Assembly (NCBI GenBank): GCA_903881505.1 | Contig: CAIRTM010000011.1 | Location: 5,612-69,611, forward strand | Length of the DNA: 64,000 nucleotides | Origin: an uncultured delta proteobacterium | Lineage (GTDB): Bacteria > Desulfobacterota > WTBG01 > CAIYCZ01 > CAIRTM01 | Direction: 5' to 3' | Part shown: positions 1-64,000 of the stretch, one piece after another | Layout: each line of letters begins with the position of its first letter | Numbering within the stretch: the first letter of the stretch is position 1 | Position numbers and translations under genes: made by a program | The notes under the pieces: model-generated | Databases searched by the model: none | The model's input: the letters and a program-made list of their open reading frames with translations, nothing else | What the model was told of the DNA's origin: nothing

Positions 1-1402
1 CGGCCAGCACGTCAAGATAGCCGTATCCGTAGGTGTAATTGCCCTGACCCGAGGGGGGCGCGCCGCAGTCGCCGGCCGGTGCTGTGCCGGCCGTGCCCTG
101 CAGTGCCTGAATGGTTGCGTCGATATCGCCCCGAAGGTCCGGGCTGCAGGCCCACAGCAGGGCAACGGCACCGGCCGTGTGGGGACTGGCCATGGATGTG
201 CCGCTGTAGCCGCAGCTCCATCCGTTGGTCGGAACCGAGGAACACACGTTTACGCCGGGTGCGGAAATATTCGGCTTGGTGTAGGGCGTGGCGCCAAAGG
301 CCGAAGGGCCGCGGCTGGAAAACGAAGCTATGGTTCCGCCGCTGTCATGGGCTGCCGTTGCAAAGCTTTCCTGGTAGTCTCCGGGGGAGAGGAGAGTGCC
401 GCAGGTTGGCCCCTGGTTGCCCGCGGAAAAAGCGGGGAAGATGCCGGCCGCCCGCCAGGCATTGACCTTGGAAAGGTACCAGTTGTTCCCGGAACCGCCG
501 CCCCAGGAATTATTGACCACATGGGGCCGGTTAGCCGGATTGCCGTTCGGGGCTATGATCCAGTCAGCGCAGGAATTCAGCGCAAAATCGGAGCAGCTGT
601 TTGACTCGCAGCCCTTGCAGGCGATCCACGCCGCCCCGGGCGCCATGCCGGCCTGCCAGGTGAGCGCGGGATTATTGTCCCCGACCATGGTTCCCATAAC
701 GTGGGTGCCGTGGCCGTTATTGTCGCAGGCGCCGCCTGCGCCGCAGACGTTCGAAGGGTCGCTCCAGCAGGCCGGATCAGCGGGATCGCTGCCGCATTTG
801 TAGGCGCCGGCCAGGGCCGGATGGTTCCACTGCACGCCGGTATCGATGTTGGCAACGACGATGCCGTCACCTTCGCCGTAGGTCGGCCAGAACTGATCGG
901 CCCCGGTGTCGACAATACCCCAGGCAAGAGTGCCGGACGTCCGCGGCTGCGCGCTCACGGAATCATCGATGATCGGGGGAACGATTGCATAGGTGCCGGC
1001 CGTTGTGACTGCCGACACCTCAGGCAGCCCGGCCAGCGTGCTCGCCAGTTCGATGCCGCCGCCGCGCACATACAGAAGATTGCCGGTGAAAAAGGACACA
1101 TACTCAATCCCGGCCTCATCAAGCGTCCGGCGCGCCTGCGCCTGGCTCTCATCTGCGTTCCTGCGCAGCGCATCGTAGACAAACCGGCCGCGGGCATTCC
1201 AGTCCATATCATAGGCAGGACTCAGGTCGGCCTGCCGGGCAAAGTGCAGAATAAAATCAGCCTGCCCCTGCACCTGCAGCGCCTGCGCCAGCTCGGGCGC
1301 TATCTTTGTATTGGATGGAGGTATCTGGTTATTCTGCGCCCATGCGCCGGAGGCGGCCAGCACCAGTAGCGCAACAACTGCCTGTACAATTCTGTCTTGC
1401 AT
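1..1402 (-). CDS. Subtilisin-like S8 serine peptidase, paralog of the 6910..10438 gene. Only the N-terminal ~467 aa are in the window. The gene runs off the left edge and is missed by the ORF track.
   Basis: Manual minus-strand translation from ATG at 1402: MQDRIVQAVVALLVLAASGAWAQ (signal peptide), FILHFARQADL (I9 propeptide-like), DTGVQWNHPAL / HGTHVMGT / GTSMASPH catalytic triad motifs. About 75% aa identity to the 6910..10438 protease, and near-identical DNA stretches (e.g. ~150-250 vs ~9190-9290). Confidence 0.75.
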   Translation of the reverse strand, partial: MQDRIVQAVVALLVLAASGAWAQNNQIPPSNTKIAPELAQALQVQGQADFILHFARQADLSPAYDMDWNARGRFVYDALRRNADESQAQARRTLDEAGIEYVSFFTGNLLYVRGGGIELASTLAGLPEVSAVTTAGTYAIVPPIIDDSVSAQPRTSGTLAWGIVDTGADQFWPTYGEGDGIVVANIDTGVQWNHPALAGAYKCGSDPADPACWSDPSNVCGAGGACDNNGHGTHVMGTMVGDNNPALTWQAGMAPGAAWIACKGCESNSCSDFALNSCADWIIAPNGNPANRPHVVNNSWGGGSGNNWYLSKVNAWRAAGIFPAFSAGNQGPTCGTLLSPGDYQESFATAAHDSGGTIASFSSRGPSAFGATPYTKPNISAPGVNVCSSVPTNGWSCGYSGTSMASPHTAGAVALLWACSPDLRGDIDATIQALQGTAGTAPAGDCGAPPSGQGNYTYGYGYLDVLA

Positions 1403-1560
1403 ACGTCCTTCTCCTGTTTTTATAACGATTTATACCTGCTGGCACAACAGAGCAACCACAGCTGCTGTACGGAATTATACTATTAGTAATACTCCGACCG
1501 TACCCAAATATCAACCTGAATATAAAAAACGACAACGGGCAGTTTCTTCACGAAAAAAAA

Positions 1561-1581
1561 CAGGGCCCGCATGAGGCCCTG
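1561..1581 (-). terminator. Rho-independent terminator after the 1616..2824 gene
   Basis: On the minus strand: CAGGGCCTCATGCGGGCCCTG hairpin followed by a T8 run, immediately 3-prime of the stop codon. Confidence 0.6.
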
Positions 1582-1615
1582 TCTGTGATGCGTATTCTTC
1601 CCGGTAAAAAACCTG

Positions 1616-2824
1616 CTACTGGATCGCAACCTCGCCGGAGCAGTCGCCCACGCTGATCGGGTAGGCGCCCGGCGCAAGGCCGGCAGGCACGGTGACGAGT
1701 ATTTTCATCCGTTTTTTCTTCTGATTGAACTTCACTTTATTCCAGGTAAACACCCCCGGGTCAATCAGGCCGAAAACGTCAAAGGACTCATCCAGGCTCG
1801 TGACCTTCAATACCACCTTCCGGGCCCTGGTGAGCTTCTCAGAGCGGATTTCTTTGTTTGTGACGATGAGTTCACACGGAAATCTGCACACGCCTTCATC
1901 GCAGAACTGGCCTTCCGTGCAGTTGTCGTCGCTCAAACATTCAACGCACGTATCATTGCCCTCGTCGCATACGGGAGTGTCATCGCCGCAGGGATCGCCC
2001 GAGGCAACGCAGGTGCCGTTGTCGCAGGTTTCGACGCCGGTGCAGAACAGGCCGTCGTCACACTCATTGTCACTTTCACACGCACCTCCTGAGGCGAAGT
2101 TATCCAGCACGGCACCGCCGGCATACCCCGCGATGCCGATGCCGGTCCCCTCCGGCGCCGGCGCCCCGGAACAGACGTAGGTCTGGTTCGACTGTGCGCC
2201 GCCGTCGATATTGGTGAACTCGATGGTGACGTCGCTGCCGACGCGCGTGGCCCTCATGTGGGCCGTGGAGAACGGTGAAGACAGAGAGAAAAAGCCCAGA
2301 CCGAAAGAAGTGCTGTTATTTCCGGTGTAACAGGCAGCTGTGTCGAACAGGCCGCCCCCGCCGTTCTGCTGGACCTTGAGGAACAGGTTGGAGCTTCCGG
2401 CGCCGTAGTTGAGCACCAGACCGGTGTACTGCGTGCCTGAGCCGGCAGGGCCGACATCTGCCTCGGCGGTGTTGCCGTCCCCGGGGGCGCTGTTGAACGT
2501 CGCCAGGCCCATGCCGCCGCAGACGGCTGCATTGCTCGCGACGTTGCACCAGCCTGCACGCACGGTCCAGTTGGAGCCGATGGGACCGTCAGCGCGGTTA
2601 AAATCGTCGAGAATGCTGAGCGGTGCGGCTCCTGCGAGCTGATCAGGTCCGCCGGTTATTGCCGGAACTCCGGTCGGCGCCGGCTGGCCGAGCGTTGCAT
2701 CCACGGCCGGCGCTGCCTGCTGCGGGGCTGCCGGATCGTTTCCGGCAAATACCGCCGGCGCGGCAAACAGCACGGCCGAGCATGCGGCGGCAGCGACAGT
2801 CATCATAACGGTTACTGGTTTCAT
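1616..2824 (-). CDS. Secreted cysteine-rich repeat protein (402 aa). Signal peptide, one 8-Cys module, and the shared ~90-aa C-terminal domain.
   Basis: ORF track. N-terminal MKPVTVMMTVAAAACSAVLFAAPAVFAG signal. Cys module CxSDNECDDGLFCTGVETCDNGTCVASGDPC..TPVCDEGNDTCVEC. C-terminus CELIVTNK...VPAGLAPGAYPISVGDCSGEVAIQ is homologous to the C-termini of 3066..5951 and 6910..10438. A terminator sits downstream. Confidence 0.8.
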   Translation of the reverse strand: MKPVTVMMTVAAAACSAVLFAAPAVFAGNDPAAPQQAAPAVDATLGQPAPTGVPAITGGPDQLAGAAPLSILDDFNRADGPIGSNWTVRAGWCNVASNAAVCGGMGLATFNSAPGDGNTAEADVGPAGSGTQYTGLVLNYGAGSSNLFLKVQQNGGGGLFDTAACYTGNNSTSFGLGFFSLSSPFSTAHMRATRVGSDVTIEFTNIDGGAQSNQTYVCSGAPAPEGTGIGIAGYAGGAVLDNFASGGACESDNECDDGLFCTGVETCDNGTCVASGDPCGDDTPVCDEGNDTCVECLSDDNCTEGQFCDEGVCRFPCELIVTNKEIRSEKLTRARKVVLKVTSLDESFDVFGLIDPGVFTWNKVKFNQKKKRMKILVTVPAGLAPGAYPISVGDCSGEVAIQ

Positions 2825-3012
2825 GGCATTCTTCCCCTCTCCTTATACAGTGTTTTCAGTCTATTGAACAACGCACCCTGATGCGCGTGGAGCTTATGCC
2901 TGTATATACTCACTATTTAATATTAAACACTGCTATTTTTCAACAAAAAAATTGGCATCATGCGCGGCATGGCAGGAGCCGGACCGCAGTTGTACGCAAA
3001 AGGCTGCAAAAA

Positions 3013-3046
3013 AGGCAGGGCCGTTTGGCGGCCCTGCCTTCGGTTC
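3013..3046 (-). terminator. Rho-independent terminator after the 3066..5951 gene
   Basis: Minus strand: AAGGCAGGGCCGCCAAACGGCCCTGCCTTTTTT (GC stem plus T-run). Confidence 0.6.
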
Positions 3047-3065
3047 ACGCTTGGCACAAAAAGGC

Positions 3066-5951
3066 TCAGGGAGTGATCACGACCTCGCCGTAACAGTCAC
3101 CGACCCAGATCGTTATCGTCTGGGGTGTCATGCCCGCAGGTACGGTGGCATGGATTTTCAGATGGTTCTTCTTCCTGCCGAACACCACCTTGTTCCATGT
3201 GAGCGGACCCAGATCGATCCGGCCGTAAATATCAAATGCCGGATCAGCACTGGTAACCTTCAGAACGACCTTCCGGGCCTTGAAGAGCTTCGCGGCGCTG
3301 ATAGTCTTGTGCGTCACGGTCAGCTCGCAGCGCGGCACGCACACGTTTTCGCGGCACCATTCCGTCCCGGCGCAGTCGCCGTCAGCAAGGCACCCAACGC
3401 AGCGGTCGCCGGCCTCGTCGCAAACGGACGTTTCGCCCTCGCAGGAGTCTTCGGCAAAACCGCACGCGTTAGCCGTGCAGGTCGGCGCTCCCGTGCAGAA
3501 CAGGCCGTCATCCGGGCAGTCGCCGCTCGTGAGGCACTCAACGCAGGTGTCAGTGTCCTCATTGCAGAACGGGGTCGCGCCCTCGCAGGAGTCTTCGGCA
3601 AAGCCGCACACGTTATTCGTGCAGATCGGCGCTCCCGTACAGAACAGACTGTCATCCGGGCAGTCGCCGTCAGCAAGGCATTCCACGCAGGTGTCGCCGT
3701 CCTCGTCGCAGAACGGTGTCGCGTTGTCGCCCGCGCAGGGGTCCCCGGCAAAACCGCACACGTTGTTAATACATGTCGGCGCCCCCGTGCAGAAAAGACT
3801 GTCGTCCGGGCAGTCGCCGTCGGCAAGGCACTCAACGCAGGTGTCATTGTCCTCATCGCAGAACGGCGTCGCATTGTCGCCCGCGCAGGGGTCGCCCGGT
3901 GAAACGCACGCACCGTTGTCGCAGAATTCAAGGCCGTTGCAGTACTGGCCGTCGTCGCATTCGTTGTCGGAATCGCAGCACACGTAGCACTCCCGCCCCC
4001 GATATTCGACATAATCCATAGCAGCCGATCCATACCCGTCAATCGACCACAGTTTACCGTCCGCGACATTGGCAATATTGTCCAATCGGGCGTTATTCAT
4101 ATCATCAAGCAGTTCCCAGTCCCAGCTCGAACCGTTGTAACTGCCGCGAGCAACCGTCGATGTAAAGTTGAAGCTCCCGGCAGCACCGCCTATCTGATAA
4201 AAATCACCACCAAGAAAATCACCTTCCAGCCGGTAGCGGGCTGAGCCGGTGTTGCCGGCAGAGTGCCAGGAATTGTCGGCATCGTCAAAGTACCAGGCCT
4301 GGTCTGAAATGCTGCTGCCGCTCTGCGCTCCGGCCACGGACCAGAACTGATCGCCTGTCGGGGCATGCAGCACGCCGTCAGCCGCGCCCCACACATCAGT
4401 GGGATAGACGCCCATCTGTGCGTTCTCCGCATTCCACGCGCCAGGCGCAGACTGGCTCAGGTCATAGCACTGCGTGCTGGTCATTCCCCCGCCGTTATTG
4501 CCGCCGCCGATGCACAGGTACTTGACGCTGTCGATTGTACCAACCCAGGAATCATGGAAATCACGCACGGTTGTAAAGCTGCCAAGCTGCGTGAAGGCAT
4601 TTGCAACGGGATCATACACATAGGCTTCATTCAAATTACCAGCGCCGGGAGCAGTGGCGCCGCCGGTGACGTAGCACAGGTTGGTATCGGCATCATAGGC
4701 CCAGTCAGGAGCCCAGCGGTTTGCAGGCGTGTTAGTTGCGCCCGGATCAAACCAACTATTGGTATCATGATTATAGCCGTTGAAGCCGTTAATAGAACCT
4801 GCGGTGTCGCCAATAATATAGGTTACAAGGTCACCGGCAGCGTTTCTGGCCGTGCAGCCGTCAACCGGATAACCGCCGCCGGCCCACCCCGGAGCAGAGT
4901 CCGAAACCATCTGCCATTCAGGCTGTGCATCAATTGTATAGGTGACGGTGGCATTATCATAATAGCCGTTGCCGGATGCCCGGATCTGACCGGTCACATT
5001 GTCGCCGTCATCCAAACACAGATCGGTCGCAAGAGTCACCTGCAGGGTCTCGGTTGCGTTATCAGCAACGAAAATTGATGCAGGCCCGGCAAGCGTGCCG
5101 TTGAGGCTGGGCACGCTGTAGCTCAGGGTGAACGTGGCGTTATCGCCGGTTTTGTTCGTGATGGAGAGAGTGTAAGTGGCATTGTCGCCGTTGCAGCCGG
5201 CGTCGGTCTGGTTGTCTGGGGTAAGGAAATCCGCCTTCTCGCTGCCGCAAGCCGGCACTTGGGCCTGCGGATTCACGGCCTGATCGCAGGCATTCTGCCC
5301 TGCGGGGGTATAGCCGTCATCACTGCAGGGCCAGTGGGGGGTGCCTGCGTATCCATCGCCGTCCCAGTACCATGAAACGGGAGCAGACGCGCCGGCTTCG
5401 GCCGGTGTCACATCGAAACAGTAATAGGCGGTGCAGTGGTCAACTGTCAGCTGATAGCGCGGGTGATAAATATTAACCTCATAGGGCGAGGTCTGAAAGC
5501 TCCAGTTGAAGCTCCCCCAGTTTGCTCCACTGCTGCAGACCGGCGTTCCCTGAACGTCGGCACTGGTCACGCTCCAGTCTGAAGGGAACCTGACCCACAC
5601 GTTATAGACATACTCATAGTCATTCGTGAATGACTCGGCACGGAAGCACAGTGTCTGCGATTCTCCCGGTGTATAGCAGGTATCGCCTCCGCCCGATGAA
5701 TCAAAGGCCACATAGGATCCGCTCAGGCTCTGCGGAGCGACAGCCTGCGGGGCCGCATGAGCAGTTGGCAGCCTGGGCTTGGAAACGACCGCAGGTGCCA
5801 CAGGTGCCGGCGGAGCCGCAAGAACCGCAGGGGCTGCAGGAGCCTCAGGGTCAGTGCCGGTGAATACGGCCTGTGCACGCGCCGAAGCAACAAGCAGCAC
5901 GGCCGCACACACAAAAGCCGCCGCAGAGATAAAAATGTTTTTTTGCCGCAT
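3066..5951 (-). CDS. Secreted 961-aa protein. Kelch/beta-propeller-like N-terminal region, about 4.5 tandem 8-Cys modules, then the shared ~90-aa C-terminal domain.
   Basis: ORF track. Signal peptide MRQKNIFISAAAFVCAAVLLVASARAQ. Repeated unit CLADGDCPDDSLFCTGAPTCxNNVCGFAxDxCAGDNATPFCDEDxDTCVE. C-terminus PRCELTVTHK...VPAGMTPQTITIWVGDCYGEVVITP. Antisense ORFs 3280..3987 and 3320..4075 are artefacts of the repeats. Confidence 0.8.
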   Translation of the reverse strand: MRQKNIFISAAAFVCAAVLLVASARAQAVFTGTDPEAPAAPAVLAAPPAPVAPAVVSKPRLPTAHAAPQAVAPQSLSGSYVAFDSSGGGDTCYTPGESQTLCFRAESFTNDYEYVYNVWVRFPSDWSVTSADVQGTPVCSSGANWGSFNWSFQTSPYEVNIYHPRYQLTVDHCTAYYCFDVTPAEAGASAPVSWYWDGDGYAGTPHWPCSDDGYTPAGQNACDQAVNPQAQVPACGSEKADFLTPDNQTDAGCNGDNATYTLSITNKTGDNATFTLSYSVPSLNGTLAGPASIFVADNATETLQVTLATDLCLDDGDNVTGQIRASGNGYYDNATVTYTIDAQPEWQMVSDSAPGWAGGGYPVDGCTARNAAGDLVTYIIGDTAGSINGFNGYNHDTNSWFDPGATNTPANRWAPDWAYDADTNLCYVTGGATAPGAGNLNEAYVYDPVANAFTQLGSFTTVRDFHDSWVGTIDSVKYLCIGGGNNGGGMTSTQCYDLSQSAPGAWNAENAQMGVYPTDVWGAADGVLHAPTGDQFWSVAGAQSGSSISDQAWYFDDADNSWHSAGNTGSARYRLEGDFLGGDFYQIGGAAGSFNFTSTVARGSYNGSSWDWELLDDMNNARLDNIANVADGKLWSIDGYGSAAMDYVEYRGRECYVCCDSDNECDDGQYCNGLEFCDNGACVSPGDPCAGDNATPFCDEDNDTCVECLADGDCPDDSLFCTGAPTCINNVCGFAGDPCAGDNATPFCDEDGDTCVECLADGDCPDDSLFCTGAPICTNNVCGFAEDSCEGATPFCNEDTDTCVECLTSGDCPDDGLFCTGAPTCTANACGFAEDSCEGETSVCDEAGDRCVGCLADGDCAGTEWCRENVCVPRCELTVTHKTISAAKLFKARKVVLKVTSADPAFDIYGRIDLGPLTWNKVVFGRKKNHLKIHATVPAGMTPQTITIWVGDCYGEVVITP
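3340..3990. repeat. DNA-level tandem repeats (unit ~144-153 bp, ~4.5 copies) encoding the 8-Cys modules
   Basis: Recurring near-identical blocks GGCAAA(A/G)CCGCAC(G/A)CGTT...GTGCAGAACAG(G/A)C(C/T)GTCATCCGGGCAGTCGCC spaced ~144-153 bp apart across ~3450-3900. Confidence 0.6.
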
Positions 5952-6397
5952 AGCCTTCCTCTCTCTTTAATTATGATTTTTTAAGTAATTATAAATAGTT
6001 AGAAATTAATCTTGGCAAGCCACATGAAGCAGCGCATCGATTATGCCTATATACGAGTTTGAATGTAATACTAAACACTGTCGATTTTCAACTGAAAAGT
6101 TGATGAAACGCAAAAAAAAACGGGATACAGGGATTCTGATAATTATAAAAACATCAAAGAGAAACACGCAACGATGCGACGAGTGCTTACGGATTTATAA
6201 CTATTGCCCTGCATGTACAAAACATTCTCTTAAGGGACACTGCGGAGGAGATACACAGGCCTATTGGAAAGTTTACGCTCACCGTCCAAGGGGTTAGCGG
6301 ACGTTAGAAAAATTGCTGAATACATACAGGGCAGGATCATGCCTGAAGATCGGAACTGCAACCAGGCCAGAATACAGGACAAGCGCCACAGGCGGTA

Positions 6398-6559
6398 TCA
6401 ATGTTTCGGCGGCGCCGCCTCATCTGCCTCGTCGGCAAGCACCCGGCGCAACGCTTCAGGCACCGGGTCTGTTGCATCGCGTTCCGGTTCACGGCCATCG
6501 CCTGCCCGGTCCAGCCGTTCCGTTTCCCTGTCGATCCAGGCAAGCAGTTCTTTTTTCAT
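6398..6559 (-). CDS. Possible small acidic protein (53 aa). Absent from the ORF track.
   Basis: Manual minus-strand translation: MKKELLAWIDRETERLDRAGDGREPERDATDPVPEALRRVLADEADEAAPPKH. AGGAG lies ~9 nt upstream of the ATG. No homology was recognised. Confidence 0.25.
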   Translation of the reverse strand: MKKELLAWIDRETERLDRAGDGREPERDATDPVPEALRRVLADEADEAAPPKH

Positions 6560-6695
6560 ATACGCCGCTCCTGTGAAGTGTATGCGCTTTCATAGCCCCA
6601 AAAACAAAAAACTGTAAAGTCACTTTTTAACTTTTATAAAAAGTGAAGCCAATTCAATATGTTGTTAGCGAAAAGCATAAAAACGCTTTAAATGT

Positions 6696-6830
6696 TCACC
6701 AGATCGTCGAGCGCATCCTGATCCGCTCAACCGTGTACTGAAACCCATCCTCCATAAGGCGCTTAGGAACAACGGCCTGTCCGTCAAACAGCATGCAGGC
6801 CCTTTGCGCATATACGAGAAAACTGTGCCG
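6696..6830 (-). pseudogene. Relic 3-prime end of a TIGR01777-type epimerase paralog
   Basis: Minus-strand translation ...RACMLFDGQAVVPKRLMEDGFQYTVERI aligns with the C-terminus of the intact 10737..11633 protein (ACVLLDGQIAVPKRLTDAGFRFQYQRI), and the DNA shows the same similarity. It has no N-terminal body. Confidence 0.55.
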
Positions 6831-6840
6831 AGGCATAGAT

Positions 6841-6884
6841 ACACACAGGCAGGGGCGCTTATCGCCAGCCCCTGCCTGTGTGTA
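6841..6884. terminator. Strong GC hairpin downstream of the S8 peptidase gene. Candidate terminator.
   Basis: ACACACAGGCAGGGGC...GCCCCTGCCTGTGTGT perfect 16-bp inverted repeat. No clean U-run follows, so its role is uncertain. Confidence 0.45.
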
Positions 6885-6909
6885 ATCCATTGTGTCTGAG
6901 AAACAAAGT

Positions 6910-9900
6910 TCAGTCGATCACGACCTCACCACCGCAGTCGCCTACGCGGATCGGGATAACCTGCGGCGCAAGGCCCGCAGGCACGACCACCTTGATCTTG
7001 AGTTTGTTCTTCTTCAGTATATATTGGGTTTTTTCATGGACAAGCGGGCCGAGGTCAACCCGGCCGAACATATCAAAACCATCACCGCCGCTGATGAGCA
7101 GCGTCCGCCGCATGTGTTTCTTCAGTTTGAGCGCGTGCATTACCTTATATTGAACGGTCAGCCTGCATTTCAGGCGGAAGTTCGCGACAAGTACGCGATC
7201 TTCTTCGAGCGTGAATGTATACGACGGGCTTGAACTGACCGCCACGCCGTCTTCCGTCCAGTTGACGAATTCATATATATCAGTCGGAGAAGCGGTTACG
7301 GTAACGGAACTGCCCTCGCCGTACGTTCCGCCGCCGGATACGCTGCCCCCTTCAGCAGGATTAGCGCTTACCGAGACCGTGTGGGTCACAACGTTCATCC
7401 GCACAGGAACGGCAATGTCGCCGTACGGTGACGAATTGCGGACTCGAAGAACAGCCTGATAGAGGCCGGCTCCCGTAATATGCGGGTCAGCGGCATCAAA
7501 CAGCACATCGACCGTCCGGCTCCCGCCGGCTGCCACGCTGCCGCTTTCCGGGCTGACAGCCAGCCAGGTCGGTGATATCTCTCCAGGTGTGCTGCCCGGT
7601 AATTTGATAATGTCAAAATCAGCAGCCAGCCCGCCGGAGTTGGACAGGGTCAGGGGCAACGTCGAGGTCTGCCCCATGCCAAGGGTCACGCTCAGTTCAG
7701 CGGGATACGAGGACAGCTGGCCTGTGGCCAGATCGAAATCAGCCCTCACCGCCGTGCCGGCAATAACGGGCACTGTTTGGACCGCCTCTCCGTACCGGTC
7801 CATGCTGGCCCGGAAGACGGGTGTGCCCACCTCGGAATACAGGGTGTAGAAGCCATCGGGCAGAGCAGGATCCGCCGACGTTGGCAGCGTCAGCACCTGC
7901 TGCCCGGCGTCGCCCTCAACCAGGGCGCCGACAAGGCCTGTCTGGGTGTTCGCGTCAAAAACATTGCCCACCACGATGCCGCCTGTGGGGTCGTTACATC
8001 CCCCGATGGACACACGGTCGATATAGTAACCATTATAGGTCACGCTGCTGTCCGTGGTGATCCGGAAGCGGAATTGAGCCGTGCCGCCGGCGGCGGCGGA
8101 GATGGTATATTTCTTCTCAGCCCAGCCCGTCTGGGTCGTGCTTCCCGAATGCTGCCACATCACCTGCCAGGGTCCGCCGTTGATGCTCACCTCGGCATAG
8201 GCATGATCATAAGTTGCGCTCTCCATGTGCAGGGCCTGCCACCACCTGGCTTCCAGCGGGCCGGTAACCCCGCCCAGATCAATCACCGGCGAGGTCAGGA
8301 CGGCATTGGCGTTATTGGGATACAAACCGTCCAGGTTGGTGCCCCAGCATTTCGTTCCCGAAGCACAGGCACTCGGCCAGGTTACCGGCGAGCCCCACTC
8401 CCACAAATCCGCAGGAGTGCCTGAAGGTATGTAGCTGCCGTTATTGACCTCAAAATCCTGCAGATACGCCGTACTAGAGTACCCCGGGGCGGCGCAGGTC
8501 TGCAGGTTGGCTTCAAGGGCGAAGTCCTCCGTACGGTTGCCGGTCAGCGGCCCGACGCTGCGCTCGGCCGGGATATAGCCCTGCACAAAGGCCGACGCCG
8601 TAAACGGGAGGACGACTCCCTGCGGCAGGGACACGCTGTACGCGCCGGTGACCGGATCGGTCCACACAGGGTCTCCGGACCGCCCAGCGATGGTGATGCT
8701 GGCGTACAGGGGCCAGCCCGTGGTTGCATCCTCTACCCGGCCGGAAACAGTGCTGAAAGGAGCCGCTTCCAGCAAAAAATCCTGGGTCGTTGTGAGTTCT
8801 TCGGTTATTTCCACGCCGGAAGCGCTGCCCGGCAGGAAACCGTATGCCGTGGCTGTGATCTCGTACGTTCCCTCAAGCAGGAATATGGAATAGAACCCGT
8901 TCGAATCCGTTACCGCAGAGCGTGTTATCGGGCCGACGGCCCTGACCAGAACTCCCTCGAGAGGCGTATTGCCGGCGGCATTTTGTACATGCCCGTTCAA
9001 GGTGCCGGCAGCGCCGCAGTACTGGGCTCCGGCGGCGAGAACGTCAAGGCGGCCGTATCCGTACGTGTAGTTGCCCTGCCCGGAAGGAGGCGCGCCGCAG
9101 GTGGTTGCAGTCGCCTCTTCAGCGGTGCTCTGCAGGGCCTGAATGGTAAGGTCGATATTGCCCGCCAGCTCCGGGCTGCAGGCCCACAGCAGGGCAACGG
9201 CACCGGCCGTGTGGGGACTGGCCATGGATGTGCCGCTGTAGCCGCAGCTCCATCCGTTGGTCGGAACCGAGGAACACACGTTCACGCCGGGCGCGGAAAT
9301 GTTCGGCTTGGTGTAGGGAGTATAGCCGAATGCCGAAGGTCCCCGGCTGGAAAACGAAGCTATCAGCCCGGTGCTGTCATGGGCTGCCGATGCAAAGCTT
9401 TCCTGATAGTCTCCGGGCGAACCCATTGAGCCGCAGCTCGGCCCGTTGTTTCCCGCGGAAAAAGCGGGGAAAATGCCGGCCGCCCGCCAGGCATTGACCT
9501 TGGAAAGATACCAGTTACTGCCGCCCCCGCCGCCCCAGGAATTGTTCACCACGTGGGGCCGGTTGTCCGGGTCGCCTCCGGGGGCGATAATCCAGTCCGC
9601 GCAGGAATTCAGCGCGAAATCAGAGCAGCTGTTTGACTCGCAGCCCTTGCAGGCGATCCAGGTCGCCCCGGGCGCCATGCCGGCCCTCCATTGCAGCGAA
9701 GTATCGTTGTCGCCGACCATGGTCCCCATGACGTGGGTCCCGTGACCGTTATTGTCGCAGGCGCCGCCTGCGCCGCAGATGTTCGAAGGATCGCTCCAGC
9801 ACGCCGGATCAGCGGGATCGCTGCCGCATTTGTAGGCGCCGGCAAGGGCCGGATGGTTCCACTGCACCCCGGTGTCGATATTGGCAACGATGGTCCCCTG

Positions 9901-10438
9901 GCCCGTGCCGTATGACTGCCAGAACTGATCGGCCTTCGTGTCGACGATCCCCCATGCCAGATCGCCGACTGCCTGCGGCTCCGCGCTGACGGATTCATCG
10001 ATAATCGGGGCGACGATCTCATAGGTCCCCGGCTTTGTCACGGCCGCAACTTCCGCGATGTCTGCCAGTGCCTTTGCCAGAGACGCTGAACCGCCGCGGA
10101 CGTACAGGCTGTTATCGGCAAAAAAGGATACATATTCGACCCCGGCCGAGTCCAGGATCTGCTTCGCATGAGCCTGACTGGCCTGCGCTGTCGCGCGAAG
10201 TGCATCGTAGACAAAACGGCCGCGGGCCTTCCAGTCCATACGATAGGCCGGCCCCAGGTCGGCCTGCTGCGCAAAATGCAGGATAAAATCTTCCTGGCCA
10301 TCGTCCTGAAGTGCCTGGACCAGCTCGGGGTCGATTTTTCCTGATGCATCCTTCGGATTATCCTGAGCCATTGCACTTGCGGCAACCAGCACCATCAGAC
10401 AAACCGCTGCATTCAAAATTTTCCGTCTCATCCCTTTC
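6910..10438 (-). CDS. Secreted multidomain subtilisin-like S8 peptidase (~1176 aa from the MRRKILN start). I9 propeptide, S8 catalytic domain, several beta-sandwich and CarbopepD_reg-like domains, then the shared ~90-aa C-terminal domain.
   Basis: ORF track, with the start corrected to ATG 10438 (AGGAGGAAAGGG RBS, signal peptide MRRKILNAAVCLMVLVAASAMAQ). Motifs DTGVQWNHPAL, HGTHVMGT, GTSMASPH. C-terminus KCRLTVQYK...VPAGLAPQVIPIRVGDCGGEVVID. Confidence 0.9.
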
Positions 10439-10442
10439 CTCC

Positions 10443-10495
10443 TTGACAGTAAAAATTTATACAATACTGTATCCCGGATACTGTATACCGCACAA
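10443..10495 (-). promoter_or_regulatory. Candidate promoter and operator of the S8 peptidase gene
   Basis: On the minus strand, TGTATAAAT (extended -10 type) lies ~25 nt upstream of the ATG. The direct repeats ATACAGTAT-CCGGG-ATACAGTAT (plus-strand ATACTGTAT at 10464..10472 and 10478..10486) sit over the -35 region. Confidence 0.35.
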
Positions 10496-10736
10496 ACCAG
10501 AACCCATGGTTCATGAGGCTTCCCCACGCAATTATTGTGTCTATTCATTGCGTACCATAATCCTCGTTTTTCAAAATAGCAACAAAATTTACAATTATTA
10601 GTTGAAGAAAACCCCATAAAGTACTCCACGCCCCTTACAGGCCTTTTTCCAATGGAACCCCGTCAAAAAAACAGGTCCGCATCAACACAGGGAAGGCGGC
10701 AATCCATGCTCAGGGCGGCCTGCGCAACGTGAGATT

Positions 10737-11597
10737 TCAATCGCTCAAAAGATCGGCGAGAGCATCATCAATCCGCTGATATTGAAACCGAAATCCCGCA
10801 TCCGTAAGGCGCTTCGGCACGGCAATCTGTCCGTCAAGCAGCACGCAGGCGCCCTCGCCGAAGGCCAGCTTCACCGCAAAGGCCGGAACAGGCAGGAACG
10901 CCGGGCGGTTCAGCGCTGCCGCAAGTGCGCGCGTGAGGCCCGCGTTCGTGGTCGGCTGCGGCGCGCACAGGTTGTAGACACCGCCGAATGATGTATCTTC
11001 AATCGCAGCGGAAATCGCCCGCGCAAGGTCGGCAATATGCACCCATGAAACCGGCTGCATACCCGTGCCGATAACACCGCCAAGGCCCAGCCTGAACAGA
11101 GGCAGCATTTTGGCCAGCGCCCCGCCGCCGCGTCCAAGCACCACGCCGAACCTGAACACAGCCGTACGTACACCGGCAGACCGGGCCTCAAGCGCAGCCT
11201 GTTCCCAATCCCACGCGAGACGGCCCAGAAAATCATCCGGGCACTCGCCGTCATCTTCGTTCCAGGGGCCGCCGCTGGGGTATATGCCGACCCCGCTGGC
11301 GGAAATAAATACGGCGGGCCTGCGCTCCAGACCATGCATGGCGGCTGCAATTTTTTGCGTAAGCGGCACACGGCTTTCGTACAGCGCCTTTTTATGGGCT
11401 TTTGTCCAGCGGGCGGCTATCGGTGCGCCCGCCAGATTTACAACAGCGCTGCAGCCTTCAATTTTAGCATGAACAGCCGCAACCCCCTGTACGAAGTCAG
11501 CCCTGAGAAGCGGCACGACCAGCCAGCCTTTTTCCGCAAACACGGCCTTCAGATATGAGCCGACAAATCCCGTTGACCCGCTCATGGCGATCTTCAT
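10737..11597 (-). CDS. TIGR01777 / YfcH-like NAD-dependent epimerase family protein (SDR with a DUF1731 C-terminus)
   Basis: ORF track (10737..11633). The likely start is MKIAMSGSTGFVGSYL (Rossmann GxxGxxG). The C-terminal DUF1731-like tail is LDGQIAVPKRL. Confidence 0.85.
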   Translation of the reverse strand: MKIAMSGSTGFVGSYLKAVFAEKGWLVVPLLRADFVQGVAAVHAKIEGCSAVVNLAGAPIAARWTKAHKKALYESRVPLTQKIAAAMHGLERRPAVFISASGVGIYPSGGPWNEDDGECPDDFLGRLAWDWEQAALEARSAGVRTAVFRFGVVLGRGGGALAKMLPLFRLGLGGVIGTGMQPVSWVHIADLARAISAAIEDTSFGGVYNLCAPQPTTNAGLTRALAAALNRPAFLPVPAFAVKLAFGEGACVLLDGQIAVPKRLTDAGFRFQYQRIDDALADLLSD

Positions 11598-11728
11598 GGT
11601 GCCTCCCGTTAGAATACAGGTCCATTGTATCATCGGAATCGGGATCGCTGCGGCAATCGCATTCGAAATTCTTAAAAAGCCGATTACGACCCCGATACCG
11701 ATAGCGGCAACTCAGACAACGTACATAT

Positions 11729-12574
11729 TCACTGCTGCCAAACCAGCAGCGGCCCGCCTTCAACTCCCCGCACCCTGCCCTGCTCGCGCTCGCGCGGATA
11801 GCCCAGGCAGTGCGACACATAGCGCACCCCCTCGATCAATCGGTCGCGGTTGCGGTGCTGATGACCGTAAACATGCAGGCATGCGTTCAATGACCGTATC
11901 TGTTCATCAAGCTTCCGGCAGCCTGCCACGCGGCTGAAGTTGAAACGCGGCTGCGGATCGAGCGGCGGCAAGCCCGTAGCGGCGAACTCCTGCTCAGTCC
12001 AGAACATCAACTCAGGACGCGGCAGAAAATGGCTGAACGTAATGACCGGGTACTGACGGTCATCTGTAACGTCACAATCGTTGAGCGACAGAAAATACGC
12101 TGCCGGACCGGAATGCCCGTCAAACTGCGGCCAGCGCACAGCGCGCTTGTCCGCCCACATGCCCAGCTCCGGGTCCTCGCCCTGTTTCTCCACAAAAAGG
12201 CTCCCCTCGCCTTCATGCGGCTGCATATACCATGCCTGCAGCGGCACGATCCACGGACCGCCTTCATCCGCACGCTGCGGCCTGGTTTCTATGCCGAGAG
12301 CACGGCAGCGTTCCATCAGGGCGTAAAACTTGGCCAGCGAATCTTCATACCCGCTGTCGCGCAGCCACAGGTCATGGTTGCCGGACACGAAAAAGACAGC
12401 GCGGAAGCGTGGGCGCAGAACTTCCATGGCCCGGCACAGCAGCGGCTCATCGTGGCTGATGTCGCCGGCCACCAGCAGCACATCCCCGGTGTAATCAGAA
12501 CGGGAAAGCGACTCGACCCAGGCGAGATTCTCCGGATAATCAACGTGCAGGTCTGAAAGGGCGAATATGCGCAT
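11729..12574 (-). CDS. Calcineurin-like metallophosphoesterase
   Basis: ORF track (11729..12613). The likely start is MRIFALSDLHVDY (DxH motif). GDISHDE and GNHD motifs are present. Confidence 0.8.
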   Translation of the reverse strand: MRIFALSDLHVDYPENLAWVESLSRSDYTGDVLLVAGDISHDEPLLCRAMEVLRPRFRAVFFVSGNHDLWLRDSGYEDSLAKFYALMERCRALGIETRPQRADEGGPWIVPLQAWYMQPHEGEGSLFVEKQGEDPELGMWADKRAVRWPQFDGHSGPAAYFLSLNDCDVTDDRQYPVITFSHFLPRPELMFWTEQEFAATGLPPLDPQPRFNFSRVAGCRKLDEQIRSLNACLHVYGHQHRNRDRLIEGVRYVSHCLGYPREREQGRVRGVEGGPLLVWQQ

Positions 12575-12695
12575 GGCGGAAAAGTTCCAAAGTGCAGCGT
12601 ACAAAGTGCACATTATCGCTACCGGTATCGAACATCTGCCAGACGGGCAACATAACGATTGCTATCCCGATAGCGATGTATGTAGTGCAGATATT

Positions 12696-13349
12696 CTATA
12701 CGTTCAGCCTGCCGCGCAGATTTCGCAGCGGGCAGGCCTCACAGCGCGGTTTCGGACTGCAGTACACGTTGCCCAGCTTAACCAGCTGCGCGTGAAAATC
12801 ATTATAGAACGCCACGTCAGGCGGCAGGTGTTTCATGAACAAACCCTGAAAATCGTCATAGCCGTGCTGCATGCTCAAAATCCCGTGGCGGCTCAAAATT
12901 CGTTTTGTGTAGGCATCGACAACAAACACGGGCTTGCCCAGGGCATACAGCAGGATGCAGTCGGCTGTTTCTGGCCCGATACGGTACACGCCGAGCAGTT
13001 CATCGCGAAGTTCCAGGGTATCGCGCCTGCGCATGCGCTCGAGGCTGTAATGATAACGGGAGCCGAAATACCCGGCAAATGCCTTCAGCGCGCGGGCTTT
13101 CTGATTGAAATACCGGGCAGGCCGCACGAGGCGGGCCAGCTCCTGCTGATCGGCGGCGTCGATGCGGCGGAAACTCAACAAATGCGCATCCTTGAGCGCC
13201 TGCAGGGCCTGCACAACATTGGACCAGGCCGCGTTCTGCGTAAGGATCGCTCCGAAAATGACCTCTTCCGGCGTATCGGCAGGCCACCAGGCGCGCGGCC
13301 CGAACGCCGCATGGAGCTTTGCATAGATCCCAAGCAGCCTGCGCTTCAT
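12696..13349 (-). CDS. Endonuclease III-like HhH-GPD DNA glycosylase family protein
   Basis: The HhH-GPD signature LGKPVFVVDAYTKRILSRHGI, plus a C-terminal Cys cluster CSPKPRCEAC (a partial FeS loop). Confidence 0.75.
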   Translation of the reverse strand: MKRRLLGIYAKLHAAFGPRAWWPADTPEEVIFGAILTQNAAWSNVVQALQALKDAHLLSFRRIDAADQQELARLVRPARYFNQKARALKAFAGYFGSRYHYSLERMRRRDTLELRDELLGVYRIGPETADCILLYALGKPVFVVDAYTKRILSRHGILSMQHGYDDFQGLFMKHLPPDVAFYNDFHAQLVKLGNVYCSPKPRCEACPLRNLRGRLNV

Positions 13350-14770
13350 ATATTCGTCGTGCAGGCTTCGGCTGCCGGCGCATCAAAAATGCGGCCTGCG
13401 GCCCGGGCAAGCTCGGCATCGTGCTTATGATCAAGGGCGAAGACCCGGAACTGTACAACGCGCGCCGGAATGTAGCGGAAAATATCCTTCAGGGGCTCGG
13501 GAGAAATCGAATCGGTTGACGGGTTGTAGATGTTGATGCGCTTGTTGCTCTGGGCCATGGGGTTCAAAGGACGCGGGTCCTGGGCGGCCAGATCGACCCT
13601 GAACGGCTTTGAACGCACGGACCGCGGCAGCTGATCACGGATCGCCTCTTCGAGCTGCTCAGGCTTCGGAAAACTCAGCATGCCGCGTTCGACCCGGTCA
13701 ATGGCAAGCTCGGTCGCGTAGGCCATCTTCCATTTCACCTTCCGGCCGATAATATGGTCCCATTCGCGGCCCAGCGCTTTGAGCTCGGCATCATCGCTCT
13801 GCGTCCAGCGCTCGACGTCCTGCAGCAGAGACCAGTCGTTCAAATGCAGGTAGCGGCTAAGCGAGCGCTCCGGGTTCCAGGGGAAAAGCCGCTGCAGGGT
13901 GCGGGTGAATATCTCCTGCATATGAAAATCGATCGCGCGGCCGGTGCGGTGATGGTACACGTTTGAATACAGGTTCAGCCGCGCATTCAGAAAACGAGTA
14001 AACGCGGAAACGCCGGCCTGGTGCAGGGTAAGCCCCTTGTCAGAGAAAAAAGAATAGAACAGCAGCCGGTTGATGTCGACGATGTCGATCGAAAAACCGG
14101 TCATGTAGGCGTCGCGCTGCACGTAGTCGAGATTGTCGACCGTGTAGATGCCGGAGAAGAGCTGCTGCATGAAGCGCAGCCAGCGCGGCCTGCGCTCATC
14201 GGAGAGCTCAGGCGGCTTTTTGATCAGGTAGCCGATGTCCTCGGCGCTGATGCTCTCGCCGCTCTCAAAAGGCCCGCTCGGGCTGCGCCTGATGCCGCTG
14301 ATCAGGGAGCCGAGCCTGTGCACGATGATATCGCGCCCGAGCAGCTCATGGGTCAGCCCGTAGCCGGCAAGGAAATGATCGTCGAAGAAATGGCCGTAGG
14401 GGCCGTGCCCGATATCATGCAAAAGGCCGGCGATGCGGAACGTCTCTTCAAAACAGGCAGGCGAAGGCGCGTCGGCGCACAGTTTCTTCAGCCCCGGATA
14501 CAGGTGCCGCGCGAAACGGCCGGCCATATGCATGGTCCCGAGCGAATGCTGAAAGCGGCTGTGTTCGGCCGACGGATACACCCAGCGGGCGCTCTGCAGC
14601 TGATGGATGCGGCGCAGGCGCTGCATCCAGGCCGTGTCGATCAGGTCCTCCTCGGCGACCTCATCGGGCGCGTCGGCGTCGCGCACGGTGAAGGCTATAT
14701 ACTCATAGATCGGATCGGCAATCAGGGCAAGGCCCTTTGACGGAAACGCGGTCGGCATGCTCATGCACAA
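13346..14770 (-). CDS. HD-domain deoxynucleoside triphosphate triphosphohydrolase-like protein (dGTPase / SAMHD1 family)
   Basis: HD motifs HSLGTMHMAGRF and LLHDIGHGPYGHFFD. Length 474 aa. Confidence 0.8.
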   Translation of the reverse strand: MCMSMPTAFPSKGLALIADPIYEYIAFTVRDADAPDEVAEEDLIDTAWMQRLRRIHQLQSARWVYPSAEHSRFQHSLGTMHMAGRFARHLYPGLKKLCADAPSPACFEETFRIAGLLHDIGHGPYGHFFDDHFLAGYGLTHELLGRDIIVHRLGSLISGIRRSPSGPFESGESISAEDIGYLIKKPPELSDERRPRWLRFMQQLFSGIYTVDNLDYVQRDAYMTGFSIDIVDINRLLFYSFFSDKGLTLHQAGVSAFTRFLNARLNLYSNVYHHRTGRAIDFHMQEIFTRTLQRLFPWNPERSLSRYLHLNDWSLLQDVERWTQSDDAELKALGREWDHIIGRKVKWKMAYATELAIDRVERGMLSFPKPEQLEEAIRDQLPRSVRSKPFRVDLAAQDPRPLNPMAQSNKRINIYNPSTDSISPEPLKDIFRYIPARVVQFRVFALDHKHDAELARAAGRIFDAPAAEACTTNI

Positions 14771-14792
14771 TCCCCCGTATATCGTGTGCCGC

Positions 14793-15005
14793 TTAAAGGG
14801 CCCGCGAGCGTTTCAAAACCCCAAGCCGGTTTTCCATGCGCCCGTGCAGCTGCTGCACTTCCTGCAGCAGGGCGGTCAGGCTTTCAGGCTTTTTGCGCAG
14901 CAGCTTTTCAACTTCGTCCTTCCAGAAGACAAGCGTGTCAATTTCGCGCTGGCCGAGCTGCTGCTCGACCTTTTTCTGCATCTGGTCCAAAAAAGCCTTA
15001 TCCAT
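14793..15005 (-). CDS. Small hypothetical protein (70 aa, predicted helical/coiled coil)
   Basis: ORF on the same strand, in the gap between two genes. MDKAFLDQMQKKVEQQLGQREIDTL... No known domain. Confidence 0.4.
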   Translation of the reverse strand: MDKAFLDQMQKKVEQQLGQREIDTLVFWKDEVEKLLRKKPESLTALLQEVQQLHGRMENRLGVLKRSRAL

Positions 15006-15035
15006 GGGCGTCTCCCTGTGCGGGGTCCGGGGCGT

Positions 15036-15521
15036 TCAGCGCTTGTAGCCGATAATATCGGTCAAAAGCCTGGCGCGTTCCTGTTTGTCCTTGCCGGTTT
15101 CAACTCCTTTCGGGGCATCGCCGTCAATCACCCCGAGCACACCCGCGCCCCTGTCGCTGCGTGCGACAACGGCATCAAGCGGGTTGGCCGTGGCGCAGAA
15201 AATCCGGCAGACCTCCTGGCACTGCTTTATGCGGTCAAGCACGTTGATGGGATAGGCGCCCAGCATCAGCACATTGAACACATGGCCCGCGCCCAGTGCC
15301 CGGCAGTTCTCGGTCGCGGCCGCGACCAGCGCCTCGTCATTGCCGTCGGAGCGGATCAGGCAGGGTCCGGATGCCTCGTTAAAGGCAATGCCGAACTTCA
15401 CGCCCGGCACGGCCGTGACCATGATTTCATAGAGATCTTCGACGGTTTTAATGAAATGCGACTGGCCGACAATGATGTTCGCGCCTTCGGGAATTGTCAA
15501 TCGAACGGTTTGTATCTCCAT
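15036..15521 (-). CDS. Adenosine-specific kinase family protein (PF04008/COG1839-like)
   Basis: 161 aa. The conserved blocks FGIAFNEASGPCLIRSDGNDE and RIFCATANPLDAV are recalled from this family. Confidence 0.55.
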   Translation of the reverse strand: MEIQTVRLTIPEGANIIVGQSHFIKTVEDLYEIMVTAVPGVKFGIAFNEASGPCLIRSDGNDEALVAAATENCRALGAGHVFNVLMLGAYPINVLDRIKQCQEVCRIFCATANPLDAVVARSDRGAGVLGVIDGDAPKGVETGKDKQERARLLTDIIGYKR

Positions 15522-15760
15522 GGGCTGTTTTTTCCTCCTGCTGCAATACTGTGTACGAAGGGCCTTCTGCGCGGTATCATATCAAAAACAATGATATTAG
15601 CAAGGCGCTTGTGCCCCGAAACGCAGCACGGGCGGCAGCGCCTGCTGATAGCATTTGCATCATGCCACCCGCAACGATATAATGCGTACCTGCGCCCGGC
15701 GCGGCAGCGTCATGTGCGGACAACACTGACTGGACAGCATATACCATAACCGGCATTCGC

Positions 15761-16372
15761 ATGGCAGCCTCCCCTGACATCACGACCATCATGTTTGACC
15801 TCGGTCAGGTCATCGTCACCTTTGACCACATGGACCTGTGCCGCCGCGCCTCCGCCTACAGCCCGCATGCGCCCGAGGAGCTTTTCGCGCGCATGTTCTC
15901 AAGCGGCCTCGTCCAGCGCTTTGAAACCGGATTGCTGGAGGCCGATGCGTTCTATTGCGAAGCCTGCAGACTTCTCGACCTCACGGTAAGCCTTGACCAG
16001 TTTAAAACACTCTGGATGACGATTTTCACCCTGAACGCGCCCACCGCAGCCATTATAGAACGCCTGCGGGGCTACAGGCTGCTGCTGCTGTCAAACACAA
16101 ACTGCTGGCATTTCGCATACTGCCTTGAGAGCTATCCCGTACTCAGGCGCTTTGATGCATGGATACTGTCCTATGAAGTGGGCGCCTGCAAGCCTGACCG
16201 GGCGATATTTCAGGCGGCCCTTGACCGGGCAGCGGCCCGGCCGCAGCAATGTGTCTACATAGATGACATCGAACAGTACACGGAGGCGGCCCGCGGCCTG
16301 GGCATACACGCGCACACCTTTACCGACGCCGGGCGGCTCGAGCAGTATTTCAAAACACTGCATATCCTATGA
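15761..16372 (+). CDS. HAD-superfamily hydrolase (subfamily IA)
   Basis: N-terminal IMFDLGQVIV (motif I) and C-terminal VYIDDIEQYTEAARGLGIH (motif IV). Confidence 0.8.
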   Translation: MAASPDITTIMFDLGQVIVTFDHMDLCRRASAYSPHAPEELFARMFSSGLVQRFETGLLEADAFYCEACRLLDLTVSLDQFKTLWMTIFTLNAPTAAIIERLRGYRLLLLSNTNCWHFAYCLESYPVLRRFDAWILSYEVGACKPDRAIFQAALDRAAARPQQCVYIDDIEQYTEAARGLGIHAHTFTDAGRLEQYFKTLHIL

Positions 16373-16478
16373 GCCCGGCCGTTTTTTTAATTTGCGGGCC
16401 GGCATTGTTCTATAGTAGTGTTGAGCGCTGAAATCAATTGCGACATAACACCGTATCCGCAGCAAGGAGATACCCGGC

Positions 16479-17396
16479 ATGGAAAACGTCGTCATCATCG
16501 GCTCCGGCCCGGCAGGCTTGACCGCGGCCATCTATACCGCCCGCGCCCAGCTCAATCCGCTCGTCATCGACGGCCTGCAGCCCGGCGGCCAGCTCACCAC
16601 CACGACCGAGGTGGAGAACTTCCCCGGTTTCGAAAACGGCATTGACGGCCCCGTGCTGATGGAAACCATGAAAAAACAGGCCGCCCGGTTCGGCACGCGT
16701 TTCATCTCGACGCAGGTCAACGCAGCCGATCTCACGGCTCGGCCGATCCGGATCCGGACCGGAGAAGATACCCTTGAAACCCGCTCAGTGATTATCGCGA
16801 CCGGCGCCTCGCCGCGCCTGCTCGGCCTTGAATCCGAAAAGCTGCTGATGGGCCGGGGCGTGTCGGCCTGCGCGACCTGCGACGGTTTTTTCTTCAGGGG
16901 CAAGCACGTTCTGGTCGTGGGCGGCGGCGACACGGCCCTGGAAGAAGCGCTGTACCTGAGCGGCCTTGCGGCGCGCGTCACCGTCGTTCACAGGCGGGAT
17001 GAACTGCGGGCTGAAAAAATCATGCAGGAAAGGGCGTTCGCGCGCGACAACATCGAGTTCATGTGGGACTCGGTCATTGAGGACATTCTTGACGTCAGCC
17101 GGAAGACCGTGACCGGCGCCCTGATTAAAAACGTCAAAAGCGGCCAGATAACAAGATACGACTGCGACGGCATTTTCATGGCCCTCGGCCATATACCCAA
17201 TACCGCCCTGTTCGCCGGCCAGATTACCTGCGACGCGCAGGGTTTCATCAAAACCGCCAGAGGAACAGCGACTTCCGTGCCGGGCGTGTTTGCCGCCGGC
17301 GACGTGGCCGATCCCGTGTACAAGCAGGCGGTCACCGCGGCCGGCACCGGCTGCATGGCTGCGCTCGACGTGGAGCATTACCTGCAGGGAGCATAA
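16479..17396 (+). CDS. trxB: Thioredoxin-disulfide reductase
   Basis: Redox-active CATCDG motif, FAD/NAD GxGxxG motifs, 305 aa. Confidence 0.9.
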   Translation: MENVVIIGSGPAGLTAAIYTARAQLNPLVIDGLQPGGQLTTTTEVENFPGFENGIDGPVLMETMKKQAARFGTRFISTQVNAADLTARPIRIRTGEDTLETRSVIIATGASPRLLGLESEKLLMGRGVSACATCDGFFFRGKHVLVVGGGDTALEEALYLSGLAARVTVVHRRDELRAEKIMQERAFARDNIEFMWDSVIEDILDVSRKTVTGALIKNVKSGQITRYDCDGIFMALGHIPNTALFAGQITCDAQGFIKTARGTATSVPGVFAAGDVADPVYKQAVTAAGTGCMAALDVEHYLQGA

Positions 17397-17439
17397 CCGT
17401 ACGCTGAGCGCCGAACCCGCCAAGAGTTCATAGTCTGCC

Positions 17440-19413
17440 ATGACCCGGATCGACACACATCTGGCCGCCCAGAAACAAGCCGTGTTCGCCATTGTCGGCA
17501 ACATGAATGTCGGCAAGACCTGCCTGTTCAAGGCCCTGTGCGGCTCCAGCACCCACAGCATCAACATGCCCGGCTCAACCGTCAGTGTCGAGTCGGGCGC
17601 CGTACGCGGCACCGGGATCCGCATTCTGGATACTCCCGGCATTTATTCCATTTTCTCATCCAACGAGGAAGAGCGCGTCTGCCGCGACATCCTGCTGCCC
17701 GGCCGCGGCGAAGGCCCGGTTACCGGCATTATCCTTGTGGCTGACGCGAAAAACATGCGGCGGTCAATCGCCATTGCCCTGCAGTACGCCGAATACGGCC
17801 TGCCCATGCTGATGGTCGTAAACATGATTGACGAGGCCTCCTCGCGCGGCATCACGATCGATACAGCACGGCTGTCAGGCCTGATCGGCATTGACGTGTG
17901 CACCACGATCGCGCGCGAAGGCATCGGTGTGCGGTCAGTGGCCGCCGCGCTTGGCCGCATGCGGACTCCGGCACAATCCGTCACCTTCCCCGCCCCGGTG
18001 GAGAATTTTCTGCAGGATATGCAAAAACTGCTGGTCGGCGGGGCATGCTACCCCCGCGCGCTGGGGCTGCTGCTGCTCGACCGGGACCGTACCGCCCGTG
18101 ACTGCATCGAGCGCACCTTCGGGCCCGGAATGCTGGAGCGGCTTGCGACACTGGGCTTATCCTGCTGCCCGGAAGGACGCATACCTTTTCATATCGGCAT
18201 CACGAGCCTGTACAACCGTCAGGCCGAGCGTATCGCCGGCGAGGTTGTGCGCATTGAACCGGCGGCCAGGAGCAGCATGATCCAAAGGCTGGGTTCCATG
18301 TGCACCAGTCCGGCAACAGGCATCCCCATCGCATTCATCGTGCTTGCGCTTGTCTACCTGTTCGTCGGCTCGTTCGGCGCCACCTATTTGGTCGACACCA
18401 TCGATATCCAGCTCTTTGAAAACCGGCTGATACCGCTGTGCGAAAAACTTGTCGCGCCGATTCCATCGGCGTTCGTGCGCGACATGATCGTCGATCCGGA
18501 CTTTGGGCTTCTGCCCACAGGCGTGTTCCTGGCCCTTGGACTGGTGCTGCCGGTGCTCTTGTGCTTCTATATCGCCTTCGGTTTTCTCGAAGACTCAGGA
18601 TACCTGCCCCGGCTTTCGCTGCTGCTTGATAAAATCTTCAAAAAAATGGGTCTGAACGGCAAGGGAGTCATACCGCTGGTCATGGGATTTTCCTGCGTTA
18701 CCATGGCCATTCTCACCACCCGCATGCTCGACACGAAAAAAGAACGCAATATCGCCACACTGCTCCTGCTGCTGAGCAGCCCCTGTGCGCCCCTGCTTGC
18801 GGTCATGCTGATCATCCTGGACCGGATGCCGGTTTCGGCCACGCTGACTGTTTTCGGCATCATATTCGTGCAGACGTTCGCGGTCGGCTGGCTGCTGAAC
18901 AGAATGCTGCCGGGCCGCCCGGCGGGCCTGCTCATGGAAATACCCCCGCTTAGAATCCCCAGGGCCCTGCCGCTGCTGAAAATGGCCATTCTCAAGACGT
19001 TCCATTTCATGAAAGAAGCGATCCCGGTCTTCATGCTGGCCGCGCTGGTCGTGTTCCTGTTCGAACGCGCGGGAGGGCTTGCCAGGCTCGAAATGCTGGC
19101 AGGTCCGCTGGTGCACGACATTTTAGGGCTTCCGGAAAAAAGCGTGCAGGTATTCATCAAGACCATTATACGGCGTGAAAGCGGCGCGGCAGAGCTGATG
19201 CATCTGAAAGATGCCTACACGAACCAGCAGCTCGTCATCAACCTGCTGGTGATGACGTTTCTGCTTCCCTGCCTCAACTCGGCGATCGTCGTCGTCAAGG
19301 AACGGGGCGCCGCAACCGCTGCTGTGATGCTGTCGGGGGTCATGATCTATTCCATGGCGCTGGGCAGCGTCCTGCATTTCCTGTTTATCTGGCTGGGCAT
19401 CACGTTCAGCTGA
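17440..19413 (+). CDS. feoB: Ferrous iron transporter FeoB
   Basis: N-terminal G-domain (GNMNVGKT, DTPG), then a polytopic membrane domain. 657 aa. Confidence 0.9.
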   Translation: MTRIDTHLAAQKQAVFAIVGNMNVGKTCLFKALCGSSTHSINMPGSTVSVESGAVRGTGIRILDTPGIYSIFSSNEEERVCRDILLPGRGEGPVTGIILVADAKNMRRSIAIALQYAEYGLPMLMVVNMIDEASSRGITIDTARLSGLIGIDVCTTIAREGIGVRSVAAALGRMRTPAQSVTFPAPVENFLQDMQKLLVGGACYPRALGLLLLDRDRTARDCIERTFGPGMLERLATLGLSCCPEGRIPFHIGITSLYNRQAERIAGEVVRIEPAARSSMIQRLGSMCTSPATGIPIAFIVLALVYLFVGSFGATYLVDTIDIQLFENRLIPLCEKLVAPIPSAFVRDMIVDPDFGLLPTGVFLALGLVLPVLLCFYIAFGFLEDSGYLPRLSLLLDKIFKKMGLNGKGVIPLVMGFSCVTMAILTTRMLDTKKERNIATLLLLLSSPCAPLLAVMLIILDRMPVSATLTVFGIIFVQTFAVGWLLNRMLPGRPAGLLMEIPPLRIPRALPLLKMAILKTFHFMKEAIPVFMLAALVVFLFERAGGLARLEMLAGPLVHDILGLPEKSVQVFIKTIIRRESGAAELMHLKDAYTNQQLVINLLVMTFLLPCLNSAIVVVKERGAATAAVMLSGVMIYSMALGSVLHFLFIWLGITFS

Positions 19414-19441
19414 GCTGCCGATAGTATCGGGGGAGGCCGAT

Positions 19442-20104
19442 ATGCTAAGTGAAAAGCTGGTTGAAATCATGGAAGCGATCTGGTGCGCCGCGGAGAACAG
19501 GCTCTACACCCGCGACGCCATCAGGAAAAGCTGTACGGTTTCATTCGATGAGCCTGACCTTGACACACTGCAACAGCGCGGCCTGATCACAAAAAGCGGC
19601 GATACAATTCTGTTTACTGAATCCGGCAAGGCCGAAGCAGAGAGCATTATGCGCCGCCACCGCCTGGCCGAAGTGCTGGTCACGAGCATCCTGAAACTGA
19701 AAAAAGCCGAAATGGAGGAAGTGGCCTGCCAGGTTGAGCATGCGCTGCTGCCCGAGGTCGAGGCCGCTATCTGCACGCTGCTGGGGCATCCCGAACTGTG
19801 CCCGGACGGGCGCCCGATTCCGCGCGGAGCCTGCTGCCGCAATTTGCAGAAAACCGTCAGTACCACGGTCGTGAGCCTTGCCGAGCTCGGCGCCGGGGAA
19901 AGCGGCCGTATCACCTATATCAAGCCGGAAAATCATGCGCGCCTGCACCAGCTGCTGTCCTTCGGCCTGGAACCGGGTGTTACCGTAACCGTGCTGCGCA
20001 CCACCCCGGCGCTGTGCCTGATGTTTGAAAACACCGAGCTCGCCCTTGACCGCGATATCGCCGGCAGCATTTTCGTCTGGAAGGCTGAAGGCAAAAAACT
20101 ATAG
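19442..20104 (+). CDS. DtxR-family metal-dependent transcriptional regulator fused to a C-terminal FeoA domain
   Basis: N-terminal wHTH plus a metal-binding region (RRHRLAEVLV...CQVEHALLPEVEAAICTLLGHPELCPDG). C-terminal FeoA/SH3-like segment GESGRITYIKPENHARLHQLLSFGLEPGVTVTV. Confidence 0.75.
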   Translation: MLSEKLVEIMEAIWCAAENRLYTRDAIRKSCTVSFDEPDLDTLQQRGLITKSGDTILFTESGKAEAESIMRRHRLAEVLVTSILKLKKAEMEEVACQVEHALLPEVEAAICTLLGHPELCPDGRPIPRGACCRNLQKTVSTTVVSLAELGAGESGRITYIKPENHARLHQLLSFGLEPGVTVTVLRTTPALCLMFENTELALDRDIAGSIFVWKAEGKKL

Positions 20105-20214
20105 ATCTCAGGGAACGCTTTTTTTGATGGATTAGGCCGTTTTTTTGTTTTATAAGTACCGGTATCTGACGGGTAGTACACACCGCACACGGACTCTCTG
20201 GAAAGGCATCGCAC

Positions 20215-21201
20215 ATGGCGGTACTGGTTGTCGGCGGCGCCGGCTATATCGGATCACATGCCGTGCGCGCGCTCGCGCGCGCCGGACGCCACGTGGTCGT
20301 CTTCGATAATTTCGAGAAAGGGCACCCGGAAGCCGTGCGCGGCATAAGCGTTTTCAACGGCGACCTGCGCCGCCCCGCTGATGTGGCTGAAGTTTTTACA
20401 CAGCATGCCATCGAAGCGGTCATGCACTTTGCAGCCTACAGCCTGGTCGGTGAATCCATGCAGTGTCCCGAACGCTATTATCAAAACAATGTCTGCGGCA
20501 CGCTGAATCTGGTCAGCGCCATGCAGCGCTCCGGCATCAGGCATTTCATTTTTTCATCAACAGCGGCAACCTACGGCGAGCCGGAATATGCGCCGATCGA
20601 TGAAGCCCACCCGACCCGGCCGACCAACGTCTACGGAGAGACAAAGCTCACGATCGAGCGCATGCTGGACTGGTTTGGCGCGATATACGGACTGAAAAGC
20701 GCGCGGCTGCGCTATTTCAACGCCGCGGGCGCCGACCCGGCCGCCGATATCGGAGAGCTGCACGATCCTGAAACGCACCTGATACCCCTTGTTTTGCAGG
20801 CTGCGCTCGGGGAACGGGAAAGCATCTCCGTGTACGGCACCGATTACGATACGCCCGACGGCACCTGCGTGCGCGACTACATTCACGTGAACGACCTTGC
20901 GGATGCCCACATCCGGGCCCTTGATTACCTCGAGGCCGGAAACCCCTCCGATATGTTCAACCTGGGCAACGGCAGCGGCCACAGCGTCCGCCAGATCATC
21001 GATATCGCCCGCGCGGTCACCGGCCGCGATATTAAAGTGATCAACGCCGGCCGCCGCCCCGGCGATCCTGCAACCCTGATCGCCTCCTCGGCAAAGGCCA
21101 TGCGCGTTCTGGGATGGCAGCCGAAACTGCACGACATTGAAACCATTATCCGGACCGCCTGGGCCTGGCACAGCCGGACGGCGAAAACATGGAATACCTG
21201 A
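20215..21201 (+). CDS. galE: UDP-glucose 4-epimerase
   Basis: VVGGAGYIGSH Rossmann motif, YGETK catalytic motif, 328 aa. Confidence 0.9.
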   Translation: MAVLVVGGAGYIGSHAVRALARAGRHVVVFDNFEKGHPEAVRGISVFNGDLRRPADVAEVFTQHAIEAVMHFAAYSLVGESMQCPERYYQNNVCGTLNLVSAMQRSGIRHFIFSSTAATYGEPEYAPIDEAHPTRPTNVYGETKLTIERMLDWFGAIYGLKSARLRYFNAAGADPAADIGELHDPETHLIPLVLQAALGERESISVYGTDYDTPDGTCVRDYIHVNDLADAHIRALDYLEAGNPSDMFNLGNGSGHSVRQIIDIARAVTGRDIKVINAGRRPGDPATLIASSAKAMRVLGWQPKLHDIETIIRTAWAWHSRTAKTWNT

Positions 21202-22046
21202 TGCGCGCGATCAGCAGCAGCCATATAACTGAAACCGTGGCACGGCTGTGCCGGGAGGCAAATCACGTTCTCGGCGATGACGTCCTGGGCCTGCTCAAAC
21301 AGGCACGTGCCACGGAGGTCTCCGAAACCGGCCGGGAGGTCCTCGCCCAGATCATTGAAAACGCCGCCATTGCCGCTGAAGCGCCCCTGCCCCTTTGCCA
21401 GGACTGCGGCACCGCGGTGGTGTTTGTTGATATCGGACAGAACGTACGCGTTGAAGGCGACGATATAGAAAGCGCCATACAGGCGGGGGTTGCCCGCGGC
21501 TACCGTGACGGGTACCTGCGCATGTCCATGGCGGCCCGGCCGTTCAGCGCGCGTGAAAACACCGGCAACAACACCCCGGCGGTTATCCACTACCGGATGG
21601 TGCCGGGCGAACGGCTGTCGATCACGGTTGCGCCCAAGGGCGGGGGCAGCGAAAACATGAGCCGATTTATCGTGCTCAAGCCCGCGCAGGGGCGCCCAGG
21701 TGTTGTTGATTTCGTGGTGCAGGCGGTGTCGGAGGCGGGCGCTAATCCATGCCCGCCGCTGATCGTTGGAGTCGGCATCGGCGGCACCGCGGAGCGGTGC
21801 ATGGAGATTGCCAAGCGGGCCCTGCTGCGGCCGGCCGGACAGCCCTCACCCGATCCGGAAACAGCAGAACTCGAAGCTGAACTGCTCGATCGCATCAACG
21901 CGCTCGGCATCGGGCCCCAGGGCCTGGGAGGCAGCATAACCGCACTCGCCGTACACGTTGAAACCCATCCCGCCCACATTGCCAGCCTGCCGGTTGCGGT
22001 CAATCTGCAGTGCCACAGCGCCCGGCACAAGGAAGCCGAGTTGTAG
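21189..22046 (+). CDS. Class I (Fe-S) fumarate hydratase / tartrate dehydratase alpha subunit
   Basis: The CQDCGTAVVFVDIGQ motif typical of Fe-S hydro-lyase alpha subunits. 285 aa. No beta subunit lies adjacent in the window. Confidence 0.75.
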   Translation: MEYLMRAISSSHITETVARLCREANHVLGDDVLGLLKQARATEVSETGREVLAQIIENAAIAAEAPLPLCQDCGTAVVFVDIGQNVRVEGDDIESAIQAGVARGYRDGYLRMSMAARPFSARENTGNNTPAVIHYRMVPGERLSITVAPKGGGSENMSRFIVLKPAQGRPGVVDFVVQAVSEAGANPCPPLIVGVGIGGTAERCMEIAKRALLRPAGQPSPDPETAELEAELLDRINALGIGPQGLGGSITALAVHVETHPAHIASLPVAVNLQCHSARHKEAEL

Positions 22047-22216
22047 CAGACAAACCGGTCAAATTTCTAAAAATATTTTTTTTTGCGGGCTGTTCAAAAA
22101 AGCACAGATGCAAGGCGCGCGAAGTCACGAGGAATGAGGCGTACTTTGCCGTACGCCGCAGTGACGAATGATGAGCGCAACGCAGCAGACGGGCGTTTTT
22201 CAACAGCCCGCCGCCG

Positions 22217-22411
22217 CTACCAGGAATTGGTCGCTACTCCCGCGCACATGCTGACAAAACCGACAACGGTCATCAGCCAGGCGACGCCCAGCACGGTTCC
22301 TACCGCTGTATCGGTATAGTTCCTGATACGCAGTGCCGGGGCGATCTTTGTAAGGATGGTGATGCCTGCAAGGAAAAGGATGGTGCCGTCGCGTACGAGA
22401 TGCTCAAACAT
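22217..22411 (-). CDS. Small putative membrane protein (64 aa)
   Basis: Two hydrophobic segments (ILFLAGITILTKIA, GVAWLMTVVGFVSMCAGV). No homology was recognised. Confidence 0.35.
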   Translation of the reverse strand: MFEHLVRDGTILFLAGITILTKIAPALRIRNYTDTAVGTVLGVAWLMTVVGFVSMCAGVATNSW

Positions 22412-22522
22412 GCCGTTCTCTCATGAAATGTGTTTGCAAGACCCATCCCCTGTTAGTCAGTATAGGCTTGCCGCAGGGACGTGTCAAGGAAATCAGCAGT
22501 AAATCAGCAGATACAAGGATGG

Positions 22523-23011
22523 CTATCGGACGGCCTGAAAACGGAAGCGGCAGCAGCCGTCAACCGCACAGTACATGCGCGCATGTTCAACGGTCATGTC
22601 AGGGCAAAACTCGCGTGCGAACGTGCCGTATTCACGCGAGCAGATCACATCCGATATGCGGTCGAGAAACTTCTCACGGCCGGCCTTCCTGATATGACGC
22701 ACCCAGGGGCATTCGCGAACGGCAAGCGTAAAGCCCTCAGGACTGCAGGGCGACAGTTCGAATCCGTACTGCTCGGCCTCGAGCTTGAACTCAAGCGCCC
22801 GGCACAGGGCCTCAATGCCGTCTCCTGTTTCGAGCAGGCCACGGATGGTGCGCGCCTCGATCTTCGGCAGCACCTCCCATACCGCGGCGTCGAGCGCGAG
22901 CGCCTTTTCGAAATCAGCGTCCTTTTCGACCGCCATGAACCACAGGCCGTCAACGCTCACGAAGCACTTCCTGAAATAATCGGCGACGAGTTTCTGATCC
23001 TGCATCTGCAC
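22523..23011 (-). CDS. Hypothetical Cys-containing cytosolic protein (162 aa)
   Basis: A clean ORF with normal codon usage. Cys pairs CSPEGF..CPW and CAVDGCC. No confident family assignment. Confidence 0.5.
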   Translation of the reverse strand: MQMQDQKLVADYFRKCFVSVDGLWFMAVEKDADFEKALALDAAVWEVLPKIEARTIRGLLETGDGIEALCRALEFKLEAEQYGFELSPCSPEGFTLAVRECPWVRHIRKAGREKFLDRISDVICSREYGTFAREFCPDMTVEHARMYCAVDGCCRFRFQAVR

Positions 23012-23022
23012 CCTTTCTGATG

Positions 23023-23223
23023 TTATGAAATCAGCAGCGAAAACGCGATCAGGCTGCCGAACATAATAATAAAAATAAGCTGAATGGCTTTTATGTCGTT
23101 GCGGCGCTTATTGTCATCATCATAGGTGACGTAGCTCACTATGAGCCGCGCAAGCAGATATGCCAGCACACAGCCGGCAAAAAGGATCAATTCGACAATA
23201 TACTTTTCAACAAAACAGCTCAT
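23023..23223 (-). CDS. Small membrane protein (66 aa) in low-GC DNA. Possible orphan immunity-like gene.
   Basis: Two TM-like segments, an AT-rich sequence context unlike the flanks, and a position immediately beside the IS element. Confidence 0.35.
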   Translation of the reverse strand: MSCFVEKYIVELILFAGCVLAYLLARLIVSYVTYDDDNKRRNDIKAIQLIFIIMFGSLIAFSLLIS

Positions 23224-23283
23224 GGAAAAAACAGGGGCCGTTGCCCTAGATTGCTCCTGAATCGTTATCGTTCACTTATCCAG

Positions 23284-24386
23284 ATAGGGGACGTCCATAA
23301 ATTAATAAATAATTTTCAATCTAGCAGCTTGCATTTCAATTCTGCGGCCGTCTGCTCCCCGCGACGGCAAGCAAACACTATGGCTGGCTGCGTCAAACCA
23401 TATCGCTCGGCTAATGCCGTTCCGGATACACCCAGCTCATGCACTGCCCAGTATATGGCAAGACTGCGGGCTTCCACACGGCGCCGATCCCGCCCCTTCT
23501 TCCTTACTTCTTCTGCCGGCAGTCCCATTACTTCCGCTACCCGCCGTTCAATCTTATCAATGTCATAGCCCCGGCGCTTTAATTCATATCCCCGGCGGCA
23601 TGTCTCCTCTGCACGCGATAGCACCTGTTCAACAAAATCACTGTCTCCCAGTATCCGCACATCGCTCTTTACACGGTCCTGGCCTTGCAAGCGGATTTTT
23701 TTGACAGCATCCCAGCCGCCCATGCTCCGAATCAATCCGCCGCCAACCAGCTCCGGCCGCCTGCCATGTTCAATCCCCTGAGCAATAAACTGTGAATACT
23801 GTTTCCGCGCCATTTGTACCTTTTTGCCGAACATGTTGACCACATAGCCTGTCTGCTGCCAGGTGTAAGCTTTCTCTCCTATCAGGGCGCTGTGCCCAGC
23901 GTATGCGTACTTGTCCAGCTGCTTCATTGTTCTTACAATACCGGCCCTTAACGGATTTAAATGAATATAGCGGACCAGTTCCTTCAGATAGATATCCTCC
24001 TGGCATATAATTGATTTATACCGATTCTGAAACAGCTGACCGTGACGGTTATACTTACGATTGAAATATCCGGAATACCCAGTCAAAAGCCTCCTCATAA
24101 GCGTTGCCAGACCCACATCGCCAGTACGCAAAAGTAAATGCGCATGGTTGTCCATCAGTGCCCATGCATAGCAGCTCGTGTTGCTGGCCACAAGAAACTG
24201 CCCCAGCCGCTGAATAAACCACTCCTTATCCGCTGAAGTGCGAAAAATCTTTTTGCGCTCAATCCCCCGGAAGATAACGTGATGCACTACACCGGGTGCG
24301 TCCAGTCGGGCTACTCGTGGCATGCAAACACTTCTATCAAAGCACATCCCTTCCGTCAATTTATTAATTTATGGACGTCCCCTATA
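23284..24386 (-). mobile_element. IS200/IS605-like insertion element bounded by perfect 26-bp terminal inverted repeats
   Basis: ATAGGGGACGTCCATAAATTAATAA at 23284..23309, and its reverse complement at 24361..24386, flank the transposase gene. Confidence 0.75.
23316..24323 (-). CDS. IS200-like Y1 (HuH) transposase fused to a DnaA domain-IV-like C-terminal HTH
   Basis: ORF track (23316..24359, TTG start). The likely start is MPRVARLDAPGVVHHVIFRG. HuH motif MDNHAHLL and catalytic Tyr region FQNRYKS. The C-terminal RSLAIYWAVHELGVSGTALAERYGLTQPAIVFACRRGEQ resembles the DnaA C-terminal DNA-binding domain. Confidence 0.8.
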   Translation of the reverse strand: MPRVARLDAPGVVHHVIFRGIERKKIFRTSADKEWFIQRLGQFLVASNTSCYAWALMDNHAHLLLRTGDVGLATLMRRLLTGYSGYFNRKYNRHGQLFQNRYKSIICQEDIYLKELVRYIHLNPLRAGIVRTMKQLDKYAYAGHSALIGEKAYTWQQTGYVVNMFGKKVQMARKQYSQFIAQGIEHGRRPELVGGGLIRSMGGWDAVKKIRLQGQDRVKSDVRILGDSDFVEQVLSRAEETCRRGYELKRRGYDIDKIERRVAEVMGLPAEEVRKKGRDRRRVEARSLAIYWAVHELGVSGTALAERYGLTQPAIVFACRRGEQTAAELKCKLLD

Positions 24387-24536
24387 TTCTCCCCGGTTTC
24401 CTTGGCAAGAGTTCCCATACGACTAATAAAGTTCCTTCGGTCTTCTTCATCCCGGACTATCAGGCCCTTTTCTATACCTCTGATAATCACGTGATGCAAG
24501 GTTCCCGGCGCATCCAGCCTTGGCCCTCGTGGCATT
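24387..24536 (-). pseudogene. Truncated N-terminal fragment (~49 aa) of an older copy of the same transposase, interrupted by the intact element
   Basis: Manual translation MPRGPRLDAPGTLHHVIIRGIEKGLIVRDEEDRRNFISRMGTLAKETGE, then the reading frame runs into the right IR. A degenerate IR-like AACGTCCCCTAT sits at ~24607. Confidence 0.55.
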
Positions 24537-24661
24537 GACTCTTCCTTCCCTGTGCCTGTCGGTTTGATCCCTGCAGCATACTAACGTTTGTGTACTTTGT
24601 TAACAACGTCCCCTATCATGCACACTCTATCTTTTCCCTCAACCGATTCGGCGCAAAATCT

Positions 24662-25015
24662 TTATTTCTTTAAAAATGAGATTAAAAAAAGACTGGCTGA
24701 ACCTAATAGAACAATTCCCAAAATTGCAGCCGGAATCATATAATACAAAGCACCCGCCATTTCATCCAAATTTTGATTAATCATATAAGCAGCTATGCAT
24801 ATTAGTTCAAAAAAAACCAAGTGCCCCACAGAATGAATGGTGAATTTTGTATTAAAACAAAGAGGCATTGCAATCGAATATAAAATAGCCAACACTGAAA
24901 ACAGAATGAAAAAAAGCATGAGATGCCCATCTTTGCCTCTTGTAACGGCGTAAGATGCGATGACCAATAAGGTGCCAAACCAGTATAAATTGAAAATCTT
25001 CAATAGTGATTTCAC
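24662..25015 (-). CDS. Putative immunity protein of the Rhs toxin (117 aa, polytopic membrane protein)
   Basis: Its start overlaps the Rhs stop. Low-GC codon usage matches the toxin C-terminal domain. Four hydrophobic helices. Confidence 0.6.
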   Translation of the reverse strand: MKSLLKIFNLYWFGTLLVIASYAVTRGKDGHLMLFFILFSVLAILYSIAMPLCFNTKFTIHSVGHLVFFELICIAAYMINQNLDEMAGALYYMIPAAILGIVLLGSASLFLISFLKK

Positions 25016-28000
25016 CAGATACTCCCCATTGCTTTAATTTGGTTAATCGCAGGATTTTTTGAAACAATTATATCTGGAGCTGGTGCAAGATCAGGCCCAT
25101 GAATATTTGTAAAGAAGTCTGCTGAAAGCATATAATCCGAATGATTATATTCATCAAAAGGCTTATCATGTGGCAATATATATTTGCCCATGGTTTCATC
25201 TGGAGCAAATTTTCTATTCGTTATCCAACCAAGTTCCTGAATTTTTGCGATCTCATCTCCTTTTGCACCAATTCCGCCTTTAAACCATGCCCATTCATCA
25301 TTGGGGGACCAGTAATTATACGTTTTTCCCCGAATCTGAGATAGAGCCTTTAATAAATCATTCGTTTCTGAATTGAACGGGAGTACATCCAGAGGACTTC
25401 CCATCATGATAAAAGTATCCACCTTTGATCCACCTTGTAGAGCAGCAAGGCTAATTATTGTACCTTGACTGTGGGCAATAATACTAATAGGTTCACAACT
25501 TTTTTCTTTTTCCTTTATGCTATTCAAGAGATTTAAAATTCTTTTTAACCTATCAACACTAACCATCATGTATTTTCTGTTCGAATCTCGCATGCCCGCA
25601 ACGCTATCTGTTGCATAATTAGGCTGTCCACCTTGTTTTCTTGACAAGCCGAACGAAGTAGATGGATCCCCCCATTTAAAAGGAATTATTTCCTGAATAT
25701 TCTGCCCAGTAGAATTCCAATAGGCCTTCAAACCCTTTTCCGCAGTACTAAACCATGCAGCATCGGTATTTACACCATGAACCAATACAACGACATCACC
25801 TAAAGGATCGATGCAATCATTGGTATTATTAAAAACAAAATTATATAGATTGACACCCCCTGCTTCCCCCATCGGGTCTCTATTCAACCACCGTCCAAGT
25901 ACCGGGCTGTAATATCTGTAGCCATAATAATAGAGCCCCGTCTCAGCTTCGAGGTACTTTGTGGAAAAACGGTACGGGTTAGCTTCTGCCAACAAGCCAT
26001 TAGAATTGATGGTATTCCCGAAGGGATCGTATTCGTAGTGTGCGGCGATAATGCCATCAGTGTCTACAAGCTGGCCGACGTTGCCGTTGGCGTCGCAGGT
26101 GTAGTAGTGTGCGTTGTCGCTGATACGGGTAAGCAATCCGCCGATGCCGCCTGCGCCCTGGAGGGTGCCGGAGAGGTCGAGGCCCCAGACGTACAAAACA
26201 GAAGTCTGAAGTCCAGGGTTCGAGGTCGGAATAGAAACTTCACAGATAAGATTCCAGCCGTCGTAGAGGAAGCGGGTGTCGGAAGCAGCAGACCAGGAAT
26301 CGGCGTTGTAGTCAAACACCTGCTTTTGCACGCGGCGGCTCATGTAGTCGTAGGTGAAGGCGACCTTGCGGGTTCCGGGAGCAGGGGTTTGCGGTTCGAC
26401 AGAGATAAGGCGGTTTTCGGCATCGTAGGTTAAGGCGGTGCGCACGGCGCCCGCTACACTACCTGCGACCAGATTGCCGTCTTCGTCGTAGTGCAGGTCA
26501 TCAGTAACCGGCGCGCCCGCGTTCGTGGTGATCTGTGTGTATTGATTGAGCGGATTCGGGTCGTAGGTGATCTGCTTCGTCAATGCTTCGATTGCCGATT
26601 CGCGATTGCCGATATTGTCGTAGGCGAAGGTGCGGGCTTCGGCGTTGACCGGGGTGGTGGTGTCGCCTGTGTCGGTTCCGATGTAGCTCTGCGATCCAGT
26701 CAATTCACTGCGTGAGTTGTAGCCGTAGAGGTTGAAGGCGGCCCGGTCAAAGGCTGCGCCGGAGTTTTTAACGCTGGTCCTGCGGCCCATGCTGTCGTAG
26801 GCGTATGCATAATTTGAAATAATTTGCGCATTGTATGCGTTTTCAATGTTTGTTCGTACATTCCTGTTAGGTTCATAGCTGTAGGTTGTTATCAGACCTC
26901 TGTCGGTCGTGGTGCTCTGCAGCAGATGTGAATTCGGCACGTATGAATACACAGCATTGCCGGACAGGCTGTCGCCAGTCCAGCCTACATTGATAAATCT
27001 GCCGGTGGGGTCGTAGGCGTAGGTGATGTCATACCCAGCACCAAGAGAAAAACCGGAAGAACGGCCTAACCCGTCGTAGTCTCGAGTGATGGTTTCATTC
27101 ATAAGCCCGGTCATGGTTTCTGTTTCAAGCTGCAGGGCGCTGTTATAGGCAAATGTTCTGCTGCCGGCTGCATCACTCACGGTCTTCTGCCTGCCGAGAC
27201 GGTCATAAGAGAACTGCACATCGGGCGTGGCATCGGAATAATCAATTGCCGCAAGCTCTCCGGTTGCGGGATCATAATTATAGCTGGTGACAATCGTTCC
27301 GCCTTCGCGCGCCCAGGTGCGGCTTGCAAGCCTGCCGCCTGATGCGTAGGTATAGGCAACCTGCTTGCCTTCAGCATCCTGCTTTGCCTTGAGCAGCCCG
27401 GTTGCCTCATCATAGATCCACAGGGTTTCATCGCCTGATGCCCCTGCGGGGAACGTTTCGCCGTCAAAGCCTGCGCCTTCGCGGTAAGTGAGCATACGCG
27501 CAAGCCTACCGTAACCGTCATACTCATAGCTCACCGGATAAGTGGCGCTGCCCCACTGACGGGTGATCTGGCCCTGATTGTTGTAGCTGTAGCGCACGGT
27601 TGTGTTGTCAGGATTGGTCTCGGATATCTTCTCGCCGGTCGCCGAATTATAGTTGTACAGCGTGCGGTTACCGGCTGCATCCTGCACCCAGGCGACCCGG
27701 CCATGCGAGGTGTAACCTGTTGTGCTTCTGCCCGTGCGTGGATCGGTCAGGCCTACCCTTCTGCCAAGATCGTCATAGGCATAGGTCAACGTCACTCCGC
27801 TTTTGCCCGTGCTTGACATGAGCAAACCGTTCACGCTGAATGACACCGCATCGATGGTGCTGTCAGGATAATCAACCGTGGCGGTTTCAGTGCCCGCAGC
27901 CCGGTTGATTACGCTCCTTGATACCACCCGGTTGCCGAGCGTGTCAATTGAAACATTCTCGCTCACGAGCCCGCCCGAGCCAAGCCCGGTAAAGCGGCTT

Positions 28001-31000
28001 AACTGCGTTGCCACTGTTGTGGGTGTAGCGCTGTTCTCGGTTGCAAAAACCTTTTGCTCTGCTTTTTGCCACCAGGCATCATCAGCGGACACATACACCG
28101 AAGTGGATGCGGTGATGCGGTCGCCCGATGCAGGCGCAAGCACATTATTGCCATCCACATCAAGCCCGCTCATAACCTGATTGCCGATTTCATCGTATAC
28201 ATACAGGGTGGCAGCCATGCCGGTTGCAGTGGTTTTTACAAGCTGGCCCTTGTTGTTGTAGAAATTCTCAGCTGCTTCCACGGTTCCGCCAAAGCCCGGT
28301 TTTTCAACCCGCACTGTGCGGCCGAGCATGTCGGTCACGGTTTTCTCCCACACCGGGCCGCTCAAATCTTTGGTGTACACGGTGGTGCAGCGCGTGCCGT
28401 CCGGGTTCACGCCGTATTCATAGAAGCGCGCAATGGTACCCGTGCCGCTTACCGACTTGACCTGGCCGTCAAGAAAGCGCTCCGTGATTTCGGTCGCACC
28501 TCCGGGACGGGTGACTGTTGACACGCGCCCGCCAGCAGCATAGCTGTACTTCGTCACCAGGCCGTCAGCTGCCGTGCTGCTCGTGAGCCTCCCTGCCTTG
28601 TCGTAGGCACTCTCTGTTGCAAGGCTCAGGTCTCCCGCGCTTACCGTACTCGTCAAGCGCCTGCCTGATCCATCGTAGGTATAGGCGGTGGTGACCTGGC
28701 CGTGCGCGCCCGGGCGCCTCATGTGCGTTACGCGCTTCATAAAATCATACTCATAGCCCGTCACAATACCGCGCGCATCCGTCTCATCAGTCATGCCGCA
28801 GCAGTCCCAGTTAGCGCTGGTCTCGGTGCCGTCGGAGTTTACCACCCGGATGACATGGCCCTCGTGGTCGTAGGTATTCACCGTCCAGCTCACGCTCTCA
28901 TAGCCGGAACCGGTATACACGAGCGTTTCCTGCATCATGGTGCGGCCAAGCCCGCTTGCGATGGTGTTTTCGCGGATCGTCGTGCCGGCTATGCCCTCAG
29001 GGCTGGTGACGGTTCCGCGGGTCAGCGTGTTCTGCAGGTCACTGCCTGAACCTTCAGCGAAAGTGCCCTTCGATCCGTCGTCCGGCCGGCTGTAGGCGCC
29101 GCGCACATAGCTGTAGCTGTCAAGACGGCCGTCAGAATAGGCAACGCTTCTGAGCCTGCCGGAGTTCACCGTGCCGGTGCCTTTACTGTAATACGTGCGC
29201 GTTGTGCGCTGATTGCCGGAAGCGCCGAAGGATGCGCCGGGACTGGCGGCCTGCTCGACAGTCTCGATCCGGTTGCCGTGCGCATCACGTACATAAGAAT
29301 ACCAGGCCTTCGCAACCACGGTGCCCAGTATCGTCTCTGTTATTGTGCGCGGACGATGGCTGTCTTCGGGCAGGCCGGAGTCCTGCGGATCGATCGGGGT
29401 GTAATCGTAATGCCTGGCGCGCGCTGCACCGGCGCCGGCGCCCGCTGCGGAATCAAGCCATGAGCTTACCTCAACGCTTGTGCGGCCCTGAGCGTCGTAG
29501 CTGTACGTCGTGGCCGAACCGTCGGGCTGCGTCCGGCCGAGCACCCTCCCGGTAGCCGGATCGTACTGCGTGCGGGTGGTGAGGCGGGCAGCATCCGGAT
29601 CAATTGTTTGCTCCACCACGGCCCGGCCCCATGCATACGTGCGGTACAGCGTGCTGGTTTTGGAAGCAACCCGGCCTGAGCGGTCTTTTTCCGTGCGCAC
29701 CTCGGCACGCTCATCGCTGCCAATGTCCGTGGTCTGGACCTCTACCACCTGGTCGCTGTCGCCCTTGATGAGCGTCCAGACATTGGAGCCTTCCGGCTTC
29801 CGGTATTCGTAGCGCTTTGCCGCGTCGCCGCGGTTTTCCGTGATCAGCAGGCTTTCGCACACGTCCTTTGATGCGCTCTGGTTGCGGACAGTCCACTGCG
29901 CGATCGGGCTATATCCGAAGTTGACCTCATAGATACCCTCGTCGTTTTTCTCGCCCCTGGCCGAAGGCGGGTAAAACAGCACCTGGTAGGAATAGTCGTC
30001 AACGGGCAGGATATCCACGAAGGCCTCGGGCGCAACAATTTGGCGCAGCACGTCGCGGCCGTAGAGCTTGTACACATCGTAGATTTCGGAAGAGAACTCC
30101 CCTGACGGCGCATACACGGCCTCAAGGCCTTGTGCCAGGGACTCAAGGCCCAAAGCCGCCTCGGTGTGATCGCCGACGGCATCCGGGCTTTTGGGCTTCG
30201 CTGCATCGGGGCGGAGCCTGTCAGACTGAATGAACAGCGACCCGGCGCTCATGCCGCCCGCGGCCTTGCCCAGACTGATTTTGAAATCAATGCCCTGGTT
30301 CAGGTCGATATTCTTCAGCGCACACGCCGGGCAGCCGGATTTTTGCGCGCAGGATTCGCACCCCACGGCAATGCTGCGGGTGATTTCGCAGGCCGGGCTT
30401 TTAACATCCTTTACGTTCAGCACAATAAACCCGCCGCCGCCCTCAAGCCGGGTGCTCTCATCTATGGACAGCCAGCAGCTGGTTCCCTCCTGGGCTATGA
30501 TGCTGCCCAGAATGCCGGGGCTGGTCCTCTCGTTATCGATCTGCCACTCAAGCTCCATGCCCTCGTAGGGCTCCTCGGCGCGCACTTCAACCGTTGATCC
30601 CGGCATCAGCGGATAGGCGCTTTGGTCGTCCTGTGCGTCAATATAGACGTTCTTCAGCCTGCACGGGGCTGCGATGAAGGTGCCCGTGGTGCGCACCTCG
30701 CGGCCCTCGGGAGATGTGATCAAGAGCGTTATGGGGATTTCATCGCCCGGCACAAGGTTTTTCTCATTTTTCATGCGGAAGGTAAAATACCCCTCGCCAA
30801 GGGTGCCGGCCGTGGGCACGGGGTCGCCCACAAGCTCGAAGTCCGGGTGGGTCGAGCTGATCGCGGGCGTTTTGCCGCTCACCCCGAACCCGTTCAGATT
30901 GATCAGCGCGTACTTGACCGTGCGCTCGCCCTTGTCGATCGATGGAAAGTAGCGGTTTTCCCAGTTGTACTTCCCGTTTTCATAGTCGATATAGAGTATC

Positions 31001-34000
31001 CAGGTATTGTTCATGAACTCGTTCAGGCTGTCACGGGCCTGGTACATGGCGCCGATCTGACCCATGGCTCCCGCCAGGGTGAACCCGATACCGCCCATAC
31101 CCATTGACTGAATCCGGGCCAGCTGCAGCGCCATGACATTCTGCGCTATGCCGCGGATCAATGTATTGACGGGAACATTGCCGTCGCGGATCGAATCTGA
31201 ATTGGTTATGAGGGCTGCTGCAGCGTCGGCAAGCACGCCTGCAACCTGCAGCCAGTCGCTGTATTGAGGATCGACAAAATCCCGGTTCCACTTGGCGATC
31301 TCTTCGACAATCTGGCCGCCGCCGATGACGTACGGATCGGCGCCCTTGAGGCTGATGAAATAGCCCATGCGAAAGGGCCCCATGGGATTGCCCGGCGGCG
31401 TTGTCGATATGATGCCCACGCCGGTGAAGGTGCCGACATCAATGCGCTGGGAGGGCACAAGCACGTTCTGCCCATAGTCCGTGAGCTCGCGGCTGACGAT
31501 TTCAAGGTCTTCGGGCTCAAGCTGCAAAGGGGACAGATCAAAGCTTCCCATGTCCTGCGTGAACTGATACAGCGGCACATTTCTACCCACGGCCTCGGCC
31601 ACAAGCTTCACCGCCGAGACGGACTCCTGCCGGAAGAGCTGCTGCAGCACCAGGTGCTCGAACACCGAGCCCTGCATGCCCTCGGTGCGCAGGAAGGCAT
31701 CTCTCAGCTGCCAGTCGGCATCCTGCGGCACTGTCTGGACCCGCTCGGAGACATCGACACGGATATTGGTCTCGGTGACGCGCACGGGCCATACGTCGAA
31801 CAGGTAGGACACCTTCAGGTGCCGTGCAATGCGTATATCGGAAGGGTTGCGGTACCAGCGCACGCCCAGCTGCCGGGCGATCAGGTCGGCATGCGTGTCG
31901 AGCTGGTAAAAATAGGAGCTGCCGGTGATGTGCAGCTGCTCGCCCAGCAGCCGGTCCAGCTCGCTTGTGCGCTCGCCCAAGGCTTCGTTAAAACGCGCGA
32001 GCGCCGCGGTGATGTTTTCAGAACTGGCGCGGCCCAGGCCCAGCACAATCGCGGTGTGGTCGCCGACCGTGGTGACGTAATCGCTTGTGCGGGACGGGTT
32101 CTTGACGTCCTCGCCCGGCCGTACGATTGCTACGCGCAGGGTCTCCTCGAGTCCCATGGATATCTCGGCGTCCTTGCCCGTGTTCTCCGCCACCAGACGG
32201 CCGTTCAGGCGCAGCTGCGGACGCATGTAGATCATGTACAGGGGCGTTTCCAGAAATGTGCCCGTGTATTCGGCCAGGGTTTCGTAGTCTGCGCTCGTCG
32301 AGGGCACGTAGGACAGCACCAGGCGCTGGCCCGCCACCTGTGAGGTGGGCGCGCGAAAGTCGATTTCAAGAGTTTCAAGCTCGATGTCCAGGTCAACGCC
32401 CCAGTAGGAAAGCTGCACACTCACCTGATGGTGCTCTTCAAGGGGCACGGAGCTGTAGGTCCGGTACTGCGACTGGTCGGTCTCAAAGGGCAGCGTTATC
32501 GGCAGGATCGGGAATGTCTCCTTCGCCACCTCGTCATAGCCGTAAAAATCACGCAGCGTCATGTCCGGATGGTCATCGAGAAAGTCCTGCAGCCTTGCCT
32601 GGTAGTCTGCCGTGGATGCTGTCATGAACTCCTGGAACGATTCGGTATCGATATCAACCAGGCCGCTGTCGGCGATGTTGCTGAACTGATCGAGGCTCTG
32701 GATGAACTGCTCTGCATCGAAACCAAGGCCCTGTTCATTGACCGCCCCCGCAGTGCTGCGGTACTGCTTGAAGGCCGGGGCAAGGGGCACCCACAGCTTG
32801 TGCCTCTCGCTCTCAGCGGTGCCGCGGTAGTCGGCATAGGGAAGGTAGACCTCGACACAGGTGTGCAGGAATGAAGACTGCGCGATCGTTGAGCCGCGGT
32901 AGAGGTCCTCGACATCTTTGATGTCGCCGGTCGCCAGGTAATAGCCCACCATCGCCGGCGACTTCAATCCAAGCCACTGCATTGCGCGGTTGATGTCTAC
33001 GATTGCGCGGACCTCGGCGTAGCGGGCCGGATAGCCTGAATAGCGCAAAAGTGCTATCAGCAGCGAGGCGGTATCAACATCGTTGCCGCAGCCCTCGGCG
33101 AGCGTCTGCGCGGCCCCTTTGAGGCTGCCCCGGTAGGGCTGAAAGTCGATAGTGTTCTTGACCCACTCGTATATCCGTATGGGGTTTTTGCCAAGACTGT
33201 CGGCAAGCGCCTTGATGGGCGCGGCAAATACCACATCCCCCAGCTCATCCTCGAGCAGATCGGCGGCAGCCGGAGGCGCAACTGCGGCAATCGTCGCCCG
33301 GCTGAGAAGGCCCTGAACCGAAGAAACAGAGGCAACATGAATCGGCCGCGCGCGCCGGGGCAGATCCAGGTCCCAGGCCGCAACAGGGGAAAGCAGCGGC
33401 TGTGAAGGCTGCCCGGCGGACAGGGAGTCTTTGGAATTGAATTTCACCATTTTGAAGACGCCGTTTTCTGCCAGCAGGCCGAAGCCGGGGCGGGGCATGT
33501 TGAGCTCGCCTGTCTCGGCCGCAGTCAGTTCACGGCCCTTGGGCCTTACAATCTCTGAGGAGGTTTTGCTTTTGCGGGCGTTGCGGCCTAGTGCGGAAGA
33601 ACGCTCCATGGCCTCGATACGCTTCTTGCGGCCGCCCAGCAGGCCCCGCTCGATCATACCGTTAATGTCGCCGCGCCTGGTGCAGTCTGACAGGGCTGCA
33701 AAGCGTTTCTTCAGGGCGGCTGCCTGCGCCCGGTGGCGCTCAACAAAAACATCATCGGCTCCGTTCTCAAGGAGCTCCTGCTCCATCAGCGCAAGCAACC
33801 TGTCGAGCTCGCCGGTGCGGCCGGCAAAGCGCTCTGCGCTTTTCAAAAACGCTGCCAGGGCTTTTTCAGTGCGGCGTGACTGCATATCTTCAAATTTCCG
33901 GTCGAGCTGCTGCATGTGGCTCGACATCTCACTCCCCAGCTGCTCGAAACGCTCATACGTGCCGGGGTTGAACAAACTCTGGGCACCCGGCGCCGGAACA

Positions 34001-34053
34001 AAAAACAGACAACCTGCAAGAAGGGCACCTGTAAGCAGAGACAGCTTTTTCAT
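25012..34053 (-). CDS. Rhs/YD-repeat polymorphic toxin (3013 aa). Signal peptide, transglutaminase-like core, long YD-repeat shell, RHS core, and a C-terminal alpha/beta-hydrolase (lipase/PGAP1-like, Tle-like) toxin domain.
   Basis: N-terminal MKKLSLLTGALLAGCLFFVPAPGA. Transglutaminase-like core GCGNDVDTASLLIALLRYSGYPARY. Dozens of YDxxGR YD repeats. RHS core ending YRYYSPVLGRWLNRDPMGE...DPLGD. C-terminus VVVLVHG...IIAHSQGT (GxSxG nucleophile elbow). GC content falls over the last ~900 bp. Confidence 0.9.
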   Translation of the reverse strand: MKKLSLLTGALLAGCLFFVPAPGAQSLFNPGTYERFEQLGSEMSSHMQQLDRKFEDMQSRRTEKALAAFLKSAERFAGRTGELDRLLALMEQELLENGADDVFVERHRAQAAALKKRFAALSDCTRRGDINGMIERGLLGGRKKRIEAMERSSALGRNARKSKTSSEIVRPKGRELTAAETGELNMPRPGFGLLAENGVFKMVKFNSKDSLSAGQPSQPLLSPVAAWDLDLPRRARPIHVASVSSVQGLLSRATIAAVAPPAAADLLEDELGDVVFAAPIKALADSLGKNPIRIYEWVKNTIDFQPYRGSLKGAAQTLAEGCGNDVDTASLLIALLRYSGYPARYAEVRAIVDINRAMQWLGLKSPAMVGYYLATGDIKDVEDLYRGSTIAQSSFLHTCVEVYLPYADYRGTAESERHKLWVPLAPAFKQYRSTAGAVNEQGLGFDAEQFIQSLDQFSNIADSGLVDIDTESFQEFMTASTADYQARLQDFLDDHPDMTLRDFYGYDEVAKETFPILPITLPFETDQSQYRTYSSVPLEEHHQVSVQLSYWGVDLDIELETLEIDFRAPTSQVAGQRLVLSYVPSTSADYETLAEYTGTFLETPLYMIYMRPQLRLNGRLVAENTGKDAEISMGLEETLRVAIVRPGEDVKNPSRTSDYVTTVGDHTAIVLGLGRASSENITAALARFNEALGERTSELDRLLGEQLHITGSSYFYQLDTHADLIARQLGVRWYRNPSDIRIARHLKVSYLFDVWPVRVTETNIRVDVSERVQTVPQDADWQLRDAFLRTEGMQGSVFEHLVLQQLFRQESVSAVKLVAEAVGRNVPLYQFTQDMGSFDLSPLQLEPEDLEIVSRELTDYGQNVLVPSQRIDVGTFTGVGIISTTPPGNPMGPFRMGYFISLKGADPYVIGGGQIVEEIAKWNRDFVDPQYSDWLQVAGVLADAAAALITNSDSIRDGNVPVNTLIRGIAQNVMALQLARIQSMGMGGIGFTLAGAMGQIGAMYQARDSLNEFMNNTWILYIDYENGKYNWENRYFPSIDKGERTVKYALINLNGFGVSGKTPAISSTHPDFELVGDPVPTAGTLGEGYFTFRMKNEKNLVPGDEIPITLLITSPEGREVRTTGTFIAAPCRLKNVYIDAQDDQSAYPLMPGSTVEVRAEEPYEGMELEWQIDNERTSPGILGSIIAQEGTSCWLSIDESTRLEGGGGFIVLNVKDVKSPACEITRSIAVGCESCAQKSGCPACALKNIDLNQGIDFKISLGKAAGGMSAGSLFIQSDRLRPDAAKPKSPDAVGDHTEAALGLESLAQGLEAVYAPSGEFSSEIYDVYKLYGRDVLRQIVAPEAFVDILPVDDYSYQVLFYPPSARGEKNDEGIYEVNFGYSPIAQWTVRNQSASKDVCESLLITENRGDAAKRYEYRKPEGSNVWTLIKGDSDQVVEVQTTDIGSDERAEVRTEKDRSGRVASKTSTLYRTYAWGRAVVEQTIDPDAARLTTRTQYDPATGRVLGRTQPDGSATTYSYDAQGRTSVEVSSWLDSAAGAGAGAARARHYDYTPIDPQDSGLPEDSHRPRTITETILGTVVAKAWYSYVRDAHGNRIETVEQAASPGASFGASGNQRTTRTYYSKGTGTVNSGRLRSVAYSDGRLDSYSYVRGAYSRPDDGSKGTFAEGSGSDLQNTLTRGTVTSPEGIAGTTIRENTIASGLGRTMMQETLVYTGSGYESVSWTVNTYDHEGHVIRVVNSDGTETSANWDCCGMTDETDARGIVTGYEYDFMKRVTHMRRPGAHGQVTTAYTYDGSGRRLTSTVSAGDLSLATESAYDKAGRLTSSTAADGLVTKYSYAAGGRVSTVTRPGGATEITERFLDGQVKSVSGTGTIARFYEYGVNPDGTRCTTVYTKDLSGPVWEKTVTDMLGRTVRVEKPGFGGTVEAAENFYNNKGQLVKTTATGMAATLYVYDEIGNQVMSGLDVDGNNVLAPASGDRITASTSVYVSADDAWWQKAEQKVFATENSATPTTVATQLSRFTGLGSGGLVSENVSIDTLGNRVVSRSVINRAAGTETATVDYPDSTIDAVSFSVNGLLMSSTGKSGVTLTYAYDDLGRRVGLTDPRTGRSTTGYTSHGRVAWVQDAAGNRTLYNYNSATGEKISETNPDNTTVRYSYNNQGQITRQWGSATYPVSYEYDGYGRLARMLTYREGAGFDGETFPAGASGDETLWIYDEATGLLKAKQDAEGKQVAYTYASGGRLASRTWAREGGTIVTSYNYDPATGELAAIDYSDATPDVQFSYDRLGRQKTVSDAAGSRTFAYNSALQLETETMTGLMNETITRDYDGLGRSSGFSLGAGYDITYAYDPTGRFINVGWTGDSLSGNAVYSYVPNSHLLQSTTTDRGLITTYSYEPNRNVRTNIENAYNAQIISNYAYAYDSMGRRTSVKNSGAAFDRAAFNLYGYNSRSELTGSQSYIGTDTGDTTTPVNAEARTFAYDNIGNRESAIEALTKQITYDPNPLNQYTQITTNAGAPVTDDLHYDEDGNLVAGSVAGAVRTALTYDAENRLISVEPQTPAPGTRKVAFTYDYMSRRVQKQVFDYNADSWSAASDTRFLYDGWNLICEVSIPTSNPGLQTSVLYVWGLDLSGTLQGAGGIGGLLTRISDNAHYYTCDANGNVGQLVDTDGIIAAHYEYDPFGNTINSNGLLAEANPYRFSTKYLEAETGLYYYGYRYYSPVLGRWLNRDPMGEAGGVNLYNFVFNNTNDCIDPLGDVVVLVHGVNTDAAWFSTAEKGLKAYWNSTGQNIQEIIPFKWGDPSTSFGLSRKQGGQPNYATDSVAGMRDSNRKYMMVSVDRLKRILNLLNSIKEKEKSCEPISIIAHSQGTIISLAALQGGSKVDTFIMMGSPLDVLPFNSETNDLLKALSQIRGKTYNYWSPNDEWAWFKGGIGAKGDEIAKIQELGWITNRKFAPDETMGKYILPHDKPFDEYNHSDYMLSADFFTNIHGPDLAPAPDIIVSKNPAINQIKAMGSIW

Positions 34054-34823
34054 TAAAGAGCTCCTTTAGTGCGGTGATGGTCGTTTGTGGACGAAGTAGG
34101 CGTTGTGGACACTGTGGACTCAGTTGACCGGCACCGGGAGCGCACGCGGTAGAGGCGCTCGGTGAAACCGCCTTCATTTTCAAAGGCCTGTGCAAGGGAA
34201 GCGAGCTGACGGTCAAGCAGCGCACAGGCAACGGCCACAAGCGCAAGAGCGCCGTTGGCGGCTATTTCGGGAAAACCGGGAGTGGACATGGTGGACGATG
34301 TGGACGGCGTGGACGAAAAACCTTTATTAATATTTTTTTCAAAATGTCCACTGCGTCCACATCGTCCACTTGGTCCACTGTTGTACACCTCCCGCACCCA
34401 GTGCGCAAACTCATCGGCCGTTGTGCAGCGCCGGTCAACCAGGGCCTGCCTGCGCGCGTCCCCGCGCTGCCAGAGGGGCAGGCCCCGCTGGCGCAGAAAA
34501 TCCTCATAATCGACCCGGAGTTCCTCAAGGCTTGCGCGTGCGACACTGGTGAGCCGCAGCTCGGTTTTTTTCGAAGTGCCGGATGCCTGGCTGCCCTCGG
34601 CGATATTTTGCACGCCTGAGCGCGCAGCCTGCACCATCTGGTCGCGCGTTCGGCTGCGCCGGTCGACATAGCGCTCGCAGAAGCGCACGGTCACGTCATG
34701 CACGAGACGGGCGACTTGAAAGCTTTTCAGCCCGCGGTAGCCGCCGTGTTTTGGTATAAGCTTTTCAGTCATTCTGGGGCTCGCATTCAGGCAGTGTGCC
34801 GATGAACGGTTCATGGCCGACAT
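34053..34823 (-). CDS. Four-helix-bundle protein (TIGR02436 / 23S rRNA intervening-sequence protein family, DGR Avd-like fold). The 3-prime third overlaps the repeat/palindrome region.
   Basis: The likely start is MTEKLIPKHGG. It overlaps the upstream stop as ATGACTGA. Family motifs QMVQAARSGVQNIAEGS and LTSVARASLEEL. The ORF then reads through the GTGGAC arrays as STPSTSSTMST. Whether the downstream ~380 bp is coding is uncertain. Confidence 0.65.
   Translation of the reverse strand: MSAMNRSSAHCLNASPRMTEKLIPKHGGYRGLKSFQVARLVHDVTVRFCERYVDRRSRTRDQMVQAARSGVQNIAEGSQASGTSKKTELRLTSVARASLEELRVDYEDFLRQRGLPLWQRGDARRQALVDRRCTTADEFAHWVREVYNSGPSGRCGRSGHFEKNINKGFSSTPSTSSTMSTPGFPEIAANGALALVAVACALLDRQLASLAQAFENEGGFTERLYRVRSRCRSTESTVSTTPTSSTNDHHRTKGAL
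34084..34381. repeat. Arrays of head-to-tail 9-bp TGTGGACNN repeats (resembling high-GC DnaA boxes), arranged as a ~37-bp-arm palindrome around a 27-bp AT-rich core, plus a third array
   Basis: 34279..34316 GTGGACATGGTGGACGATGTGGACGGCGTGGACG. AT core AAAAACCTTTATTAATATTTTTTTCAAAA. 34344..34381 TCCACTGCGTCCACATCGTCCACTTGGTCCAC (inverted). 34084..34128 TGTGGACGAAGTAGGCGTTGTGGACACTGTGGACTCAGTTGACC. Confidence 0.6.
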
Positions 34824-37800
34824 TCATGGAGCCCTGCCATGACTTGACGATAACTGTGCCTGAAATAATGCCGCTGTTGTTTGTCAGTTCAGCCAGCGGC
34901 GCAAGCACACTGCCATTCAATGCCACTGCCGTACAGTCAAAGGACGTCGCCTCAAAAAAATTAAAAAGAATATAGCCGCGCATCCAGCCCGGAACAGCCA
35001 TGCCGATATGCGAAACTTCCGTATGCTCGCCACTGATATTTATGATAACCGTTGCGTTTCGCGGGATATCGCTCAGGTGCAGGCTGCTGGCGCTTCGCAG
35101 CTGCTGAGCGCTGATGTTGAATATCTGGACGGGGTTTGTGCCGCTGCCGCGCAGGGTCAAAACAGCGGCACAGGTTGATGCGGTTCCGGTGGGCGCAAGG
35201 CCGCCAAGACGCGTTGAGAGCAGGCGAAAGCGCGATGATTCCTGCTCGAAGCCAAAGGGTAGCTCTGCATTGCCGGCAACCGTTGCGCCCCGAGCCATTG
35301 TGCGGCGCACCATGCAGGACACACCGTCAACACTGCCGGAGGCGACGATGCTGCCCCGGTGGACCACGCCGATTCCGTACTCAATGTCGCCGCCGGAGAC
35401 AAGAACGCCACGCTCCGGAGCGCCGTGCGGCACATATGTGCCCATAACGACATTCTCAAGCTCGACATCACCGGCCGCGGCAACACGACCCGAAACGGTT
35501 GCATGCTGCGATGCCAATGGGCCAAGCGAAAAAATGCTGTAGTCCTGCGCAACGCCCAGACTATCGACACACTCAACCGGCTGATTGGGTATGGTAATCG
35601 CGCAGGTGTCGGGAATGCTGTCGAGCTCTCCGTCATTGACGATGAGCTGTATAATATAGGCACCGGCTTTATCGGCTGTAAAGACCGGGTCGGGCAGCGT
35701 GCTGTCATTGAGCACGGCCGTGCTGCCTTCAGGCGCGTTTACTATCGCCCACTGGTACGTAAGCGGGTCGGCATCGGGGTCATGGCTGGCTGAAGCGTCA
35801 AGACGCACAGCATCGCCTTCATTCACTTCACGGTCAGGACCGGCATCGGCAAGCGGGCGGCGGTTGCGCGTTGTGACCTCCAGTTCAACAGGATCGCTTG
35901 CATACTCAAAATCGCGTACAACGAGCTGCAGCCGGTACACACCCGCCATGTCAGCTTGGAAAACAGGATCGGAAGCAAAACGATCGGACAGTTCAGCCGC
36001 GCTGCCTTCGGGCCGGGCGGCCAAGGTCCACTCATACTGCACGATCGTATCGTTGTCGGGATCATAGCTTGCGGATGCTTCAAGCTGCACCGTTTCACCG
36101 ACCTCGATGAGCAGGCTTTCACCGGCGACCGCAAGCGGCGGGCGGTTTTCGGTGGTGACGAGCACGCTGTCGCTGCGGCTCCGGCACATGCCGTCAGAAA
36201 CGCTCAGGCGCAGCTCATACGCGCCGTGCCGATCCGGCAGCAGCGTCGGATTATAGATATCAGAACCGGCAAGCCGGGTGATGCTTCCCTCCGGGGACGC
36301 AGCCAGAGCCCAGCTATAGCTGATGCTGTCGCCGTCAGCATCGTAACTGCCGGAGCCGTCCAAGCGGGCAAAATCACCAACATGTACCAGGATATTTTCA
36401 CCGGCAACGGCAACCGGACAGCGGTTAATAATGCCCAGCGGGGCGAATGCAAGGTTGTGAGCGGTACCGTCAATCATGGTGGACAATATAATCACATAGT
36501 CGCCGCAGGCCAGACCTGCGCTCTCCAGCACGCTCGTGCCGCTGCAGTCGTTACCATCAAACATGCAGGTGGTTTCGAAAACCGTTGTCTCCTGCCGCGT
36601 GGAGGTGTTAACAGCCCTGGAAACCAATGCAGTTTCATCGAGTGCGGTATTACCGCTGTTGGTAACGCCATAGTTCAGCGCAACATCCTGCCCGCGATGC
36701 ACCTGTGCTGGCTCTGCGGTAAGAAAGGCGCCCAGCCCCCTGCCGCCGTCCGCGCTGGGTGCAATGGTGAAATGCGTTCTGTCCGATGCAACCGGGGTAC
36801 CGTCCTGCTCAACGCTCAGGTTCAGCGTGTAGAGGCCGGGGGCATGTCGCGCCGTATTCCAGGCCTGCTCCCAGGAGCGGCCTGCAAGCGGCGGCAGCAC
36901 CCCAACAGCATGCTCATCGGTATAGAGAACGTCACCTCTGGGGCTGAGCAGCTCGACAAAAGCGCTCAGGCCGCTAAATGCATAATTGGGCGAAAAGCTC
37001 TGCAGCACACTGCTGATGCGCACCTGCGCATGATCATAATAGAGCCTGCGCTCCGTGCTGACATCGGCGCCGACCGTCCGATCAGCCAGGATCACAAAGG
37101 GGGCAGCTGCCGCGGCGCGGCGCTGACCGTCTTCAAACAGGGTGGCCGCAACACTCAACTGCCCGGCCGGCGCGCTGCCCGTATTCCATACAAAGTCATC
37201 TATAACCACGGTGCCGCCGGGCGGCAGCACAACGATACGTCCTTTCGCAGGCTCGGCGGCGACCGTTCCGTTACTGTCAAGCATTGCCACGTCAAGAAGT
37301 ACGGTCCGTTCGACGGGAGAACTGTTGGTTATACGGGCTGTAATGACAACATCCTCGTCATATCCATACTGATCGCGGTCAAGGTTCAGCTCGAGCGCAA
37401 GTCCGCTGGGCACAACACGGATCAGGGCACTTCCTGTGTTGTTGTTCTCATTCTGTTCCCTGATCATGCCTTGGGGATCGGACTGCACGATGATGCGGCG
37501 CTCGCCCGTGCGCCCGGCTGTGTCAAACAGAGCGCTTGCCGTGCGGCTCCCGCCATGCGGCACGATCTCATGGATGATGCGCTCCGCGATCAGTTTTTCA
37601 GCCGCGACCTCGCTGTCGTAGAAATGCACCGTGACGCCGTCGACATCCGCTCCGAGGTTTCGCACCGCAGCCGACACGCTTACCAGCGCGCCTTCAACCG
37701 GAGATGCGTCTGCAAAGCTGATATCCGTATCGCGCACCTCAAGGTCGCTCAGGCTGCGGGGCACGACATCGATAGGTCGAACAGCACTGTTGTTGACCCG

Positions 37801-40800
37801 GTTGACATCATTGACCGCATTGACAGGATCAACAACAACATGGATATAGTTGCTGCCCAGCTGACCGTGCGTGTCCCACGGTTTGAAAACAATATCGCTT
37901 GCACCGGGCGCAAGCGATCCCAGCGCCTGATCGGACCCGATCGGCTCAGTGCCGTTCAGGAAGCGAACCGAGGTCGGGGCGGACGCGATGAGGCCGATAT
38001 TACGCACCCGGGCCGCGATGAGGACCGTGCGGCCCTCATCAGGCGCTTCGGGGCTGAACATGATATCCGTGCCTGCAATCGCAAGATCGGCAACAACATC
38101 GGACGTGTTCTCAACAACGAACGCACCCACGCCATAGCCCGGAACACCTTCAATGGTCCGCGCTTCGATGCTGACGATATCGGTACCGGCCGAATGAGCG
38201 GCGCTCAGCACATGGGTGCCGATAAACACCCCGCCAATCTTGGCAAATGCGATGCTGTGGGTGCTGCCTTCGTATTCGGTGACGCTGCCCGAGACCTGCT
38301 GCACCTGAAAGGCATCCTCTTCGGGTTCGACGGTTACAATCACCGTATCACCGGGCTGATAAGCAGGCTTATCAAACGATATCGCCAGCTCAGGCCCCGG
38401 GGTATAGTCAGCCAACGCAAGGGCCCTGACCGCATAACCTGTAGGGTTTGTGCTGCTGCGCAGCCCTGGCAGTATCGGCCAGCCGCCGTCAGCATTCTGC
38501 ACGGCCAGCAGCCATTGCACGGCACGTGCGGTTCCTACCCCCTGGTTATCGGTCTGGATCAGGGCAAGAAGGACGCAGGCTGTATCCTGAACCGTGCTTT
38601 CATACTCGCCCCAGCCGCCATCCGCATTCTGACGCTGCTGCAGCCAGGCAACAGCGTCATCGACCTCTGTCTGGTAACCACCAAACTTGTTAAGTATTTT
38701 TAAACTGTTGGCAGCATGAGAAATAGTTTCCCAATTGACTGTACCTGTCTTCTGGAGCAGAAGCCACTCAATTGCCTGCTCTGCAAGGTCTCTCTGCGCG
38801 CCGGTAAGCATGACACCATCAGACAGCAAACCCAGCACGCAAAGAATCGTAGGATTGATTTCTGACGGACCCCCGCCTGCAAGACTGTACCGGTACCAGC
38901 CGCCATCGTCATTCTGCTGTCCAAAGAGATATTGAATCACTCCAGCCATGGCGTCAGTTTTGCCGCTGACATTTAGCCCTGTTTGACCCAAAGCCCTGAG
39001 AACTGCTGCGCCCGCAGTAAGATGGTGCTGGGGAATCATGGAAAACTGTATGTGCCAGTTGCCATTGCTTTTCTGCGTGCTGATAATACGGACAAGTGCC
39101 TCCACTATTGTTGCATTGTATCCGCCGGCATCATTCATGCTATCCAATGCAAGAAGTGCCAGTGATGTGGGGATGGCCTGGTCATAGGGGTTTTGAAAAT
39201 CTCCATCCGGCTCAACCATCATGGTCTTAAGCCATTGAAACGCCTTCCTGATGGCTGCCCCGCCGCCTGTGTCACTGCTGCGATACAGGCTTATGACAGA
39301 CTCTGCCGTCATACGAGGAGACTCCAGCGGCGTAGCTGATGGCTTTTCATCAACCCAGCCGCCATTCGCAGACTGAAGGGCCTTCAGGTCGTTCATCGTG
39401 GCCGCTATATCGCCGGCATTTCGTCCGGTGTAAAAAAGCATGGCAAGATAAGCGCTTTTATAATTGGCAACACTCCATATGTTGTCCCTGTACCAATTGA
39501 CCGCCTGTGTAATTGCCGCCTGACCGGCACTGTCGCTTTCATGGCAGGCCCAATGCAGACCGGCAACGGCATAATGCATATTCGTAGGCGCACTTGCCTC
39601 TCCGGCATAGAACCCCCAAAACCCGTCAGGGTTACGGCTGTCGAGCAGCCATTGCCGTGCTGCCTGCACTGCAGGATCCTCACGGCTTACCCCGGCTTCC
39701 ATTAAAGCCCACAGGGCATGCCCTGTATCCCGCACCGGAGAACTGTTCAACACGCCATCATCCCGCAAATACCTTTGCAGCCATATGAGTGCATTACTGA
39801 TGACAGGTGATGAAATATCCTCTCCAACAGCAACCAGGGCCAGAACTGAGTCTGCTGTTGCAGAAACGTTGTTTTCCCAGCTGCCGTTGGTTGCCTGCGT
39901 TTCACGAACACGCCGCAGAATCGTCGCATACATGCCGCTAAACTCGGGATCGAGGTAGCGGCCTGAGATATGCAGGGCATGAAGCGCAGCAGCATTGGCC
40001 CGCGCTGGAGCAAAATCTTCCCATCCGCCAAGGCTGTGCTGATGCTCAACGAGCCACTGGACGCCCTGAGAGACAGCCCTGTCCTTGAGGTTCTGTGAAT
40101 ACGCGATGGCAACAGTGGCAGCGGCGGTATTGTTTGCCTCATTGCTCTCGGCCAGCCGGCCCTGACCGGTTCCGTCGTCGTCAACCACGACAAACAGGTG
40201 ATACTCTCCTTCGACCGGATCTTCCCAGATAAGCGTGACATCTGCATACGCGCCCGAGGCAAGCCCGGAGGCTGTCTGCTCAACGCCGAGCAGTATGGCG
40301 CCCTGAGCCGGATCGCCGCTATAAAAGGCGACATCAATGCCGGGATCAACATCCACGGTGCCGGTATTGCTGACACTCACAGTTATTGCAGCACTGTCGG
40401 GCAGATTGTTCGGATTGCGACGGACACGCGAAGCCGCAAGATCAAGCACGGGATCTTCTTCAGGCACACCCACGGTGAGCGCAAACGATGCGCTGTTGTT
40501 GGCTGTGCCGGATTCCGGCACGAATCCACCCGGATCTGCGACAACATGCAGTGTGTGAGCGCCTGCCGGCAGGGAAATTGAAAAGGAGGCCGGTGCGCTG
40601 GCGTCGGCGGCAACCAGCGGCAGATTCACCCGGCCAAGTTCGGGGCTGGTGTCAGGCGGTCCGCTGTATACAGCCGCTTCGACATCGTAGGCCTCATGCG
40701 TACCGATATTGTGTATAACGGCATCCAGTGTGAAGGATTCTCCGGGCAGAAGAGGGCCGGAGTCAACCGAGAGGTCATCTGCAGTTATTGACAGATCGGG

Positions 40801-43422
40801 CGAACTGACCAGCAAGGTCATACTGACTGTATTATTGTATTCATTCGTTTCTGTAATTGCGTCCTGAGAGTCGGCTTGCACGAAGACGCTCTGCGAAGCG
40901 GCAAGCAGCGCAGCCCGAGCGGAAAAAGCGAGACTGACACACGAGTGAACCTCAAGCGAATCAACCCTCGCAACGGCAATCGGCTGCATACCATCATGCG
41001 GCTGCCCTGCATCCAGGGCGATATCAAAAGGATCAGTAACCGGCCGCGAGCCCTGATTGCACACCGTAGCGTACATGGTTACGTCGTCGTCAATAGACGG
41101 TGCTGACGGAGAGAACGCGAGGCTGTCCGCACTGATCGCGAGATCGGGTCCCGGGTCATGGATAACCGCGAATGAACCCCAGGCACTATTGTTCTCCTCA
41201 TCCACTTCGGCAAAGCTTTCTTCAGGATCCACGAACGCATACAGGGTCTGCTCGCCGCCGCGGCCAGCAGTGTCGAACACGCCGCTTGCGTACAGCGACT
41301 GCCCCGCGCCGAGCCAGGCAATCGTCGGAAGGCTATCAAGAACCAACCTGCCGCCGCCGAGCGGATCGCCGTCATACACGCCGAACGCGACGCCTGCAAG
41401 GCCTACATTGCCGTGATTGGTGATCCTGCACCTGACAATAGCGGGATCGCCTGCATGAGGCATGGCAGGGGTTATGGTTAGAGCATCAACACCAAGATCA
41501 ACAACATCCAGAACGCCCAGAACATTCAGTGCTGCATACGCGATATTATTTGACGGTGTTTCGTCCTGCTGTGCCGGAGAGACAGTGACGGCCGCGAAGA
41601 TGCGGTAGGCGCCGGGATCAAGACTCACGCCATCCAGTGTGAGCGTAACGCTGCCACCGGCGCTGACCTCAACACCGCTGAAGGCATGCAGCAACGCGGC
41701 TGATTGCGCGGCATCAACAGCAAACAGCTCCACCACGGCATCCCTGGCGGCGACATCGCCCCTGTTGCGGATTAGGGCTGAAATGCTGATCTGTTCGTCT
41801 TCCCGCGGATAGGCCGGTAAAAAGGAAAGGCCGGATTGTTCAACCGCAAGATCGAGGCCCTGAATCACGCCCGGCATAACCGTGAACGGGCAGGCTTTGT
41901 CATTGTTATCGACGTGTTCTTCAACAACCCCGGGGCCTGCGGAAACCGACACCACGTATCCATAGGCACCGGCCGGCATGGTCAGTTCAAAATCAGCCCG
42001 GCCGCTGCAGCCTCCGCAGACATTATTGAGCGCAACCTCGAGCAAGGGAGCGCTTGCAGCCGGATTGCCCTCATACAGACCCACGGTGACAGGGCCGGCA
42101 TCGCTTTCACCCAGGTTGTGAACCTGCGCTGCAAGCGTGAATGGCTCATCCGCCAGCAGCGCTGCATGGTTCAGCTCAATGCCCGCGATGATCAGGTCAG
42201 GCAGAGTGCCGGCTGTCAGACTTTTAACCGCCACATTGTCGGCAGTGCTGATTTCCTCAACAAGGTCATGCGGGTCGACAATCACATACAGGTTGGCTCG
42301 GCCCGGCTCGCCGCTCAGCACAAAACCCAGCTGGACACCCGTATTGCCGCCCGGTGCCAGCGATGCAACCTCGCCGCTGGCAAGGAACTGCCCGCCTGCT
42401 TCGGGGTCACCACGGTACAGCTCGATCTCTATGTTTTCAGCCGTACTGCTGCCGGTATTGCGCACCTCACAGGTAACCGTAACCTGCTGGCCTGCAGCAG
42501 GATGAGCGGGCTGCACGCTGATGCCGGATGGATGCACCTGCAGATTCGGAAGGTCGATGCCGGCGCTTGCATGAAGGGCGGCAAGCGCAAGCGCGGTGTC
42601 GCGAACCCGCCCGTTCCAGCTGCCGCTGACCGGGTCCTGAACACTCAGCAGAAAGGCTCGCGCATCGGACACGGCCTGAGACTGGCTGCCTTCAGCCTGG
42701 AGAGCCAGAATCGCCAAAGAGGTTTCAACAACGCTGCTGCCATCCTCGCCGAAACCGCCGTCAACATTCTGATGCCCGGCGATAAAACCCGCCGCCCGCT
42801 CTGCAAATGACGACAGGTTATAGCGCGGCTGCAGCCTGTTCATGACAATGAGCGCCCGGCACGTCACCTCGAGACTTTCCGGGCCGCTGCCGGAATAGGA
42901 AAAAGCGCCGCTGCCCTGCTGACGGGCGGCGAGATATCCAAGGGCCAGACCGATGGCCTCGCCATCAATACCTGCCCCCAAAAGCGCGTCCAGAGCCAGA
43001 ATGCTGTCAATCACAGAGCCGGGATACCCGTCCGAAAAACCGAACCCGCCATCGCTGTTCTGCCGAAGAAGCAATTCGGCAACATCCTGATCAACTGCAT
43101 GCGCGTCATCGGCCAGGGCAATAATTTTATGCGCCCGGCAATCGGTTGAAGCGGGTTGCTGTTCGCTGAGATAGTGCCGCGCCGCTTGCACGTCTATGCC
43201 GCTGTCAGGGAAACGCGATACGGCCCGCAGAACCGCTGCCGTATCGCGCACGGATTCCGGCCCCCAGAGCCCGCTGTCGGGATCCTGCTCTTTGTCAAGC
43301 CATTCCAGTGCAACAGCCAGCTTCTGGGTGTAATCATCGGCATGGGATGCAGAAACCATGCAAAAGACAAAAAATGCAGCCCACGCAGTCCACAGCCCGG
43401 CAAACTTTCGCATTATTGCCAC
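34765..43422 (-). CDS. Giant secreted surface protein (2885 aa). Two blocks of QW/prenyltransferase-like alpha/alpha-toroid repeats, many CARDB-type domains, three PKD-like domains, and a C-terminal choice-of-anchor-A-like domain.
   Basis: Signal peptide MRKFAGLWTAWAAFFVFCMVSASHA. QW-like motifs (QNADGGWGEY, QNDDGGWYRY, HQNVDGGFGEDG, QSANGGWVDEKP). CARDB-like repeats. PKD-like repeats NRPPLAVAGE..ASASYDPDNDTIVQYEWTL. C-terminal LGVAQDYSIFSLG...NISGEHTEV. No CGEQ thioester motif. Confidence 0.85.
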   Translation of the reverse strand: MAIMRKFAGLWTAWAAFFVFCMVSASHADDYTQKLAVALEWLDKEQDPDSGLWGPESVRDTAAVLRAVSRFPDSGIDVQAARHYLSEQQPASTDCRAHKIIALADDAHAVDQDVAELLLRQNSDGGFGFSDGYPGSVIDSILALDALLGAGIDGEAIGLALGYLAARQQGSGAFSYSGSGPESLEVTCRALIVMNRLQPRYNLSSFAERAAGFIAGHQNVDGGFGEDGSSVVETSLAILALQAEGSQSQAVSDARAFLLSVQDPVSGSWNGRVRDTALALAALHASAGIDLPNLQVHPSGISVQPAHPAAGQQVTVTCEVRNTGSSTAENIEIELYRGDPEAGGQFLASGEVASLAPGGNTGVQLGFVLSGEPGRANLYVIVDPHDLVEEISTADNVAVKSLTAGTLPDLIIAGIELNHAALLADEPFTLAAQVHNLGESDAGPVTVGLYEGNPAASAPLLEVALNNVCGGCSGRADFELTMPAGAYGYVVSVSAGPGVVEEHVDNNDKACPFTVMPGVIQGLDLAVEQSGLSFLPAYPREDEQISISALIRNRGDVAARDAVVELFAVDAAQSAALLHAFSGVEVSAGGSVTLTLDGVSLDPGAYRIFAAVTVSPAQQDETPSNNIAYAALNVLGVLDVVDLGVDALTITPAMPHAGDPAIVRCRITNHGNVGLAGVAFGVYDGDPLGGGRLVLDSLPTIAWLGAGQSLYASGVFDTAGRGGEQTLYAFVDPEESFAEVDEENNSAWGSFAVIHDPGPDLAISADSLAFSPSAPSIDDDVTMYATVCNQGSRPVTDPFDIALDAGQPHDGMQPIAVARVDSLEVHSCVSLAFSARAALLAASQSVFVQADSQDAITETNEYNNTVSMTLLVSSPDLSITADDLSVDSGPLLPGESFTLDAVIHNIGTHEAYDVEAAVYSGPPDTSPELGRVNLPLVAADASAPASFSISLPAGAHTLHVVADPGGFVPESGTANNSASFALTVGVPEEDPVLDLAASRVRRNPNNLPDSAAITVSVSNTGTVDVDPGIDVAFYSGDPAQGAILLGVEQTASGLASGAYADVTLIWEDPVEGEYHLFVVVDDDGTGQGRLAESNEANNTAAATVAIAYSQNLKDRAVSQGVQWLVEHQHSLGGWEDFAPARANAAALHALHISGRYLDPEFSGMYATILRRVRETQATNGSWENNVSATADSVLALVAVGEDISSPVISNALIWLQRYLRDDGVLNSSPVRDTGHALWALMEAGVSREDPAVQAARQWLLDSRNPDGFWGFYAGEASAPTNMHYAVAGLHWACHESDSAGQAAITQAVNWYRDNIWSVANYKSAYLAMLFYTGRNAGDIAATMNDLKALQSANGGWVDEKPSATPLESPRMTAESVISLYRSSDTGGGAAIRKAFQWLKTMMVEPDGDFQNPYDQAIPTSLALLALDSMNDAGGYNATIVEALVRIISTQKSNGNWHIQFSMIPQHHLTAGAAVLRALGQTGLNVSGKTDAMAGVIQYLFGQQNDDGGWYRYSLAGGGPSEINPTILCVLGLLSDGVMLTGAQRDLAEQAIEWLLLQKTGTVNWETISHAANSLKILNKFGGYQTEVDDAVAWLQQRQNADGGWGEYESTVQDTACVLLALIQTDNQGVGTARAVQWLLAVQNADGGWPILPGLRSSTNPTGYAVRALALADYTPGPELAISFDKPAYQPGDTVIVTVEPEEDAFQVQQVSGSVTEYEGSTHSIAFAKIGGVFIGTHVLSAAHSAGTDIVSIEARTIEGVPGYGVGAFVVENTSDVVADLAIAGTDIMFSPEAPDEGRTVLIAARVRNIGLIASAPTSVRFLNGTEPIGSDQALGSLAPGASDIVFKPWDTHGQLGSNYIHVVVDPVNAVNDVNRVNNSAVRPIDVVPRSLSDLEVRDTDISFADASPVEGALVSVSAAVRNLGADVDGVTVHFYDSEVAAEKLIAERIIHEIVPHGGSRTASALFDTAGRTGERRIIVQSDPQGMIREQNENNNTGSALIRVVPSGLALELNLDRDQYGYDEDVVITARITNSSPVERTVLLDVAMLDSNGTVAAEPAKGRIVVLPPGGTVVIDDFVWNTGSAPAGQLSVAATLFEDGQRRAAAAAPFVILADRTVGADVSTERRLYYDHAQVRISSVLQSFSPNYAFSGLSAFVELLSPRGDVLYTDEHAVGVLPPLAGRSWEQAWNTARHAPGLYTLNLSVEQDGTPVASDRTHFTIAPSADGGRGLGAFLTAEPAQVHRGQDVALNYGVTNSGNTALDETALVSRAVNTSTRQETTVFETTCMFDGNDCSGTSVLESAGLACGDYVIILSTMIDGTAHNLAFAPLGIINRCPVAVAGENILVHVGDFARLDGSGSYDADGDSISYSWALAASPEGSITRLAGSDIYNPTLLPDRHGAYELRLSVSDGMCRSRSDSVLVTTENRPPLAVAGESLLIEVGETVQLEASASYDPDNDTIVQYEWTLAARPEGSAAELSDRFASDPVFQADMAGVYRLQLVVRDFEYASDPVELEVTTRNRRPLADAGPDREVNEGDAVRLDASASHDPDADPLTYQWAIVNAPEGSTAVLNDSTLPDPVFTADKAGAYIIQLIVNDGELDSIPDTCAITIPNQPVECVDSLGVAQDYSIFSLGPLASQHATVSGRVAAAGDVELENVVMGTYVPHGAPERGVLVSGGDIEYGIGVVHRGSIVASGSVDGVSCMVRRTMARGATVAGNAELPFGFEQESSRFRLLSTRLGGLAPTGTASTCAAVLTLRGSGTNPVQIFNISAQQLRSASSLHLSDIPRNATVIINISGEHTEVSHIGMAVPGWMRGYILFNFFEATSFDCTAVALNGSVLAPLAELTNNSGIISGTVIVKSWQGSMNVGHEPFIGTLPECEPQND

Positions 43423-43818
43423 CCCGCTTTATTCGGCAGCCTTAAGTATATACAACAATGGCCACCCCAGAATTTGTAGATACAAAATATTCACTGGTCA
43501 CTATGGTTTAATAGTGATTGACACTAATATAATGTCGCAAAACAGCCAGTTTTCTTCCCGGACTTTATAAAAATATAAGGTGCAATCTCAGCGAATTTGC
43601 CGGACACTGGCCGGGCGTATACATAGAGGTACAGATGTAGTCCTGAATTTTAAAGGCGGGTTCTTTGGCCTGTACGGCCACAAAATAATGTGCTGTCTTC
43701 CCCTGTGTATAAAAAAAATACACCCCCGTTTCCCGCTTGCGAAAAGCAGAGGAAATACGCTATACTCCCCCCGCAACCGCCGTGAGCGTCAACCGTAACC
43801 CCTGATACGAATTGCGCC

Positions 43819-45282
43819 ATGCTCAGATTTCAGCCCGCGTCTTCGGAACCGGCCGCCTTTAACTGGCAGTCCTTCATTCTGCGGTTCGTCATTCCCATCG
43901 TCCTGACCATCGCCCTGTTCATCCTTGCCATATTTTTCATGCTGATCCCGCTGATTGAAAAAAACAGCATGGACCGCAAACGCGAAATGATACAGGAGCT
44001 GACCCGCTCGGCCTGGAACATTCTGGCCAAACTCGAAAACGACGCGCGCAGCGGCCTGCTGACGCGCGAGCAGGCCCAGCAGCAGGCCATCGAACAGATA
44101 CGCAGCATGCATTACGGCCTTGAGATGAAGGATTACTTCTGGATCAACGACATGCACCCTCGCATGGTGATTCACCCCTACCGCAGCGACCTGAACGGCC
44201 AGGACGTCACCGACTACCAGGACCCGGACGGCAAGTACATCTTCCGTGAAATAGTCGAGACCGTGCGCAACAACGGATCCGGGTTCGTAAGCTACAAGTG
44301 GCAGGCGCGCGATAATAAATACCACATAGTTCCCAAGCTTTCCTACGTCAAGGGGTTTGAGCCCTGGGGATGGATTATCGGAACGGGCATCTATACCGAT
44401 GACGTCAAAGCGGAAATAGCGGCGATCAACCGAAGCGTGATGCTGTTTTCAGGCATTATCCTGATCCTCATGATGCTGCTGATGGGCAGCCTGCTCAGCA
44501 TCAGCTACAAGGCGCACCTGCAGCAGCAGGAAGCAACGGCCGAGCTGCACCAGGCCCAGGCAAGCCTTGCCATTTCCGAAAAAATGGCCTCGCTGGGCAA
44601 GCTTTCGGCCATGGTGGCGCATGAAATCAACAATCCGCTGGCAGGCATCCTGTCGTATGCACGCCTGACCGGGCGCTACTTTGAGAGGCAGGAGGACCTA
44701 AACGAGCATCTTCCCGCGGTCCGGGACAATCTCCGGCTGATAGCCGACGAGGCCAAGCGCTGCGGCAACATCGTCAAGAACCTGCTGCAGTTCGCCCGCC
44801 AGAGCGTCGGCGATGTCGGGCCCACGCATTTGAATGAAATCATTGCAGTCAGCACCCGGGTCATCGACCACAGCGCCCGGATGAAAAACATCGAGCTCAA
44901 AACCGAGCCCGGCCAGGGCGACGATGTGCTGCAGTGCGATGCCGGCGCCATTCAGCAGATCCTGGTCGCCCTGATCGTGAATGCAATCGAGGCATCCCCC
45001 GAAGGCCGTGATATCCTTGTCGCAACCGACTGCACAGATCCTGACTACGTCGGCCTGCGCATCCGCGATTTCGGCTGCGGAATACCCGAGCAGGACCTGC
45101 ATAAAATATTTGAACCGTTTTTCTCAACCAAGGAATCCAACAAAAGCCTCGGTCTGGGCCTGGCAGCCGTGTACGGCATCGTGCGGCGGCATGCCGGCAA
45201 GATCAAGGTCGACTCGCGGCCGGGCAGCGGCACCACATTCACGATACGGCTGCCGCGGCGGCATGTGCCGGATACCGCATGA
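43819..45282 (+). CDS. Sensor histidine kinase with a periplasmic Cache-like domain
   Basis: TM helix, Cache-like sensor (YFWINDMHPRMVIHPY...SYKWQ), second TM, HisKA (MVAHEINNPL), and HATPase_c with N/G boxes. Confidence 0.85.
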   Translation: MLRFQPASSEPAAFNWQSFILRFVIPIVLTIALFILAIFFMLIPLIEKNSMDRKREMIQELTRSAWNILAKLENDARSGLLTREQAQQQAIEQIRSMHYGLEMKDYFWINDMHPRMVIHPYRSDLNGQDVTDYQDPDGKYIFREIVETVRNNGSGFVSYKWQARDNKYHIVPKLSYVKGFEPWGWIIGTGIYTDDVKAEIAAINRSVMLFSGIILILMMLLMGSLLSISYKAHLQQQEATAELHQAQASLAISEKMASLGKLSAMVAHEINNPLAGILSYARLTGRYFERQEDLNEHLPAVRDNLRLIADEAKRCGNIVKNLLQFARQSVGDVGPTHLNEIIAVSTRVIDHSARMKNIELKTEPGQGDDVLQCDAGAIQQILVALIVNAIEASPEGRDILVATDCTDPDYVGLRIRDFGCGIPEQDLHKIFEPFFSTKESNKSLGLGLAAVYGIVRRHAGKIKVDSRPGSGTTFTIRLPRRHVPDTA

Positions 45283-45334
45283 AACTGGCCCTGAAACAAT
45301 ACTGGCGAGTGAACGGAGAGGAGCCCCATCAACC

Positions 45335-46684
45335 ATGAAACCGTCTGATATCGGAATACTGATCGTCGATGACGAAGCCTCGGTGCGCGACGCCCTGCAC
45401 AAATGGTTCGAATTTGACGGCTACCGGGTCGACAGCGCGGCCGACGCGCAGATAGCGCTGCAAAAGCTGCAGGACGCTTCCTGGGACATCGTGCTGCTGG
45501 ATATAAAAATGCCGGGCATGGACGGCCTTGAACTGCAGCGGCGCATCAAGGAAATCGACCGGGACATCATCACCATCATGATCACCGCCTTTGCCTCGGT
45601 CGACACCAGCATTCAGGCGCTCAAGGAGGGAGCGTTCGACTATATCGTCAAGCCGGTCGATCCCGACGACATGGGCCACCTGATCAGAAACGCGGTCGAG
45701 CAGCGCCGGCTCTATTATGAAAACCGGCAGCTGCGCAGCCAGATCGAGGAGCTGAACATCACCGATGACATCGTCGGCCAGAGCGAGCAGCTCAAGGGCG
45801 TGCTTGACAAGGTCGCCACGGTCGCGCCGACCGACTCGACCGTGATGATACGCGGCGAGAGCGGCACGGGCAAGGAGCTGATCGCGCGCGCGATTCACTC
45901 CAACAGCAACCGGCGCTATTTCCCGATCATCACCATCAACTGCGGCGCCTATACCGAGGGACTGCTTGAAAGCGAGCTGTTCGGTCATGAAAAGGGCGCC
46001 TTTACCGGGGCACTGTACCAGCGCCGCGGCAAGCTGGAGATGGCCGACAAGGGAACCATATTCCTGGATGAAATCGGCAACATCGGCATGAAGATGCAGA
46101 TGGACCTGCTGCGGGTGATCGAAACGCGCCAGTTCTGCCGCCTGGGAGGCGACAAAACCATCAGCGTCGACTTCCGCATTATCTGCGCAACCAACAAGGA
46201 TCTGGAGGCCGCGGTGCGCAGCGGCGTATTCCGCGAAGACCTGTACTACCGGCTCAATGTTTTTTCGATCACGCTGCCGCCGCTGCGCGAGCGCACCGGC
46301 GATATCGCCCGGCTGGCCCGGTTCTTCGTCAACAAGTTCTCTCAGGCCATGAATAAAGGCGGCATGGAGATTGCCCCTGAGACCATTGAGCTGCTTGAAC
46401 GCTACAATTGGCCCGGCAACGTGCGCGAACTGCGAAACGCCATCGAACGGGCCGTGGTCAGCGCGCGCGGCGCCACAATCACGCCGGAGGACCTTTCGTT
46501 CCCGCTGCCGGCCACGGCCGGCGATACAGCCGAGGAATCCGCTTCACTTGAGGATATTGAACGCGGACACATCAAGAAAATCCTGCGCGCAACCGGCGGC
46601 AACATTGCGCGGGCCGCATCCATTCTAAAAATAAGCCGCCTGACGCTCTATAAGAAAATCGATAAATACCGCCTCAAAAAATAA
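45335..46684 (+). CDS. Sigma-54-dependent Fis-family response regulator (NtrC type)
   Basis: REC domain (ILIVDDE, D at DIKMPGMDG), AAA+ sigma-54 activation domain (GESGTGKE, GAFTGA, ESELFGHEKGAFTG), C-terminal Fis HTH. The start was refined from the ORF-track 44981 to MKPSDIG, with a GGAGAGGAG RBS. Confidence 0.9.
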   Translation: MKPSDIGILIVDDEASVRDALHKWFEFDGYRVDSAADAQIALQKLQDASWDIVLLDIKMPGMDGLELQRRIKEIDRDIITIMITAFASVDTSIQALKEGAFDYIVKPVDPDDMGHLIRNAVEQRRLYYENRQLRSQIEELNITDDIVGQSEQLKGVLDKVATVAPTDSTVMIRGESGTGKELIARAIHSNSNRRYFPIITINCGAYTEGLLESELFGHEKGAFTGALYQRRGKLEMADKGTIFLDEIGNIGMKMQMDLLRVIETRQFCRLGGDKTISVDFRIICATNKDLEAAVRSGVFREDLYYRLNVFSITLPPLRERTGDIARLARFFVNKFSQAMNKGGMEIAPETIELLERYNWPGNVRELRNAIERAVVSARGATITPEDLSFPLPATAGDTAEESASLEDIERGHIKKILRATGGNIARAASILKISRLTLYKKIDKYRLKK

Positions 46685-46720
46685 GGGGCCGTTCCCCCCT
46701 GCAGGAAGCGGCCCCTTGAG
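46681..46720 (+). terminator. Possible terminator hairpin after the response regulator
   Basis: GGGGCCG...CGGCCCC stem directly after the stop codon. It lacks a strong U-run. Confidence 0.3.
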
Positions 46721-47020
46721 GCATATCAACAACAATGCCCAAACGTGCGTCAGGCGTTCCGTGAGAGGGGCGGCTATGATTGACTGTCCGGCATGGCGAG
46801 CGCTGCGCGCACGCTGAAAATCGGGTGCATCGCGGCCGGATGGGGATACCGGCGGCTGATAGGGTGCCTGACCTGCAAGGCGTCTGCGGAGCTATCGAGG
46901 AGGGGAACAGGGGCGGGATCAAAACCGGACAGCGGGCGGCGGGAGCATGCGGGGGACCGCCCCTCTGACGGAATGCCTGATATTGACTTGTGAAAGAACG
47001 CGAAGTTCTGCCTGACAATT

Positions 47021-47557
47021 ATGCCGTATATCTACATCGTCCCGATCGCCGCGCCGGCAACGCACTGGCTTGGGCCGCTTGAACAGGCGCTGAAAGCATG
47101 TTTCACCCTGCCGGTCAGGCGCCTGAGTTGCGATATCGACCTCGATTCCGCCTACGATCAGGGCAGGCGCCAGTACAACTCCTCGCAGATACTGCTGCAG
47201 CTTATCAGAACAGCACCCCCGGATACGGCTAAAATACTGGGGGTTGCCGCGGTTGATCTGTTTATTCCGATTCTCACCTATGTGTTCGGCGAGGCCCAGC
47301 TCGGCGGGATCGGCGCGCTTGTATCAACACACCGTCTTAACAGCCGCCTGTACGGCCTGCCCGAAAACGAACAGCTGCTGCGCGAGCGGCTGATCAAGGA
47401 ATCCATTCATGAACTGGGACACACATACGGACTTCTGCACTGCGCCACTCCCGGATGCTCGTTGAATGCGTCAACCTATGTCGAGGACATCGACCAGAAA
47501 AGCGATCAGGTTTGCCCTGCGTGCCGGGCGCGCATCACCGGCCATCACTCCGTTTGA
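47021..47557 (+). CDS. Archaemetzincin-like zinc metallopeptidase (M54 family)
   Basis: HELGHTYGLLHC zinc site, plus the CPACRA / CATPGC Cys4 motif arrangement typical of archaemetzincins. Confidence 0.8.
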   Translation: MPYIYIVPIAAPATHWLGPLEQALKACFTLPVRRLSCDIDLDSAYDQGRRQYNSSQILLQLIRTAPPDTAKILGVAAVDLFIPILTYVFGEAQLGGIGALVSTHRLNSRLYGLPENEQLLRERLIKESIHELGHTYGLLHCATPGCSLNASTYVEDIDQKSDQVCPACRARITGHHSV

Positions 47558-48294
47558 CTGCCGGTCAGCGACTCCAGCATCTGGTAATATTGCTCGGGGC
47601 TGAGCATATCGGCCAGGCTGGCTACCTTTTCGCCTCCATCATGCAGTGTCGGGCCGAGTTCGGCTGAGCCGGCTCCGATCATCGAGCCGACGGTTTCAAC
47701 CACCGACTGTTCACACTGTTCATACCACAGCCGGGCCTTTTTCCCGAACAGCAGCTGCTGCAGGTCATGTTCGAGATTGTCGGGCTGCAGCGCTATCAGC
47801 CAGCCGCTTTCCCATGAGTCATCCACAATCAGCTCCGGCGACTTGACCAGCTTCGCATTGACCGCGCTCACCGTCCCGCTGACCGGCGCGATCAGCTCAA
47901 GCACGTGCTTTTCTTGAATAACATGGGCGAAGACGCGGCCCTGCTCGACCCTGTCTCCGGGTCTGGGCAAAGACACCGTGCGTACCTTGACCACAAAATT
48001 CGTCAGGATGCTGTCGATGCCGATACGAACCAGGGCCGGATTTTCGACCCGGGCCCAGCAGTGCTGGCGGTTGAAAAACAGCGCCTCATGCACCCCGGCC
48101 TCGGGCTCAAACGCACGCCCGCTGCGCTCGCAGTTCAGCGCAGGCACAGCACCGAAATCATTGCGCATGACCCGGTCGAACATGCAGGTTTCGCACTCAT
48201 AACTGCGCGTGCACAGCTTATAGGAGATAAGCCCGGTGTCCATCCACACGCATTTGTTTTCGTGTTCAGGGATCACCTGATGTGTTGCAGCCAT
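47545..48294 (-). CDS. Glycine-cleavage H-protein-like (lipoyl/biotinyl-type) domain protein with an N-terminal Cys4 extension
   Basis: ORF track (47545..48411). The likely start is MAATHQV. A Cys cluster C-x14-C-x5-C-x2-C, then a GcvH-like fold (VRIGIDSILTNFVVKV...VIQEKHVLELIAPVSGTV). Confidence 0.55.
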   Translation of the reverse strand: MAATHQVIPEHENKCVWMDTGLISYKLCTRSYECETCMFDRVMRNDFGAVPALNCERSGRAFEPEAGVHEALFFNRQHCWARVENPALVRIGIDSILTNFVVKVRTVSLPRPGDRVEQGRVFAHVIQEKHVLELIAPVSGTVSAVNAKLVKSPELIVDDSWESGWLIALQPDNLEHDLQQLLFGKKARLWYEQCEQSVVETVGSMIGAGSAELGPTLHDGGEKVASLADMLSPEQYYQMLESLTGSQTE

Positions 48295-48418
48295 CGCGCA
48301 CACTCCAGTTTTGTTTGGTTTGGGCGGCACAGGGCCGTTATTCCATAAAGGCCGGATCCCGGGCGGTTCTGCGGTTCGTCCCCTGCACTCCCCGCAGGGC
48401 CGCCCGATCAACCGGTGT

Positions 48419-49744
48419 TTACTTTTTATCTTTTTCTACCTTCTCGCCGCCGTCAGCCATGGTCGCACCCAGCACGGGCTGGTACATAACACCCGGCAAC
48501 GGCACGACAGCGGATCTGGGCTTGAGCGTCATGGTGAACATGGCGCCGATGACCAGCAGCGTGCCGGCAACCATAAAGGAAGTTGAAGAGCTGCCGGTCG
48601 TTGCCTTTATCATCTGATAAAGACGGCTCATCACGAAACCGCCGACACCCCAGGCGGTAAACAGCAGGCCGTAGTTAATACCAAAATTTTTCAGACCCCA
48701 CATGTCCTTGCTGAACGAGGGGAACAGCGAAAGGTTGGTGCCGTAATTGAATCCGATGAAGGTTGCCAGAAGCACCAGCAGCAGGGCGCTTGAATTCTGC
48801 GAGCCGACAATCGGGATGCAGGCCCCCATCAGAAGGGCCTGGAGAACCAGCATGATCAGCAGCGTATTGCTGCGGCCGATTTTGTCCGAGAGGATGCCGG
48901 CCACGATACGCCCGCCGGCATTGCCGATGGCCATAATGGCAACCGCGACAAACGCAGCTTCCCCCATGCTCTTTTTAGCTATTTCAGCCACACTGCCGAT
49001 TACCATCAAGCCGGCACCAGCGCCGATGAAATAAATGAACCAGAGTTTCCAAAAACTGCCCGAACGCAGCATCTGCATCGGCGCAACATTGTTTTCAGCA
49101 GCAACGGCCTTGGCCTTCGCAGCGGATGCGCCTGCCGGCACATAGCCCTTCGGAGGGTTATTGAGAAGCATCGACAGCAGACATACGACAATCAGAAAGG
49201 CAATGCCGAAAACCATCATGGCTTTCTGCAGGCCGAACGCGCCCAGCAGATAGGTGGCAAGCGGGGCGATATAGACGGAAGCAAGGCCGAAACCAGCTAC
49301 AACCAGCCCTGCGATCAGGCCCGTCTTCGCAGCCGGAAACCATTTCAGCGCAGGAGGCGTAGCTGCTGAATAGCCGAAACCGATGCCCGCCCCGGCCAGC
49401 ACGCCGAATCCCAAAATCCAGGACACATAGCTCGTTGTCTGCGAAATCCAGATAAAGCCGAGCCCTACCAGTATGCCACCCATCATGGCCGTTACTTTCG
49501 GACCAAACTTGTCCTGGCATTTGCCTGCCAGAATCATTGAAAACGCAAACACCAGGCAGCAAATCGCATAAGGATCATTCAGCTTTGCCAGTTCCCAGGC
49601 AAACGCGCCTTCACCGCCGGTTTTAATAGACTCGGCGATTGCACCCTTGAAAATACTCCAGGCGTAGAGTATTCCCAATGCGAGGTTGATGCCGAGTCCG
49701 GCCATGGTCACCGACCAGCCTTTGTTTTTTACTGCTTCTGACAT
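48419..49744 (-). CDS. MFS transporter, oxalate:formate antiporter (OFA) family
   Basis: 12-TM profile, with OFA-like conserved segments (GFGYSAATPPALKWFP, LLGACIPIVG). Confidence 0.85.
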   Translation of the reverse strand: MSEAVKNKGWSVTMAGLGINLALGILYAWSIFKGAIAESIKTGGEGAFAWELAKLNDPYAICCLVFAFSMILAGKCQDKFGPKVTAMMGGILVGLGFIWISQTTSYVSWILGFGVLAGAGIGFGYSAATPPALKWFPAAKTGLIAGLVVAGFGLASVYIAPLATYLLGAFGLQKAMMVFGIAFLIVVCLLSMLLNNPPKGYVPAGASAAKAKAVAAENNVAPMQMLRSGSFWKLWFIYFIGAGAGLMVIGSVAEIAKKSMGEAAFVAVAIMAIGNAGGRIVAGILSDKIGRSNTLLIMLVLQALLMGACIPIVGSQNSSALLLVLLATFIGFNYGTNLSLFPSFSKDMWGLKNFGINYGLLFTAWGVGGFVMSRLYQMIKATTGSSSTSFMVAGTLLVIGAMFTMTLKPRSAVVPLPGVMYQPVLGATMADGGEKVEKDKK

Positions 49745-50183
49745 GTGAGCCTCCTTTTAATAAAATTATTTTTCAAGACCTTTAAAACATCATGTATGCA
49801 TAATCGTGTTCACGAAAGAAACACTTTCAATAATCGTGCCAATTTGACACACATGAAAAGCGACAAGAAGTCATAAGTATAAAGGTATAAATACATATTT
49901 AATTATTCTAATTTTATTAATAAAATAGAATAATCGGATTCGCAAATAAAGATCAAGGGTGTTTACTTTGATAACAACAACAAGATTGTTTGCGGAAAAA
50001 ATATAAAAATGTAGTAAAATTAGTATGTTAGCTATTTTTTGCTATGTTAATATAGTAAACATTTATATGTTTTCTTTTTTAACATGCTGCGCAAGAAAAG
50101 CATATGCGTCCGCTGGCTGATTCTTTTTTCTCTAAAAAAATAAGAAAAACGGCAGTATCTGAGCACAGAGTTCCCGGTACCGA
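49745..50183. promoter_or_regulatory. ~440-bp strongly AT-rich intergenic region upstream of the OFA transporter, containing the perfect palindrome TCGTGTTCACGA
   Basis: A sharp GC drop. The palindrome is at 49804..49815, with a related TAATCGTGCC half-site at 49831. Confidence 0.4.
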
Positions 50184-50939
50184 CTAAGCCGGCAATGATT
50201 TGAGCTGCTGCACGACACGCTCAAGCACATCTCCGGCAGGGCCCTTGACGATGTAGGCGGAAATGCGCCCGGTGAGGGGCGTTTCGGAAGGATTGATTTC
50301 AACGACCCGTGCTCCGGCATCGTGGGCTATATCGGGCATGGAGGCCGCCGGATACACCATGGCGGATGTGCCGATCACCAGCATCAGATCGCAGGTCGAC
50401 GCCTCCCGGTGGGAGCGCATGAGCGCATCAGACGGGATAGCCTCGCCGAAAAACACGGCATCCGGCTTGACCGGACCGCTGCATTTTGAGCAACGCGGGG
50501 GCAGCTTATCAAGATCTATATCGGCGCTGGGCACCCGATGGCCGCAATCCATGCAGGAAACCGACTGCAGATGGCCATGGAACTCAATCACGTCCCGATT
50601 GCCGGCAACGTGGTGCAGGCCGTCAACGTTCTGGGTAATGATCGCACGCAGCTTTCCCATGCGTTCAAGCTCTGCCAGCGCGTAGTGACCCTTGTTGGGC
50701 TTGGCCTTCAGGATTTCGCGCTGCATGTCGCTGAGCATGATCCAGGCCTTGGCGGGCTCGTAACGCAGCGTGTTTATGTGACCGTACTCTTCGGGATCAT
50801 ATTTTTCCCACAGCCCGCCAGGGCCGCGGAAGGAGGCGATACCGCTTTCAACCGACATTCCCGCCCCGCTCAGCGCGACTATGCGTGAGGCTTTCCGTAT
50901 ATCGCGGGCAAGCCGTGCAATCTCGCTTTCGTTCACCAT
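50184..50939 (-). CDS. cobB: NAD-dependent protein deacylase (Sir2 family, CobB type)
   Basis: GAGMSVESGIASFRG, Zn-ribbon Cys (CMDCGH...CSKCSG), VIGTS and VEIN motifs. 251 aa. Confidence 0.9.
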   Translation of the reverse strand: MVNESEIARLARDIRKASRIVALSGAGMSVESGIASFRGPGGLWEKYDPEEYGHINTLRYEPAKAWIMLSDMQREILKAKPNKGHYALAELERMGKLRAIITQNVDGLHHVAGNRDVIEFHGHLQSVSCMDCGHRVPSADIDLDKLPPRCSKCSGPVKPDAVFFGEAIPSDALMRSHREASTCDLMLVIGTSAMVYPAASMPDIAHDAGARVVEINPSETPLTGRISAYIVKGPAGDVLERVVQQLKSLPA

Positions 50940-51015
50940 GCCATAACCTCCTGCAATCGATTATATGTCCGCATCTTAACTGCAACATTGCCGCGTACCG
51001 TCGGCAGCAAGTGCC

Positions 51016-51450
51016 TTACAAGGGCTGGTCTTCATCATAGAGGCCATAACGGTGCGAAGCAGAATATCTTTCAACCTCACGGCCGTCCCGATACATATAG
51101 TAATTGTTGATGTAATACTGTATATCGCCATACATGGCGACCCATCTTTTTAATGTTCCTCCGCGCCTGCACAGCACATAGTCGTCGATTATGACCTGAA
51201 TTTCCTTCATCAGCAGCAGGCGTATTTCAGCGTCTATCCGCACGTATTCATCGCTGCCCGGGGCAAGGCTCTTGCTTTTTTTGAGCAGCCGTTCAATATC
51301 GCCCATTATCTTGTCAAAGATATCGCTGCGCCCGCCGGGATCAAGCTTCAGGCAGCCGCGCGAACGCGATGTTTCATGCAGCTTTTTATAGAGTTGCTCA
51401 ACCTGGCGCAAGCTCATGGGGTAACCCTGATGAACACGTGTGTTTTGCAT
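51016..51450 (-). CDS. Hypothetical protein (144 aa)
   Basis: A clean ORF with normal codon usage. No homology was recognised. Confidence 0.5.
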   Translation of the reverse strand: MQNTRVHQGYPMSLRQVEQLYKKLHETSRSRGCLKLDPGGRSDIFDKIMGDIERLLKKSKSLAPGSDEYVRIDAEIRLLLMKEIQVIIDDYVLCRRGGTLKRWVAMYGDIQYYINNYYMYRDGREVERYSASHRYGLYDEDQPL

Positions 51451-51505
51451 GGGCGGGTGTATATGTGTGCATATACCAGACTCAGAACAATTTCAAGCAT
51501 AAAAA

Positions 51506-51536
51506 AAGGCCTCAGCGCCTGGCTGAGACCCGGATA
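51506..51536 (-). terminator. Rho-independent terminator ending the ribosomal alpha operon (after rplQ)
   Basis: Minus strand: GGGTCTCAGCCAGGCGCTGAGGCC followed by T7. Confidence 0.55.
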
Positions 51537-51557
51537 CTGCACTGGTATGTGCCGGTC

Positions 51558-51962
51558 TTACTCGGCTTTTTTAGCCGGTTTCTTTTTTGCGGATGTTTGG
51601 CCTGCCTTAGGAACGCTCCATTCCAGAATCGCCATCGGCGCATTATCGCCAGGCCTGGGGCCGATTTTTACAATACGGGTATAGCCGCCCTGCTTTTCCT
51701 TAAACCGGGGCGCAAGCTCATCAAAAAGCTTCTTGGCTGCCGTCTTGGTCCGCAGGGTTTTCAGGCTGACACGCAGGGAATGCAGGTCGCCGCGCTTGCC
51801 CAGCGTTACCATCCGGTCAGCCAGCCGGCGTATTTCCTTGGCACGTATATCGGTGGTTTCGATACGTTCGTGCTCGATGAGCGAGGTCACCATGTTGCGC
51901 ATCATGGCGTTGCGATGGCTTGCGTTCATTCCCAGTCTTCGGTACGCTTTCAAATGTCTCAT
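51558..51962 (-). CDS. rplQ: 50S ribosomal protein L17
   Basis: MRHLKAYRRLGMNASHR... Position after rpoA. Confidence 0.95.
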   Translation of the reverse strand: MRHLKAYRRLGMNASHRNAMMRNMVTSLIEHERIETTDIRAKEIRRLADRMVTLGKRGDLHSLRVSLKTLRTKTAAKKLFDELAPRFKEKQGGYTRIVKIGPRPGDNAPMAILEWSVPKAGQTSAKKKPAKKAE

Positions 51963-51976
51963 GATACCATTCCCAC

Positions 51977-53002
51977 CTATTCTTCACTGTCGTGTGATGC
52001 CTGAGCGTCGGCCTGGCGTTCGGCAGCGCTGCGCGCCGAGAAGCCGTCCAGCTTCATGCCAAGCGACAGACCCATTTCAGTTAAAATTTCCTTGATTTCA
52101 TTGAGCGACTTGCGGCCGAAATTTTTGGTCTTCAGCATCTCGGGCTCAGAGCGCTGCACAAGCTCATAAATATATTTTATGTCGGCATTGCGCAGGCAGT
52201 TTGAAGAGCGCACGGAGAGTTCCAGCTCATCGATGCTGCGGTAGAGATTTTCATTAAAGCTCTGTTGCTGCGGTTCCTCATCGATGAGGTCTTCGAGTTC
52301 TTCCTCAAAATTAACAAACAGCCTGAACTGATTCTGAAGCAGCTTGGCGGCATAGGCCACAGCGTCTTCAGGGGCGATTGTTCCATCGGTCTCAACCTCG
52401 AGCGTCAGACGTTCGTAATCGGTGATTTTGCCGATGCGCGAATGGGTTATCGTGTAGTTCGCGCGCCGCACCGGGCTGAAAATCGCATCAATGGGAATGG
52501 TGCCGATCGGTGCCTCTTCGTCCCTGCCGCGTTCGGAAGGACGGTAGCCGACGCCGGTTTCAACCGTCAACTCCATGTTGAACTTGGCATCGGCGCTCAG
52601 CGTGGCGATATGCTGGTCGGGATTGACAACCTCAACATTGCTGTTCACTGCGATGTCGGAGGCCTTGACCTCACCCGCGCCCTTATGCGAAAGCGTCAGC
52701 GTCTCCGGTCCGTCGGAGGAGAGCTTCAGCACCACGTTTTTGAGGTTCATAATGATTTCGGTCACATCTTCACGCACCCCGGGAATCGTGGAAAATTCAT
52801 GGAGAATGCCCTCAATGCGCACGGCCGTAATGGCGGTACCTTGAACGGAGGACAGCAAAACCCGGCGCAGCGAGTTACCGATGGTCGTGCCGAAACCGCG
52901 CTCAAACGGCTCTGCGGTGAATTTCCCGTATGATGCGGTCAGGGTCTCTTCGTCCACTTCAAGGCGCTTGGGCCTTATGATTGATCTCCATTTACGAAGC
53001 AT
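51977..53002 (-). CDS. rpoA: DNA-directed RNA polymerase alpha subunit
   Basis: 341 aa, N-terminal dimerisation domain and C-terminal domain. Position between rpsD and rplQ. Confidence 0.95.
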
Positions 53003-53063
53003 AGTTCCTCACCTTCAACGTGTTTGTGTTCGTATATACTGCCTGCTCCAGTTGCCCGCCCGG

Positions 53064-53690
53064 TTACTTGCTGTAGAGTTCGACGATGAGCTGCTCCCGG
53101 ATCGGAGCGATTATTTCCTCGCGTTCCGGCACGGCAAGCACCTTGCCGGTGAACTGCTCGCTGTTAAGCTCAAGCCAGCGCGGGATGCCGCGCTGTTTTG
53201 CCGTCTCGATGGCATCCTTGATGCGCTGGACAGTCCGGCTGCGTTCGCGCACGCTGATTACGTCCTCAGGCCTCAGCAGGTACGAAGGAATATCGACCTT
53301 TTTACCGTTAATCCGGAAATGACCATGCTTGATCATCTGGCGCGCCTCATTGCGAGAGCTGCAAAATCCCAGCCTGAAGATCATGTTATCGAAACGGCTC
53401 TCAAGGGTCGCGATCAGGTTTTCGCCGGTCACACCTTTTTTTTGGCTTGCCTTGTGGTAATACGTGCGAAACTGCTTTTCCAGAACGCCATACATGCGCT
53501 TGACCTTCTGCTTTTCGCGCAACTGCTCGCCGTAGGGTGAAAACTTCGCCCTGCCCTGCCCGTGCTGTCCGGGCGCAAACTGCCGGCGGTCAAAAGCGCA
53601 GGAATCAGTGAAGCAGCGCTCACCCTTCAAAAAAAGCTTCATATTTTCCCGGCGACATTGCCGGCACCGTGGTCCTGTATATCGTGCCAA
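53064..53690 (-). CDS. rpsD: 30S ribosomal protein S4
   Basis: [15 protein letters not shown]... Zn-ribbon N-terminus, 208 aa. Confidence 0.95.
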
Positions 53691-53743
53691 AAGGATTCTC
53701 CTTTCTCTCTAAGAGAACATGTGCGGTGTAATAAGACTGTCCG

Positions 53744-54136
53744 TTACACTCTTCTGCGCTTGGGCTGACGGCAGCCGTTGTGGGGAATCGGGGTACGGTC
53801 CCGTATGTGAGTAATCGCAAATCCCGCAGCCTGCAGTGAGCGGATGGCGGCCTCACGTCCGGATCCCGGACCGCGCACCAGCACTTCAATGCTTTTCACG
53901 CCGTGTTCCTGGGCCTTTTTGGCAACGTCTTCTGCGGCCTGACTGGCCGCAAACGGCGTGCTTTTGCGCGACCCCTTGAAGCCGACCGATCCGGCGCTCG
54001 ACCAGGCGATCACATTGCCGATGACATCTGTAATGGTGATAATAGTGTTGTTAAACGTCGCCTGCACATGCGCGATGCCGTTCGGAACGTTCTTTTTTTC
54101 GCGTTTTTTCTTTATGATTTTCTTTTTGCCAGCCAT
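53744..54136 (-). CDS. rpsK: 30S ribosomal protein S11
   Basis: 130 aa, ...[11 protein letters not shown]... Confidence 0.95.
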
Positions 54137-54155
54137 GGGTCGTCCTCACAACCTC

Positions 54156-54536
54156 CTATTTCTTCGGTGCAATTTTTTTGCCGGCTATCGCCCGGCGCGG
54201 TCCCTTGCGTGTGCGGCCGTTGGTATGGGTGCGTTGCCCGCGTACCGGCAGTCCCTTACGGTGCCGCAGACCGCGATATGCACCGATCTCCATTAAGCGC
54301 TTGATGTTCAGCGAGGTATCCTTGCGCAAGTCGCCTTCAACCTTGAAATCCTTGAAGATGACATTCTGGATCGAGGCTACTTCCTGCTCGCTGAGCGTAT
54401 CGGCCCGCCGCACTGCTTCGATGTCGGTCTTCAGCAGAATCTTTTCAGCGGTCGTGCGCCCGACGCCGAAAATATAGGTCAGCGCGATACCGATCGGTTT
54501 GTTTCTGGGTATGTCCACACCGGCGATTCTAGGCAC
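54156..54536 (-). CDS. rpsM: 30S ribosomal protein S13
   Basis: [13 protein letters not shown]..., 126 aa. Confidence 0.95.
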
Positions 54537-54570
54537 TTCCTGCTCTCCTTTGAGATATGGCTGTTAACTG

Positions 54571-54684
54571 CTAACCTTGTCTCTGTTTGTGTTTTGGATT
54601 TTCACAAATAACCCGCACGACACCCTTGCGCTTGATTATCTTGCACTTCTCGCACATTTTTTTAACCGATGTTCTGACTTTCAT
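54571..54684 (-). CDS. rpmJ: 50S ribosomal protein L36 (missed by the ORF track because it is <60 aa)
   Basis: Manual translation [37 protein letters not shown] between rpsM and infA. Coordinates are accurate to about 2 nt. Confidence 0.8.
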
Positions 54685-54719
54685 TGCATGTCCCTGCGTG
54701 CTGTTTAAAGTATTCCGGT

Positions 54720-54938
54720 TTACTTCGAGCGATACACGATTCGTCCGCGGTTAAGATCATAGGGTGAAAACTGCACTGTGACACGGTCGCCCGGAAGTAT
54801 TTTTATATAATGCATCCTCATCTTGCCGGATATATGCGCCAGCACTTTATGACCGTTTTCAAGCAGCACACGAAACATCGCGTTCGGCAGGGTCTCCAGC
54901 ACTTCACCTTCCATCTCGATCATGTCGTCGCGTGGCAT
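54720..54938 (-). CDS. infA: Translation initiation factor IF-1
   Basis: 72 aa, S1-like fold, ...[16 protein letters not shown]... Confidence 0.95.
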
Positions 54939-54986
54939 ATTCCCGAAAACCTCATAGGCTGAACTGCGCCACCGGCATCCCGGCGG

Positions 54987-56321
54987 CTACCTTCTGCCGC
55001 GTCCGCCGATTTTTTTACCCTTGTCCAGAAAACCGTCATAGTGGCGGGCAAGCATATGCGATTCAATCTGCCCAACCAGGTCAAGCGCGACACCGACCAC
55101 GATCAGCAGCGCCGTACCGCCGAAATAAAACGGTATATTAAACTGATAAATCAGCACCGTCGGCAACACGCACACGGCCGAGATATACAGGGCGCCGACG
55201 AAGGTAATACGCGACAGGACCCAGTCTATATATTCGGCGGTTTTCTTGCCGGGGCGTATCCCCGGTATATAGCCACCCTGTTTCTTCATGTTATCTGCCA
55301 CATCAATCGGGTTAAACGTCACCGCAGTGTAAAAGTAGCAGAAGAAAATAATCAGCGCCACATACATAATGTTATACAAAAAATGGCCAGGCCCTAATGA
55401 TTGTAAAATGCGATCAATGAACGGATAGGCGTCTTTCATCTCCTGCGGCATAAACTGCACGATGGTCAGGGGAAACATCAGGATTGAAGACGCAAAAATC
55501 GCCGGAATGACTCCGGCCGTATTGACTTTCAGCGGCAGATGCGTGCTCTGGCCGCCGTACATCTTTCGCCCGATGACCCGCTTGGGATACTGCACCGGTA
55601 TGCGCCGCTGGCAGCGCTCCATAAAAATAACACATGCAACGACCATGACCATCAACGCAAGAATAAACAATATGGCGATCGGGCCCATCTCGCCGGTCTG
55701 CATGAGCCGGATCGTGTTAAACGCTGCGGAAGGCAGACGGTCAACGATTCCGGCGAAAATAATCAGCGAAATGCCGTTGCCGATCCCGCGCTCCGTTATT
55801 TGCTCGCCGAGCCACATTAAAAACGCGGTCCCGGCTGTAAGCGTTATGACGGTCATCAGGCGGAACCCCCAGCCGGGAGAAAGCACGATCTGGCTGCCGG
55901 CGGGACCGGTCATTTTCTCAAGGCCAACGGCTATGCCGAACCCCTGAATAATGCTCAGCACAACGGTGCCGTAGCGAGTATACTGGGTTATTTTCTTGCG
56001 GCCGGCCTCGCCTTCCTTTTTAAGCTTCTCAAGATATGGCACCACAACCGTCAGCAGCTGGAGAATGATGGATGCGCTGATATAGGGCATGATGCCGAGG
56101 GCAAAAACCGACATGTTTTGAAGTGCACCGCCTGAAAACATATCCATCATTCCGAGCATGCCCTGGTTATGCTGCTCGAAAAATGCCGCAAGCGCCCGTC
56201 CGTCAATACCGGGCGTAGGAACATGCACGCCGATCCTGTACACCGCAAGCAGCAGGAAACTGACGACGATGCGTTTGCGCAGCTCGGGTATTTTCGGAAT
56301 ATTCTGGAAGCCGCCTGCCAC
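54987..56321 (-). CDS. secY: Preprotein translocase subunit SecY
   Basis: 444 aa, 10 TM helices. Position after rplO. Confidence 0.95.
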   Translation of the reverse strand: MAGGFQNIPKIPELRKRIVVSFLLLAVYRIGVHVPTPGIDGRALAAFFEQHNQGMLGMMDMFSGGALQNMSVFALGIMPYISASIILQLLTVVVPYLEKLKKEGEAGRKKITQYTRYGTVVLSIIQGFGIAVGLEKMTGPAGSQIVLSPGWGFRLMTVITLTAGTAFLMWLGEQITERGIGNGISLIIFAGIVDRLPSAAFNTIRLMQTGEMGPIAILFILALMVMVVACVIFMERCQRRIPVQYPKRVIGRKMYGGQSTHLPLKVNTAGVIPAIFASSILMFPLTIVQFMPQEMKDAYPFIDRILQSLGPGHFLYNIMYVALIIFFCYFYTAVTFNPIDVADNMKKQGGYIPGIRPGKKTAEYIDWVLSRITFVGALYISAVCVLPTVLIYQFNIPFYFGGTALLIVVGVALDLVGQIESHMLARHYDGFLDKGKKIGGRGRR

Positions 56322-56783
56322 TTACATCACCTCAACCGTGCCGCCGGCCGCAACGATCTTGGCCGCGGCAGCCTGGCTGCACTTGTGTACTTTCACCGTC
56401 AGGGGCCGGTCGATATCACCGTTGGCCAGCAGTTTGACACCATCCAGGACTTTTGAAACGAGCCCGTTTTTCAGCAGGGCTTCCGGGTCGATCACGGAGC
56501 CCTTTTCAAACACCGCCAGGTCGCTGACCTGCACGAGCGCGTACTGCTTTTTGAAAATATTGGTGAAACCCCGCTTGGGCAGGCGCCGCGCCAGGGGCAT
56601 CTGCCCGCCCTCAAAACCGGGGCGAACCTTTCCGCCGGTGCGGGCTTTCTGACCCTTGTGGCCGCGGCAGCTGGTTTTGCCGTGCCCTGAGCCTGGACCG
56701 CGGCCGACACGTTTACGGTTTTTGACAGAACCCTTCGGGGGGCTTAAATTACTCAAATCCATGTGAGCATCCTCTTTCAACAT
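56322..56783 (-). CDS. rplO: 50S ribosomal protein L15
   Basis: 153 aa, Gly/Arg-rich N-terminus. Confidence 0.95.
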
Positions 56784-56816
56784 TCAATCCGGATATATAC
56801 GACGACATGCGGCGCG

Positions 56817-57293
56817 TTACGACGCGCGCTTGCGCTGGACCTCTTCGGCGCTGCGCAACTGCTCAAGCCCTTCGATAGTGGCCTTTAAAACGTTATGCGG
56901 ATTGTTGGTTCGCAGACACTTTGTCAGAATGTTCTTTATGCCGGAAACCTCCATGATTGCGCGCACTGCTCCGCCGGCGATAATGCCGGTACCCTGTGAA
57001 GCCGGCTTTAAAAACACACGGCCTGCGCCGTGACAGCCGATAACCTCGTGGGGTATGGTACCGTCGACGATCGGGAAGCTGACCATGGACCTTCGGGCAT
57101 GCTCAACCGCCTTGCGAATGGCCTCGGGAACCTCGCGGGCCTTGCCCAGTCCGCAACCGACACTGCCCTGCCCGTCGCCGACGACCACCAGCGCGCTGAA
57201 GCTGAAGCGCCGGCCGCCCTTCACAACCTTTGCCACCCGGTTTATATGTACGACACGATCGATCAAATTTGATTCTTGCTGACCTTCAAACAC
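56817..57293 (-). CDS. rpsE: 30S ribosomal protein S5 (no L30 gene follows it)
   Basis: 158 aa, ...[14 protein letters not shown]... Confidence 0.95.
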
Positions 57294-57307
57294 GAAGCGG
57301 AACCTCC

Positions 57308-57697
57308 CTAAAATTGTAATCCCTTAGCGCGGGCGCCGTCGGCAATCGCCTTGACTCTGCCGTGATACAGGAAACCGTTACGGTCAAAAACCACCTTGCT
57401 GATGTTGAGCTTAAGCGCCTGCTCTGCCAGCGTTTCTCCCAGTTTGCGCGCGGCTTCAACGTTGCCTGATTTTGCAAGCCCGGACCTGAGATCGCCGGAT
57501 ATCGTCGACAGTCCCAGCAGTGTACGGCCGGACTGGTCATCGATCAACTGCACGTAGCAATGGTTCAGGCTCCGGTACACACTCATGCGGGGAACCGCCG
57601 CGGTTCCGGAAATTTTCCTTCTGATCCGTTTCTTGCGCTGCACTTTCTGCCGATTTTTTCTCTGCTGTTGTTCCACGGTAATTTCCTGCCCTGTCAT
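57308..57697 (-). CDS. rplR: 50S ribosomal protein L18
   Basis: 129 aa. Confidence 0.95.
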
Positions 57698-57722
57698 CTA
57701 TAAGGCGTATATCCCGCCCTGT

Positions 57723-58262
57723 TTATTTTTTCGCCCCGGCCTTGCCGGCCTTGCGCCGCACGCTTTCTCCCACATAACGAATGCCCTTACCCTTATAGAC
57801 GTCGGGCTTTTTCACCTTGCGGATATTGGCTGCGGTCTGGCCGACCAGGTGTTTGTCGATGCCTTCAACCCTGATGACCTGTTTATCAACACTGATGGTT
57901 ATGCCGGCCGGTTCGGCAAAGTTGACCTGATGCGAGAGCCCGACGCTGAGATTAAGCGTTTTGCCGCTTTTTTCAGCCCGGTACCCGACGCCGACAACCT
58001 CAAGTTCCCGCTTGAAGCCCTGAGAAACACCCTCGACCATGTTGGCGACAAGCGTGCGCGTCAATCCATGCATGCTGCGCTCAATACGGTTATCAGTTGT
58101 GCGCGTAACCAGCACTCGCCCGTCAGCGACCTCAACGGCAACCTGGGGAGGGACAACATGCTGCAATTTTCCACGGGGGCCATCGACCTGCACCAGCCTG
58201 CCGGCGCAGGTAACCTTAACTCCGGCGGGAATAACGATCGGTTTTTTTCCAATTCGGCTCAT
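57723..58262 (-). CDS. rplF: 50S ribosomal protein L6
   Basis: 179 aa, MSRIGKKPI... Confidence 0.95.
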   Translation of the reverse strand: MSRIGKKPIVIPAGVKVTCAGRLVQVDGPRGKLQHVVPPQVAVEVADGRVLVTRTTDNRIERSMHGLTRTLVANMVEGVSQGFKRELEVVGVGYRAEKSGKTLNLSVGLSHQVNFAEPAGITISVDKQVIRVEGIDKHLVGQTAANIRKVKKPDVYKGKGIRYVGESVRRKAGKAGAKK

Positions 58263-58278
58263 ACTGTTTTATCCTTCT

Positions 58279-58674
58279 CTACCAGACGGAACAGAGCAAC
58301 TCTCCGCCGACGCCCTGCTGGCGCGCCACGGCATCCGTTACAATACCCTTTGATGTCGAAATAACCGCCACGCCCATGCCACTGCGTATCTTCGGCACAT
58401 TGCCCTTGTTGACATACACACGCCGGCTGGGTTTGGAAAGCCTGATCAGTTCGGTGATAACGGGTTCGCCTTTTTCTCCGTACTTCAGGGAAATTTCAAG
58501 CACCCCCTGCTTGCCGTCCGGCACCACATGATAGCTCTGAATATAGCCTTCCTCCTTCAGAATCCTGGCGATATTCACCTTGACGCTGGATGACGGTATT
58601 GCAACCTTTTCGAACCGGGCCTTGATGGCATTTCTGATGCGGGTCAGCATGTCCGCAATGGGGTCGGTCATCAT
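58279..58674 (-). CDS. rpsH: 30S ribosomal protein S8
   Basis: 131 aa, [16 protein letters not shown]... Confidence 0.95.
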
Positions 58675-58712
58675 ATCTACGCTACTCCCTGATGTATTAA
58701 ATTACCGAACGT

Positions 58713-58898
58713 TTACCAGCTTGACTTCGTAACCCCGGGCAGGTCGCCCTGCAGGGCAAGTTTCCGCAAACATATTCTGCACATATCGAATTTACGATAG
58801 TAGGCCCGTGGACGCCCGCACAGCGGGCAGCGATTATAGGCTCTTACGCTGAACTTCGGCTTTCGGCTCGCTTTCGCAATCAACGACTTCTTGGCCAC
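58713..58898 (-). CDS. rpsN: 30S ribosomal protein S14 type Z (zinc-ribbon form)
   Basis: 61 aa, [20 protein letters not shown] Cys4. Confidence 0.95.
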
Positions 58899-58921
58899 GC
58901 GGCCCTCCTTATTACTGGTAT

Positions 58922-59464
58922 TTAATTTTTCTCAAACGGCATACCCATCATTTCCAGCAGCGCTTTGGCTTCTTCGTCGGTGCGCGCACTGGTATTGATG
59001 ATGATATTCATTCCCTTGATTTTGTCTATTTTATCGTATTCAATTTCAGGAAAAATAATCTGCTCGCGGATGCCGAGCGCATAGTTGCCGCGGCCGTCAA
59101 AAGCTTTTGAGGAAACACCCTTAAAATCGCGTATGCGAGGCAGGGCCAGGTTCAAAAGGCGGTCGATAAACTCATACATGCGTTCACGGCGCAGGGTTAC
59201 CTTGCATCCGATCGGCATGCCCTGCCGGAGCTTGAAGTTGGCGATAGCCTTGCGGGCCTTGGTGACAACAGGTTTCTGCCCGGTGATATCGGCGATTTCC
59301 TTCTGCGCAGACTCAAGCAGCTTAACATTCTGGATCGCTTCTCCCAGGCCCATATTAATGACGACTTTTTCAAGCCGGGGTACCTGCATGACGCTGCTGT
59401 AACTGAATTTCGACATCAGCTGCGGTACGATTTCCGTATTGTATTTTTCCTTAAGCCGAGCCAT
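58922..59464 (-). CDS. rplE: 50S ribosomal protein L5
   Basis: 180 aa. Confidence 0.95.
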
Positions 59465-59475
59465 GAATGTTTCTC

Positions 59476-59808
59476 CTAATTATCAAAAACCTCGCCACAT
59501 TTGTGGCAGATACGCACCTTCCGTTTGTCGTCAAGCTCCTTGCGGCGGACGCGCACCGGGGCATTGCATTTAGCGCACAGCAGGCTGACATTGCTCGCAT
59601 GCAGCGCACCTTCACGCTCGATAATGCCGCCCTGGGGTGCCTGCTGGCTCGGGCGGGTGTGCCGCTTAAGGAAGTTGAGCTTCTCGATCGTAACGGTATT
59701 TTTTTCGCTGTTGACCGTGAGCACCTTGCCGGATTTGCCCTTTTCTCGACCGGCCGTCACGATGACCATGTCGCCTTTTTTAACATGCATTCTCTGCGTA
59801 GCCGCCAT
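59476..59808 (-). CDS. rplX: 50S ribosomal protein L24
   Basis: 110 aa, KOW motif ([20 protein letters not shown]), with a C-terminal Cys-containing tail. Confidence 0.95.
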
Positions 59809-59836
59809 GTGCCGCTTCTCCTAACGGGTGTTCCGC

Positions 59837-60205
59837 TTACACGACTTCCGGTGCAAGGGATATGATCTTCATAAAGTTTTTCGCACGCAGCTCGCGCGCG
59901 ACCGGTCCAAAAATACGGGTGCCAATCGGCTCATTTGCCTGGTTGATCAGCACCGCCGAGTTATCGTCAAAACGGATATAGGAGCCGTCAACACGCCGGG
60001 TTTCCTTGGCGGTGCGCACGATAACTGCCTTCATCACGGAGCCCTTCTTAACCTTTGAATTCGGTATGGCTTCCTTAACCGACACGACTATCACGTCGCC
60101 CAACCCGGCATATCGTCTCTTTGAGCCGCCCAGCACCTTAATGCACTGAAGCCTTTTTGCTCCTGAGTTGTCGGCAGCCAGCAGATTTGTCTGCATTTGA
60201 ATCAT
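59837..60205 (-). CDS. rplN: 50S ribosomal protein L14
   Basis: 122 aa, [17 protein letters not shown]... Confidence 0.95.
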
Positions 60206-60258
60206 GGGTCATTCCCCGCAAAAAAAATAGTTATTCAAAAAACATGTCCGGCCGGCTG

Positions 60259-60510
60259 CTACAGCGCCCGCGCCACAACGTCTACCACCATCCAGCGCTT
60301 GTCCCGTGACAACGGGCGGGTTTCCTGCACCAGAACCGTGTCGCCGATGCGGCACTGGTTCTGCTCATCATGCGCCTTGAACCTGATGCGCTTTTTTATA
60401 TACTTACCGTACAGGCTGTGTTTGGTGAGGCGATGCGTCATCACCACAACCGTCTTATCCATTTTGTCGCTTACCACGACAGCTGTTTTTGTCTTTTTCT
60501 GCTTTTTCAT
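60259..60510 (-). CDS. rpsQ: 30S ribosomal protein S17
   Basis: 83 aa. Confidence 0.95.
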   Translation of the reverse strand: MKKQKKTKTAVVVSDKMDKTVVVMTHRLTKHSLYGKYIKKRIRFKAHDEQNQCRIGDTVLVQETRPLSRDKRWMVVDVVARAL

Positions 60511-60529
60511 GTGCGTCCCTTCAACTGCA

Positions 60530-60724
60530 TTAATCCCGAGCTGCTTTCTGCCGCGCGATCGTCTTTACCCTGGCGATATCGCGTCTGACACGCTGCATCT
60601 GGGCGGTGTTGGTAAGCTGCTTGGTGGCATGCTGTATCCTCAGGTTGAAAAGCTTGGCCTTCAGCTCTTTTTCCTTGATCAGCAGTTCCTCAGCGCTGGA
60701 TTCACGTATTTCCTTAGCCTTCAC
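60530..60724 (-). CDS. rpmC: 50S ribosomal protein L29
   Basis: 64 aa. Confidence 0.95.
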
Positions 60725-61133
60725 TTGTTTCCCTCATCACAAAGGTTGTCTTGATAGGAAGCTTATGGGCCGCCAGGCGCAGGGCCTCTCGCGCGGTTTC
60801 CTCGTTAACCCCGTCGATTTCGTACAGCACTCTGCCCGGTTTCACGACCATGACCCAGTATTCCGGGGCACCCTTGCCTTTACCCATGCGTGTTTCAGCG
60901 GGTTTTTTCGTGATCGGCTTATCCGGAAACATGCGGATCCAGAGTTTGCCGCCGCGCTTCACATGCCGCGTCAGCGCGATACGCGCAGCTTCGATCTGGC
61001 GTGAGGTAATCCGGCCGCATTCGGTCGCCTTCAAGCCGTAGGTGCCGAAATCAAGCGCTGCGCCGCGATAGGCAGTGCCCTTCATCCTGCCCTTGAACAT
61101 CTTGCGGTGTTTTACTTTCTTAGGAGCTAACAT
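60714..61133 (-). CDS. rplP: 50S ribosomal protein L16
   Basis: 139 aa, [11 protein letters not shown]... Confidence 0.95.
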
Positions 61134-61773
61134 GTGAAGCCTTTCCTTTTGACAGGGTTTCGCCGCGATATACCCACACCTTTACCCCGATAATGCCGTA
61201 TGTTGTGCGCGCTTCATAAAATCCATAATCGATATCAGCGCGCAGGGTGTGCAGCGGAACCCGTCCTTCGCGGTACCATTCGGTACGGGCTATTTCAGCT
61301 CCGCCCAGCCTGCCCGAACACGATATTTTGATCCCCTTGGCGCCGAACTTCAGCGCCGATCCCACACTGCGCTTCATGGCCCTGCGGAACGCTACCCTCT
61401 TGATGAGCTGCTGGCAGACGTTTTCTGCGATCAGCTGTGCGTCGACCTCGGGGCGCTGCACTTCCGTAATATTGATATACACTTCGCGATCGGTCAGCTT
61501 CTGGATTTCAGCCTTCAATCGTTCTATTTCGGACCCTTTTTTCCCGATGATGATGCCGGGACGTGCCGCGGCTATGTTAACCCTGAGTTTGTTGGCGGCA
61601 CGTTCAATTTCAACGCTTGAAACGCCGGCCGGTGCGAGTCTGTCCTTGACAAACTTCTTGATATTCAGGTCTTCATGCAGCAGCGTGCTGAACGACTTGT
61701 CAGAATACCACCTGGAGTTCCAAGTTTTAATAATGCCGATCCGAAATCCTACGGGATGTACTTTTTGTCCCAA
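61120..61773 (-). CDS. rpsC: 30S ribosomal protein S3
   Basis: 217 aa, [13 protein letters not shown]..., KH domain. Confidence 0.95.
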
Positions 61774-61808
61774 CTGACACCTCCTGATAGTTGTATTCTG
61801 GGCAACCG

Positions 61809-62141
61809 CTACCCTTCATCGAGCACGACGGTGATATGGCATGAACGCTTCAATATCCGCGACCCACGCCCCATTGAACGCGCCCTGAACCGCTTCATCG
61901 TCGGGCCCTCGTCAACGCAGATGGTCTTCACGAACAGTGTATCGACATCAACGCCTTCGCGGGATCCCGCATTGGCGACCGCAGAGCTCAAAAGCTTTCC
62001 GACATAACGGCTGCCGGCTTTCCGGGTATATTCCAGCGTGCTGAGCGCATCGCTGACCGGCATCCCGCGCACGAGGTCTGCAAGCAGACGTACTTTTTGG
62101 GCCGAAATACCGACATGTCTATCGCAGGCTTTAATTTCCAT
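61809..62141 (-). CDS. rplV: 50S ribosomal protein L22
   Basis: 110 aa. Confidence 0.95.
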
Positions 62142-62200
62142 AATGCAATACTCGACTTCCTAGCATATGTTGGCGTACAAAGGGCTTAACCGGCCGTGCA

Positions 62201-62461
62201 TTATTTCTTGCCGTGGCCGTGGTAGGTTCTCGTCGGCGAAAACTCTCCCAGCTTGTGCCCAACCATGTTCTCGGTAACATAGACCGGGATAAATTTTTTG
62301 CCATTGTGCACGGCAAAGGTCAGGCCGATCATGTCGGGCGTTATCGTCGAGCGGCGCGACCAGGTTTTAATAACCTGCTTATTGCCGGTGCTGTTCGCGG
62401 CATCAACTTTTCTGGCTACATGGTCGTCAACAAACGGACCTTTCTTTACAGACCTTGGCAT
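62201..62461 (-). CDS. rpsS: 30S ribosomal protein S19
   Basis: 86 aa, [12 protein letters not shown]... Confidence 0.95.
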
Positions 62462-62472
62462 CCTGCAACTCC

Positions 62473-63297
62473 CTATTTGTTCCTGCGTCTCACGATAAAC
62501 TTGTCGGTTGATTTGTTATGCCGCGTGCGGTAGCCCTTTGTCGGAATACCCCAAGGCGTACAGGGATGGCGCCCGCCTGAGGACCGGCCTTCGCCGCCGC
62601 CCATCGGATGATCAACGGGGTTCATGGCAACGCCGCGAACCTTGGGCTTTTTCCCGAGCCAGCGCGTACGGCCGGCCTTCCCAATGCTGATATTCTTGTG
62701 ATCGGCATTGCCGACCTGACCTATCGTGGCATAGCACTCGACATGCACCAGCCGGATTTCACCCGATCCCATCTTGAGATGGGCATATTTGTTTTCCTTT
62801 GCCGCCAGTTGCGCGCTCGCACCGGCGCTGCGGGCAAGTTGCCCGCCTTTACCCTGCTTGAGCTCTATATTGTGGATCTGGGTGCCGACCGGGATTCTGC
62901 GGATCGGCAGGGCATTACCCACGGCGATTTCGGCATTCTCCCCGGCCATTACCTGATTGCCGACCTCGAGGCGGTCCGGTGCCAAAATGTAGCGTTTCTC
63001 TCCGTCAACATACTGCAGCAAAGCGATCCGTGAGGTGCGGTTTGGGTCGTACTCAATGCTGACAACTTTTGCGGGAATCTCGTGCTTATCTCGCTTGAAA
63101 TCAATGATACGGTAGCGGCGTTTATGCCCGCCGCCGATATGCCGGGCGGTAACGCGCCCGTAGCAATTGCGCCCGCCGGTTTTCTTAAGCGGCGCCAGCA
63201 GGCTTTTCTCTGGACGACTGGCAGTAATTTCAGAGAAATCGGCAACGGTCTGAAAACGCCTTCCGGGTGATGTTGGTTTAAACGATTTTACCGCCAT
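62473..63297 (-). CDS. rplB: 50S ribosomal protein L2
   Basis: 274 aa, [14 protein letters not shown]... Confidence 0.95.
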
Positions 63298-63345
63298 GGT
63301 TGAGACTCCATTTCAATGCTGTCAAAAACAGGCCCTCAAGGCCGC

Positions 63346-63636
63346 TTACACGCCTTCAAAAAACTCGATTGAATCCCCGGTCTTCAAGACGACAACCGCT
63401 TTTTTCCAATCGGATTTCTTCCCGACATGCCGCCCGACCCGCTTGGTTTTGCCGAGAAAATTCATAACACGCACATCGGTCACGGTTACATTGAAAAGCC
63501 GCTGAACCGCATCCTTTATCTCGAGCTTGTTAGCGCGCCGGTCGACTTCAAACGTCACGGCATTGGTTTCTTCACGCTGAACGGTGCTCTTTTCCGTAAC
63601 AATCGGGCGGCGGATTATCCCATATATGTCCTTCAT
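63346..63636 (-). CDS. rplW: 50S ribosomal protein L23
   Basis: 96 aa. Confidence 0.95.
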   Translation of the reverse strand: MKDIYGIIRRPIVTEKSTVQREETNAVTFEVDRRANKLEIKDAVQRLFNVTVTDVRVMNFLGKTKRVGRHVGKKSDWKKAVVVLKTGDSIEFFEGV

Positions 63637-64000
63637 GCAGCCAGGCTCCTCTCGATTGACCTCAAACTTGTCTGCGTAATAAACAGCTCATCGTATTTCA
63701 AGACGTCATGCAGGTTCAGCCCCTCGGGCGGAAGTACTTTCACATGCGGTACGTTGCGCGAGCTTAGCAGCAGATTATGGTCGGCGTCCGCGATAATGAG
63801 TGCGTTGCCAGCCTTAAGTTTTTCAAGTATGGCGACAAACGCGGCAGTTTTAATCTCGGAAACTTCAAGCGCGTCCAGTACAAGCAGCTTTTCCTGCTGT
63901 ACCTTCAGGGTCAGGGCTGAACACATTGCCGCCCGGCGAACTTTTTTGGGAACCTTTATGTCGTAGGAGCGGGGCTTGGGGCCGAAGGCGATACCGCCGC
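63633..64000 (-). CDS. rplD: 50S ribosomal protein L4 (C-terminal part; the gene continues beyond the right edge)
   Basis: The frame stays open to the window edge. Upstream of the ORF-track Met it reads ...GGIAFGPKPRSYDIKVPKKVRRAA..., the L4 signature. Confidence 0.9.
   Translation of the reverse strand, partial: GGIAFGPKPRSYDIKVPKKVRRAAMCSALTLKVQQEKLLVLDALEVSEIKTAAFVAILEKLKAGNALIIADADHNLLLSSRNVPHVKVLPPEGLNLHDVLKYDELFITQTSLRSIERSLAA

What the first reader, a model, noticed from the sequence alone, without database searches (positions are those of the whole stretch)
34053..34440. Head-to-tail 9-bp TGTGGACNN repeats (DnaA-box-like for high-GC bacteria) form a large palindrome around an AT-rich core, inside or after an Avd-like four-helix-bundle gene
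Two arms of about four consecutive GTGGACNNN 9-mers lie in inverted orientation around a 27-bp AT-rich spacer (34279..34381). A third array sits ~150 bp downstream (34084..34128). The 9-mer TGTGGACGA/TGTGGACAC is close to the reverse complement of the high-GC DnaA box TTGTCCACA. Clustered boxes beside an AT-rich element resemble an origin, a DUE or a DnaA-titration site. The window also holds an IS200-like transposase fused to a DnaA domain-IV-like HTH (23316..24359), and these repeats are a plausible binding target for such a domain. The alternatives are a regulatory operator array for the downstream Rhs toxin gene, or simply a coding repeat: the frame reads (V-D-x)n on one arm and STPST on the other strand. 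Any of these would be unusual for this location.
Basis: partly seen in the sequence, partly recalled or inferred. Interest (0 to 1): 0.75.

Follow-up and report, generated by a model that had tools for sequence, protein, structure and literature searches.

The report
Conserved nine-base repeat arrays inside gene
The repeats are real but are not replication-origin boxes: they are arrays of a six-base word (RTGGAC) repeated every nine bases, translated as a floppy loop of a widespread four-helix-bundle protein, and preserved at the DNA level across more than a dozen bacterial phyla, which points to an undescribed nucleic-acid signal that travels with this gene.

Summary
Observation confirmed. 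Eleven of the window's 21 GTGGAC/GTCCAC hexamers lie in 34087-34378, at strict 9-nt spacing: 4 + 4 inverted units around a 31-nt AT-rich core, plus a third array.

All lie inside one minus-strand gene (34056-34772), a TIGR04258 "four helix bundle suffix" protein. They encode a predicted disordered loop and tail.

The hexamer is selected as nucleotides, not as amino acids:
- In 65 relatives from more than 12 phyla, loop Gly codons are 73% GGA, against 12% elsewhere in the same genes.
- In four orthologues, hexamer positions vary at 4/66 sites and spacers at 20/21.
- The same arrays occur in non-coding 5' leaders, in all three phases.
- Distant subfamilies carry a different 9-nt-period word (GTCNGAC) at the same three places: leader, loop, tail.

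Stand-alone palindromes built from the same units also exist in intergenic DNA.

The DnaA-box/origin reading fails: flanking positions do not fit, there is no GC-skew switch, and the site is intragenic.

Best guess (inferred, about 0.4): gene-linked recognition arrays for a sequence-specific binder, most simply the encoded Avd-like protein. Rivals are a structure-only RNA hairpin and a REP/PATE-like selfish repeat. I found no description of it in the searched literature.

The parts
34056..34772 (-). Gene for a 239-aa TIGR04258 'four helix bundle suffix domain' protein (stop codon 34053-34055)
   Evidence: NCBIfam TIGR04258 scores 66.9 bits (cutoff 40) on residues 168-215, and TIGR02436 scores 33 bits (cutoff 24) on residues 16-87. 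Pfam PF05635 scores 31.8 bits. More than 8000 homologues were found. The AF2 model's best PDB folds are 2GSC and 2RLD.
34380..34772 (-). N-terminal part of the bundle (residues 1-131; helices 17-35, 41-63, 68-95, 106-114, 119-131)
   Evidence: AF2 model, pLDDT about 90 over this stretch. Near-invariant motif DQMVQAARSGVQNIAEGSQASGTSKK.
34346..34379 (-). 'G arm': on the mRNA (R-UGGAC-NNN) x4, coding SGPSGRCGRSGH. On the + strand it reads GTCCAC at 34346, 34355, 34364 and 34373.
   Evidence: The hexamers are invariant in 4 orthologues while the spacers vary.
34315..34345 (.). 31-nt AT-rich core (13% G+C) between the arms, coding (H)FEKNINKGF(S)
   Evidence: Present only in the window's closest relatives. 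In other family members the gap between arms is 1-40 nt.
34281..34314 (-). 'S arm': on the mRNA (NNN-GUCCAY) x4, coding STPSTSSTMSTP. On the + strand it reads GTGGAC at 34282, 34291, 34300 and 34309.
34128..34271 (-). Suffix domain (residues 168-215), which forms the long fourth helix of the bundle plus a short helix
   Evidence: TIGR04258 match. AF2 helices 167-199 and 204-218.
34087..34128 (-). Tail array: GUCCAC units on the mRNA (+ strand GTGGAC at 34087, 34105, 34114; degenerate units at 34096 and 34123), coding the disordered C-terminus STESTVSTTPTSST
   Evidence: 88 of 119 close homologues have a tail run of S-[TIM] of 3 or more. pLDDT is below 50 for residues 219-239.
34051..34066 (-). 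Junction with the downstream 3013-aa Rhs/transglutaminase gene: Shine-Dalgarno AAGGAG (34061-34066), and the stop of the 4HB gene overlapping the next ATG (TAATG, 34051-34055)
   Evidence: The AAGGAG...TAATG junction is conserved in orthologues.
34765..34772 (-). Junction with the upstream 2885-aa gene: the 4HB start ATG lies within ATGACTGA, overlapping the upstream stop
   Evidence: The same three-gene order occurs in L081 and L082. In L085 only the 4HB and downstream genes are held, because the contig ends upstream.

Best explanation
The repeats are the in-gene copy of a cis-acting nucleic-acid element that belongs to the TIGR04258 gene family.

Shown:
- The element is an array of a short recognition word (here R-TGGAC, or GTCCA-Y on the other strand) placed every 9 nt.
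- It sits in up to three conserved places: the 5' leader, the loop between the third and fourth bundle helices, and the 3' tail.
- On the coding strand, G-type arrays lie upstream and the complementary S-type arrays downstream.
- Where the arrays fall inside the ORF they are read in the one frame that gives harmless Gly- and Ser/Thr-rich disordered peptide. Translation therefore runs through them.
- Selection acts on the hexamer itself. The 3-nt spacers and the encoded residues drift freely.

Inferred:
- The hexamers are binding sites for a sequence-specific factor that co-evolves with the gene.
- The simplest candidate is the encoded Avd-like four-helix-bundle protein. Avd-type bundles are oligomeric nucleic-acid binders; this rests on my own knowledge of bAvd, not on a test here.
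- That protein would bind cooperatively to successive units on its own DNA or transcript. The effect would be to regulate itself and the operon it sits in.
- The inverted arms add a foldable hairpin whose formation would compete with binding.
For: 1. Family-wide conservation. 63 of 64 genome-derived genes from more than 12 phyla have a loop array, and none lacks arrays altogether. Of 119 close homologues, 116 show G-[LPHQR] runs and 109 show S-[TIM] runs.

2. Selection at the nucleotide level.
- Loop Gly codons are GGA 73% against 12% in the rest of the same genes; Ser TCC is 58% against 12%.
- GTCCAC occurs at 25 per kb in the loop against 0.03 per kb elsewhere.
- 89% of residues after the periodic Gly are L/P/H/Q/R, which share only a C-initial codon.
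- In four syntenic orthologues, hexamer positions vary at 4/66, spacers at 20/21, and codon positions 1/2/3 at 23/19/62%.

3. The same arrays occur in non-coding 5' leaders in 29 of 62 loci. They occur in all three phases, 20-60 nt before the SD/ATG, and still with period 9.

4. Polarity. 5' arrays are G-type 29 to 2; 3' arrays are S-type 18 to 2.

5. The motif co-varies with protein subfamily while the architecture is kept.
- L214 has GTCNGAC x5 in the leader, x5 in the loop and x4 in the tail.
- L212/L213 have GTCGGAC x4 in the loop, read in another frame (G-R-T), and GTCCGAC x4 in both flanks.
- L210 has GTCRGAC x11 in the loop.

6. Intragenic spacers are not complementary: 47 of 186 positions pair, against 62 expected. 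One-mismatch variants are symmetric between the arms, and wobble-compatible versus incompatible changes are 25 to 25. This fits word recognition better than selection for a continuous helix.

7. L074 lacks the loop array but has complete G-to-S modules immediately before and after the gene.

8. The repeats fall in AF2-disordered segments 135-161 and 219-239.
Against: - No binding was or could be tested, so the identity of the binder is pure inference.
- Palindromic modules built from the same RTGGAC units occur in intergenic DNA with no 4HB gene within about 1 kb. The word is therefore not exclusive to this gene.
- Only 11 of 120 array-bearing metagenome loci held the gene.
- The window itself has no 5' array, so an autoregulatory role at the start codon cannot apply here.
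- The hairpin potential is itself conserved (median z = -4.25 in 57 genes). A structure-only role is therefore not excluded.
- The motif/subfamily co-variation rests on only four loci from three distant subfamilies.
Confidence: 0.4

Rival explanations
1. Structure-only RNA element. The complementary arrays fold in the operon transcript, either as a local hairpin or as long-range pairing between leader, loop and tail arrays. The fold would control mRNA processing (for example RNase III cleavage, as for the 23S rRNA intervening sequences that gave the protein family its name), stability, or translational coupling to the next gene. No dedicated hexamer-binding protein would be involved.
For: - Window hairpin -63.8 kcal/mol, z = -7.
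- Across 57 genes the median z is -4.25, and 88% have z below -2.
- The genes sit inside co-directional operons, often with overlapping stop and start codons.
- 5' arrays lie just upstream of the SD, and tail arrays just upstream of the next gene's SD.
- The order is always G before S on the sense strand.
- The R/Y position next to the pentamer correlates between arms (Spearman 0.45, p = 5e-4).
Against: - A helix needs complementarity, not one fixed word. Yet the same hexamer is kept across phyla while the spacers are less complementary than chance.
- There is no excess of G.U-compatible over incompatible variants (25 to 25), and the variant spectra of the two arms are symmetric.
- Arm sizes are uncorrelated (rho 0.14).
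- Some genes have only one arm type (L062, L065, L040, L042).
- There is no Rfam match above threshold.
Confidence: 0.2
2. Selfish REP/MITE/PATE-like repeat. Nonamer-array palindromes would be a dispersed, mobile or self-propagating element, possibly mobilised on single-stranded DNA by Y1 (RAYT/TIRYT-type) transposases. The element would have colonised permissive places: intergenic DNA, and in-frame disordered loops as with Rickettsia palindromic elements. The 4HB-suffix gene would merely be a tolerated or hitch-hiking host.
For: - Stand-alone modules lie next to unrelated housekeeping genes, as near-perfect long hairpins (L094 -120, L178 -143, L151 -93 kcal/mol).
- Similar modules occur at two loci of one metagenome (L093, L134).
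- In L212 an approximately 85-nt array-bearing element recurs three times in 2.4 kb.
- In L074 and L212 the gene is bracketed by directly repeated modules, as in IS200/IS605 ends.
- In L053 GTCCAC arrays lie in-frame inside a neighbouring N6-methyltransferase gene.
- The window holds a TIRYT transposase whose inverted repeats carry GGGAC|GTCCAT.
Against: - The loop array is at the same position in essentially every family member and is co-inherited with the gene. It is not sporadic.
- The hexamers stay intact while the spacers saturate, which argues for long-term purifying selection rather than recent insertion.
- No other array occurs in the 64-kb window.
- No TIRYT homologue was found in 1.1 Mb around arrays.
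- TIRYT ends carry a single word, not arrays.
- The published analysis found no REP-like sequences near this transposase subclass (PMC6006769).
Confidence: 0.2
3. DnaA-box cluster: an origin, a DUE-flanking array or a datA-like DnaA titration site, as proposed by the first reader.
For: GTCCAC equals positions 3-8 of the high-GC DnaA box TTGTCCACA (my knowledge). The period is 9 nt. In this window an AT-rich core lies between the arms.
Against: - Box positions 1, 2 and 9 are unconstrained, and T is under-represented before the core.
- 36% of units have A in place of the box's G/A-T pairing partner, giving ATGGAC.
- The AT-rich core is absent from most relatives.
- There is no GC-skew inflection.
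- The site is inside a translated ORF between two giant genes of one operon.
- The element follows a gene family at many loci and phyla, often inside type I R-M operons.
Confidence: 0.02
4. Ordinary coding low-complexity linker. The Gly-x-x and Ser-Thr-x repeats would be selected as protein, and DNA identity would be a by-product of recent slippage.
For: The arrays are translated in frame. They encode predicted disordered segments. Unit number varies among relatives in steps of 3 codons.
Against: - Synonymous and first-codon positions are fixed, while the amino acids at spacer positions vary.
- Arrays also occur in non-coding leaders in all three phases.
- The same word is read in different frames in other subfamilies: G-R-T against S-D-x.
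Confidence: 0.03

Closest known systems
Rickettsia palindromic elements (RPEs): palindromic repeats inserted in frame in protein genes (own knowledge)
   Same: A palindromic DNA repeat lies inside an ORF. It is translated, and it sits in a surface or disordered segment that tolerates it.
   Different: RPEs are 100-150-bp dispersed insertions found sporadically in many unrelated genes of one genus. Here the element is built of 9-nt units. It is fixed at one loop of one gene family across phyla, its word is under purifying selection, and it has non-coding copies in the leader and tail.
REP/BIME elements with RAYT genes, and TIRYT Y1 transposases (PMC6006769)
   Same: Both involve short palindromic, hairpin-forming repeats, dispersed intergenic copies, and a gene flanked by its own repeats. 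A TIRYT lies in this window, and its ends contain the pentamer pair.
   Different: REPs are single palindromes of 20-40 nt, specific to a species and extragenic. Here the repeats are arrays of a 6-nt word at 9-nt phase, conserved across phyla, and intragenic. The associated gene encodes a four-helix bundle with no HUH nuclease motifs.
Arrays of short repeats bound cooperatively by small oligomeric proteins. Examples are omega-repressor heptads, ParR/parC and ParG iterons on DNA, and TRAP (G/U)AG x11 and HutP UAG repeats on RNA (own knowledge)
   Same: Both have 3-10 contiguous copies of a short word with fixed spacing and free spacers. The copies occur in direct and inverted blocks, located at the leader or start of the regulated gene in many relatives.
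   Different: Period and word differ. Here the arrays also lie inside the coding region of the putative binder's own gene. No binding has been shown.
23S rRNA intervening sequences carrying an S23p/PF05635 ORF (own knowledge)
   Same: The protein superfamily is the same. In both, the ORF is associated with inverted repeats able to form a stem in the transcript, and it is inserted inside another transcription unit.
   Different: The present element is not in rRNA. Its stems are made of periodic hexamers, and one stem lies within the ORF.
DnaA-box clusters (oriC, datA, DARS) (own knowledge)
   Same: Both have 9-bp periodicity and a GTCCAC core.
   Different: Flanking box positions are not conserved, the context is intragenic, there are no origin features, and the element is linked to a gene family.

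Membership tests
TIGR04258 four-helix-bundle suffix protein (the gene that holds the repeats) | C-terminal suffix-domain HMM above the curated cutoff | tested here: met
   66.9 bits against a cutoff of 40, on residues 168-215.
TIGR04258 four-helix-bundle suffix protein (the gene that holds the repeats) | N-terminal TIGR02436/PF05635 four-helix-bundle region and fold | tested here: met
   TIGR02436 scores 33 bits against a cutoff of 24. PF05635 scores 31.8 bits, just under the gathering score of 33.8. The best PDB folds for the AF2 model are 2GSC and 2RLD of the S23p family, with foldseek probability 1.0 but E = 0.035 to 0.16.
DnaA-box cluster / oriC / datA | 9-mer matching TT(A/G)TCCACA, including positions 1, 2 and 9 | tested here: not met
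   In 217 S-arm units, T is 19% and 16% at the two positions before the core, and A is 29% after it. The core's last base is T in 25% of units.
DnaA-box cluster / oriC / datA | Origin context: intergenic position, GC-skew switch, AT-rich unwinding element as a constant feature | tested here: not met
   The site is inside an ORF. Cumulative GC skew is monotonic through 34 kb. The AT-rich core is limited to the closest relatives.
DnaA-box cluster / oriC / datA | Binding by DnaA | not testable with these tools
   Needs EMSA or footprinting.
REP/BIME (REPtron) | Extragenic, multicopy and dispersed in the same genome | tested here: not met
   In the window the arrays are intragenic, and no other array occurs in 64 kb. 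Dispersed intergenic modules do exist in other organisms.
REP/BIME (REPtron) | Flank or associate with a cognate Y1 (RAYT) transposase gene | tested here: inconclusive
   A TIRYT lies 10 kb away, and its inverted repeats contain GGGAC|GTCCAT. No arrays sit at its ends, and no homologue was found in 1.1 Mb of array loci.
In-frame palindromic insertion (RPE-like) | Palindromic repeat translated within a tolerant segment of a protein | tested here: met
   The ORF is continuous through the arrays, and the downstream suffix domain is conserved in frame. The arrays map to AF2 segments with pLDDT below 50.
In-frame palindromic insertion (RPE-like) | Sporadic presence or absence among orthologues, and insertion into many unrelated genes | tested here: not met
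   A loop array is present in 63 of 64 family members. Only occasional arrays are seen in neighbouring genes (L053).
Cooperative short-repeat operator, centromere or RNA-leader arrays (omega, ParR, TRAP, HutP type) | At least 3 contiguous copies of a short conserved word at fixed spacing with free spacers | tested here: met
   The period is 9 in 113 of 142 G-arm steps and 134 of 154 S-arm steps. The hexamer is conserved and the 3 spacer nt are unconstrained.
Cooperative short-repeat operator, centromere or RNA-leader arrays (omega, ParR, TRAP, HutP type) | Located at the promoter or leader of the regulated gene | tested here: inconclusive
   29 of 62 relatives have a leader array 20-60 nt before the ATG. 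The window has none, and no promoter-like site was found in 33900-34900.
Cooperative short-repeat operator, centromere or RNA-leader arrays (omega, ParR, TRAP, HutP type) | Sequence-specific binding by an oligomeric protein | not testable with these tools
   No binding assay or complex prediction was available.
23S rRNA intervening sequence | Located in a 23S rRNA helix, with terminal repeats forming an RNase III stem | tested here: not met
   There is no rRNA or any Rfam family in the window. The gene lies between two protein genes.

The most novel reading that the evidence does not exclude
TIGR04258 genes and their nonamer arrays form a previously unrecognised two-part system. An Avd-like four-helix-bundle protein would have its cognate recognition word written, in frame, into a disordered loop of its own gene. 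The same word would also be in its leader and tail, and in dispersed palindromic modules. The word would co-evolve with the protein subfamily. The system would spread horizontally as an operon-embedded cassette (type I R-M operons, giant-gene operons). It would act either as a self-recognising regulatory device or as a new kind of mobile cassette.
Probability: 0.3. Interest if true: 0.85.

Novelty: new variant of a known kind. Interest (0 to 1): 0.68.

Why it matters
PF05635/TIGR02436 four-helix-bundle genes (Avd, 'S23 ribosomal protein') number in the thousands and have no known role outside diversity-generating retroelements. This work shows three things about one large subfamily. It always carries a nucleotide-level-selected 9-nt-period word array. 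The word changes with the subfamily. The same units build free-standing palindromes. Together these give the first concrete, testable handle on what these proteins recognise.

It is also a clear example of coding sequence whose primary constraint is not the protein. That matters for gene annotation, for dN/dS analyses, and for the interpretation of 'low-complexity linkers'.

Finally, it may bear on how accessory genes embed in restriction-modification and giant-toxin operons.

Tried and rejected
- **DnaA box / oriC.** Rejected on the position weight matrix, the GC skew and the context.
- **Continuous RNA helix under covariation.** Spacer complementarity is below chance, there is no wobble bias, and arm sizes are uncorrelated. 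I did not build a covariance model, because unit number varies and no stable alignment exists.
- **Rfam.** Only sub-threshold generic miRNA-hairpin matches at the palindrome; nothing at gathering score in the window.
- **Defence or phage origin.** No PADLOC or PHROGs hit, and no relative in 2.9 million viral contigs.
- **Promoter or terminator in the AT-rich core.** None on the relevant strand.
- **Co-location of arrays with the TIRYT transposase.** None found in 1.1 Mb. TIRYT homologues have conserved inverted repeats but no arrays.
- **PF05635 genes next to stand-alone modules.** None among 92 ORFs.
- **Literature.** Searches for the family names, the repeat words and nonamer repeats found no description.
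- **Acido-Lenti-1 RNA.** It lies beside modules in only 2 of 23 loci scanned, so I treated it as incidental.

Full report
**1. The observation**

- On the + strand, GTGGAC starts at 34282, 34291, 34300 and 34309.
- GTCCAC starts at 34346, 34355, 34364 and 34373.
- The arms 34281-34314 and 34346-34379 are 85% complementary.
- The core between them is 31 nt and 13% G+C.
- A third array has GTGGAC at 34087, 34105 and 34114, with two degenerate in-phase units.

Eleven of the window's 21 GTGGAC/GTCCAC hexamers fall in these 292 bp. All seven exact TGGAC-N4-TGGAC matches in 64 kb are here. Folded as RNA the palindrome gives -63.8 kcal/mol (z = -7.0). Folded as DNA it gives -36.9 kcal/mol (z = -7.05).

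**2. Where it lies**

Everything is inside one minus-strand ORF, 34056-34772 (239 aa).
- Its ATG overlaps the stop of an upstream 2885-aa gene.
- Its stop overlaps the ATG of a downstream 3013-aa Rhs/transglutaminase gene (TAATG).

The protein is a TIGR04258 'four helix bundle suffix domain' protein. The suffix domain scores 66.9 bits against a cutoff of 40. The N-terminal TIGR02436/PF05635 bundle covers residues 16-87.

An AlphaFold2 model (mean pLDDT 73.6) places the two inverted arms and the core in a disordered loop (residues 135-161). That loop lies between helix 119-131 and the long helix 167-199, which is the suffix domain and completes the bundle. The third array encodes the disordered tail 219-239. 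The best solved folds are 2GSC and 2RLD of the S23p family.

On the mRNA the order is:
- bundle helices;
- (R-UGGAC-NNN)x4, coding SGPSGRCGRSGH;
- the core;
- (NNN-GUCCAY)x4, coding STPSTSSTMSTP;
- the suffix helix;
- (GUCCAC)x3-4;
- the stop codon.

**3. Conservation is at the nucleotide level**

The family is very large: more than 8000 hits, and 565 confirmed loci in species-representative genomes. It is 60-72% identical across many phyla:
- Thermodesulfobacteriota
- Acidobacteriota
- Planctomycetota
- Verrucomicrobiota
- Kiritimatiellota
- Nitrospirota
- Chloroflexota
- Chlorobi
- Bacteroidota
- Actinobacteriota
- several candidate phyla

In 65 genes:
- Loop Gly codons are GGA in 73%, against 12% in the rest of the same genes.
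- Ser codons are TCC in 58%, against 12%.
- The top loop hexamers are GTCCAC (25 per kb, against 0.03 per kb elsewhere) and GTGGAC (20 per kb, against 0.18 per kb).

The position matrix gives R-TGGAC (G 59%, A 36%) and GTCCA-Y (C 67%, T 25%), with three unconstrained spacer bases. The period is 9 in 113 of 142 G-arm steps and 134 of 154 S-arm steps. After the periodic glycine, 89% of residues are L, P, H, Q or R. That set shares only a C-initial codon.

The closest relatives sit in the same three-gene synteny. In a four-way DNA alignment of these orthologues:
- Hexamer positions vary at 4 of 66 sites.
- Spacer positions vary at 20 of 21 sites.
- Codon positions 1, 2 and 3 of the folded parts vary at 23, 19 and 62%.

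The hexamer is thus better conserved than second codon positions, while the residues it helps encode change freely.

**4. The arrays are not confined to coding sequence**

In 29 of 62 genome loci, a G-type array of 2-9 units lies in the non-coding leader.
- It sits 20-60 nt before the SD and ATG.
- It occurs in all three phases relative to the gene.
- It still has period 9.

S-type arrays lie in the tail or just after the stop in 18 of 64 loci. The polarity is strong: G-type 29 to 2 upstream, and S-type 18 to 2 downstream. No gene lacks arrays altogether. L074, which has lost the loop array, carries complete G-to-S modules immediately before and after the gene.

**5. Motif turnover with conserved architecture**

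Homologues at 45-50% identity carry a different 9-nt-period word at the same places.
- L214 has GTCNGAC x5 in the leader, x5 in the loop (read as S-D-x) and x4 in the tail.
- L212/L213 have GTCGGAC x4 in the loop, read in another frame (G-R-T). They have GTCCGAC x4 in an approximately 85-nt element on both sides of the gene, and again 1.4 kb downstream.
- L210 has GTCRGAC x11 in the loop.

Among 42 full-length 50%-cluster representatives, TGGAC-type, S-D-type and T-D-type loops all occur. The architecture (leader, loop and tail arrays, period 9) is therefore kept while the word changes with the protein subfamily. Only four distant loci were examined at the DNA level.

**6. DNA or RNA; word or helix**

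The foldability of the module is conserved: median z = -4.25 in 57 genes. Several results nevertheless argue against selection for a continuous helix.
- Intragenic spacers pair less than chance (47 of 186 positions, against 62 expected).
- Arm sizes are uncorrelated.
- The R/Y flank shows only a modest association between arms.
- In-phase one-mismatch variants are symmetric between arms (TAGAC 10 | GTCTA 10, and so on).
- G.U-compatible and incompatible transitions are equal, 25 to 25.

This fits recognition of a word, possibly on duplex DNA, better than selection for a helix. The numbers are small, and a role for the hairpin is not excluded.

**7. Stand-alone modules**

Many G-only arrays are probably unrelated coding repeats.

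About 19 loci have the G-to-S palindrome. Twelve or thirteen of these lie in intergenic DNA beside unrelated housekeeping genes, with no PF05635 gene nearby. There the arms are near-perfect hairpins including the spacers: L094 at -120, L178 at -143 and L151 at -93 kcal/mol. GTCCAC arrays also occur in frame inside a neighbouring N6-methyltransferase gene in L053.

The units therefore also build a dispersed, REP-like element. This is the main evidence for the selfish-repeat rival.

**8. Context**

Neighbours are mostly co-directional, often with overlapping stop and start codons. About a third are type I R-M genes: HsdS upstream in 11 of 57, HsdR downstream in 10 of 57. The rest are diverse. 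The window's subclade is stably embedded between two giant genes. No relatives occur in viral contigs, PADLOC or PHROGs.

**9.

The DnaA/oriC reading fails.
- The box positions outside the GTCCAC core are not conserved.
- There is no GC-skew switch.
- The site is intragenic and follows a gene family.

The transposase at 23319-24359 does combine Y1_Tnp with a DnaA-C-like HTH. It belongs to the published TIRYT class, for which the authors noted that the inverted repeats do not resemble DnaA boxes (PMC6006769). Its conserved inverted repeats, TAGGG(G)ACGTCCAT(A/T)AAT, contain one head-to-head GGGAC|GTCCA pair. That is suggestive, but the ends carry no arrays, and no homologue lies in 1.1 Mb around arrays. 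It remains a lead.

**10. Explanation and novelty**

Shown:
- The repeats form a translated, nucleotide-level-selected, 9-nt-period word array.
- The array is intrinsic to the TIGR04258 family.
- Its placement and polarity are conserved.
- Its word is specific to the protein subfamily.

Inferred:
- The words are sites for a co-evolving sequence-specific binder, most simply the encoded Avd-like protein (confidence about 0.4).
- That protein would act on its own gene or transcript and on the operon.

Rivals are a structure-only RNA element (0.2) and a REP/PATE-like selfish repeat (0.2). The closest known analogues are Rickettsia in-frame palindromic elements, REP/RAYT systems, cooperative short-repeat operator or leader arrays, and the rRNA intervening sequences of the same protein superfamily. 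None of these matches on all defining features.

Full-text searches found no description of these arrays. I rate the finding as a new variant of known kinds of cis-element, of considerable interest.

Noticed in passing
window 23285-24384 (gene 23319-24359, - strand); fragment 24359-24580: This is a complete TIRYT-type insertion sequence. It encodes a Y1 transposase with a DnaA-C-like HTH. It is bounded by perfect inverted repeats: TAGGGGACGTCCATAAATTAATAAAT (about 23285-23310) and its complement (about 24359-24384). A truncated second transposase copy lies next to it, inside a low-GC stretch (0.47 at 22-28 kb). The same inverted repeats occur in homologues L206-L208.
   Followed up: partly
window 25012-34053 and 34765-43422 (- strand); L081, L082, L085: The window has a three-gene block: a giant CARDB/prenyltransferase/PKD protein, the 4HB-suffix gene, and a giant transglutaminase-core Rhs/YD protein with a C-terminal DUF900-like hydrolase. 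Stop and start codons overlap at both junctions. L081 and L082 show all three genes. L085 shows only the 4HB and transglutaminase-core genes, because its contig ends upstream.
   Followed up: partly
L053 4250-4290 and 4895-4930: Two GTCCAC x4 arrays lie in frame (STSSTPSTPST and STPSTPSTPSTP) inside the neighbouring N6-adenine methyltransferase/HsdS-like gene of a type I R-M operon. They are downstream of the 4HB-suffix gene and in the same orientation as its tail array.
   Followed up: partly
L094 79-159; L178 959-1154; L151 2321-2407; L143 557-648: These are stand-alone intergenic palindromes built of RTGGAC nonamers. Their arms are almost perfectly complementary, including the spacers (-78 to -143 kcal/mol), unlike the intragenic copies. 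L094 is followed by a T-run, like a terminator.
   Followed up: partly
L123 2815-2859 (-); L134 10713-10759 (-): Acido-Lenti-1 RNA motif (RF01687) matches above the gathering score lie inside the 230-nt core of one array-flanked module (L123) and just upstream of another (L134). The motif was not seen in 21 other loci scanned or in the window.
   Followed up: partly
L074 2866-2965 and 3566-3640; L212 100-133, 926-959, 2324-2339: In these loci the 4HB-suffix gene is bracketed by directly repeated array-bearing modules, an arrangement resembling IS200/IS605-type ends or cassette boundaries. In L212 the approximately 85-nt element recurs after the next two genes.
   Followed up: partly
proteins P0246, P0327, P0272: Many 50%-cluster representatives match only the N-terminal domain. 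Their C-terminal parts read the arrays in another frame, for example PVHPVHQVHPVH, which is GTCCAC in frame 0. This suggests frameshifts at the arrays, either real or from assembly errors.
   Followed up: no
L022, L019, L042, L054 upstream of the 4HB start: In several loci the leader array has no stop codon in the gene's frame. Automatic ORF calls therefore extend the protein with WT-, VD- or G-x-x-type repeat peptides. Start-codon annotation in this family is likely often wrong.
   Followed up: no

What the first reader, a model, noticed from the sequence alone, without database searches (positions are those of the whole stretch)
34053..43422. Giant adhesin-like protein, Avd-like four-helix-bundle protein and Rhs toxin are translationally coupled in one operon, with no reverse transcriptase nearby
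The stop of the 2885-aa gene overlaps the start of the four-helix-bundle gene (AATGACTGA; ATGACTGA is shared). The stop of that gene overlaps the Rhs start (TAATG). The four-helix-bundle protein belongs to the family that contains the diversity-generating-retroelement accessory protein Avd. Avd normally partners with a reverse transcriptase and a TR/VR repeat pair, and none of those is present here. An Avd-like protein embedded between a giant surface protein and a polymorphic toxin hints at a different role, for instance as a chaperone or adaptor for the toxin, or at a decayed DGR.
Basis: partly seen in the sequence, partly recalled or inferred. Interest (0 to 1): 0.6.

Follow-up and report, generated by a model that had tools for sequence, protein, structure and literature searches.

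The report
Four-helix-bundle passenger gene in Rhs operon
The small gene wedged between a giant surface protein and an Rhs lipase toxin belongs to a widespread, highly conserved, uncharacterised four-helix-bundle family that usually sits in restriction-modification operons; it is neither a broken diversity-generating retroelement nor, on present evidence, a toxin-specific helper, and it carries an apparently undescribed palindromic 9-base repeat.

Summary
On the minus strand, giant protein (43422..34765), four-helix-bundle (4HB) gene (34772..34053), Rhs (34053..25012) and a 117-aa membrane ORF (25015..24662) overlap by 8, 1 and 4 nt. No reverse transcriptase or TR/VR pair lies in the 64 kb.

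The 4HB protein belongs to TIGR04258, "four helix bundle suffix". The family has over 8000 homologues at 60-84% identity across more than 15 phyla. It was absent from viral contigs and nearly absent from plasmids.

In 80 other genomes its tight neighbours are mostly type I and ISP restriction-modification genes. I saw no RT, and only one distant Rhs. The giant-4HB-transglutaminase/toxin arrangement is confined to a small clade, and a close relative (L085) has giant and transglutaminase genes adjacent without it. A decayed DGR or a dedicated toxin adaptor is therefore unlikely.

One new feature emerged. The gene carries a strong hairpin (-56 kcal/mol) made of RTGGAC/GTCCAY units every 9 nt, which encodes a disordered loop between helices 3 and 4. 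The arrays show nucleotide-level conservation family-wide. Similar hairpins also occur as dispersed intergenic, REP-like elements. Their function is unknown; I favour a generic, nucleic-acid-level intercistronic role.

The parts
34765..43422 (-). Giant secreted or surface protein gene (2885 aa from GTG 43422; 2882 aa from ATG 43413). It has an N-terminal signal peptide, alpha/alpha-toroid (prenyltransferase/SQHop cyclase-like) repeats, at least 8 CARDB domains, PKD domains and a C-terminal choice-of-anchor-A/pAdhesive_15 domain.
   Evidence: orthologues in L004 (70%), L085 (67%) and L089
34053..34772 (-). Four-helix-bundle 'suffix' gene (239 aa). It combines a TIGR02436 N-terminal part (aa 16-87) with the TIGR04258 suffix domain (aa 168-215). 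The start overlaps the giant stop (ATGACTGA) and the stop overlaps the Rhs start (TAATG).
   Evidence: AlphaFold2 pLDDT 77.6, pTM 0.68
34346..34379 (-). Array A: four GTGGAC units at 9-nt period in the gene sense. It encodes SGPSGRCGRSGH and forms the 5' arm of the hairpin.
34315..34345 (-). AT-rich 31-nt apical loop of the hairpin (encodes FEKNINKGF). It is specific to the window clade (window, L004, L089, L088).
34281..34314 (-). Array B: four GTCCAC units at 9-nt period in the gene sense. It encodes STPSTSSTMST and forms the 3' arm of the hairpin. The A:B duplex is -55.5 kcal/mol.
34128..34271 (-). Suffix domain (aa 168-215). In the model it is helix 4 of the bundle (H167-199) plus a short extra helix (H202-216).
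34087..34128 (-). Array C: GTCCAC-type units at 9-nt period at the 3' end of the gene (encodes STESTVSTTPTSST). It can pair with array A as an alternative to B (-48.4 kcal/mol).
34051..34070 (-). ACTAAAGGAGCTCTTTAATG: the ribosome-binding region and start of the Rhs gene. It is conserved in relatives with and without the 4HB gene. The last codons of the 4HB ORF (..TKGAL*) are read from it.
25012..34053 (-). Rhs polymorphic toxin gene (3013 aa). It has a signal peptide with a lipobox-like LLAGC. The conserved ~1450-aa N-terminal part carries a transglutaminase core (aa 289-405). YD repeats follow, then the RHS core (aa 2675-2752, ending ..DPLGD).
25012..25797 (-). C-terminal toxin domain (aa 2753-3013): an alpha/beta hydrolase, Tle3-like, with an AHSQG nucleophile motif. 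GC falls to 34-42% from about 25,900 leftwards.
24662..25015 (-). 117-aa ORF with four hydrophobic segments and low GC. Its GTG start overlaps the Rhs stop (GTGA). It is the presumed immunity protein.
   Evidence: no family hit; role inferred from position

Best explanation
The middle gene is an ordinary, intact member of the 'four helix bundle suffix' family (TIGR04258). This is a cytosolic, very strongly conserved small protein whose gene is characteristically wedged between genes of other operons, most often type I or type ISP restriction-modification operons.

In the ancestor of a small clade of Desulfobacterota-like bacteria, a copy came to lie in the short spacer between the giant surface-protein gene and the transglutaminase-type lipoprotein gene. 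In the window that lipoprotein gene has become an Rhs-lipase fusion. The copy has been inherited there since. It is translated as part of the operon, and its ORF ends in the downstream gene's own ribosome-binding region.

It is not part of a diversity-generating retroelement and is not specific to the toxin.

Inferred: the module acts on nucleic acid. The gene always carries arrays of the hexamer RTGGAC, or its complement, at a 9-nt period. These form a long hairpin in the loop between helices 3 and 4, with a third array at the gene's 5' leader or 3' end that can compete for pairing. The most likely role is a generic intercistronic one. The Avd-like oligomer and/or the hairpin would set processing, stability or translational coupling of the polycistronic transcript, and so the expression ratio of the upstream and downstream genes.

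Shown: family membership, phyletic spread, neighbourhoods, presence/absence in relatives, nucleotide-level conservation of the arrays, and the fold.
Inferred: any binding of protein to the arrays, any RNA processing, and any effect on Rhs expression.
For: Family and constraint.
- TIGR04258 scores 66.9 bits (cut-off 40) and TIGR02436 scores 33 bits (cut-off 24).
- More than 8000 homologues were found. The listed top 120 are 65-84% identical, and sources name them 'four helix bundle suffix protein'.
- At least 573 loci occur in species-representative genomes of Deltaproteobacteria, Acidobacteria, Verrucomicrobia, Planctomycetes, Chloroflexi, Nitrospirae, Chlorobi and others.
- Codon positions 1+2 are 87% identical and position 3 is 47% identical. 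GC3 tracks the flanking GC (r=0.80). The genes are therefore long-resident and under strong purifying selection.

Neighbourhoods.
- 46 tight upstream neighbours include Methylase_S 9, HsdR-like 5 and N6_Mtase 2.
- 35 tight downstream neighbours include HSDR_N 10, N6_Mtase 5, Methylase_S 4 and Eco57I 3.
- The remainder are miscellaneous, and no RT appears in the lists.
- Rhs or giant homologues occur only in L004.

The window clade.
- Giant-4HB-transglutaminase order is found in L004, L089-91, L088 and L087.
- L085/L086 has giant followed directly by the transglutaminase gene, with the same RBS sequence but no 4HB gene.

Fold.
- AF2 gives helices 17-35, 41-65, 68-95 and 167-199, with disordered repeat-encoded loops.
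- The best PDB matches are 2GSC and 2RLD, at probability 1.0 and TM 0.61-0.65 on the target.

Arrays.
- The window holds 9 hits against 0.22 expected, and 8 of them lie inside this gene.
- The hairpin folds at -56.2 kcal/mol, z=-7.9.
- Family-wide, 9-nt spacing occurs in 168 and 220 cases for the two orientations.
- In the linker, Gly is GGA in 74% of cases against 13% elsewhere, and Ser is TCC in 61% against 19%. The linker folds better than synonymous recodings (median z=-2.9).
- The outer base covaries between arms (r=0.70), and this survives a GC3 control.
- The arrays are non-coding in the 5' leaders of 33 of 81 loci, and lie after the stop codon in L037 and L054.
Against: - No experiment bears on function.
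- The spacers between hexamers show no gene-specific complementarity: cognate arms pair no better than non-cognate arms (p=0.91). There is also no G-U wobble bias towards the sense strand. An RNA hairpin, a DNA palindrome and a simple protein-binding array cannot be told apart.
- Part of the codon-bias figure is circular, because linkers were located by the motif itself.
- The module has been retained at this exact position while the neighbouring transglutaminase protein diverged to 31-36% identity. That retention is also what an operon-specific function would predict.
- The position relative to the toxic subunit is inconsistent in R-M operons. The gene sits upstream of hsdR in one subtype and upstream of hsdM in the other, so a simple model of gating a toxic downstream gene does not fit all cases.
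Confidence: 0.6

Rival explanations
1. The 4HB-suffix protein is the cognate binding partner of a dispersed family of RTGGAC-array palindromes. The relationship would resemble that of RAYT proteins to REP/REPIN elements. The copy in this operon would then be one locus of a genome-wide protein-repeat system, unrelated to the toxin.
For: - A metagenome scan for 3+3-unit palindromic arrays returned 122 hairpins. Only 26 lie in 4HB-suffix genes and 96 lie elsewhere.
- Of the 61 hairpins with enough flank, 37 are intergenic, often within 0-30 nt of convergent gene ends.
- The fetched stretches around the standalone hairpins carry about 0.25 further arrays per 10 kb.
- Arrays also sit in leaders, tails and neighbouring R-M genes of family loci. 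They flank a whole R-M+4HB operon as direct repeats in L061.
- The protein and the hexamer core are both conserved across phyla.
- As a control, TGGAC arrays in viral contigs are collagen-like repeats and none of 154 is palindromic.
Against: - No 4HB-suffix gene lies within the 448 kb around the standalone hairpins.
- The window has no array outside the gene in 64 kb.
- The protein has no recognisable nuclease or transposase motif.
- Genome-level co-occurrence could not be tested.
- The Y1-transposase/DnaA_C gene next to the operon is not linked to family loci.
Confidence: 0.2
2. The 4HB protein is a dedicated cytoplasmic chaperone or adaptor for the Rhs/transglutaminase effector, or for the giant protein.
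For: - The gene is tightly coupled between the two genes.
- The order giant-4HB-transglutaminase is kept in at least four lineages, although the transglutaminase protein has diverged to 31-36% identity.
- The gene is intact and under purifying selection: against L004, about 93% identity at positions 1+2 and 72% at position 3.
Against: - The family is not otherwise linked to toxins. One of 80 loci has a distant Rhs on the other strand, and neighbours are mostly R-M subunits.
- L085/L086 has the same giant protein (67%) directly followed by the transglutaminase gene without it.
- At 84% identity to L004 it is no more diverged than family members from other phyla would suggest, so there is no sign of neofunctionalisation.
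- Both supposed clients carry export signals and the 4HB does not.
Confidence: 0.12
3. The gene is a remnant of, or a trans-acting part of, a diversity-generating retroelement whose RT and template lie elsewhere.
For: - The protein is in the Avd-containing superfamily (PMC10053308, read).
- Giant surface proteins are typical DGR targets (general knowledge).
- Only 64 kb of the genome could be inspected.
Against: - No RT was found among the 25 major ORFs scanned, and no TR/VR-like repeat touches the operon.
- No RT appears among the listed neighbour families of the tight neighbours in 80 genomes.
- The family was not found in viral contigs.
- bAvd is not among the top 50 structural matches, and there is no sequence-level PDB hit.
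- The protein is 239 aa with an insertion, not the Avd size.
Confidence: 0.03

Closest known systems
TIGR04258 / TIGR02436 'four helix bundle suffix domain-containing protein' (NCBIfam); PF05635 23S_rRNA_IVP superfamily
   Same: It scores above both NCBIfam cut-offs. Length, conserved motifs (HGGYR, QNIAEGSQASGTSKK, GGFTERL) and the Gly- and Ser/Thr-repeat linkers match the family. The fold is a four-helix bundle like 2GSC and 2RLD.
   Different: The context differs. Family members usually sit in type I or ISP R-M operons or next to miscellaneous genes, whereas this one lies between a giant surface protein and an Rhs toxin. The window clade also has a 31-nt AT-rich insertion at the hairpin apex and lacks the 5' leader array. 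The Pfam score (31.8) is just under the gathering threshold (33.8).
bAvd, the accessory variability determinant of the Bordetella phage BPP-1 DGR (PDB 4DWL)
   Same: It is a small helical-bundle protein of the same broad superfamily. It is encoded immediately upstream of, and coupled to, a large gene, and is presumed to bind nucleic acid.
   Different: There is no RT and no TR/VR. The protein is about twice the size, with a repeat-encoded disordered insertion. The family was not found in viral contigs. bAvd is not among the best structural or sequence matches.
PF05635 genes embedded in CRISPR-cas operons, e.g. between cmr3 and cmr2 (Zhang et al. 2013, PMC3936711)
   Same: The same superfamily shows the same habit of sitting between genes of a conflict-system operon, and part of the conserved S..NIAEG motif is shared.
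   Different: That is a different subfamily (about 110-130 aa, no suffix or linker arrays) in different host operons.
23S rRNA intervening sequences that encode S23p-type four-helix-bundle ORFs and are excised at a stem by RNase III (own knowledge of Leptospira and Coxiella IVSs)
   Same: A 4HB ORF is associated with long inverted repeats that can form an RNase III-sized stem.
   Different: Here the element is in an mRNA operon, not in rRNA. The main stem lies inside the ORF and does not enclose it. No processing was tested.
Rhs/YD-repeat polymorphic toxins with swappable C-terminal toxin and immunity cassettes; Tle-type lipase effectors
   Same: YD repeats, an RHS core ending in DPLG, a C-terminal alpha/beta-hydrolase toxin, an overlapping small immunity-like ORF, and a sharp GC drop at the core/toxin boundary.
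   Different: The N-terminus is a Sec/lipoprotein-type signal plus a 1450-aa transglutaminase-core module, which exists as a stand-alone partner of the giant protein in relatives. No PAAR, VgrG or T6SS genes were detected among the ORFs scanned. The presumed immunity protein is a 4-TM membrane protein.
REP/REPIN-RAYT systems and Rickettsia palindromic elements (in-frame palindromes in coding genes)
   Same: Short palindromic repeats are dispersed near gene ends, and copies occur in-frame inside genes, where they encode extra loops. A conserved protein gene is decorated with the same repeats.
   Different: The repeat is built from 9-nt-periodic hexamer units. The associated protein is not a Y1 transposase. 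The link between protein and dispersed repeats is unproven.

Membership tests
Diversity-generating retroelement (Avd role) | Reverse transcriptase gene in the same locus | tested here: not met
   No RVT hit in the 25 major ORFs scanned in the 64-kb window. No RT among the families listed for 81 tight neighbours of family members.
Diversity-generating retroelement (Avd role) | Template/variable repeat pair (about 100-150 bp, near-identical, A-specific differences) | tested here: not met
   The repeat finder on the whole window returned no repeat involving 24.6-43.4 kb. All long repeats lie at 1-10.4 kb.
Diversity-generating retroelement (Avd role) | Avd-type four-helix-bundle protein (about 110-130 aa, pentameric, basic) | tested here: inconclusive
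   A 4HB fold is predicted, but the protein is 239 aa with a 35-aa disordered insertion. The best PDB matches are 2GSC and 2RLD, and 4DWL is not in the top 50. Oligomeric state is not testable here.
TIGR04258 four helix bundle suffix family | Scores above the curated cut-offs of TIGR04258 and TIGR02436 | tested here: met
   66.9 bits against a cut-off of 40, and 33.0 bits against 24.
TIGR04258 four helix bundle suffix family | Four-helix bundle in which the suffix supplies the last helix | tested here: met
   AF2 gives H17-35, H41-65, H68-95 and H167-199, with pLDDT above 90 in these helices.
PF05635 23S_rRNA_IVP | Pfam gathering threshold | tested here: not met
   31.8 bits against a gathering score of 33.8, E=1.8e-7, covering only profile positions 8-74 of 106. 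The precomputed Pfam annotation of homologues does list PF05635.
23S rRNA intervening sequence ORF | Located inside a 23S rRNA gene | tested here: not met
   The gene lies between two protein-coding genes. The Rfam scan of 33800-35000 gave only sub-threshold miRNA-like hairpin hits.
Rhs / YD polymorphic toxin | YD repeats plus RHS-associated core ending in DPxG | tested here: met
   RHS_repeat E=1.8e-39; TIGR03696 at 80.8 bits against 32.5 for aa 2675-2752..IDPLGD at aa 2749.
Rhs / YD polymorphic toxin | Variable C-terminal toxin followed by a cognate immunity gene | tested here: inconclusive
   Tle3-like hydrolase domain (E=1.8e-14) with AHSQG. GC is 34-42% from about 25.9 kb to 24.65 kb. An overlapping 117-aa ORF has no family hit. 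Immunity function is inferred from position only.
Type VI secretion effector (Tle-type) | PAAR/VgrG/T6SS genes adjacent, or an N-terminal PAAR domain | tested here: not met
   No such Pfam or NCBIfam hits in the Rhs protein or in the scanned ORFs. The Rhs has a Sec/lipobox-like N-terminus (read by eye).
REP/RAYT-like repeat system | Dispersed multicopy intergenic palindromes of the same sequence class | tested here: inconclusive
   Met in metagenome contigs: 96 of 122 hairpins lie outside 4HB-suffix genes, and 37 of 61 are intergenic. None occurs elsewhere in this window.
REP/RAYT-like repeat system | Associated Y1 (RAYT) transposase flanked by the repeats | tested here: not met
   The window's Y1_Tnp+DnaA_C gene (24359..23316) carries no arrays nearby. 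Its homologues are absent from 80 family loci, apart from one weak fragment in L088.

The most novel reading that the evidence does not exclude
The four-helix-bundle suffix protein and the 9-nt-periodic RTGGAC arrays form one conserved protein-repeat system.

- The Avd-like oligomer would recognise the periodic hexamers, one per subunit, in RNA or single-stranded DNA.
- Inside operons (R-M, and here giant/Rhs), the module would act as an intercistronic switch. Competing array pairings (A:B versus A:C, or leader:B) would set processing or translational coupling of the flanking genes.
- The dispersed intergenic hairpins would be further targets of the same protein.

This would give a function to a very large uncharacterised family. 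It would also link Avd, the IVS-encoded 4HB proteins and REP-like repeats through a shared theme of structured-nucleic-acid binding.
Probability: 0.22. Interest if true: 0.8.

Novelty: new variant of a known kind. Interest (0 to 1): 0.5.

Why it matters
For the finding as posed, the result is mostly deflationary. There is no cryptic DGR and no evidence for a new class of toxin adaptor. The operon is a giant-protein/transglutaminase-effector pair with an Rhs-lipase payload, plus a generic passenger gene.

Two things are still worth knowing.

First, the passenger belongs to one of the most conserved yet functionally blank small-protein families in environmental bacteria. It is about 70% identical across phyla. 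It is chromosomal, was not found in viral contigs and gave one weak hit among 72,556 plasmids. This case shows that it is not restricted to R-M operons.

Second, the family carries a nucleotide-level signal that I could not find described. RTGGAC units at a 9-nt period occur in inverted orientation, in coding and non-coding positions, and also as dispersed REP-like hairpins. If protein and repeat are functionally linked, this becomes a tractable entry point. Gel-shift assays, transcript end-mapping and deletion could address what non-DGR Avd-like proteins do, which has been open since the 23S-rRNA IVS ORFs were described.

Tried and rejected
- RT and TR/VR search in the window: negative.
- Known RNA family for the hairpin: only sub-threshold miRNA-precursor look-alikes.
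- Sequence match to solved structures with a family profile: nothing below E=0.87.
- PADLOC defence models: no hit for the 4HB protein, the immunity ORF or the Y1/DnaA_C protein.
- Phage or plasmid carriage: none in IMG/VR by pattern plus tblastn, and one weak Prevotella hit among 72,556 plasmids. A recently mobile cassette is therefore not supported. GC3 amelioration agrees.
- Arm-to-arm covariation: cognate arms pair no better than non-cognate arms. I therefore dropped the claim of spacer covariation and kept only conservation of the hexamer core and covariation of its outer base.
- G-U wobble test for a sense-strand RNA: no sense bias, and antisense is slightly more stable.
- Using TGGAC arrays alone as a marker: in viral contigs these are collagen-like G-P-T repeats. 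Only the palindromic arrangement is specific.
- Linking the arrays to the neighbouring Y1-transposase/DnaA_C gene, given that the unit resembles a DnaA box (TGTCCACA versus TTATCCACA): no adjacency in 80 loci. This stays a weak lead only.
- L087's 'canonical 112-aa 4HB' turned out to be a frameshifted 4HB-suffix gene. The assembly has long-read-style contig names, so I did not count it as a true pseudogene.
- A sigma-54 promoter upstream of the giant gene, next to a divergent histidine kinase and sigma-54 activator: none convincing by eye.
- Literature: no paper contains 'four helix bundle suffix'. Other searches gave only the Avd-likeness of PF05635 and its presence in cas loci.


Full report
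**1. What is in the window**

Four ORFs on the minus strand are packed without gaps.
- Giant protein: 43422..34765.
- A 239-aa gene: 34772..34053.
- Rhs protein, 3013 aa: 34053..25012.
- A 117-aa hydrophobic ORF: 25015..24662.

The junctions are ATGACTGA (8 nt shared), TAATG (1 nt shared, with AAAGGAG 8 nt upstream) and GTGA (4 nt shared).

The giant protein has a signal peptide, prenyltransferase/squalene-cyclase-like toroid repeats, at least 8 CARDB domains, PKD domains and a C-terminal choice-of-anchor-A/pAdhesive_15 domain.

The Rhs protein starts with a signal peptide and a lipobox-like LLAGC. It then has a transglutaminase core (aa 289-405), YD repeats and an RHS core (aa 2675-2752, ending IDPLGD). 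A C-terminal Tle3-like alpha/beta hydrolase carries an AHSQG motif.

GC drops from about 58% to 34-42% at the core/toxin boundary and stays low through the 117-aa ORF. This is the usual signature of a swapped toxin/immunity cassette.

**2. No DGR parts**

Pfam scans of the 25 major ORFs outside the ribosomal-protein operon found no reverse transcriptase. The only long repeats in the window lie at 1-10.4 kb, in paralogous subtilase and Kelch surface-protein genes.

**3. Identity of the middle gene**

It matches TIGR04258 'four helix bundle suffix domain' at 66.9 bits (cut-off 40), over aa 168-215. It matches TIGR02436 'four helix bundle protein' at 33 bits (cut-off 24), over aa 16-87. Pfam 23S_rRNA_IVP scores 31.8, just below its threshold of 33.8.

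The 120 listed were 65-100% identical, and several sources name them 'four helix bundle suffix protein'.
- The exhaustive search of 50%-identity representatives gave 2090 clusters at E<=1e-10.
- In one-genome-per-species contigs at least 573 loci were found. They come from Deltaproteobacteria, Nitrospinota, Nitrospirae, Acidobacteria, Verrucomicrobia, Planctomycetes, Kiritimatiellia, Lentisphaerae, Chloroflexi, Chlorobi, Methylomirabilota, KSB1 and others, all at 60-72% identity.
- Across these genes codon positions 1+2 are 87% identical and position 3 only 47%. GC3 follows the GC of the flanks (r=0.80, slope about 1). These are long-resident genes under very strong purifying selection, not recent transfers.
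- No relative was found in 2.9 million viral contigs. One weak hit was found among 72,556 plasmids. No PADLOC model matches.

An AlphaFold2 model built from 48 sequences has mean pLDDT 77.6 and pTM 0.68. It gives long helices at 17-35, 41-65, 68-95 and 167-199, with pLDDT above 90. Two short helices (106-131) and one extra helix (202-216) complete the structured part. Residues 132-166 and 217-239 are disordered.

The 'suffix' is therefore helix 4 of the bundle. Foldseek's best PDB matches are Xcc0516 (2GSC) and BT_0352 (2RLD), which are S23/IVP-family bundles. bAvd is not in the top 50. A family profile finds no PDB sequence below E=0.87.

The protein belongs to the Avd-containing superfamily, but it is a separate, split-bundle subfamily.

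**4. Where the family normally lives**

In 80 loci with up to 10-kb flanks I called ORFs and took same-strand neighbours within 150 nt.

- Of 46 upstream neighbours, 9 carry Methylase_S, 5 are HsdR-like helicase-nucleases and 2 are N6_Mtase. Singles include TIR, PemK, Schlafen/AlbA_2, GyrB and M17 peptidase.
- Of 35 downstream neighbours, 10 carry HSDR_N, 5 N6_Mtase, 4 Methylase_S, 3 Eco57I and 1 type ISP. The rest are housekeeping genes.
- Many junctions are ATGA overlaps.
- No RT family appears in either list.
- tblastn with the window's Rhs and giant proteins hits only L004, plus one distant Rhs 3 kb away on the opposite strand in L063.

The literature I could search says only two things. 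PF05635 resembles Avd (PMC10053308). PF05635 genes sit between cas genes, for example between cmr3 and cmr2 (PMC3936711). No paper contains 'four helix bundle suffix'.

**5. The window's own clade**

The closest homologues occupy the same position.
- L004: 84% identical 4HB, between a giant protein (70%) and a transglutaminase/YD protein (81%).
- L089-L091: 82% identical 4HB, between a 3126-aa giant and an 1842-aa transglutaminase protein that ends in a DUF900 hydrolase and has no Rhs repeats.
- L088: 75% identical 4HB, followed by a transglutaminase protein and then a separate DUF900/LCAT hydrolase. DUF6125 and HD genes lie nearby, as in the window.
- L087: giant C-terminus, a frameshifted 4HB-suffix gene, then a transglutaminase protein. 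The frameshifts may be long-read assembly errors.

By contrast L085/L086, from two samples, has a giant protein 67% identical to the window's. It is followed directly by a 1476-aa transglutaminase protein with no 4HB gene. By inference, it is a close relative.

The sequence ACTAAAGGAG(T/C)T(T/C)TTTAATG before the transglutaminase start is conserved with and without the insert. In the window the last codons of the 4HB ORF (..TKGAL*) are read from it.

Between the giant's conserved ...GTLPEC and that RBS, L085 has about 170 nt with two degenerate 9-nt-periodic GTCCAC-like arrays. These are read as a C-terminal extension of the giant protein. They look like the scar of a lost module, although a pre-insertion state cannot be excluded.

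In L004 and L089 the giant gene stops at a TAG one base before the 4HB ATG. The window reads CAG at that position, which creates the 8-nt overlap.

Three conclusions follow.
- The 4HB gene is a long-standing but dispensable occupant of the spacer in this operon.
- Its presence does not track the Rhs fusion.
- The hydrolase payload (Tle3-like or DUF900), not the 4HB, is the constant partner of the transglutaminase module.

**6. The palindromic 9-nt arrays**

Inside the gene there are three arrays.
- A: four GTGGAC units at 34346-34379 in the gene sense.
- B: four GTCCAC units at 34281-34314.
- C: three to four GTCCAC-type units at 34087-34128.

Of the 9 two-unit matches in the window (0.22 expected by chance), 8 lie inside this gene. 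The ninth is a one-mismatch hit at 43379-43393.

A and B form a hairpin of -56.2 kcal/mol (z=-7.9) with a 31-nt AT-rich loop. A can alternatively pair with C, at -48.4 against -55.5 kcal/mol for A:B. The arrays encode exactly the disordered segments of the model, SGxSGx and STxSTx.

Evidence that this is a nucleotide-level feature of the family:
- GGAC and GTCC recur at 9-nt spacing 168 and 220 times, in fixed frames.
- In the linker, Gly is GGA in 74% of cases against 13% elsewhere in the same genes. Ser is TCC in 61% against 19%.
- The linker folds better than synonymous recodings. Mean energy is -37.4 against -25.0 kcal/mol, with median z=-2.9 over 62 genes.
- The base before TGGAC (A or G) covaries with the base after GTCCA (T or C) at r=0.70. 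GC3 does not explain this (partial r=0.70).
- Thr is often replaced by Ile or Met while TCCA is kept.
- In 33 of 81 loci a further TGGAC array lies in the non-coding leader, 10-70 nt before the ATG.
- Genes with a short basic tail tend to have the leader array. Genes with the ST tail, like the window's, tend not to.
- In L037 and L054 array C lies after the stop codon.

Caveats:
- The linker was located by the motif, so part of the codon bias is circular.
- Cognate arms pair no better than arms from other genes (p=0.91). What is conserved is the hexamer and its period, not the spacers.
- There is no G-U bias towards the sense strand.
- RNA hairpin, DNA palindrome and periodic protein-binding array therefore remain indistinguishable.
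- Rfam has no matching family.

**7. The arrays are not confined to the gene**

A metagenome scan for three forward plus three reverse units within 34 nt hit its 120-locus limit. Of 122 hairpins, 26 lie in recognisable 4HB-suffix genes and 96 do not.

Of the 61 hairpins with at least 500-nt flanks, 37 are intergenic. Many lie 0-30 nt from the ends of convergent genes, as REP elements or terminators do. Those stretches hold about 0.25 further arrays per 10 kb, but no 4HB-suffix gene in 448 kb.

In family loci, single-orientation arrays also occur in-frame in a variable loop of HsdM (L029, L052). In L061 they occur as direct repeats bracketing a whole hsdM-hsdS-4HB-hsdR operon.

As a control, TGGAC arrays in viral contigs are collagen-like G-P-T repeats, and none of 154 has an inverted partner.

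The Y1-transposase/DnaA_C gene beside the window's operon is not associated with family loci.

**8. Synthesis**

Shown:
- The middle gene is a bona fide, constrained member of TIGR04258.
- The family is chromosomal, spans many phyla and is embedded in operons, with a strong preference for R-M systems.
- Its presence in the giant/Rhs operon is clade-specific and dispensable.
- There is no DGR in reach.
- The gene carries conserved periodic inverted hexamer arrays.

Inferred:
- The protein, like Avd, works on structured nucleic acid.
- The module has a generic intercistronic role, not a toxin-specific one.

Approximate weights:
- Generic-module explanation: 0.6.
- Protein-repeat (REP/RAYT-like) system: 0.2. 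This is compatible with much of the first.
- Toxin adaptor: 0.12.
- DGR remnant: 0.03.

**9. Novelty and score**

The operon is a new context for a known but functionally blank family, so I class it as a new variant of a known kind. As a DGR or adaptor story it is weak. The periodic arrays, and their dispersed relatives, are the part a specialist would find unexpected, and they are experimentally tractable. I score interest at 0.5.

Noticed in passing
L085:9827-10000 and L086:4950-5127 (relatives of window 34053-34780): This relative lacks the 4HB gene. Between the conserved end of the giant protein and the conserved RBS it has about 170 nt with two degenerate 9-nt-periodic GTCCAC-like arrays, read as a 44-aa extension of the giant protein. 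This looks like the scar of a deleted module, or alternatively a pre-insertion target.
   Followed up: partly
window 34765-34776; L004:9990-10003; L089:9770-9783: The giant gene's stop is TAG one base before the 4HB ATG in L004 and L089, but reads CAG in the window. The ORF therefore runs on to the TGA inside ATGACTGA, and the 8-nt overlap is a derived read-through.
   Followed up: yes
L212-L331 (metagenome contigs), e.g. L240:3294-3351, L259:2925-2980, L322:5680-5736: Palindromic arrays of TGGAC/GTCCA units at 9-nt period are a dispersed, mostly intergenic hairpin family. They often lie between convergent gene ends, and 96 of 122 are not in 4HB-suffix genes. I found no description of them.
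   Followed up: partly
L061:289-340 and L061:7714-7760: A whole type I R-M operon with its 4HB-suffix gene is bracketed by direct repeats (CTGCTGAAAGTCCGCCGTGGCGG followed by five GTCCA units). This suggests the operon sits within, or moved with, array-bearing repeats.
   Followed up: no
L029:11271-11300, L052:11252-11290 and 11897-11935, L006:12015: GTCCA arrays occur in-frame inside neighbouring HsdM/S genes, encoding STxSTx loops. In L029 and L052 they lie in the same variable loop after methyltransferase motif I, where orthologues have no insertion or unrelated insertions.
   Followed up: partly
window 24650-25900: GC falls from about 58% to 34-42% exactly from the RHS-core/toxin boundary through the 117-aa ORF. 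The toxin/immunity pair is a recently acquired cassette.
   Followed up: yes
window 25012-34053; L085, L088, L089: The first ~1450 aa of the 'Rhs' protein are a stand-alone conserved transglutaminase-core lipoprotein in relatives. It is always downstream of the giant protein and always associated with an alpha/beta-hydrolase payload: fused DUF900 in L089, a separate DUF900/LCAT in L088, and Rhs-encapsulated Tle3-like in the window. This giant-protein/transglutaminase/hydrolase system is itself uncharacterised.
   Followed up: partly
window 23316-24359 (-): Directly after the immunity ORF lies a Y1 (IS200/RAYT-like) transposase fused to a DnaA C-terminal HTH domain. The 9-nt unit of the arrays (TGTCCACA) loosely resembles a DnaA box (TTATCCACA), but no linkage to family loci was found.
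   Followed up: partly
window 1-10629: Three secreted-protein genes (402 aa; 961 aa with Kelch repeats; 1239-aa subtilase with CarboxypepD_reg and InlB-B-repeat domains) share C-terminal and internal repeats. One example is 300 nt at 89% identity, 9032 nt apart, and there are 144-150-nt tandem units at 3434-3877.
   Followed up: no
window 43819-46684 (+): A Cache-domain histidine kinase and a sigma-54-dependent response regulator are transcribed divergently from the giant-protein operon. The histidine kinase is likewise adjacent to the giant gene on the 100%-identical contig L001. I saw no convincing sigma-54 promoter upstream of the giant gene by eye.
   Followed up: partly
one search hit list (P0171-P0318): Many 50%-identity cluster representatives of the family match only residues about 3-130 of the query, up to the start of the arrays. 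This suggests that gene calls or assemblies often break or shift frame at the palindromic repeat.
   Followed up: no
L029:13449-13973: A second, 42%-identical 4HB-suffix-like paralogue lies downstream of the HsdM/S gene in the same operon and lacks the arrays entirely. The arrays therefore characterise the highly conserved subfamily, not all suffix-type bundles.
   Followed up: partly

Follow-up and report, generated by a model that had tools for sequence, protein, structure and literature searches.

A giant exported protein with terpene cyclase-fold toroids is encoded next to a transglutaminase-like RHS toxin and may form a two-protein envelope module with it

Results

The gene for the giant protein and its product

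The stretch of DNA analyzed here (64,000 nucleotides from an uncultured delta proteobacterium, referred to as the window) contains, on its minus strand, an uninterrupted ORF (34765..43422) of 2885 codons when counted from the GTG at 43422. The probable start is the ATG at 43413, with the GTG as the alternative, which places the gene for the giant protein, designated G, at 34765..43413 and gives a product of 2882 aa (ORF list and translation). This ATG form is present in public collections, where it is a singleton at 90% clustering. The initial annotation had described a large exported protein with toroid, CARDB, PKD, and choice-of-anchor-A domains; Pfam and NCBIfam searches confirmed every one of these domain assignments, and the strand was corrected to minus. 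From the N to the C terminus, G consists of a signal peptide, a single toroid, seven CARDB domains, a double toroid, about six Ig-like domains (two of them CARDB), three PKD domains, and a choice-of-anchor-A β-helix. The Sec signal peptide (MRKFAGLWTAWAAFFVFCMVSASHA; 43339..43413, minus strand; read from the sequence) contains no lipobox on inspection and is probably cleaved by signal peptidase I between SHA and DD. In most relatives, the first toroid starts at residue 20–35, which fits a cleaved leader. No transmembrane segment was detected in G, and only 24 of its 2885 residues are lysines.

The toroid blocks

The first toroid block is a single α/α6 toroid "head" (residues 29–292; 42547..43338, minus strand), which is the family-defining module; the second is a double α/α toroid (residues ∼1111–1670; 38413..40092, minus strand) that resembles the β-γ didomain of class II terpene cyclases (AF2 and Foldseek for both). 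Two separate blocks had been proposed from QW-type motifs, and the motifs quoted in support are present in the sequence of G: QxxDGG[WF] occurs five times (QNSDGGF at 121, QNVDGGF at 218, QNDDGGW at 1503, and QNADGGW at 1598 and 1642). The proposal hinged on whether the QW segments would model as α/α toroids, and they did so in both blocks, the head as 12 helices (pLDDT 95.4) and the double toroid as 24 helices (pLDDT 89.2, pTM 0.89). Matches to SQHop_cyclase_C/N and Prenyltrans were obtained with Pfam. In Foldseek searches, the head aligned with the single-domain class II terpene cyclases 8pak/8paj at a TMq of 0.80–0.83, compared with 0.5–0.6 for thioester domains (TEDs), and the best matches of the double toroid were SHC, OSC, and drimenyl-diphosphate synthase (TMq 0.52–0.59, TMt up to 0.71). 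For both blocks, terpene cyclases ranked first and the thioester domains of A2M/C3/TEP second, with the TEDs of A2M, A2ML1, TEP1, C3, C4, C5, and CD109 among the matches of both fold searches. Terpene cyclases were also the best match of the toroids by sequence profile.

The motifs that would indicate catalysis were missing. Neither DxDD nor DDxxD was found in either toroid block by a motif search that included D.DD and D.D[DE]. The catalytic DxDD tetrad of SHC aligns with "s-v-l-D" in the family profile and with S-V-I-D in the head of G, and in the family alignment, conservation in the head falls on the recurring structural QW and DTA positions. The β subunit of protein prenyltransferases carries a Zn-binding Asp/Cys/His triad inside its toroid; no such triad is indicated for G, no Cys or His being among the invariant or near-invariant columns of the head and double-toroid alignments. 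In line with the initial annotation, the 2885 residues contain no thioester motif of the CGEQ, CG[ED]Q, or C[GA]EQ type. The isopeptide motif TQxxxW was likewise not found in G, and Lys-based intramolecular isopeptides are impossible in CARDB domains 1–7 because these contain no lysine. Given the absence of DxDD, DDxxD, and CGEQ, the three toroids of G are probably, on sequence grounds, non-catalytic binding modules. Loss of DxDD excludes class II cyclase chemistry alone, not every conceivable activity. Class II terpene cyclases (SHC, OSC, drimenyl-diphosphate synthase, and MstE-type single-domain enzymes) share the α/α6 toroid and the QW repeats with G; unlike them, the toroids of G lack DxDD, are exported, are set within an Ig array, and have no isoprenoid pathway context, with no isoprenoid pathway genes within the window.

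The stalk and the C-terminal domain

Pfam scored CARDB in G with 292 bits over eight stretches, and a phmmer self-search delimited nine domains. The first seven form the first stalk segment (residues 292–1096; 40135..42549, minus strand; Pfam and phmmer), with limits at 292–398, 408–507, 523–628, 641–747, 759–866, 875–978, and 996–1096 (phmmer). The second stalk segment (residues 1681–2335; 36418..38385, minus strand) consists of one unclassified β domain, CARDB 8 (1784–1880) and CARDB 9 (1892–1997; both by phmmer self-search), and about three unclassified β-rich domains. The roughly four β-rich domains of G (1681–1780 and 1998–2335) match no family, Pfam remaining below threshold for 1685–1790 and 1995–2340. 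The "about ten" CARDB-like Ig domains first reported are refined to nine CARDB domains, with approximately four further unclassified β-rich domains. The three PKD-like domains were recovered by Pfam (K319L-like_PKD / PKD_4 on separate pieces) at residues 2340–2423, 2433–2513, and 2527–2610 (35593..36405, minus strand). Residues 2622–2875 (34798..35559, minus strand) form a choice-of-anchor-A/pAdhesive_15 β-helix, of which residues 2626–2875 matched the full length of TIGR04215 (model positions 1–255) with 171 bits compared with a cutoff of 29, and PF20597 (pAdhesive_15) with 151 bits. G terminates 10 residues past this domain. As had been noted initially, this C terminus carries no recognizable sorting signal; neither LPxTG nor a match to an NCBIfam sorting-signal model was found in G. 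Domains of the choice-of-anchor-A type have been described as cellulose-binding lectins in Acanthamoeba and as adhesive-trail proteins in diatoms, and not as anchors (PMC6541295; bioRxiv 10.1101/2023.03.06.531300). G combines a tandem Ig-like stalk with a putative adhesive domain, as fibrillar adhesins do; the latter also have an anchor, and none was found in cis in G. The notion that the toroids are more conserved than the stalk was dropped, as identity to orthologues varies little from domain to domain (54–78%).

The operon downstream of G

G is followed in the same operon by a four-helix-bundle gene, the gene for a 3013-aa RHS toxin tipped with a lipase, and a candidate immunity gene. The genes are tightly packed: the stop codon of G overlaps the start of the four-helix-bundle gene, the stop of the latter overlaps the RHS gene start by 1 nt, and the RHS stop codon overlaps the start of a 117-aa ORF. 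The RHS toxin, left unmentioned in the initial annotation, is the informative neighbor of G, and the context given there was incomplete in this respect. The four-helix-bundle gene (34053..34772, minus strand) encodes a cytosolic protein (TIGR02436 / 23S_rRNA_IVP and 4helix_suffix; NCBIfam and Pfam), the 239-aa form of which is a cluster representative. It is missing from one related locus (L003), forms part of the RHS ORF in another (L005), and is 80–84% identical where T (see below) is only 38% and G about 49% identical. It is probably a passenger.

A module designated T takes up residues 1 to ∼1000 of the RHS protein (31054..34053, minus strand; Pfam Transglut_core); its parts are a signal peptide containing a lipobox-like LLAGC, a coiled region, a degenerate transglutaminase-like core (289–405), and a conserved ∼600-aa extension. 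The rest of the protein (25012..31053, minus strand; RHS_repeat, Rhs_assc_core, Tle3, Lipase_2) consists of a linker, an RHS/YD shell (∼1500–2752) that ends with the core motif DPxG...DPLG, and a C-terminal Tle3-like lipase toxin (∼2753–3013) with AHSQG at 2860. The shell is 70–74% identical in L003 and L005. The toxin tip is confined to this window; at this end, L005 carries a Tle1-like domain and L086 carries DUF900. The 117-aa ORF (24662..25015, minus strand; ORF and sequence) encodes a multi-pass membrane protein within a low-GC cassette (41.5% GC across 24001–26000 compared with about 59% in the flanks) and has no homologue in any other fetched locus; it is a candidate immunity gene.

The 3013-aa protein, with its signal peptide, degenerate core, RHS repeats and core motif, toxin, and adjacent candidate immunity gene, has the same layout as the Sec-dependent inactive-transglutaminase RHS toxins (Zhang, de Souza, Anantharaman, Iyer & Aravind 2012, PMC3482391), polymorphic toxins in which an inactive transglutaminase domain follows the signal peptide and precedes the RHS repeats. 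No signature neighbor gene was given for this class (Zhang et al. 2012, PMC3482391). The present case differs from that description in that T is ∼1000 aa long in the window, is also encoded on its own, as a membrane-anchored protein, and is systematically accompanied by a toroid-headed giant protein, G being the partner of the toxin and not a toxin itself.

Over 770–830 aa, the T module of the window is 28% identical to stand-alone T proteins of ∼1060 aa encoded beside distant relatives of G (E 1e-68 and 2e-69), and the stand-alone and RHS-fused forms are homologous. Stand-alone T has a signal peptide and one to three strongly hydrophobic C-terminal helices, which are lacking in the RHS-fused forms. 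The Transglut_core of T has an invariant His, and its Asp position is not conserved. Canonical transglutaminases show the spacing GxCxxF...R, and mapping of the catalytic Cys in T requires a two-residue register shift relative to it; with this mapping, the putative catalytic position is Gly in the window protein and in 34 of the 60 family members overall, and Cys in the remaining 26. Judged by these residues, the transglutaminase-like core is apparently inactive in the window protein and in most of its relatives.

Relatives of G and their pairing with T

The architecture of G had appeared unusual, and it is not a one-off. Full-length orthologues (P0008–P0013) were found at 43–70% identity, and more than 60 other giant proteins (2000–5000 aa) carry the same toroid head at the N terminus, followed by Ig-type arrays. 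Exported toroid domains are therefore common in sequence space, though uncharacterized. The ∼570-aa double-toroid unit is shared with other giant proteins, and proteins of 700–1020 aa carry it N-terminally. Exported toroids of the terpene cyclase type are common in metagenomes; neither a curated family nor literature on such proteins was found.

In the window, whose G head is row 1 of the head alignment (A1), T lies 0.7 kb downstream of G in the same operon. This agrees with the family proposed here, in which an A1-type head is accompanied by a T homologue of like orientation, mostly less than 1 kb and up to about 3 kb away in the loci read. A Transglut_core gene neighbors the toroid-headed giant protein in every relative whose context was read: it is adjacent or within ∼1 kb in L001, L003/L004, L005, L086, the P0014 contig, L087, L025, and L169; in L088 the distance is ∼3 kb, and in L002 it is 9 kb. 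The pairing spans relatives from 70% to about 27% identity and includes Thermodesulfobacteriota, Myxococcota (Archangium violaceum, L169), and a Clostridia MAG. The reverse search gave the same picture. Downstream of T, a full-length toroid head was encoded on the same strand in 20 of the 23 metagenomic loci that extend at least 5 kb beyond T (median gap 1.7 kb), and in 28 of 36 loci when at least 3 kb was required. About three of the 23 T loci had no G within 10 kb; an RHS-less T-toxin fusion (L094) and a stand-alone T (L158) are T loci without G. The order is T then G in most loci, and G then T in the window and in Archangium. The idea that T and G are separated by a conserved third gene was considered and rejected, as the small ORFs located there are unrelated to one another. 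A genome scan with five close double-toroid sequences returned mostly distant toroid proteins of Poribacteria, Acidobacteriota, and Streptomyces, and among these loci T was nearby only in L025 and in L006, a close (60%) relative riddled with frameshifts. Genes for S8 peptidases recur near G/T loci.

The divergent kinase and regulator genes

A sCache histidine kinase gene (43819..45282, plus strand) and a sigma-54 response regulator gene (ORF 44981..46684, plus strand; real start probably near 45335) lie upstream of G in divergent orientation, as previously noted and as verified by Pfam. Only close relatives share this synteny; at more distant loci both genes are missing. No sigma-54 −24/−12 element (TGGCAC-N5-TTGC-like, up to two mismatches) was found in 43423–43818, and across the whole window such matches were fewer than in shuffled sequence; upstream of G there is just a weak sigma-70-like site, on the opposite strand. 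The regulatory link to G that the initial annotation had raised is thus not supported, nor is membership of the kinase and the regulator in the system; they are neighbors of G.

Discussion

Comparison with known systems

The ice-binding adhesin of Marinomonas primoryensis and the LapA-type RTX adhesins have a tandem Ig-like stalk with ligand-binding modules towards one end. G resembles such fibrillar or giant adhesins in its Ig-like stalk and in the β-solenoid "ice-binding-like" adhesive domain towards one end. In contrast to those adhesins, it bears a Sec signal peptide where they have a type I secretion signal at the C terminus, and it lacks RTX repeats and any recognized retention or sorting module; it contains terpene cyclase-fold toroids, which are foreign to those adhesins, and its putative anchor is a separate protein. 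Another organization that comes to mind is that of the Tc toxins (TcA plus the TcB-TcC RHS cocoon), in which a receptor-binding protein of roughly 2500–3000 aa is encoded immediately upstream of a cocoon with a swappable C-terminal toxin. The likeness of the G/RHS pair to Tc toxins is organizational only: the N terminus of the RHS protein is transglutaminase-like and not, as in TcB, SpvB/β-propeller. Homology of G to TcA was rejected because Pfam detected no VRP1, TcA pore, or neuraminidase-like domains.

A possible function of the G-T pair

G may be envisaged as a Sec-exported, non-enzymatic, fibrillar adhesin-like protein, whose stalk would be built of ∼13 Ig-type domains (CARDB and unclassified) and three PKD domains and whose choice-of-anchor-A β-helix, at the far C-terminal end, would be the likely carbohydrate- or surface-binding tip. 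The N-terminal toroid head defines a large family of giant exported proteins, which would work with a co-encoded T. Most T proteins would be held in the cytoplasmic membrane by their C-terminal transmembrane helices, and since G has no anchor of its own and T is membrane-held, we infer that T is the docking or anchoring partner of G. In the clade of the window, an RHS shell and a swappable toxin (here the Tle3-like lipase), accompanied by its own candidate immunity gene, would have taken the place of the membrane anchor of T, and through the operon, a polymorphic toxin that acts on contact would be coupled to a long adhesin. Adhesion by G, docking on T, G-dependent delivery of the toxin, and crossing of the outer membrane would all be parts of such a scheme. 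That G is an exported adhesin-like giant docked on or anchored by T, and that the pair couples adhesion to an RHS toxin in this clade, has in our estimation an even chance of being correct. A further-reaching version is tentative and, at present, rather doubtful: the toroid head would be a specific docking receptor for inactive-transglutaminase T, and G and T together a previously unrecognized, widespread two-protein envelope module, with T either membrane-anchored, for surface display of the giant adhesin, or fused to RHS.

Two considerations bear on how far the scheme extends. Conserved adjacency of G and T is equally expected for co-regulated proteins that never touch. Moreover, the host lineage is diderm (Thermodesulfobacteriota / "delta proteobacterium" MAGs), and no outer-membrane translocation route for a protein of 2882 or 3013 aa is evident within the window; the G-T pair could be periplasmic or released instead of surface-displayed.

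Other explanations

The adhesin-type domains of G would also suit a free-standing adhesin or matrix protein that lies near T through clustering or co-regulation and has no physical partnership with it, and this would be compatible with the three of 23 T loci without G, the variable genes between T and G, and the gene order that differs among clades. This explanation is nevertheless considered unlikely because the pairing holds in both directions across three or more phyla and at identities as low as about 27%, which is much tighter than loose clustering of genes for secreted proteins, and because the anchor that is absent from G is present in stand-alone T.

Alternatively, T might be an active transglutaminase or cysteine protease that processes or cross-links G, an envelope, sheath, or matrix protein in that case, with the head as the recognition handle. 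The Transglut_core fold with its invariant His, the S8 peptidase genes recurrent near the loci, and the Cys retained at the putative nucleophile position in 26 of 60 homologues would be consistent with this, and with the latter, the T proteins of some family members may act on G as active proteases or cross-linkers, a mechanism other than docking. Against this, the Cys is Gly in the window protein and in 34 of the 60 relatives, and the Asp position is not conserved. In addition, the N-terminal transglutaminase domains of RHS proteins have been classed as inactive (Zhang et al. 2012, PMC3482391), and the scarcity of lysine in G (24 of 2885 residues, none in CARDB1–7) would leave few amine donors for transglutaminase cross-links. 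As a general account, modification of G by T is thus judged quite improbable.

The second-ranking fold matches raise the question of whether G could be an A2M/complement-like protease trap or envelope-defense protein with TED-type toroids, comparable to the thioester-less bacterial A2M homologues. Like G, A2M, C3, and TEP have extracytoplasmic α/α toroids flanked by β-sandwich domains, and weak profile and fold matches connect them: TED_complement (PF07678) matched G with 23 bits and is listed among the precomputed matches of many relatives, MG2 (PF01835) is listed for several relatives, and A2M/complement TEDs appeared in both fold searches. In A2M, however, the TED is nested in a CUB domain within a scaffold of MG domains that includes a bait region. 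The toroids of G are not inserted in CUB and are flanked by CARDB domains; Pfam detected no MG2, CUB, bait-region, or receptor-binding domain in G; the thioester Cys-Gln motif is missing; and the TED matches are clearly poorer than those to cyclases. Three toroids distributed along an Ig stalk with a terminal adhesive β-helix are also unlike A2M. A trap of this kind is therefore very unlikely. Finally, it is highly improbable that the toroids are working enzymes on an extracellular substrate (terpene cyclase/prenyltransferase-like, or (α/α)6 glycan lyases or hydrolases) with the Ig and PKD domains as carriers, since, despite their significant resemblance in sequence and fold to SHC, OSC, drimenyl-diphosphate synthase, and prenyltransferase β subunits, faint Pec_lyase matches, and a distant MmpH fold match, they lack DxDD/DDxxD and any conserved Cys or His for Zn, conserve the structural QW and DTA positions alone, and are exported, away from isoprenoid diphosphate pools.

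Implications of a docked pair

Returning to docking of G on T, the conserved giant neighbor offers a concrete hypothesis for how inactive-transglutaminase RHS toxins are held and presented. To our knowledge, no partner or delivery route has become known for the Sec-dependent members of this class since their description in 2012. If the head does dock T, G would be the "missing" trafficking or anchoring partner of these toxins, and a first function would be assigned to exported, catalytically dead terpene cyclase folds, for which the locus supplies a testable context. Should docking prove wrong, a clean annotation of a large, uncharacterized adhesin-like family would still result. Because the G-T pair is present in a cultured myxobacterium, Archangium violaceum, genetics are feasible. 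A further homologue of G (P0027) is from Geotalea uraniireducens.

Architecture of the giant protein

The giant protein G is encoded by an uninterrupted minus-strand reading frame at 34765-43422, according to both the ORF list and its translation. Read from the ATG at 43413, it comprises 2882 aa, the form held in public collections, where it is a singleton at the 90%-identity cluster level and lies on a 71-kb contig. All domains proposed for it in the initial annotation were borne out by Pfam and NCBIfam: matches were to CARDB (292 bits; nine domains by self-search), SQHop_cyclase_C/N and Prenyltrans, three PKD domains, and a full-length choice-of-anchor-A/pAdhesive_15 domain (residues 2622-2875; 171 bits, cutoff 29). 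Scanning the protein in pieces located the PKD domains at 2340-2423, 2433-2513, and 2527-2610, and left unclassified β-rich domains at 1681-1780 and 1998-2335. The QW-type motifs quoted previously are present at residues 121, 218, 1503, 1598, and 1642.

At its N-terminus, G carries MRKFAGLWTAWAAFFVFCMVSASHA|DD, which has the look of a leader for signal peptidase I. No other strongly hydrophobic segment was found in G, a motif search of the whole protein returned no LPxTG, and the chain ends 10 residues past the choice-of-anchor-A domain. Domains of this type are lectin or adhesive β-helices and not anchors, for example in the cellulose-binding Jonah lectins of Acanthamoeba (PMC6541295) and the Trailins of diatoms (bioRxiv 10.1101/2023.03.06.531300). 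G is strongly acidic (net charge about −202) and contains only 24 lysines in 2885 residues, none of them in CARDB1-7 (residues 292-1096; window 40135-42549, minus strand). This scarcity may be an adaptive response to Lys-directed proteases or to cross-linking, or a simple matter of composition.

The operon of G also encodes a polymorphic toxin

Three genes that the initial annotation had missed follow G on the same strand, all with overlapping stop and start codons. The first (34053-34772, minus strand) encodes a 239-aa four-helix-bundle protein (TIGR02436/23S-rRNA-IVP family with 4helix_suffix), the second a 3013-aa RHS protein, and the third (24662-25015, minus strand), the start of which overlaps the RHS stop codon, a multi-pass membrane protein of 117 aa. 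The RHS protein combines a leader with a lipobox-like LLAGC, a Transglut_core domain (residues 289-405), an RHS shell with RDPMG...IDPLG at its end (2726-2752), and a Tle3-like lipase tip (AHSQG at 2860). It is a classic polymorphic toxin with the 117-aa ORF as candidate immunity gene. RHS shells of the sister loci are 70-74% identical to that of the window, and their C-terminal domains are Tle1-like or DUF900; no counterpart of the tip or of the 117-aa ORF occurred in any fetched sister locus. GC content over this part (24001-26000) is 41.5% compared with ∼59% around it, as would be expected if the lipase toxin and its candidate immunity gene had recently been exchanged as a cassette.

The four-helix-bundle gene also occurs in the related loci L001 (18648-19292), L005 (18561-19223), and L086 (9781-10416), is missing from L003, and forms part of the RHS ORF in L005. 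It is 80-84% identical across loci, whereas in L086 G is only ∼49% identical and the transglutaminase-like module only 38%, which suggests either that the gene is mobile and was inserted at a fixed junction between G and that module, or that it evolves under unusual constraint. The toxin cassette is followed by a gene combining Y1_Tnp (IS200-like) with a DnaA C-terminal HTH (23316-24359, minus strand), the N-terminus of which is repeated in a 59-aa ORF fragment just upstream (24356-24535, minus strand). Homologues with 25-57% identity were present in at least nine further loci with G or T (L002, L003/L089, L088, L094, L108, L109/L110, L123, and L159). Such divergence is too great for a single recent IS; the gene may be a recurrent accessory or domesticated one.

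G is paired with a transglutaminase-like module

A Transglut_core gene was located beside G in every relative with readable context, from the closest (L001 and L005; 70% and 69% identity in G) via L086 (49%), L003/L004 (47%), L002 (43%; the gene being ∼9 kb off), and the contig of homologue P0014 (36% over one third of the query) to L087 and L088 (∼27-29%), a Clostridia MAG (L025), and Archangium violaceum (L169). In distant loci, the partner stands alone, with a length of 991-1063 aa, and can be aligned with residues ∼90-990 of the RHS protein in the window at 28% identity (770-830 residues aligned; E 1e-68 and 2e-69). This module, as N-terminal part of the RHS protein or on its own, is referred to as T.

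The association was also observed in the reverse direction. A metagenome scan with an alignment of T yielded 80 loci, whose six-frame translations were searched with an HMM of the N-terminal toroid of G (the head). A full-length head (230-330 bits) was encoded on the same strand in 20 of the 23 T loci with at least 5 kb downstream (median gap, 1.7 kb), and downstream in 28 of 36 with at least 3 kb. L089 is only an apparent exception, belonging to a clade with G upstream of T; L094 and L158 are true ones. No conserved ORF separated T and G among the ORFs compared. The pair is also carried by a cultured myxobacterium, A. violaceum (GCA_000733295.1; L169, 2585-13039), where a toroid-headed, CarboxypepD_reg-rich protein directly upstream of a 1012-aa T is represented by two gene calls (714 and 1720 aa), possibly one gene split by a frameshift. 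This strain could serve as an experimental model for the pair.

T may hold G, and is often degenerate

Stand-alone T proteins start with a cleavable leader and end in one to three strongly hydrophobic helices, with a large extracytoplasmic body in between; no such helices occur in the RHS-fused forms. Because G has no anchor of its own and its near-obligate partner normally does, T would dock G, most plausibly via the toroid head. G itself is best explained as an exported, non-enzymatic, fibrillar-adhesin-like protein, which may have a route across the outer membrane of its diderm host. In the clade of the window, T carries an RHS cocoon and lipase toxin in place of its anchor; the operon would therefore link a contact-dependent toxin, delivery of which might depend on G, to a long adhesin. 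For this chain of steps as a whole, we consider the case evenly balanced. That G is an independent adhesin merely clustered with T is unlikely; the pairing holds in both directions and down to below 30% identity.

Somewhat less probable still is that T is an active cross-linker or protease acting on a structural G. Its core motif is [C/G]-N-x-[F/I/M]-D-T-A-S-L-L-I-A-L-L-R, with an invariant His and a variable Asp position. The putative catalytic Cys is present in 26 of 60 sequences (homologues among L089-L168) and replaced by Gly in 34, including the window. The family may thus comprise both active enzymes and pseudo-enzymes. Inactive transglutaminase domains between leader and RHS repeats of polymorphic toxins have been described and were proposed to bind peptides, anchoring the toxin at the surface; the table of that study lists no signature neighbour gene for the Sec-dependent class (Zhang et al, 2012; PMC3482391). 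Giant Ig-repeat adhesins and such Sec-dependent RHS toxins are known kinds, and what appears new is the tight pairing of T with a toroid-headed family. It leads to a new hypothesis on how inactive-transglutaminase RHS toxins are held or presented.

The toroids lack the catalytic motifs of terpene cyclases

The head (residues 29-292) was modeled with 12 helices (pLDDT 95.4, pTM 0.92), and the middle block, a double toroid, with 24 (pLDDT 89.2, pTM 0.89; model residues 1-591 correspond to 1100-1690 of G). In Foldseek searches of the PDB, the closest structures to the head were the single-domain class II cyclases 8pak and 8paj (TMq 0.80-0.83), followed by MstE, drimenyl-diphosphate synthase, and SHC; the thioester domains of A2ML1, TEP1, C3, and C4 scored lower (TMq 0.4-0.6). 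The middle block resembled the βγ didomains of SHC, OSC, and drimenyl-diphosphate synthase (TMq 0.52-0.59, TMt ≤0.71). Profile searches of PDB sequences gave the same ranking. The QW segments thus model as α/α toroids, so that the domain call of the initial annotation passes its own refutation test.

Motif searches detected neither DxDD, DDxxD, nor CGEQ in either block, and the previously noted lack of a CGEQ-like thioester motif holds for all of G. The position of the SHC acid tetrad reads S-V-I-D in the aligned head. Alignments of 34 head and 25 double-toroid segments contained no conserved Cys or His, the conserved columns being repeated structural Q/GGW and DTA positions. Because catalytic motifs are absent and only structural positions are conserved, we conclude that the toroids derive from the terpene-cyclase fold but are non-catalytic, and that they most likely serve in binding. 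Resemblance to thioester domains would suit an A2M-like trap, a very improbable reading with CGEQ missing; an active extracellular enzyme, which the similarity to cyclases in sequence and fold would suit, is the least probable of all.

The unusual domain mix emphasized initially is real and uncharacterized, but no singular oddity. Full-length orthologues (P0008-P0013) share 43-70% identity, one being named [quoted passage not shown]. The same head starts more than 60 further proteins of 2000-5000 aa, usually at residue 20-35, right after the leader, and is followed by arrays of CARDB, FG-GAP/VCBS, CarboxypepD_reg, PKD, and similar domains. Less common is the double toroid, which is found as a unit in further giant proteins; in a genome scan, close relatives were confined to "delta proteobacterium" and Thermodesulfobacteriota MAGs. 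This ∼570-aa unit is also N-terminal in proteins of only 700-1020 aa (P0099, P0103, P0105, P0107, P0111, P0117, P0125, and P0143), and thus behaves as an independent mobile module. No NCBIfam model names G or T, and literature searches returned nothing on such proteins; what appears to be new is a large family whose exported members begin with a toroid of catalytically dead terpene-cyclase fold.

Genomic surroundings

The sCache histidine kinase and σ54 response regulator reported upstream of G are real by Pfam. A regulatory link to G may exist but is not supported: the 400-nt region upstream of G contains no −24/−12 element, synteny of the two genes is limited to close relatives, alongside unrelated housekeeping genes (MFS, GcvH, M54, and the rpoA-L17 block), and both are missing from distant loci with the pair. 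The island of G and the T-RHS gene lies ∼6 kb from a Sir2 gene and the L17-rpoA-SecY ribosomal protein cluster (50184-63966). The same synteny is found in L001 and L005, which places the island on the chromosome, at a stable position in this lineage. The window further encodes a 961-aa Kelch-type protein (3066-5951, minus strand) and an S8 subtilase of 1239 aa that includes CarboxypepD_reg and InlB B-repeat domains (6910-10629, minus strand). S8 peptidase genes also adjoin G or T in L003 (6625-9120) and L087 (2106-3803), and could encode a processing protease.
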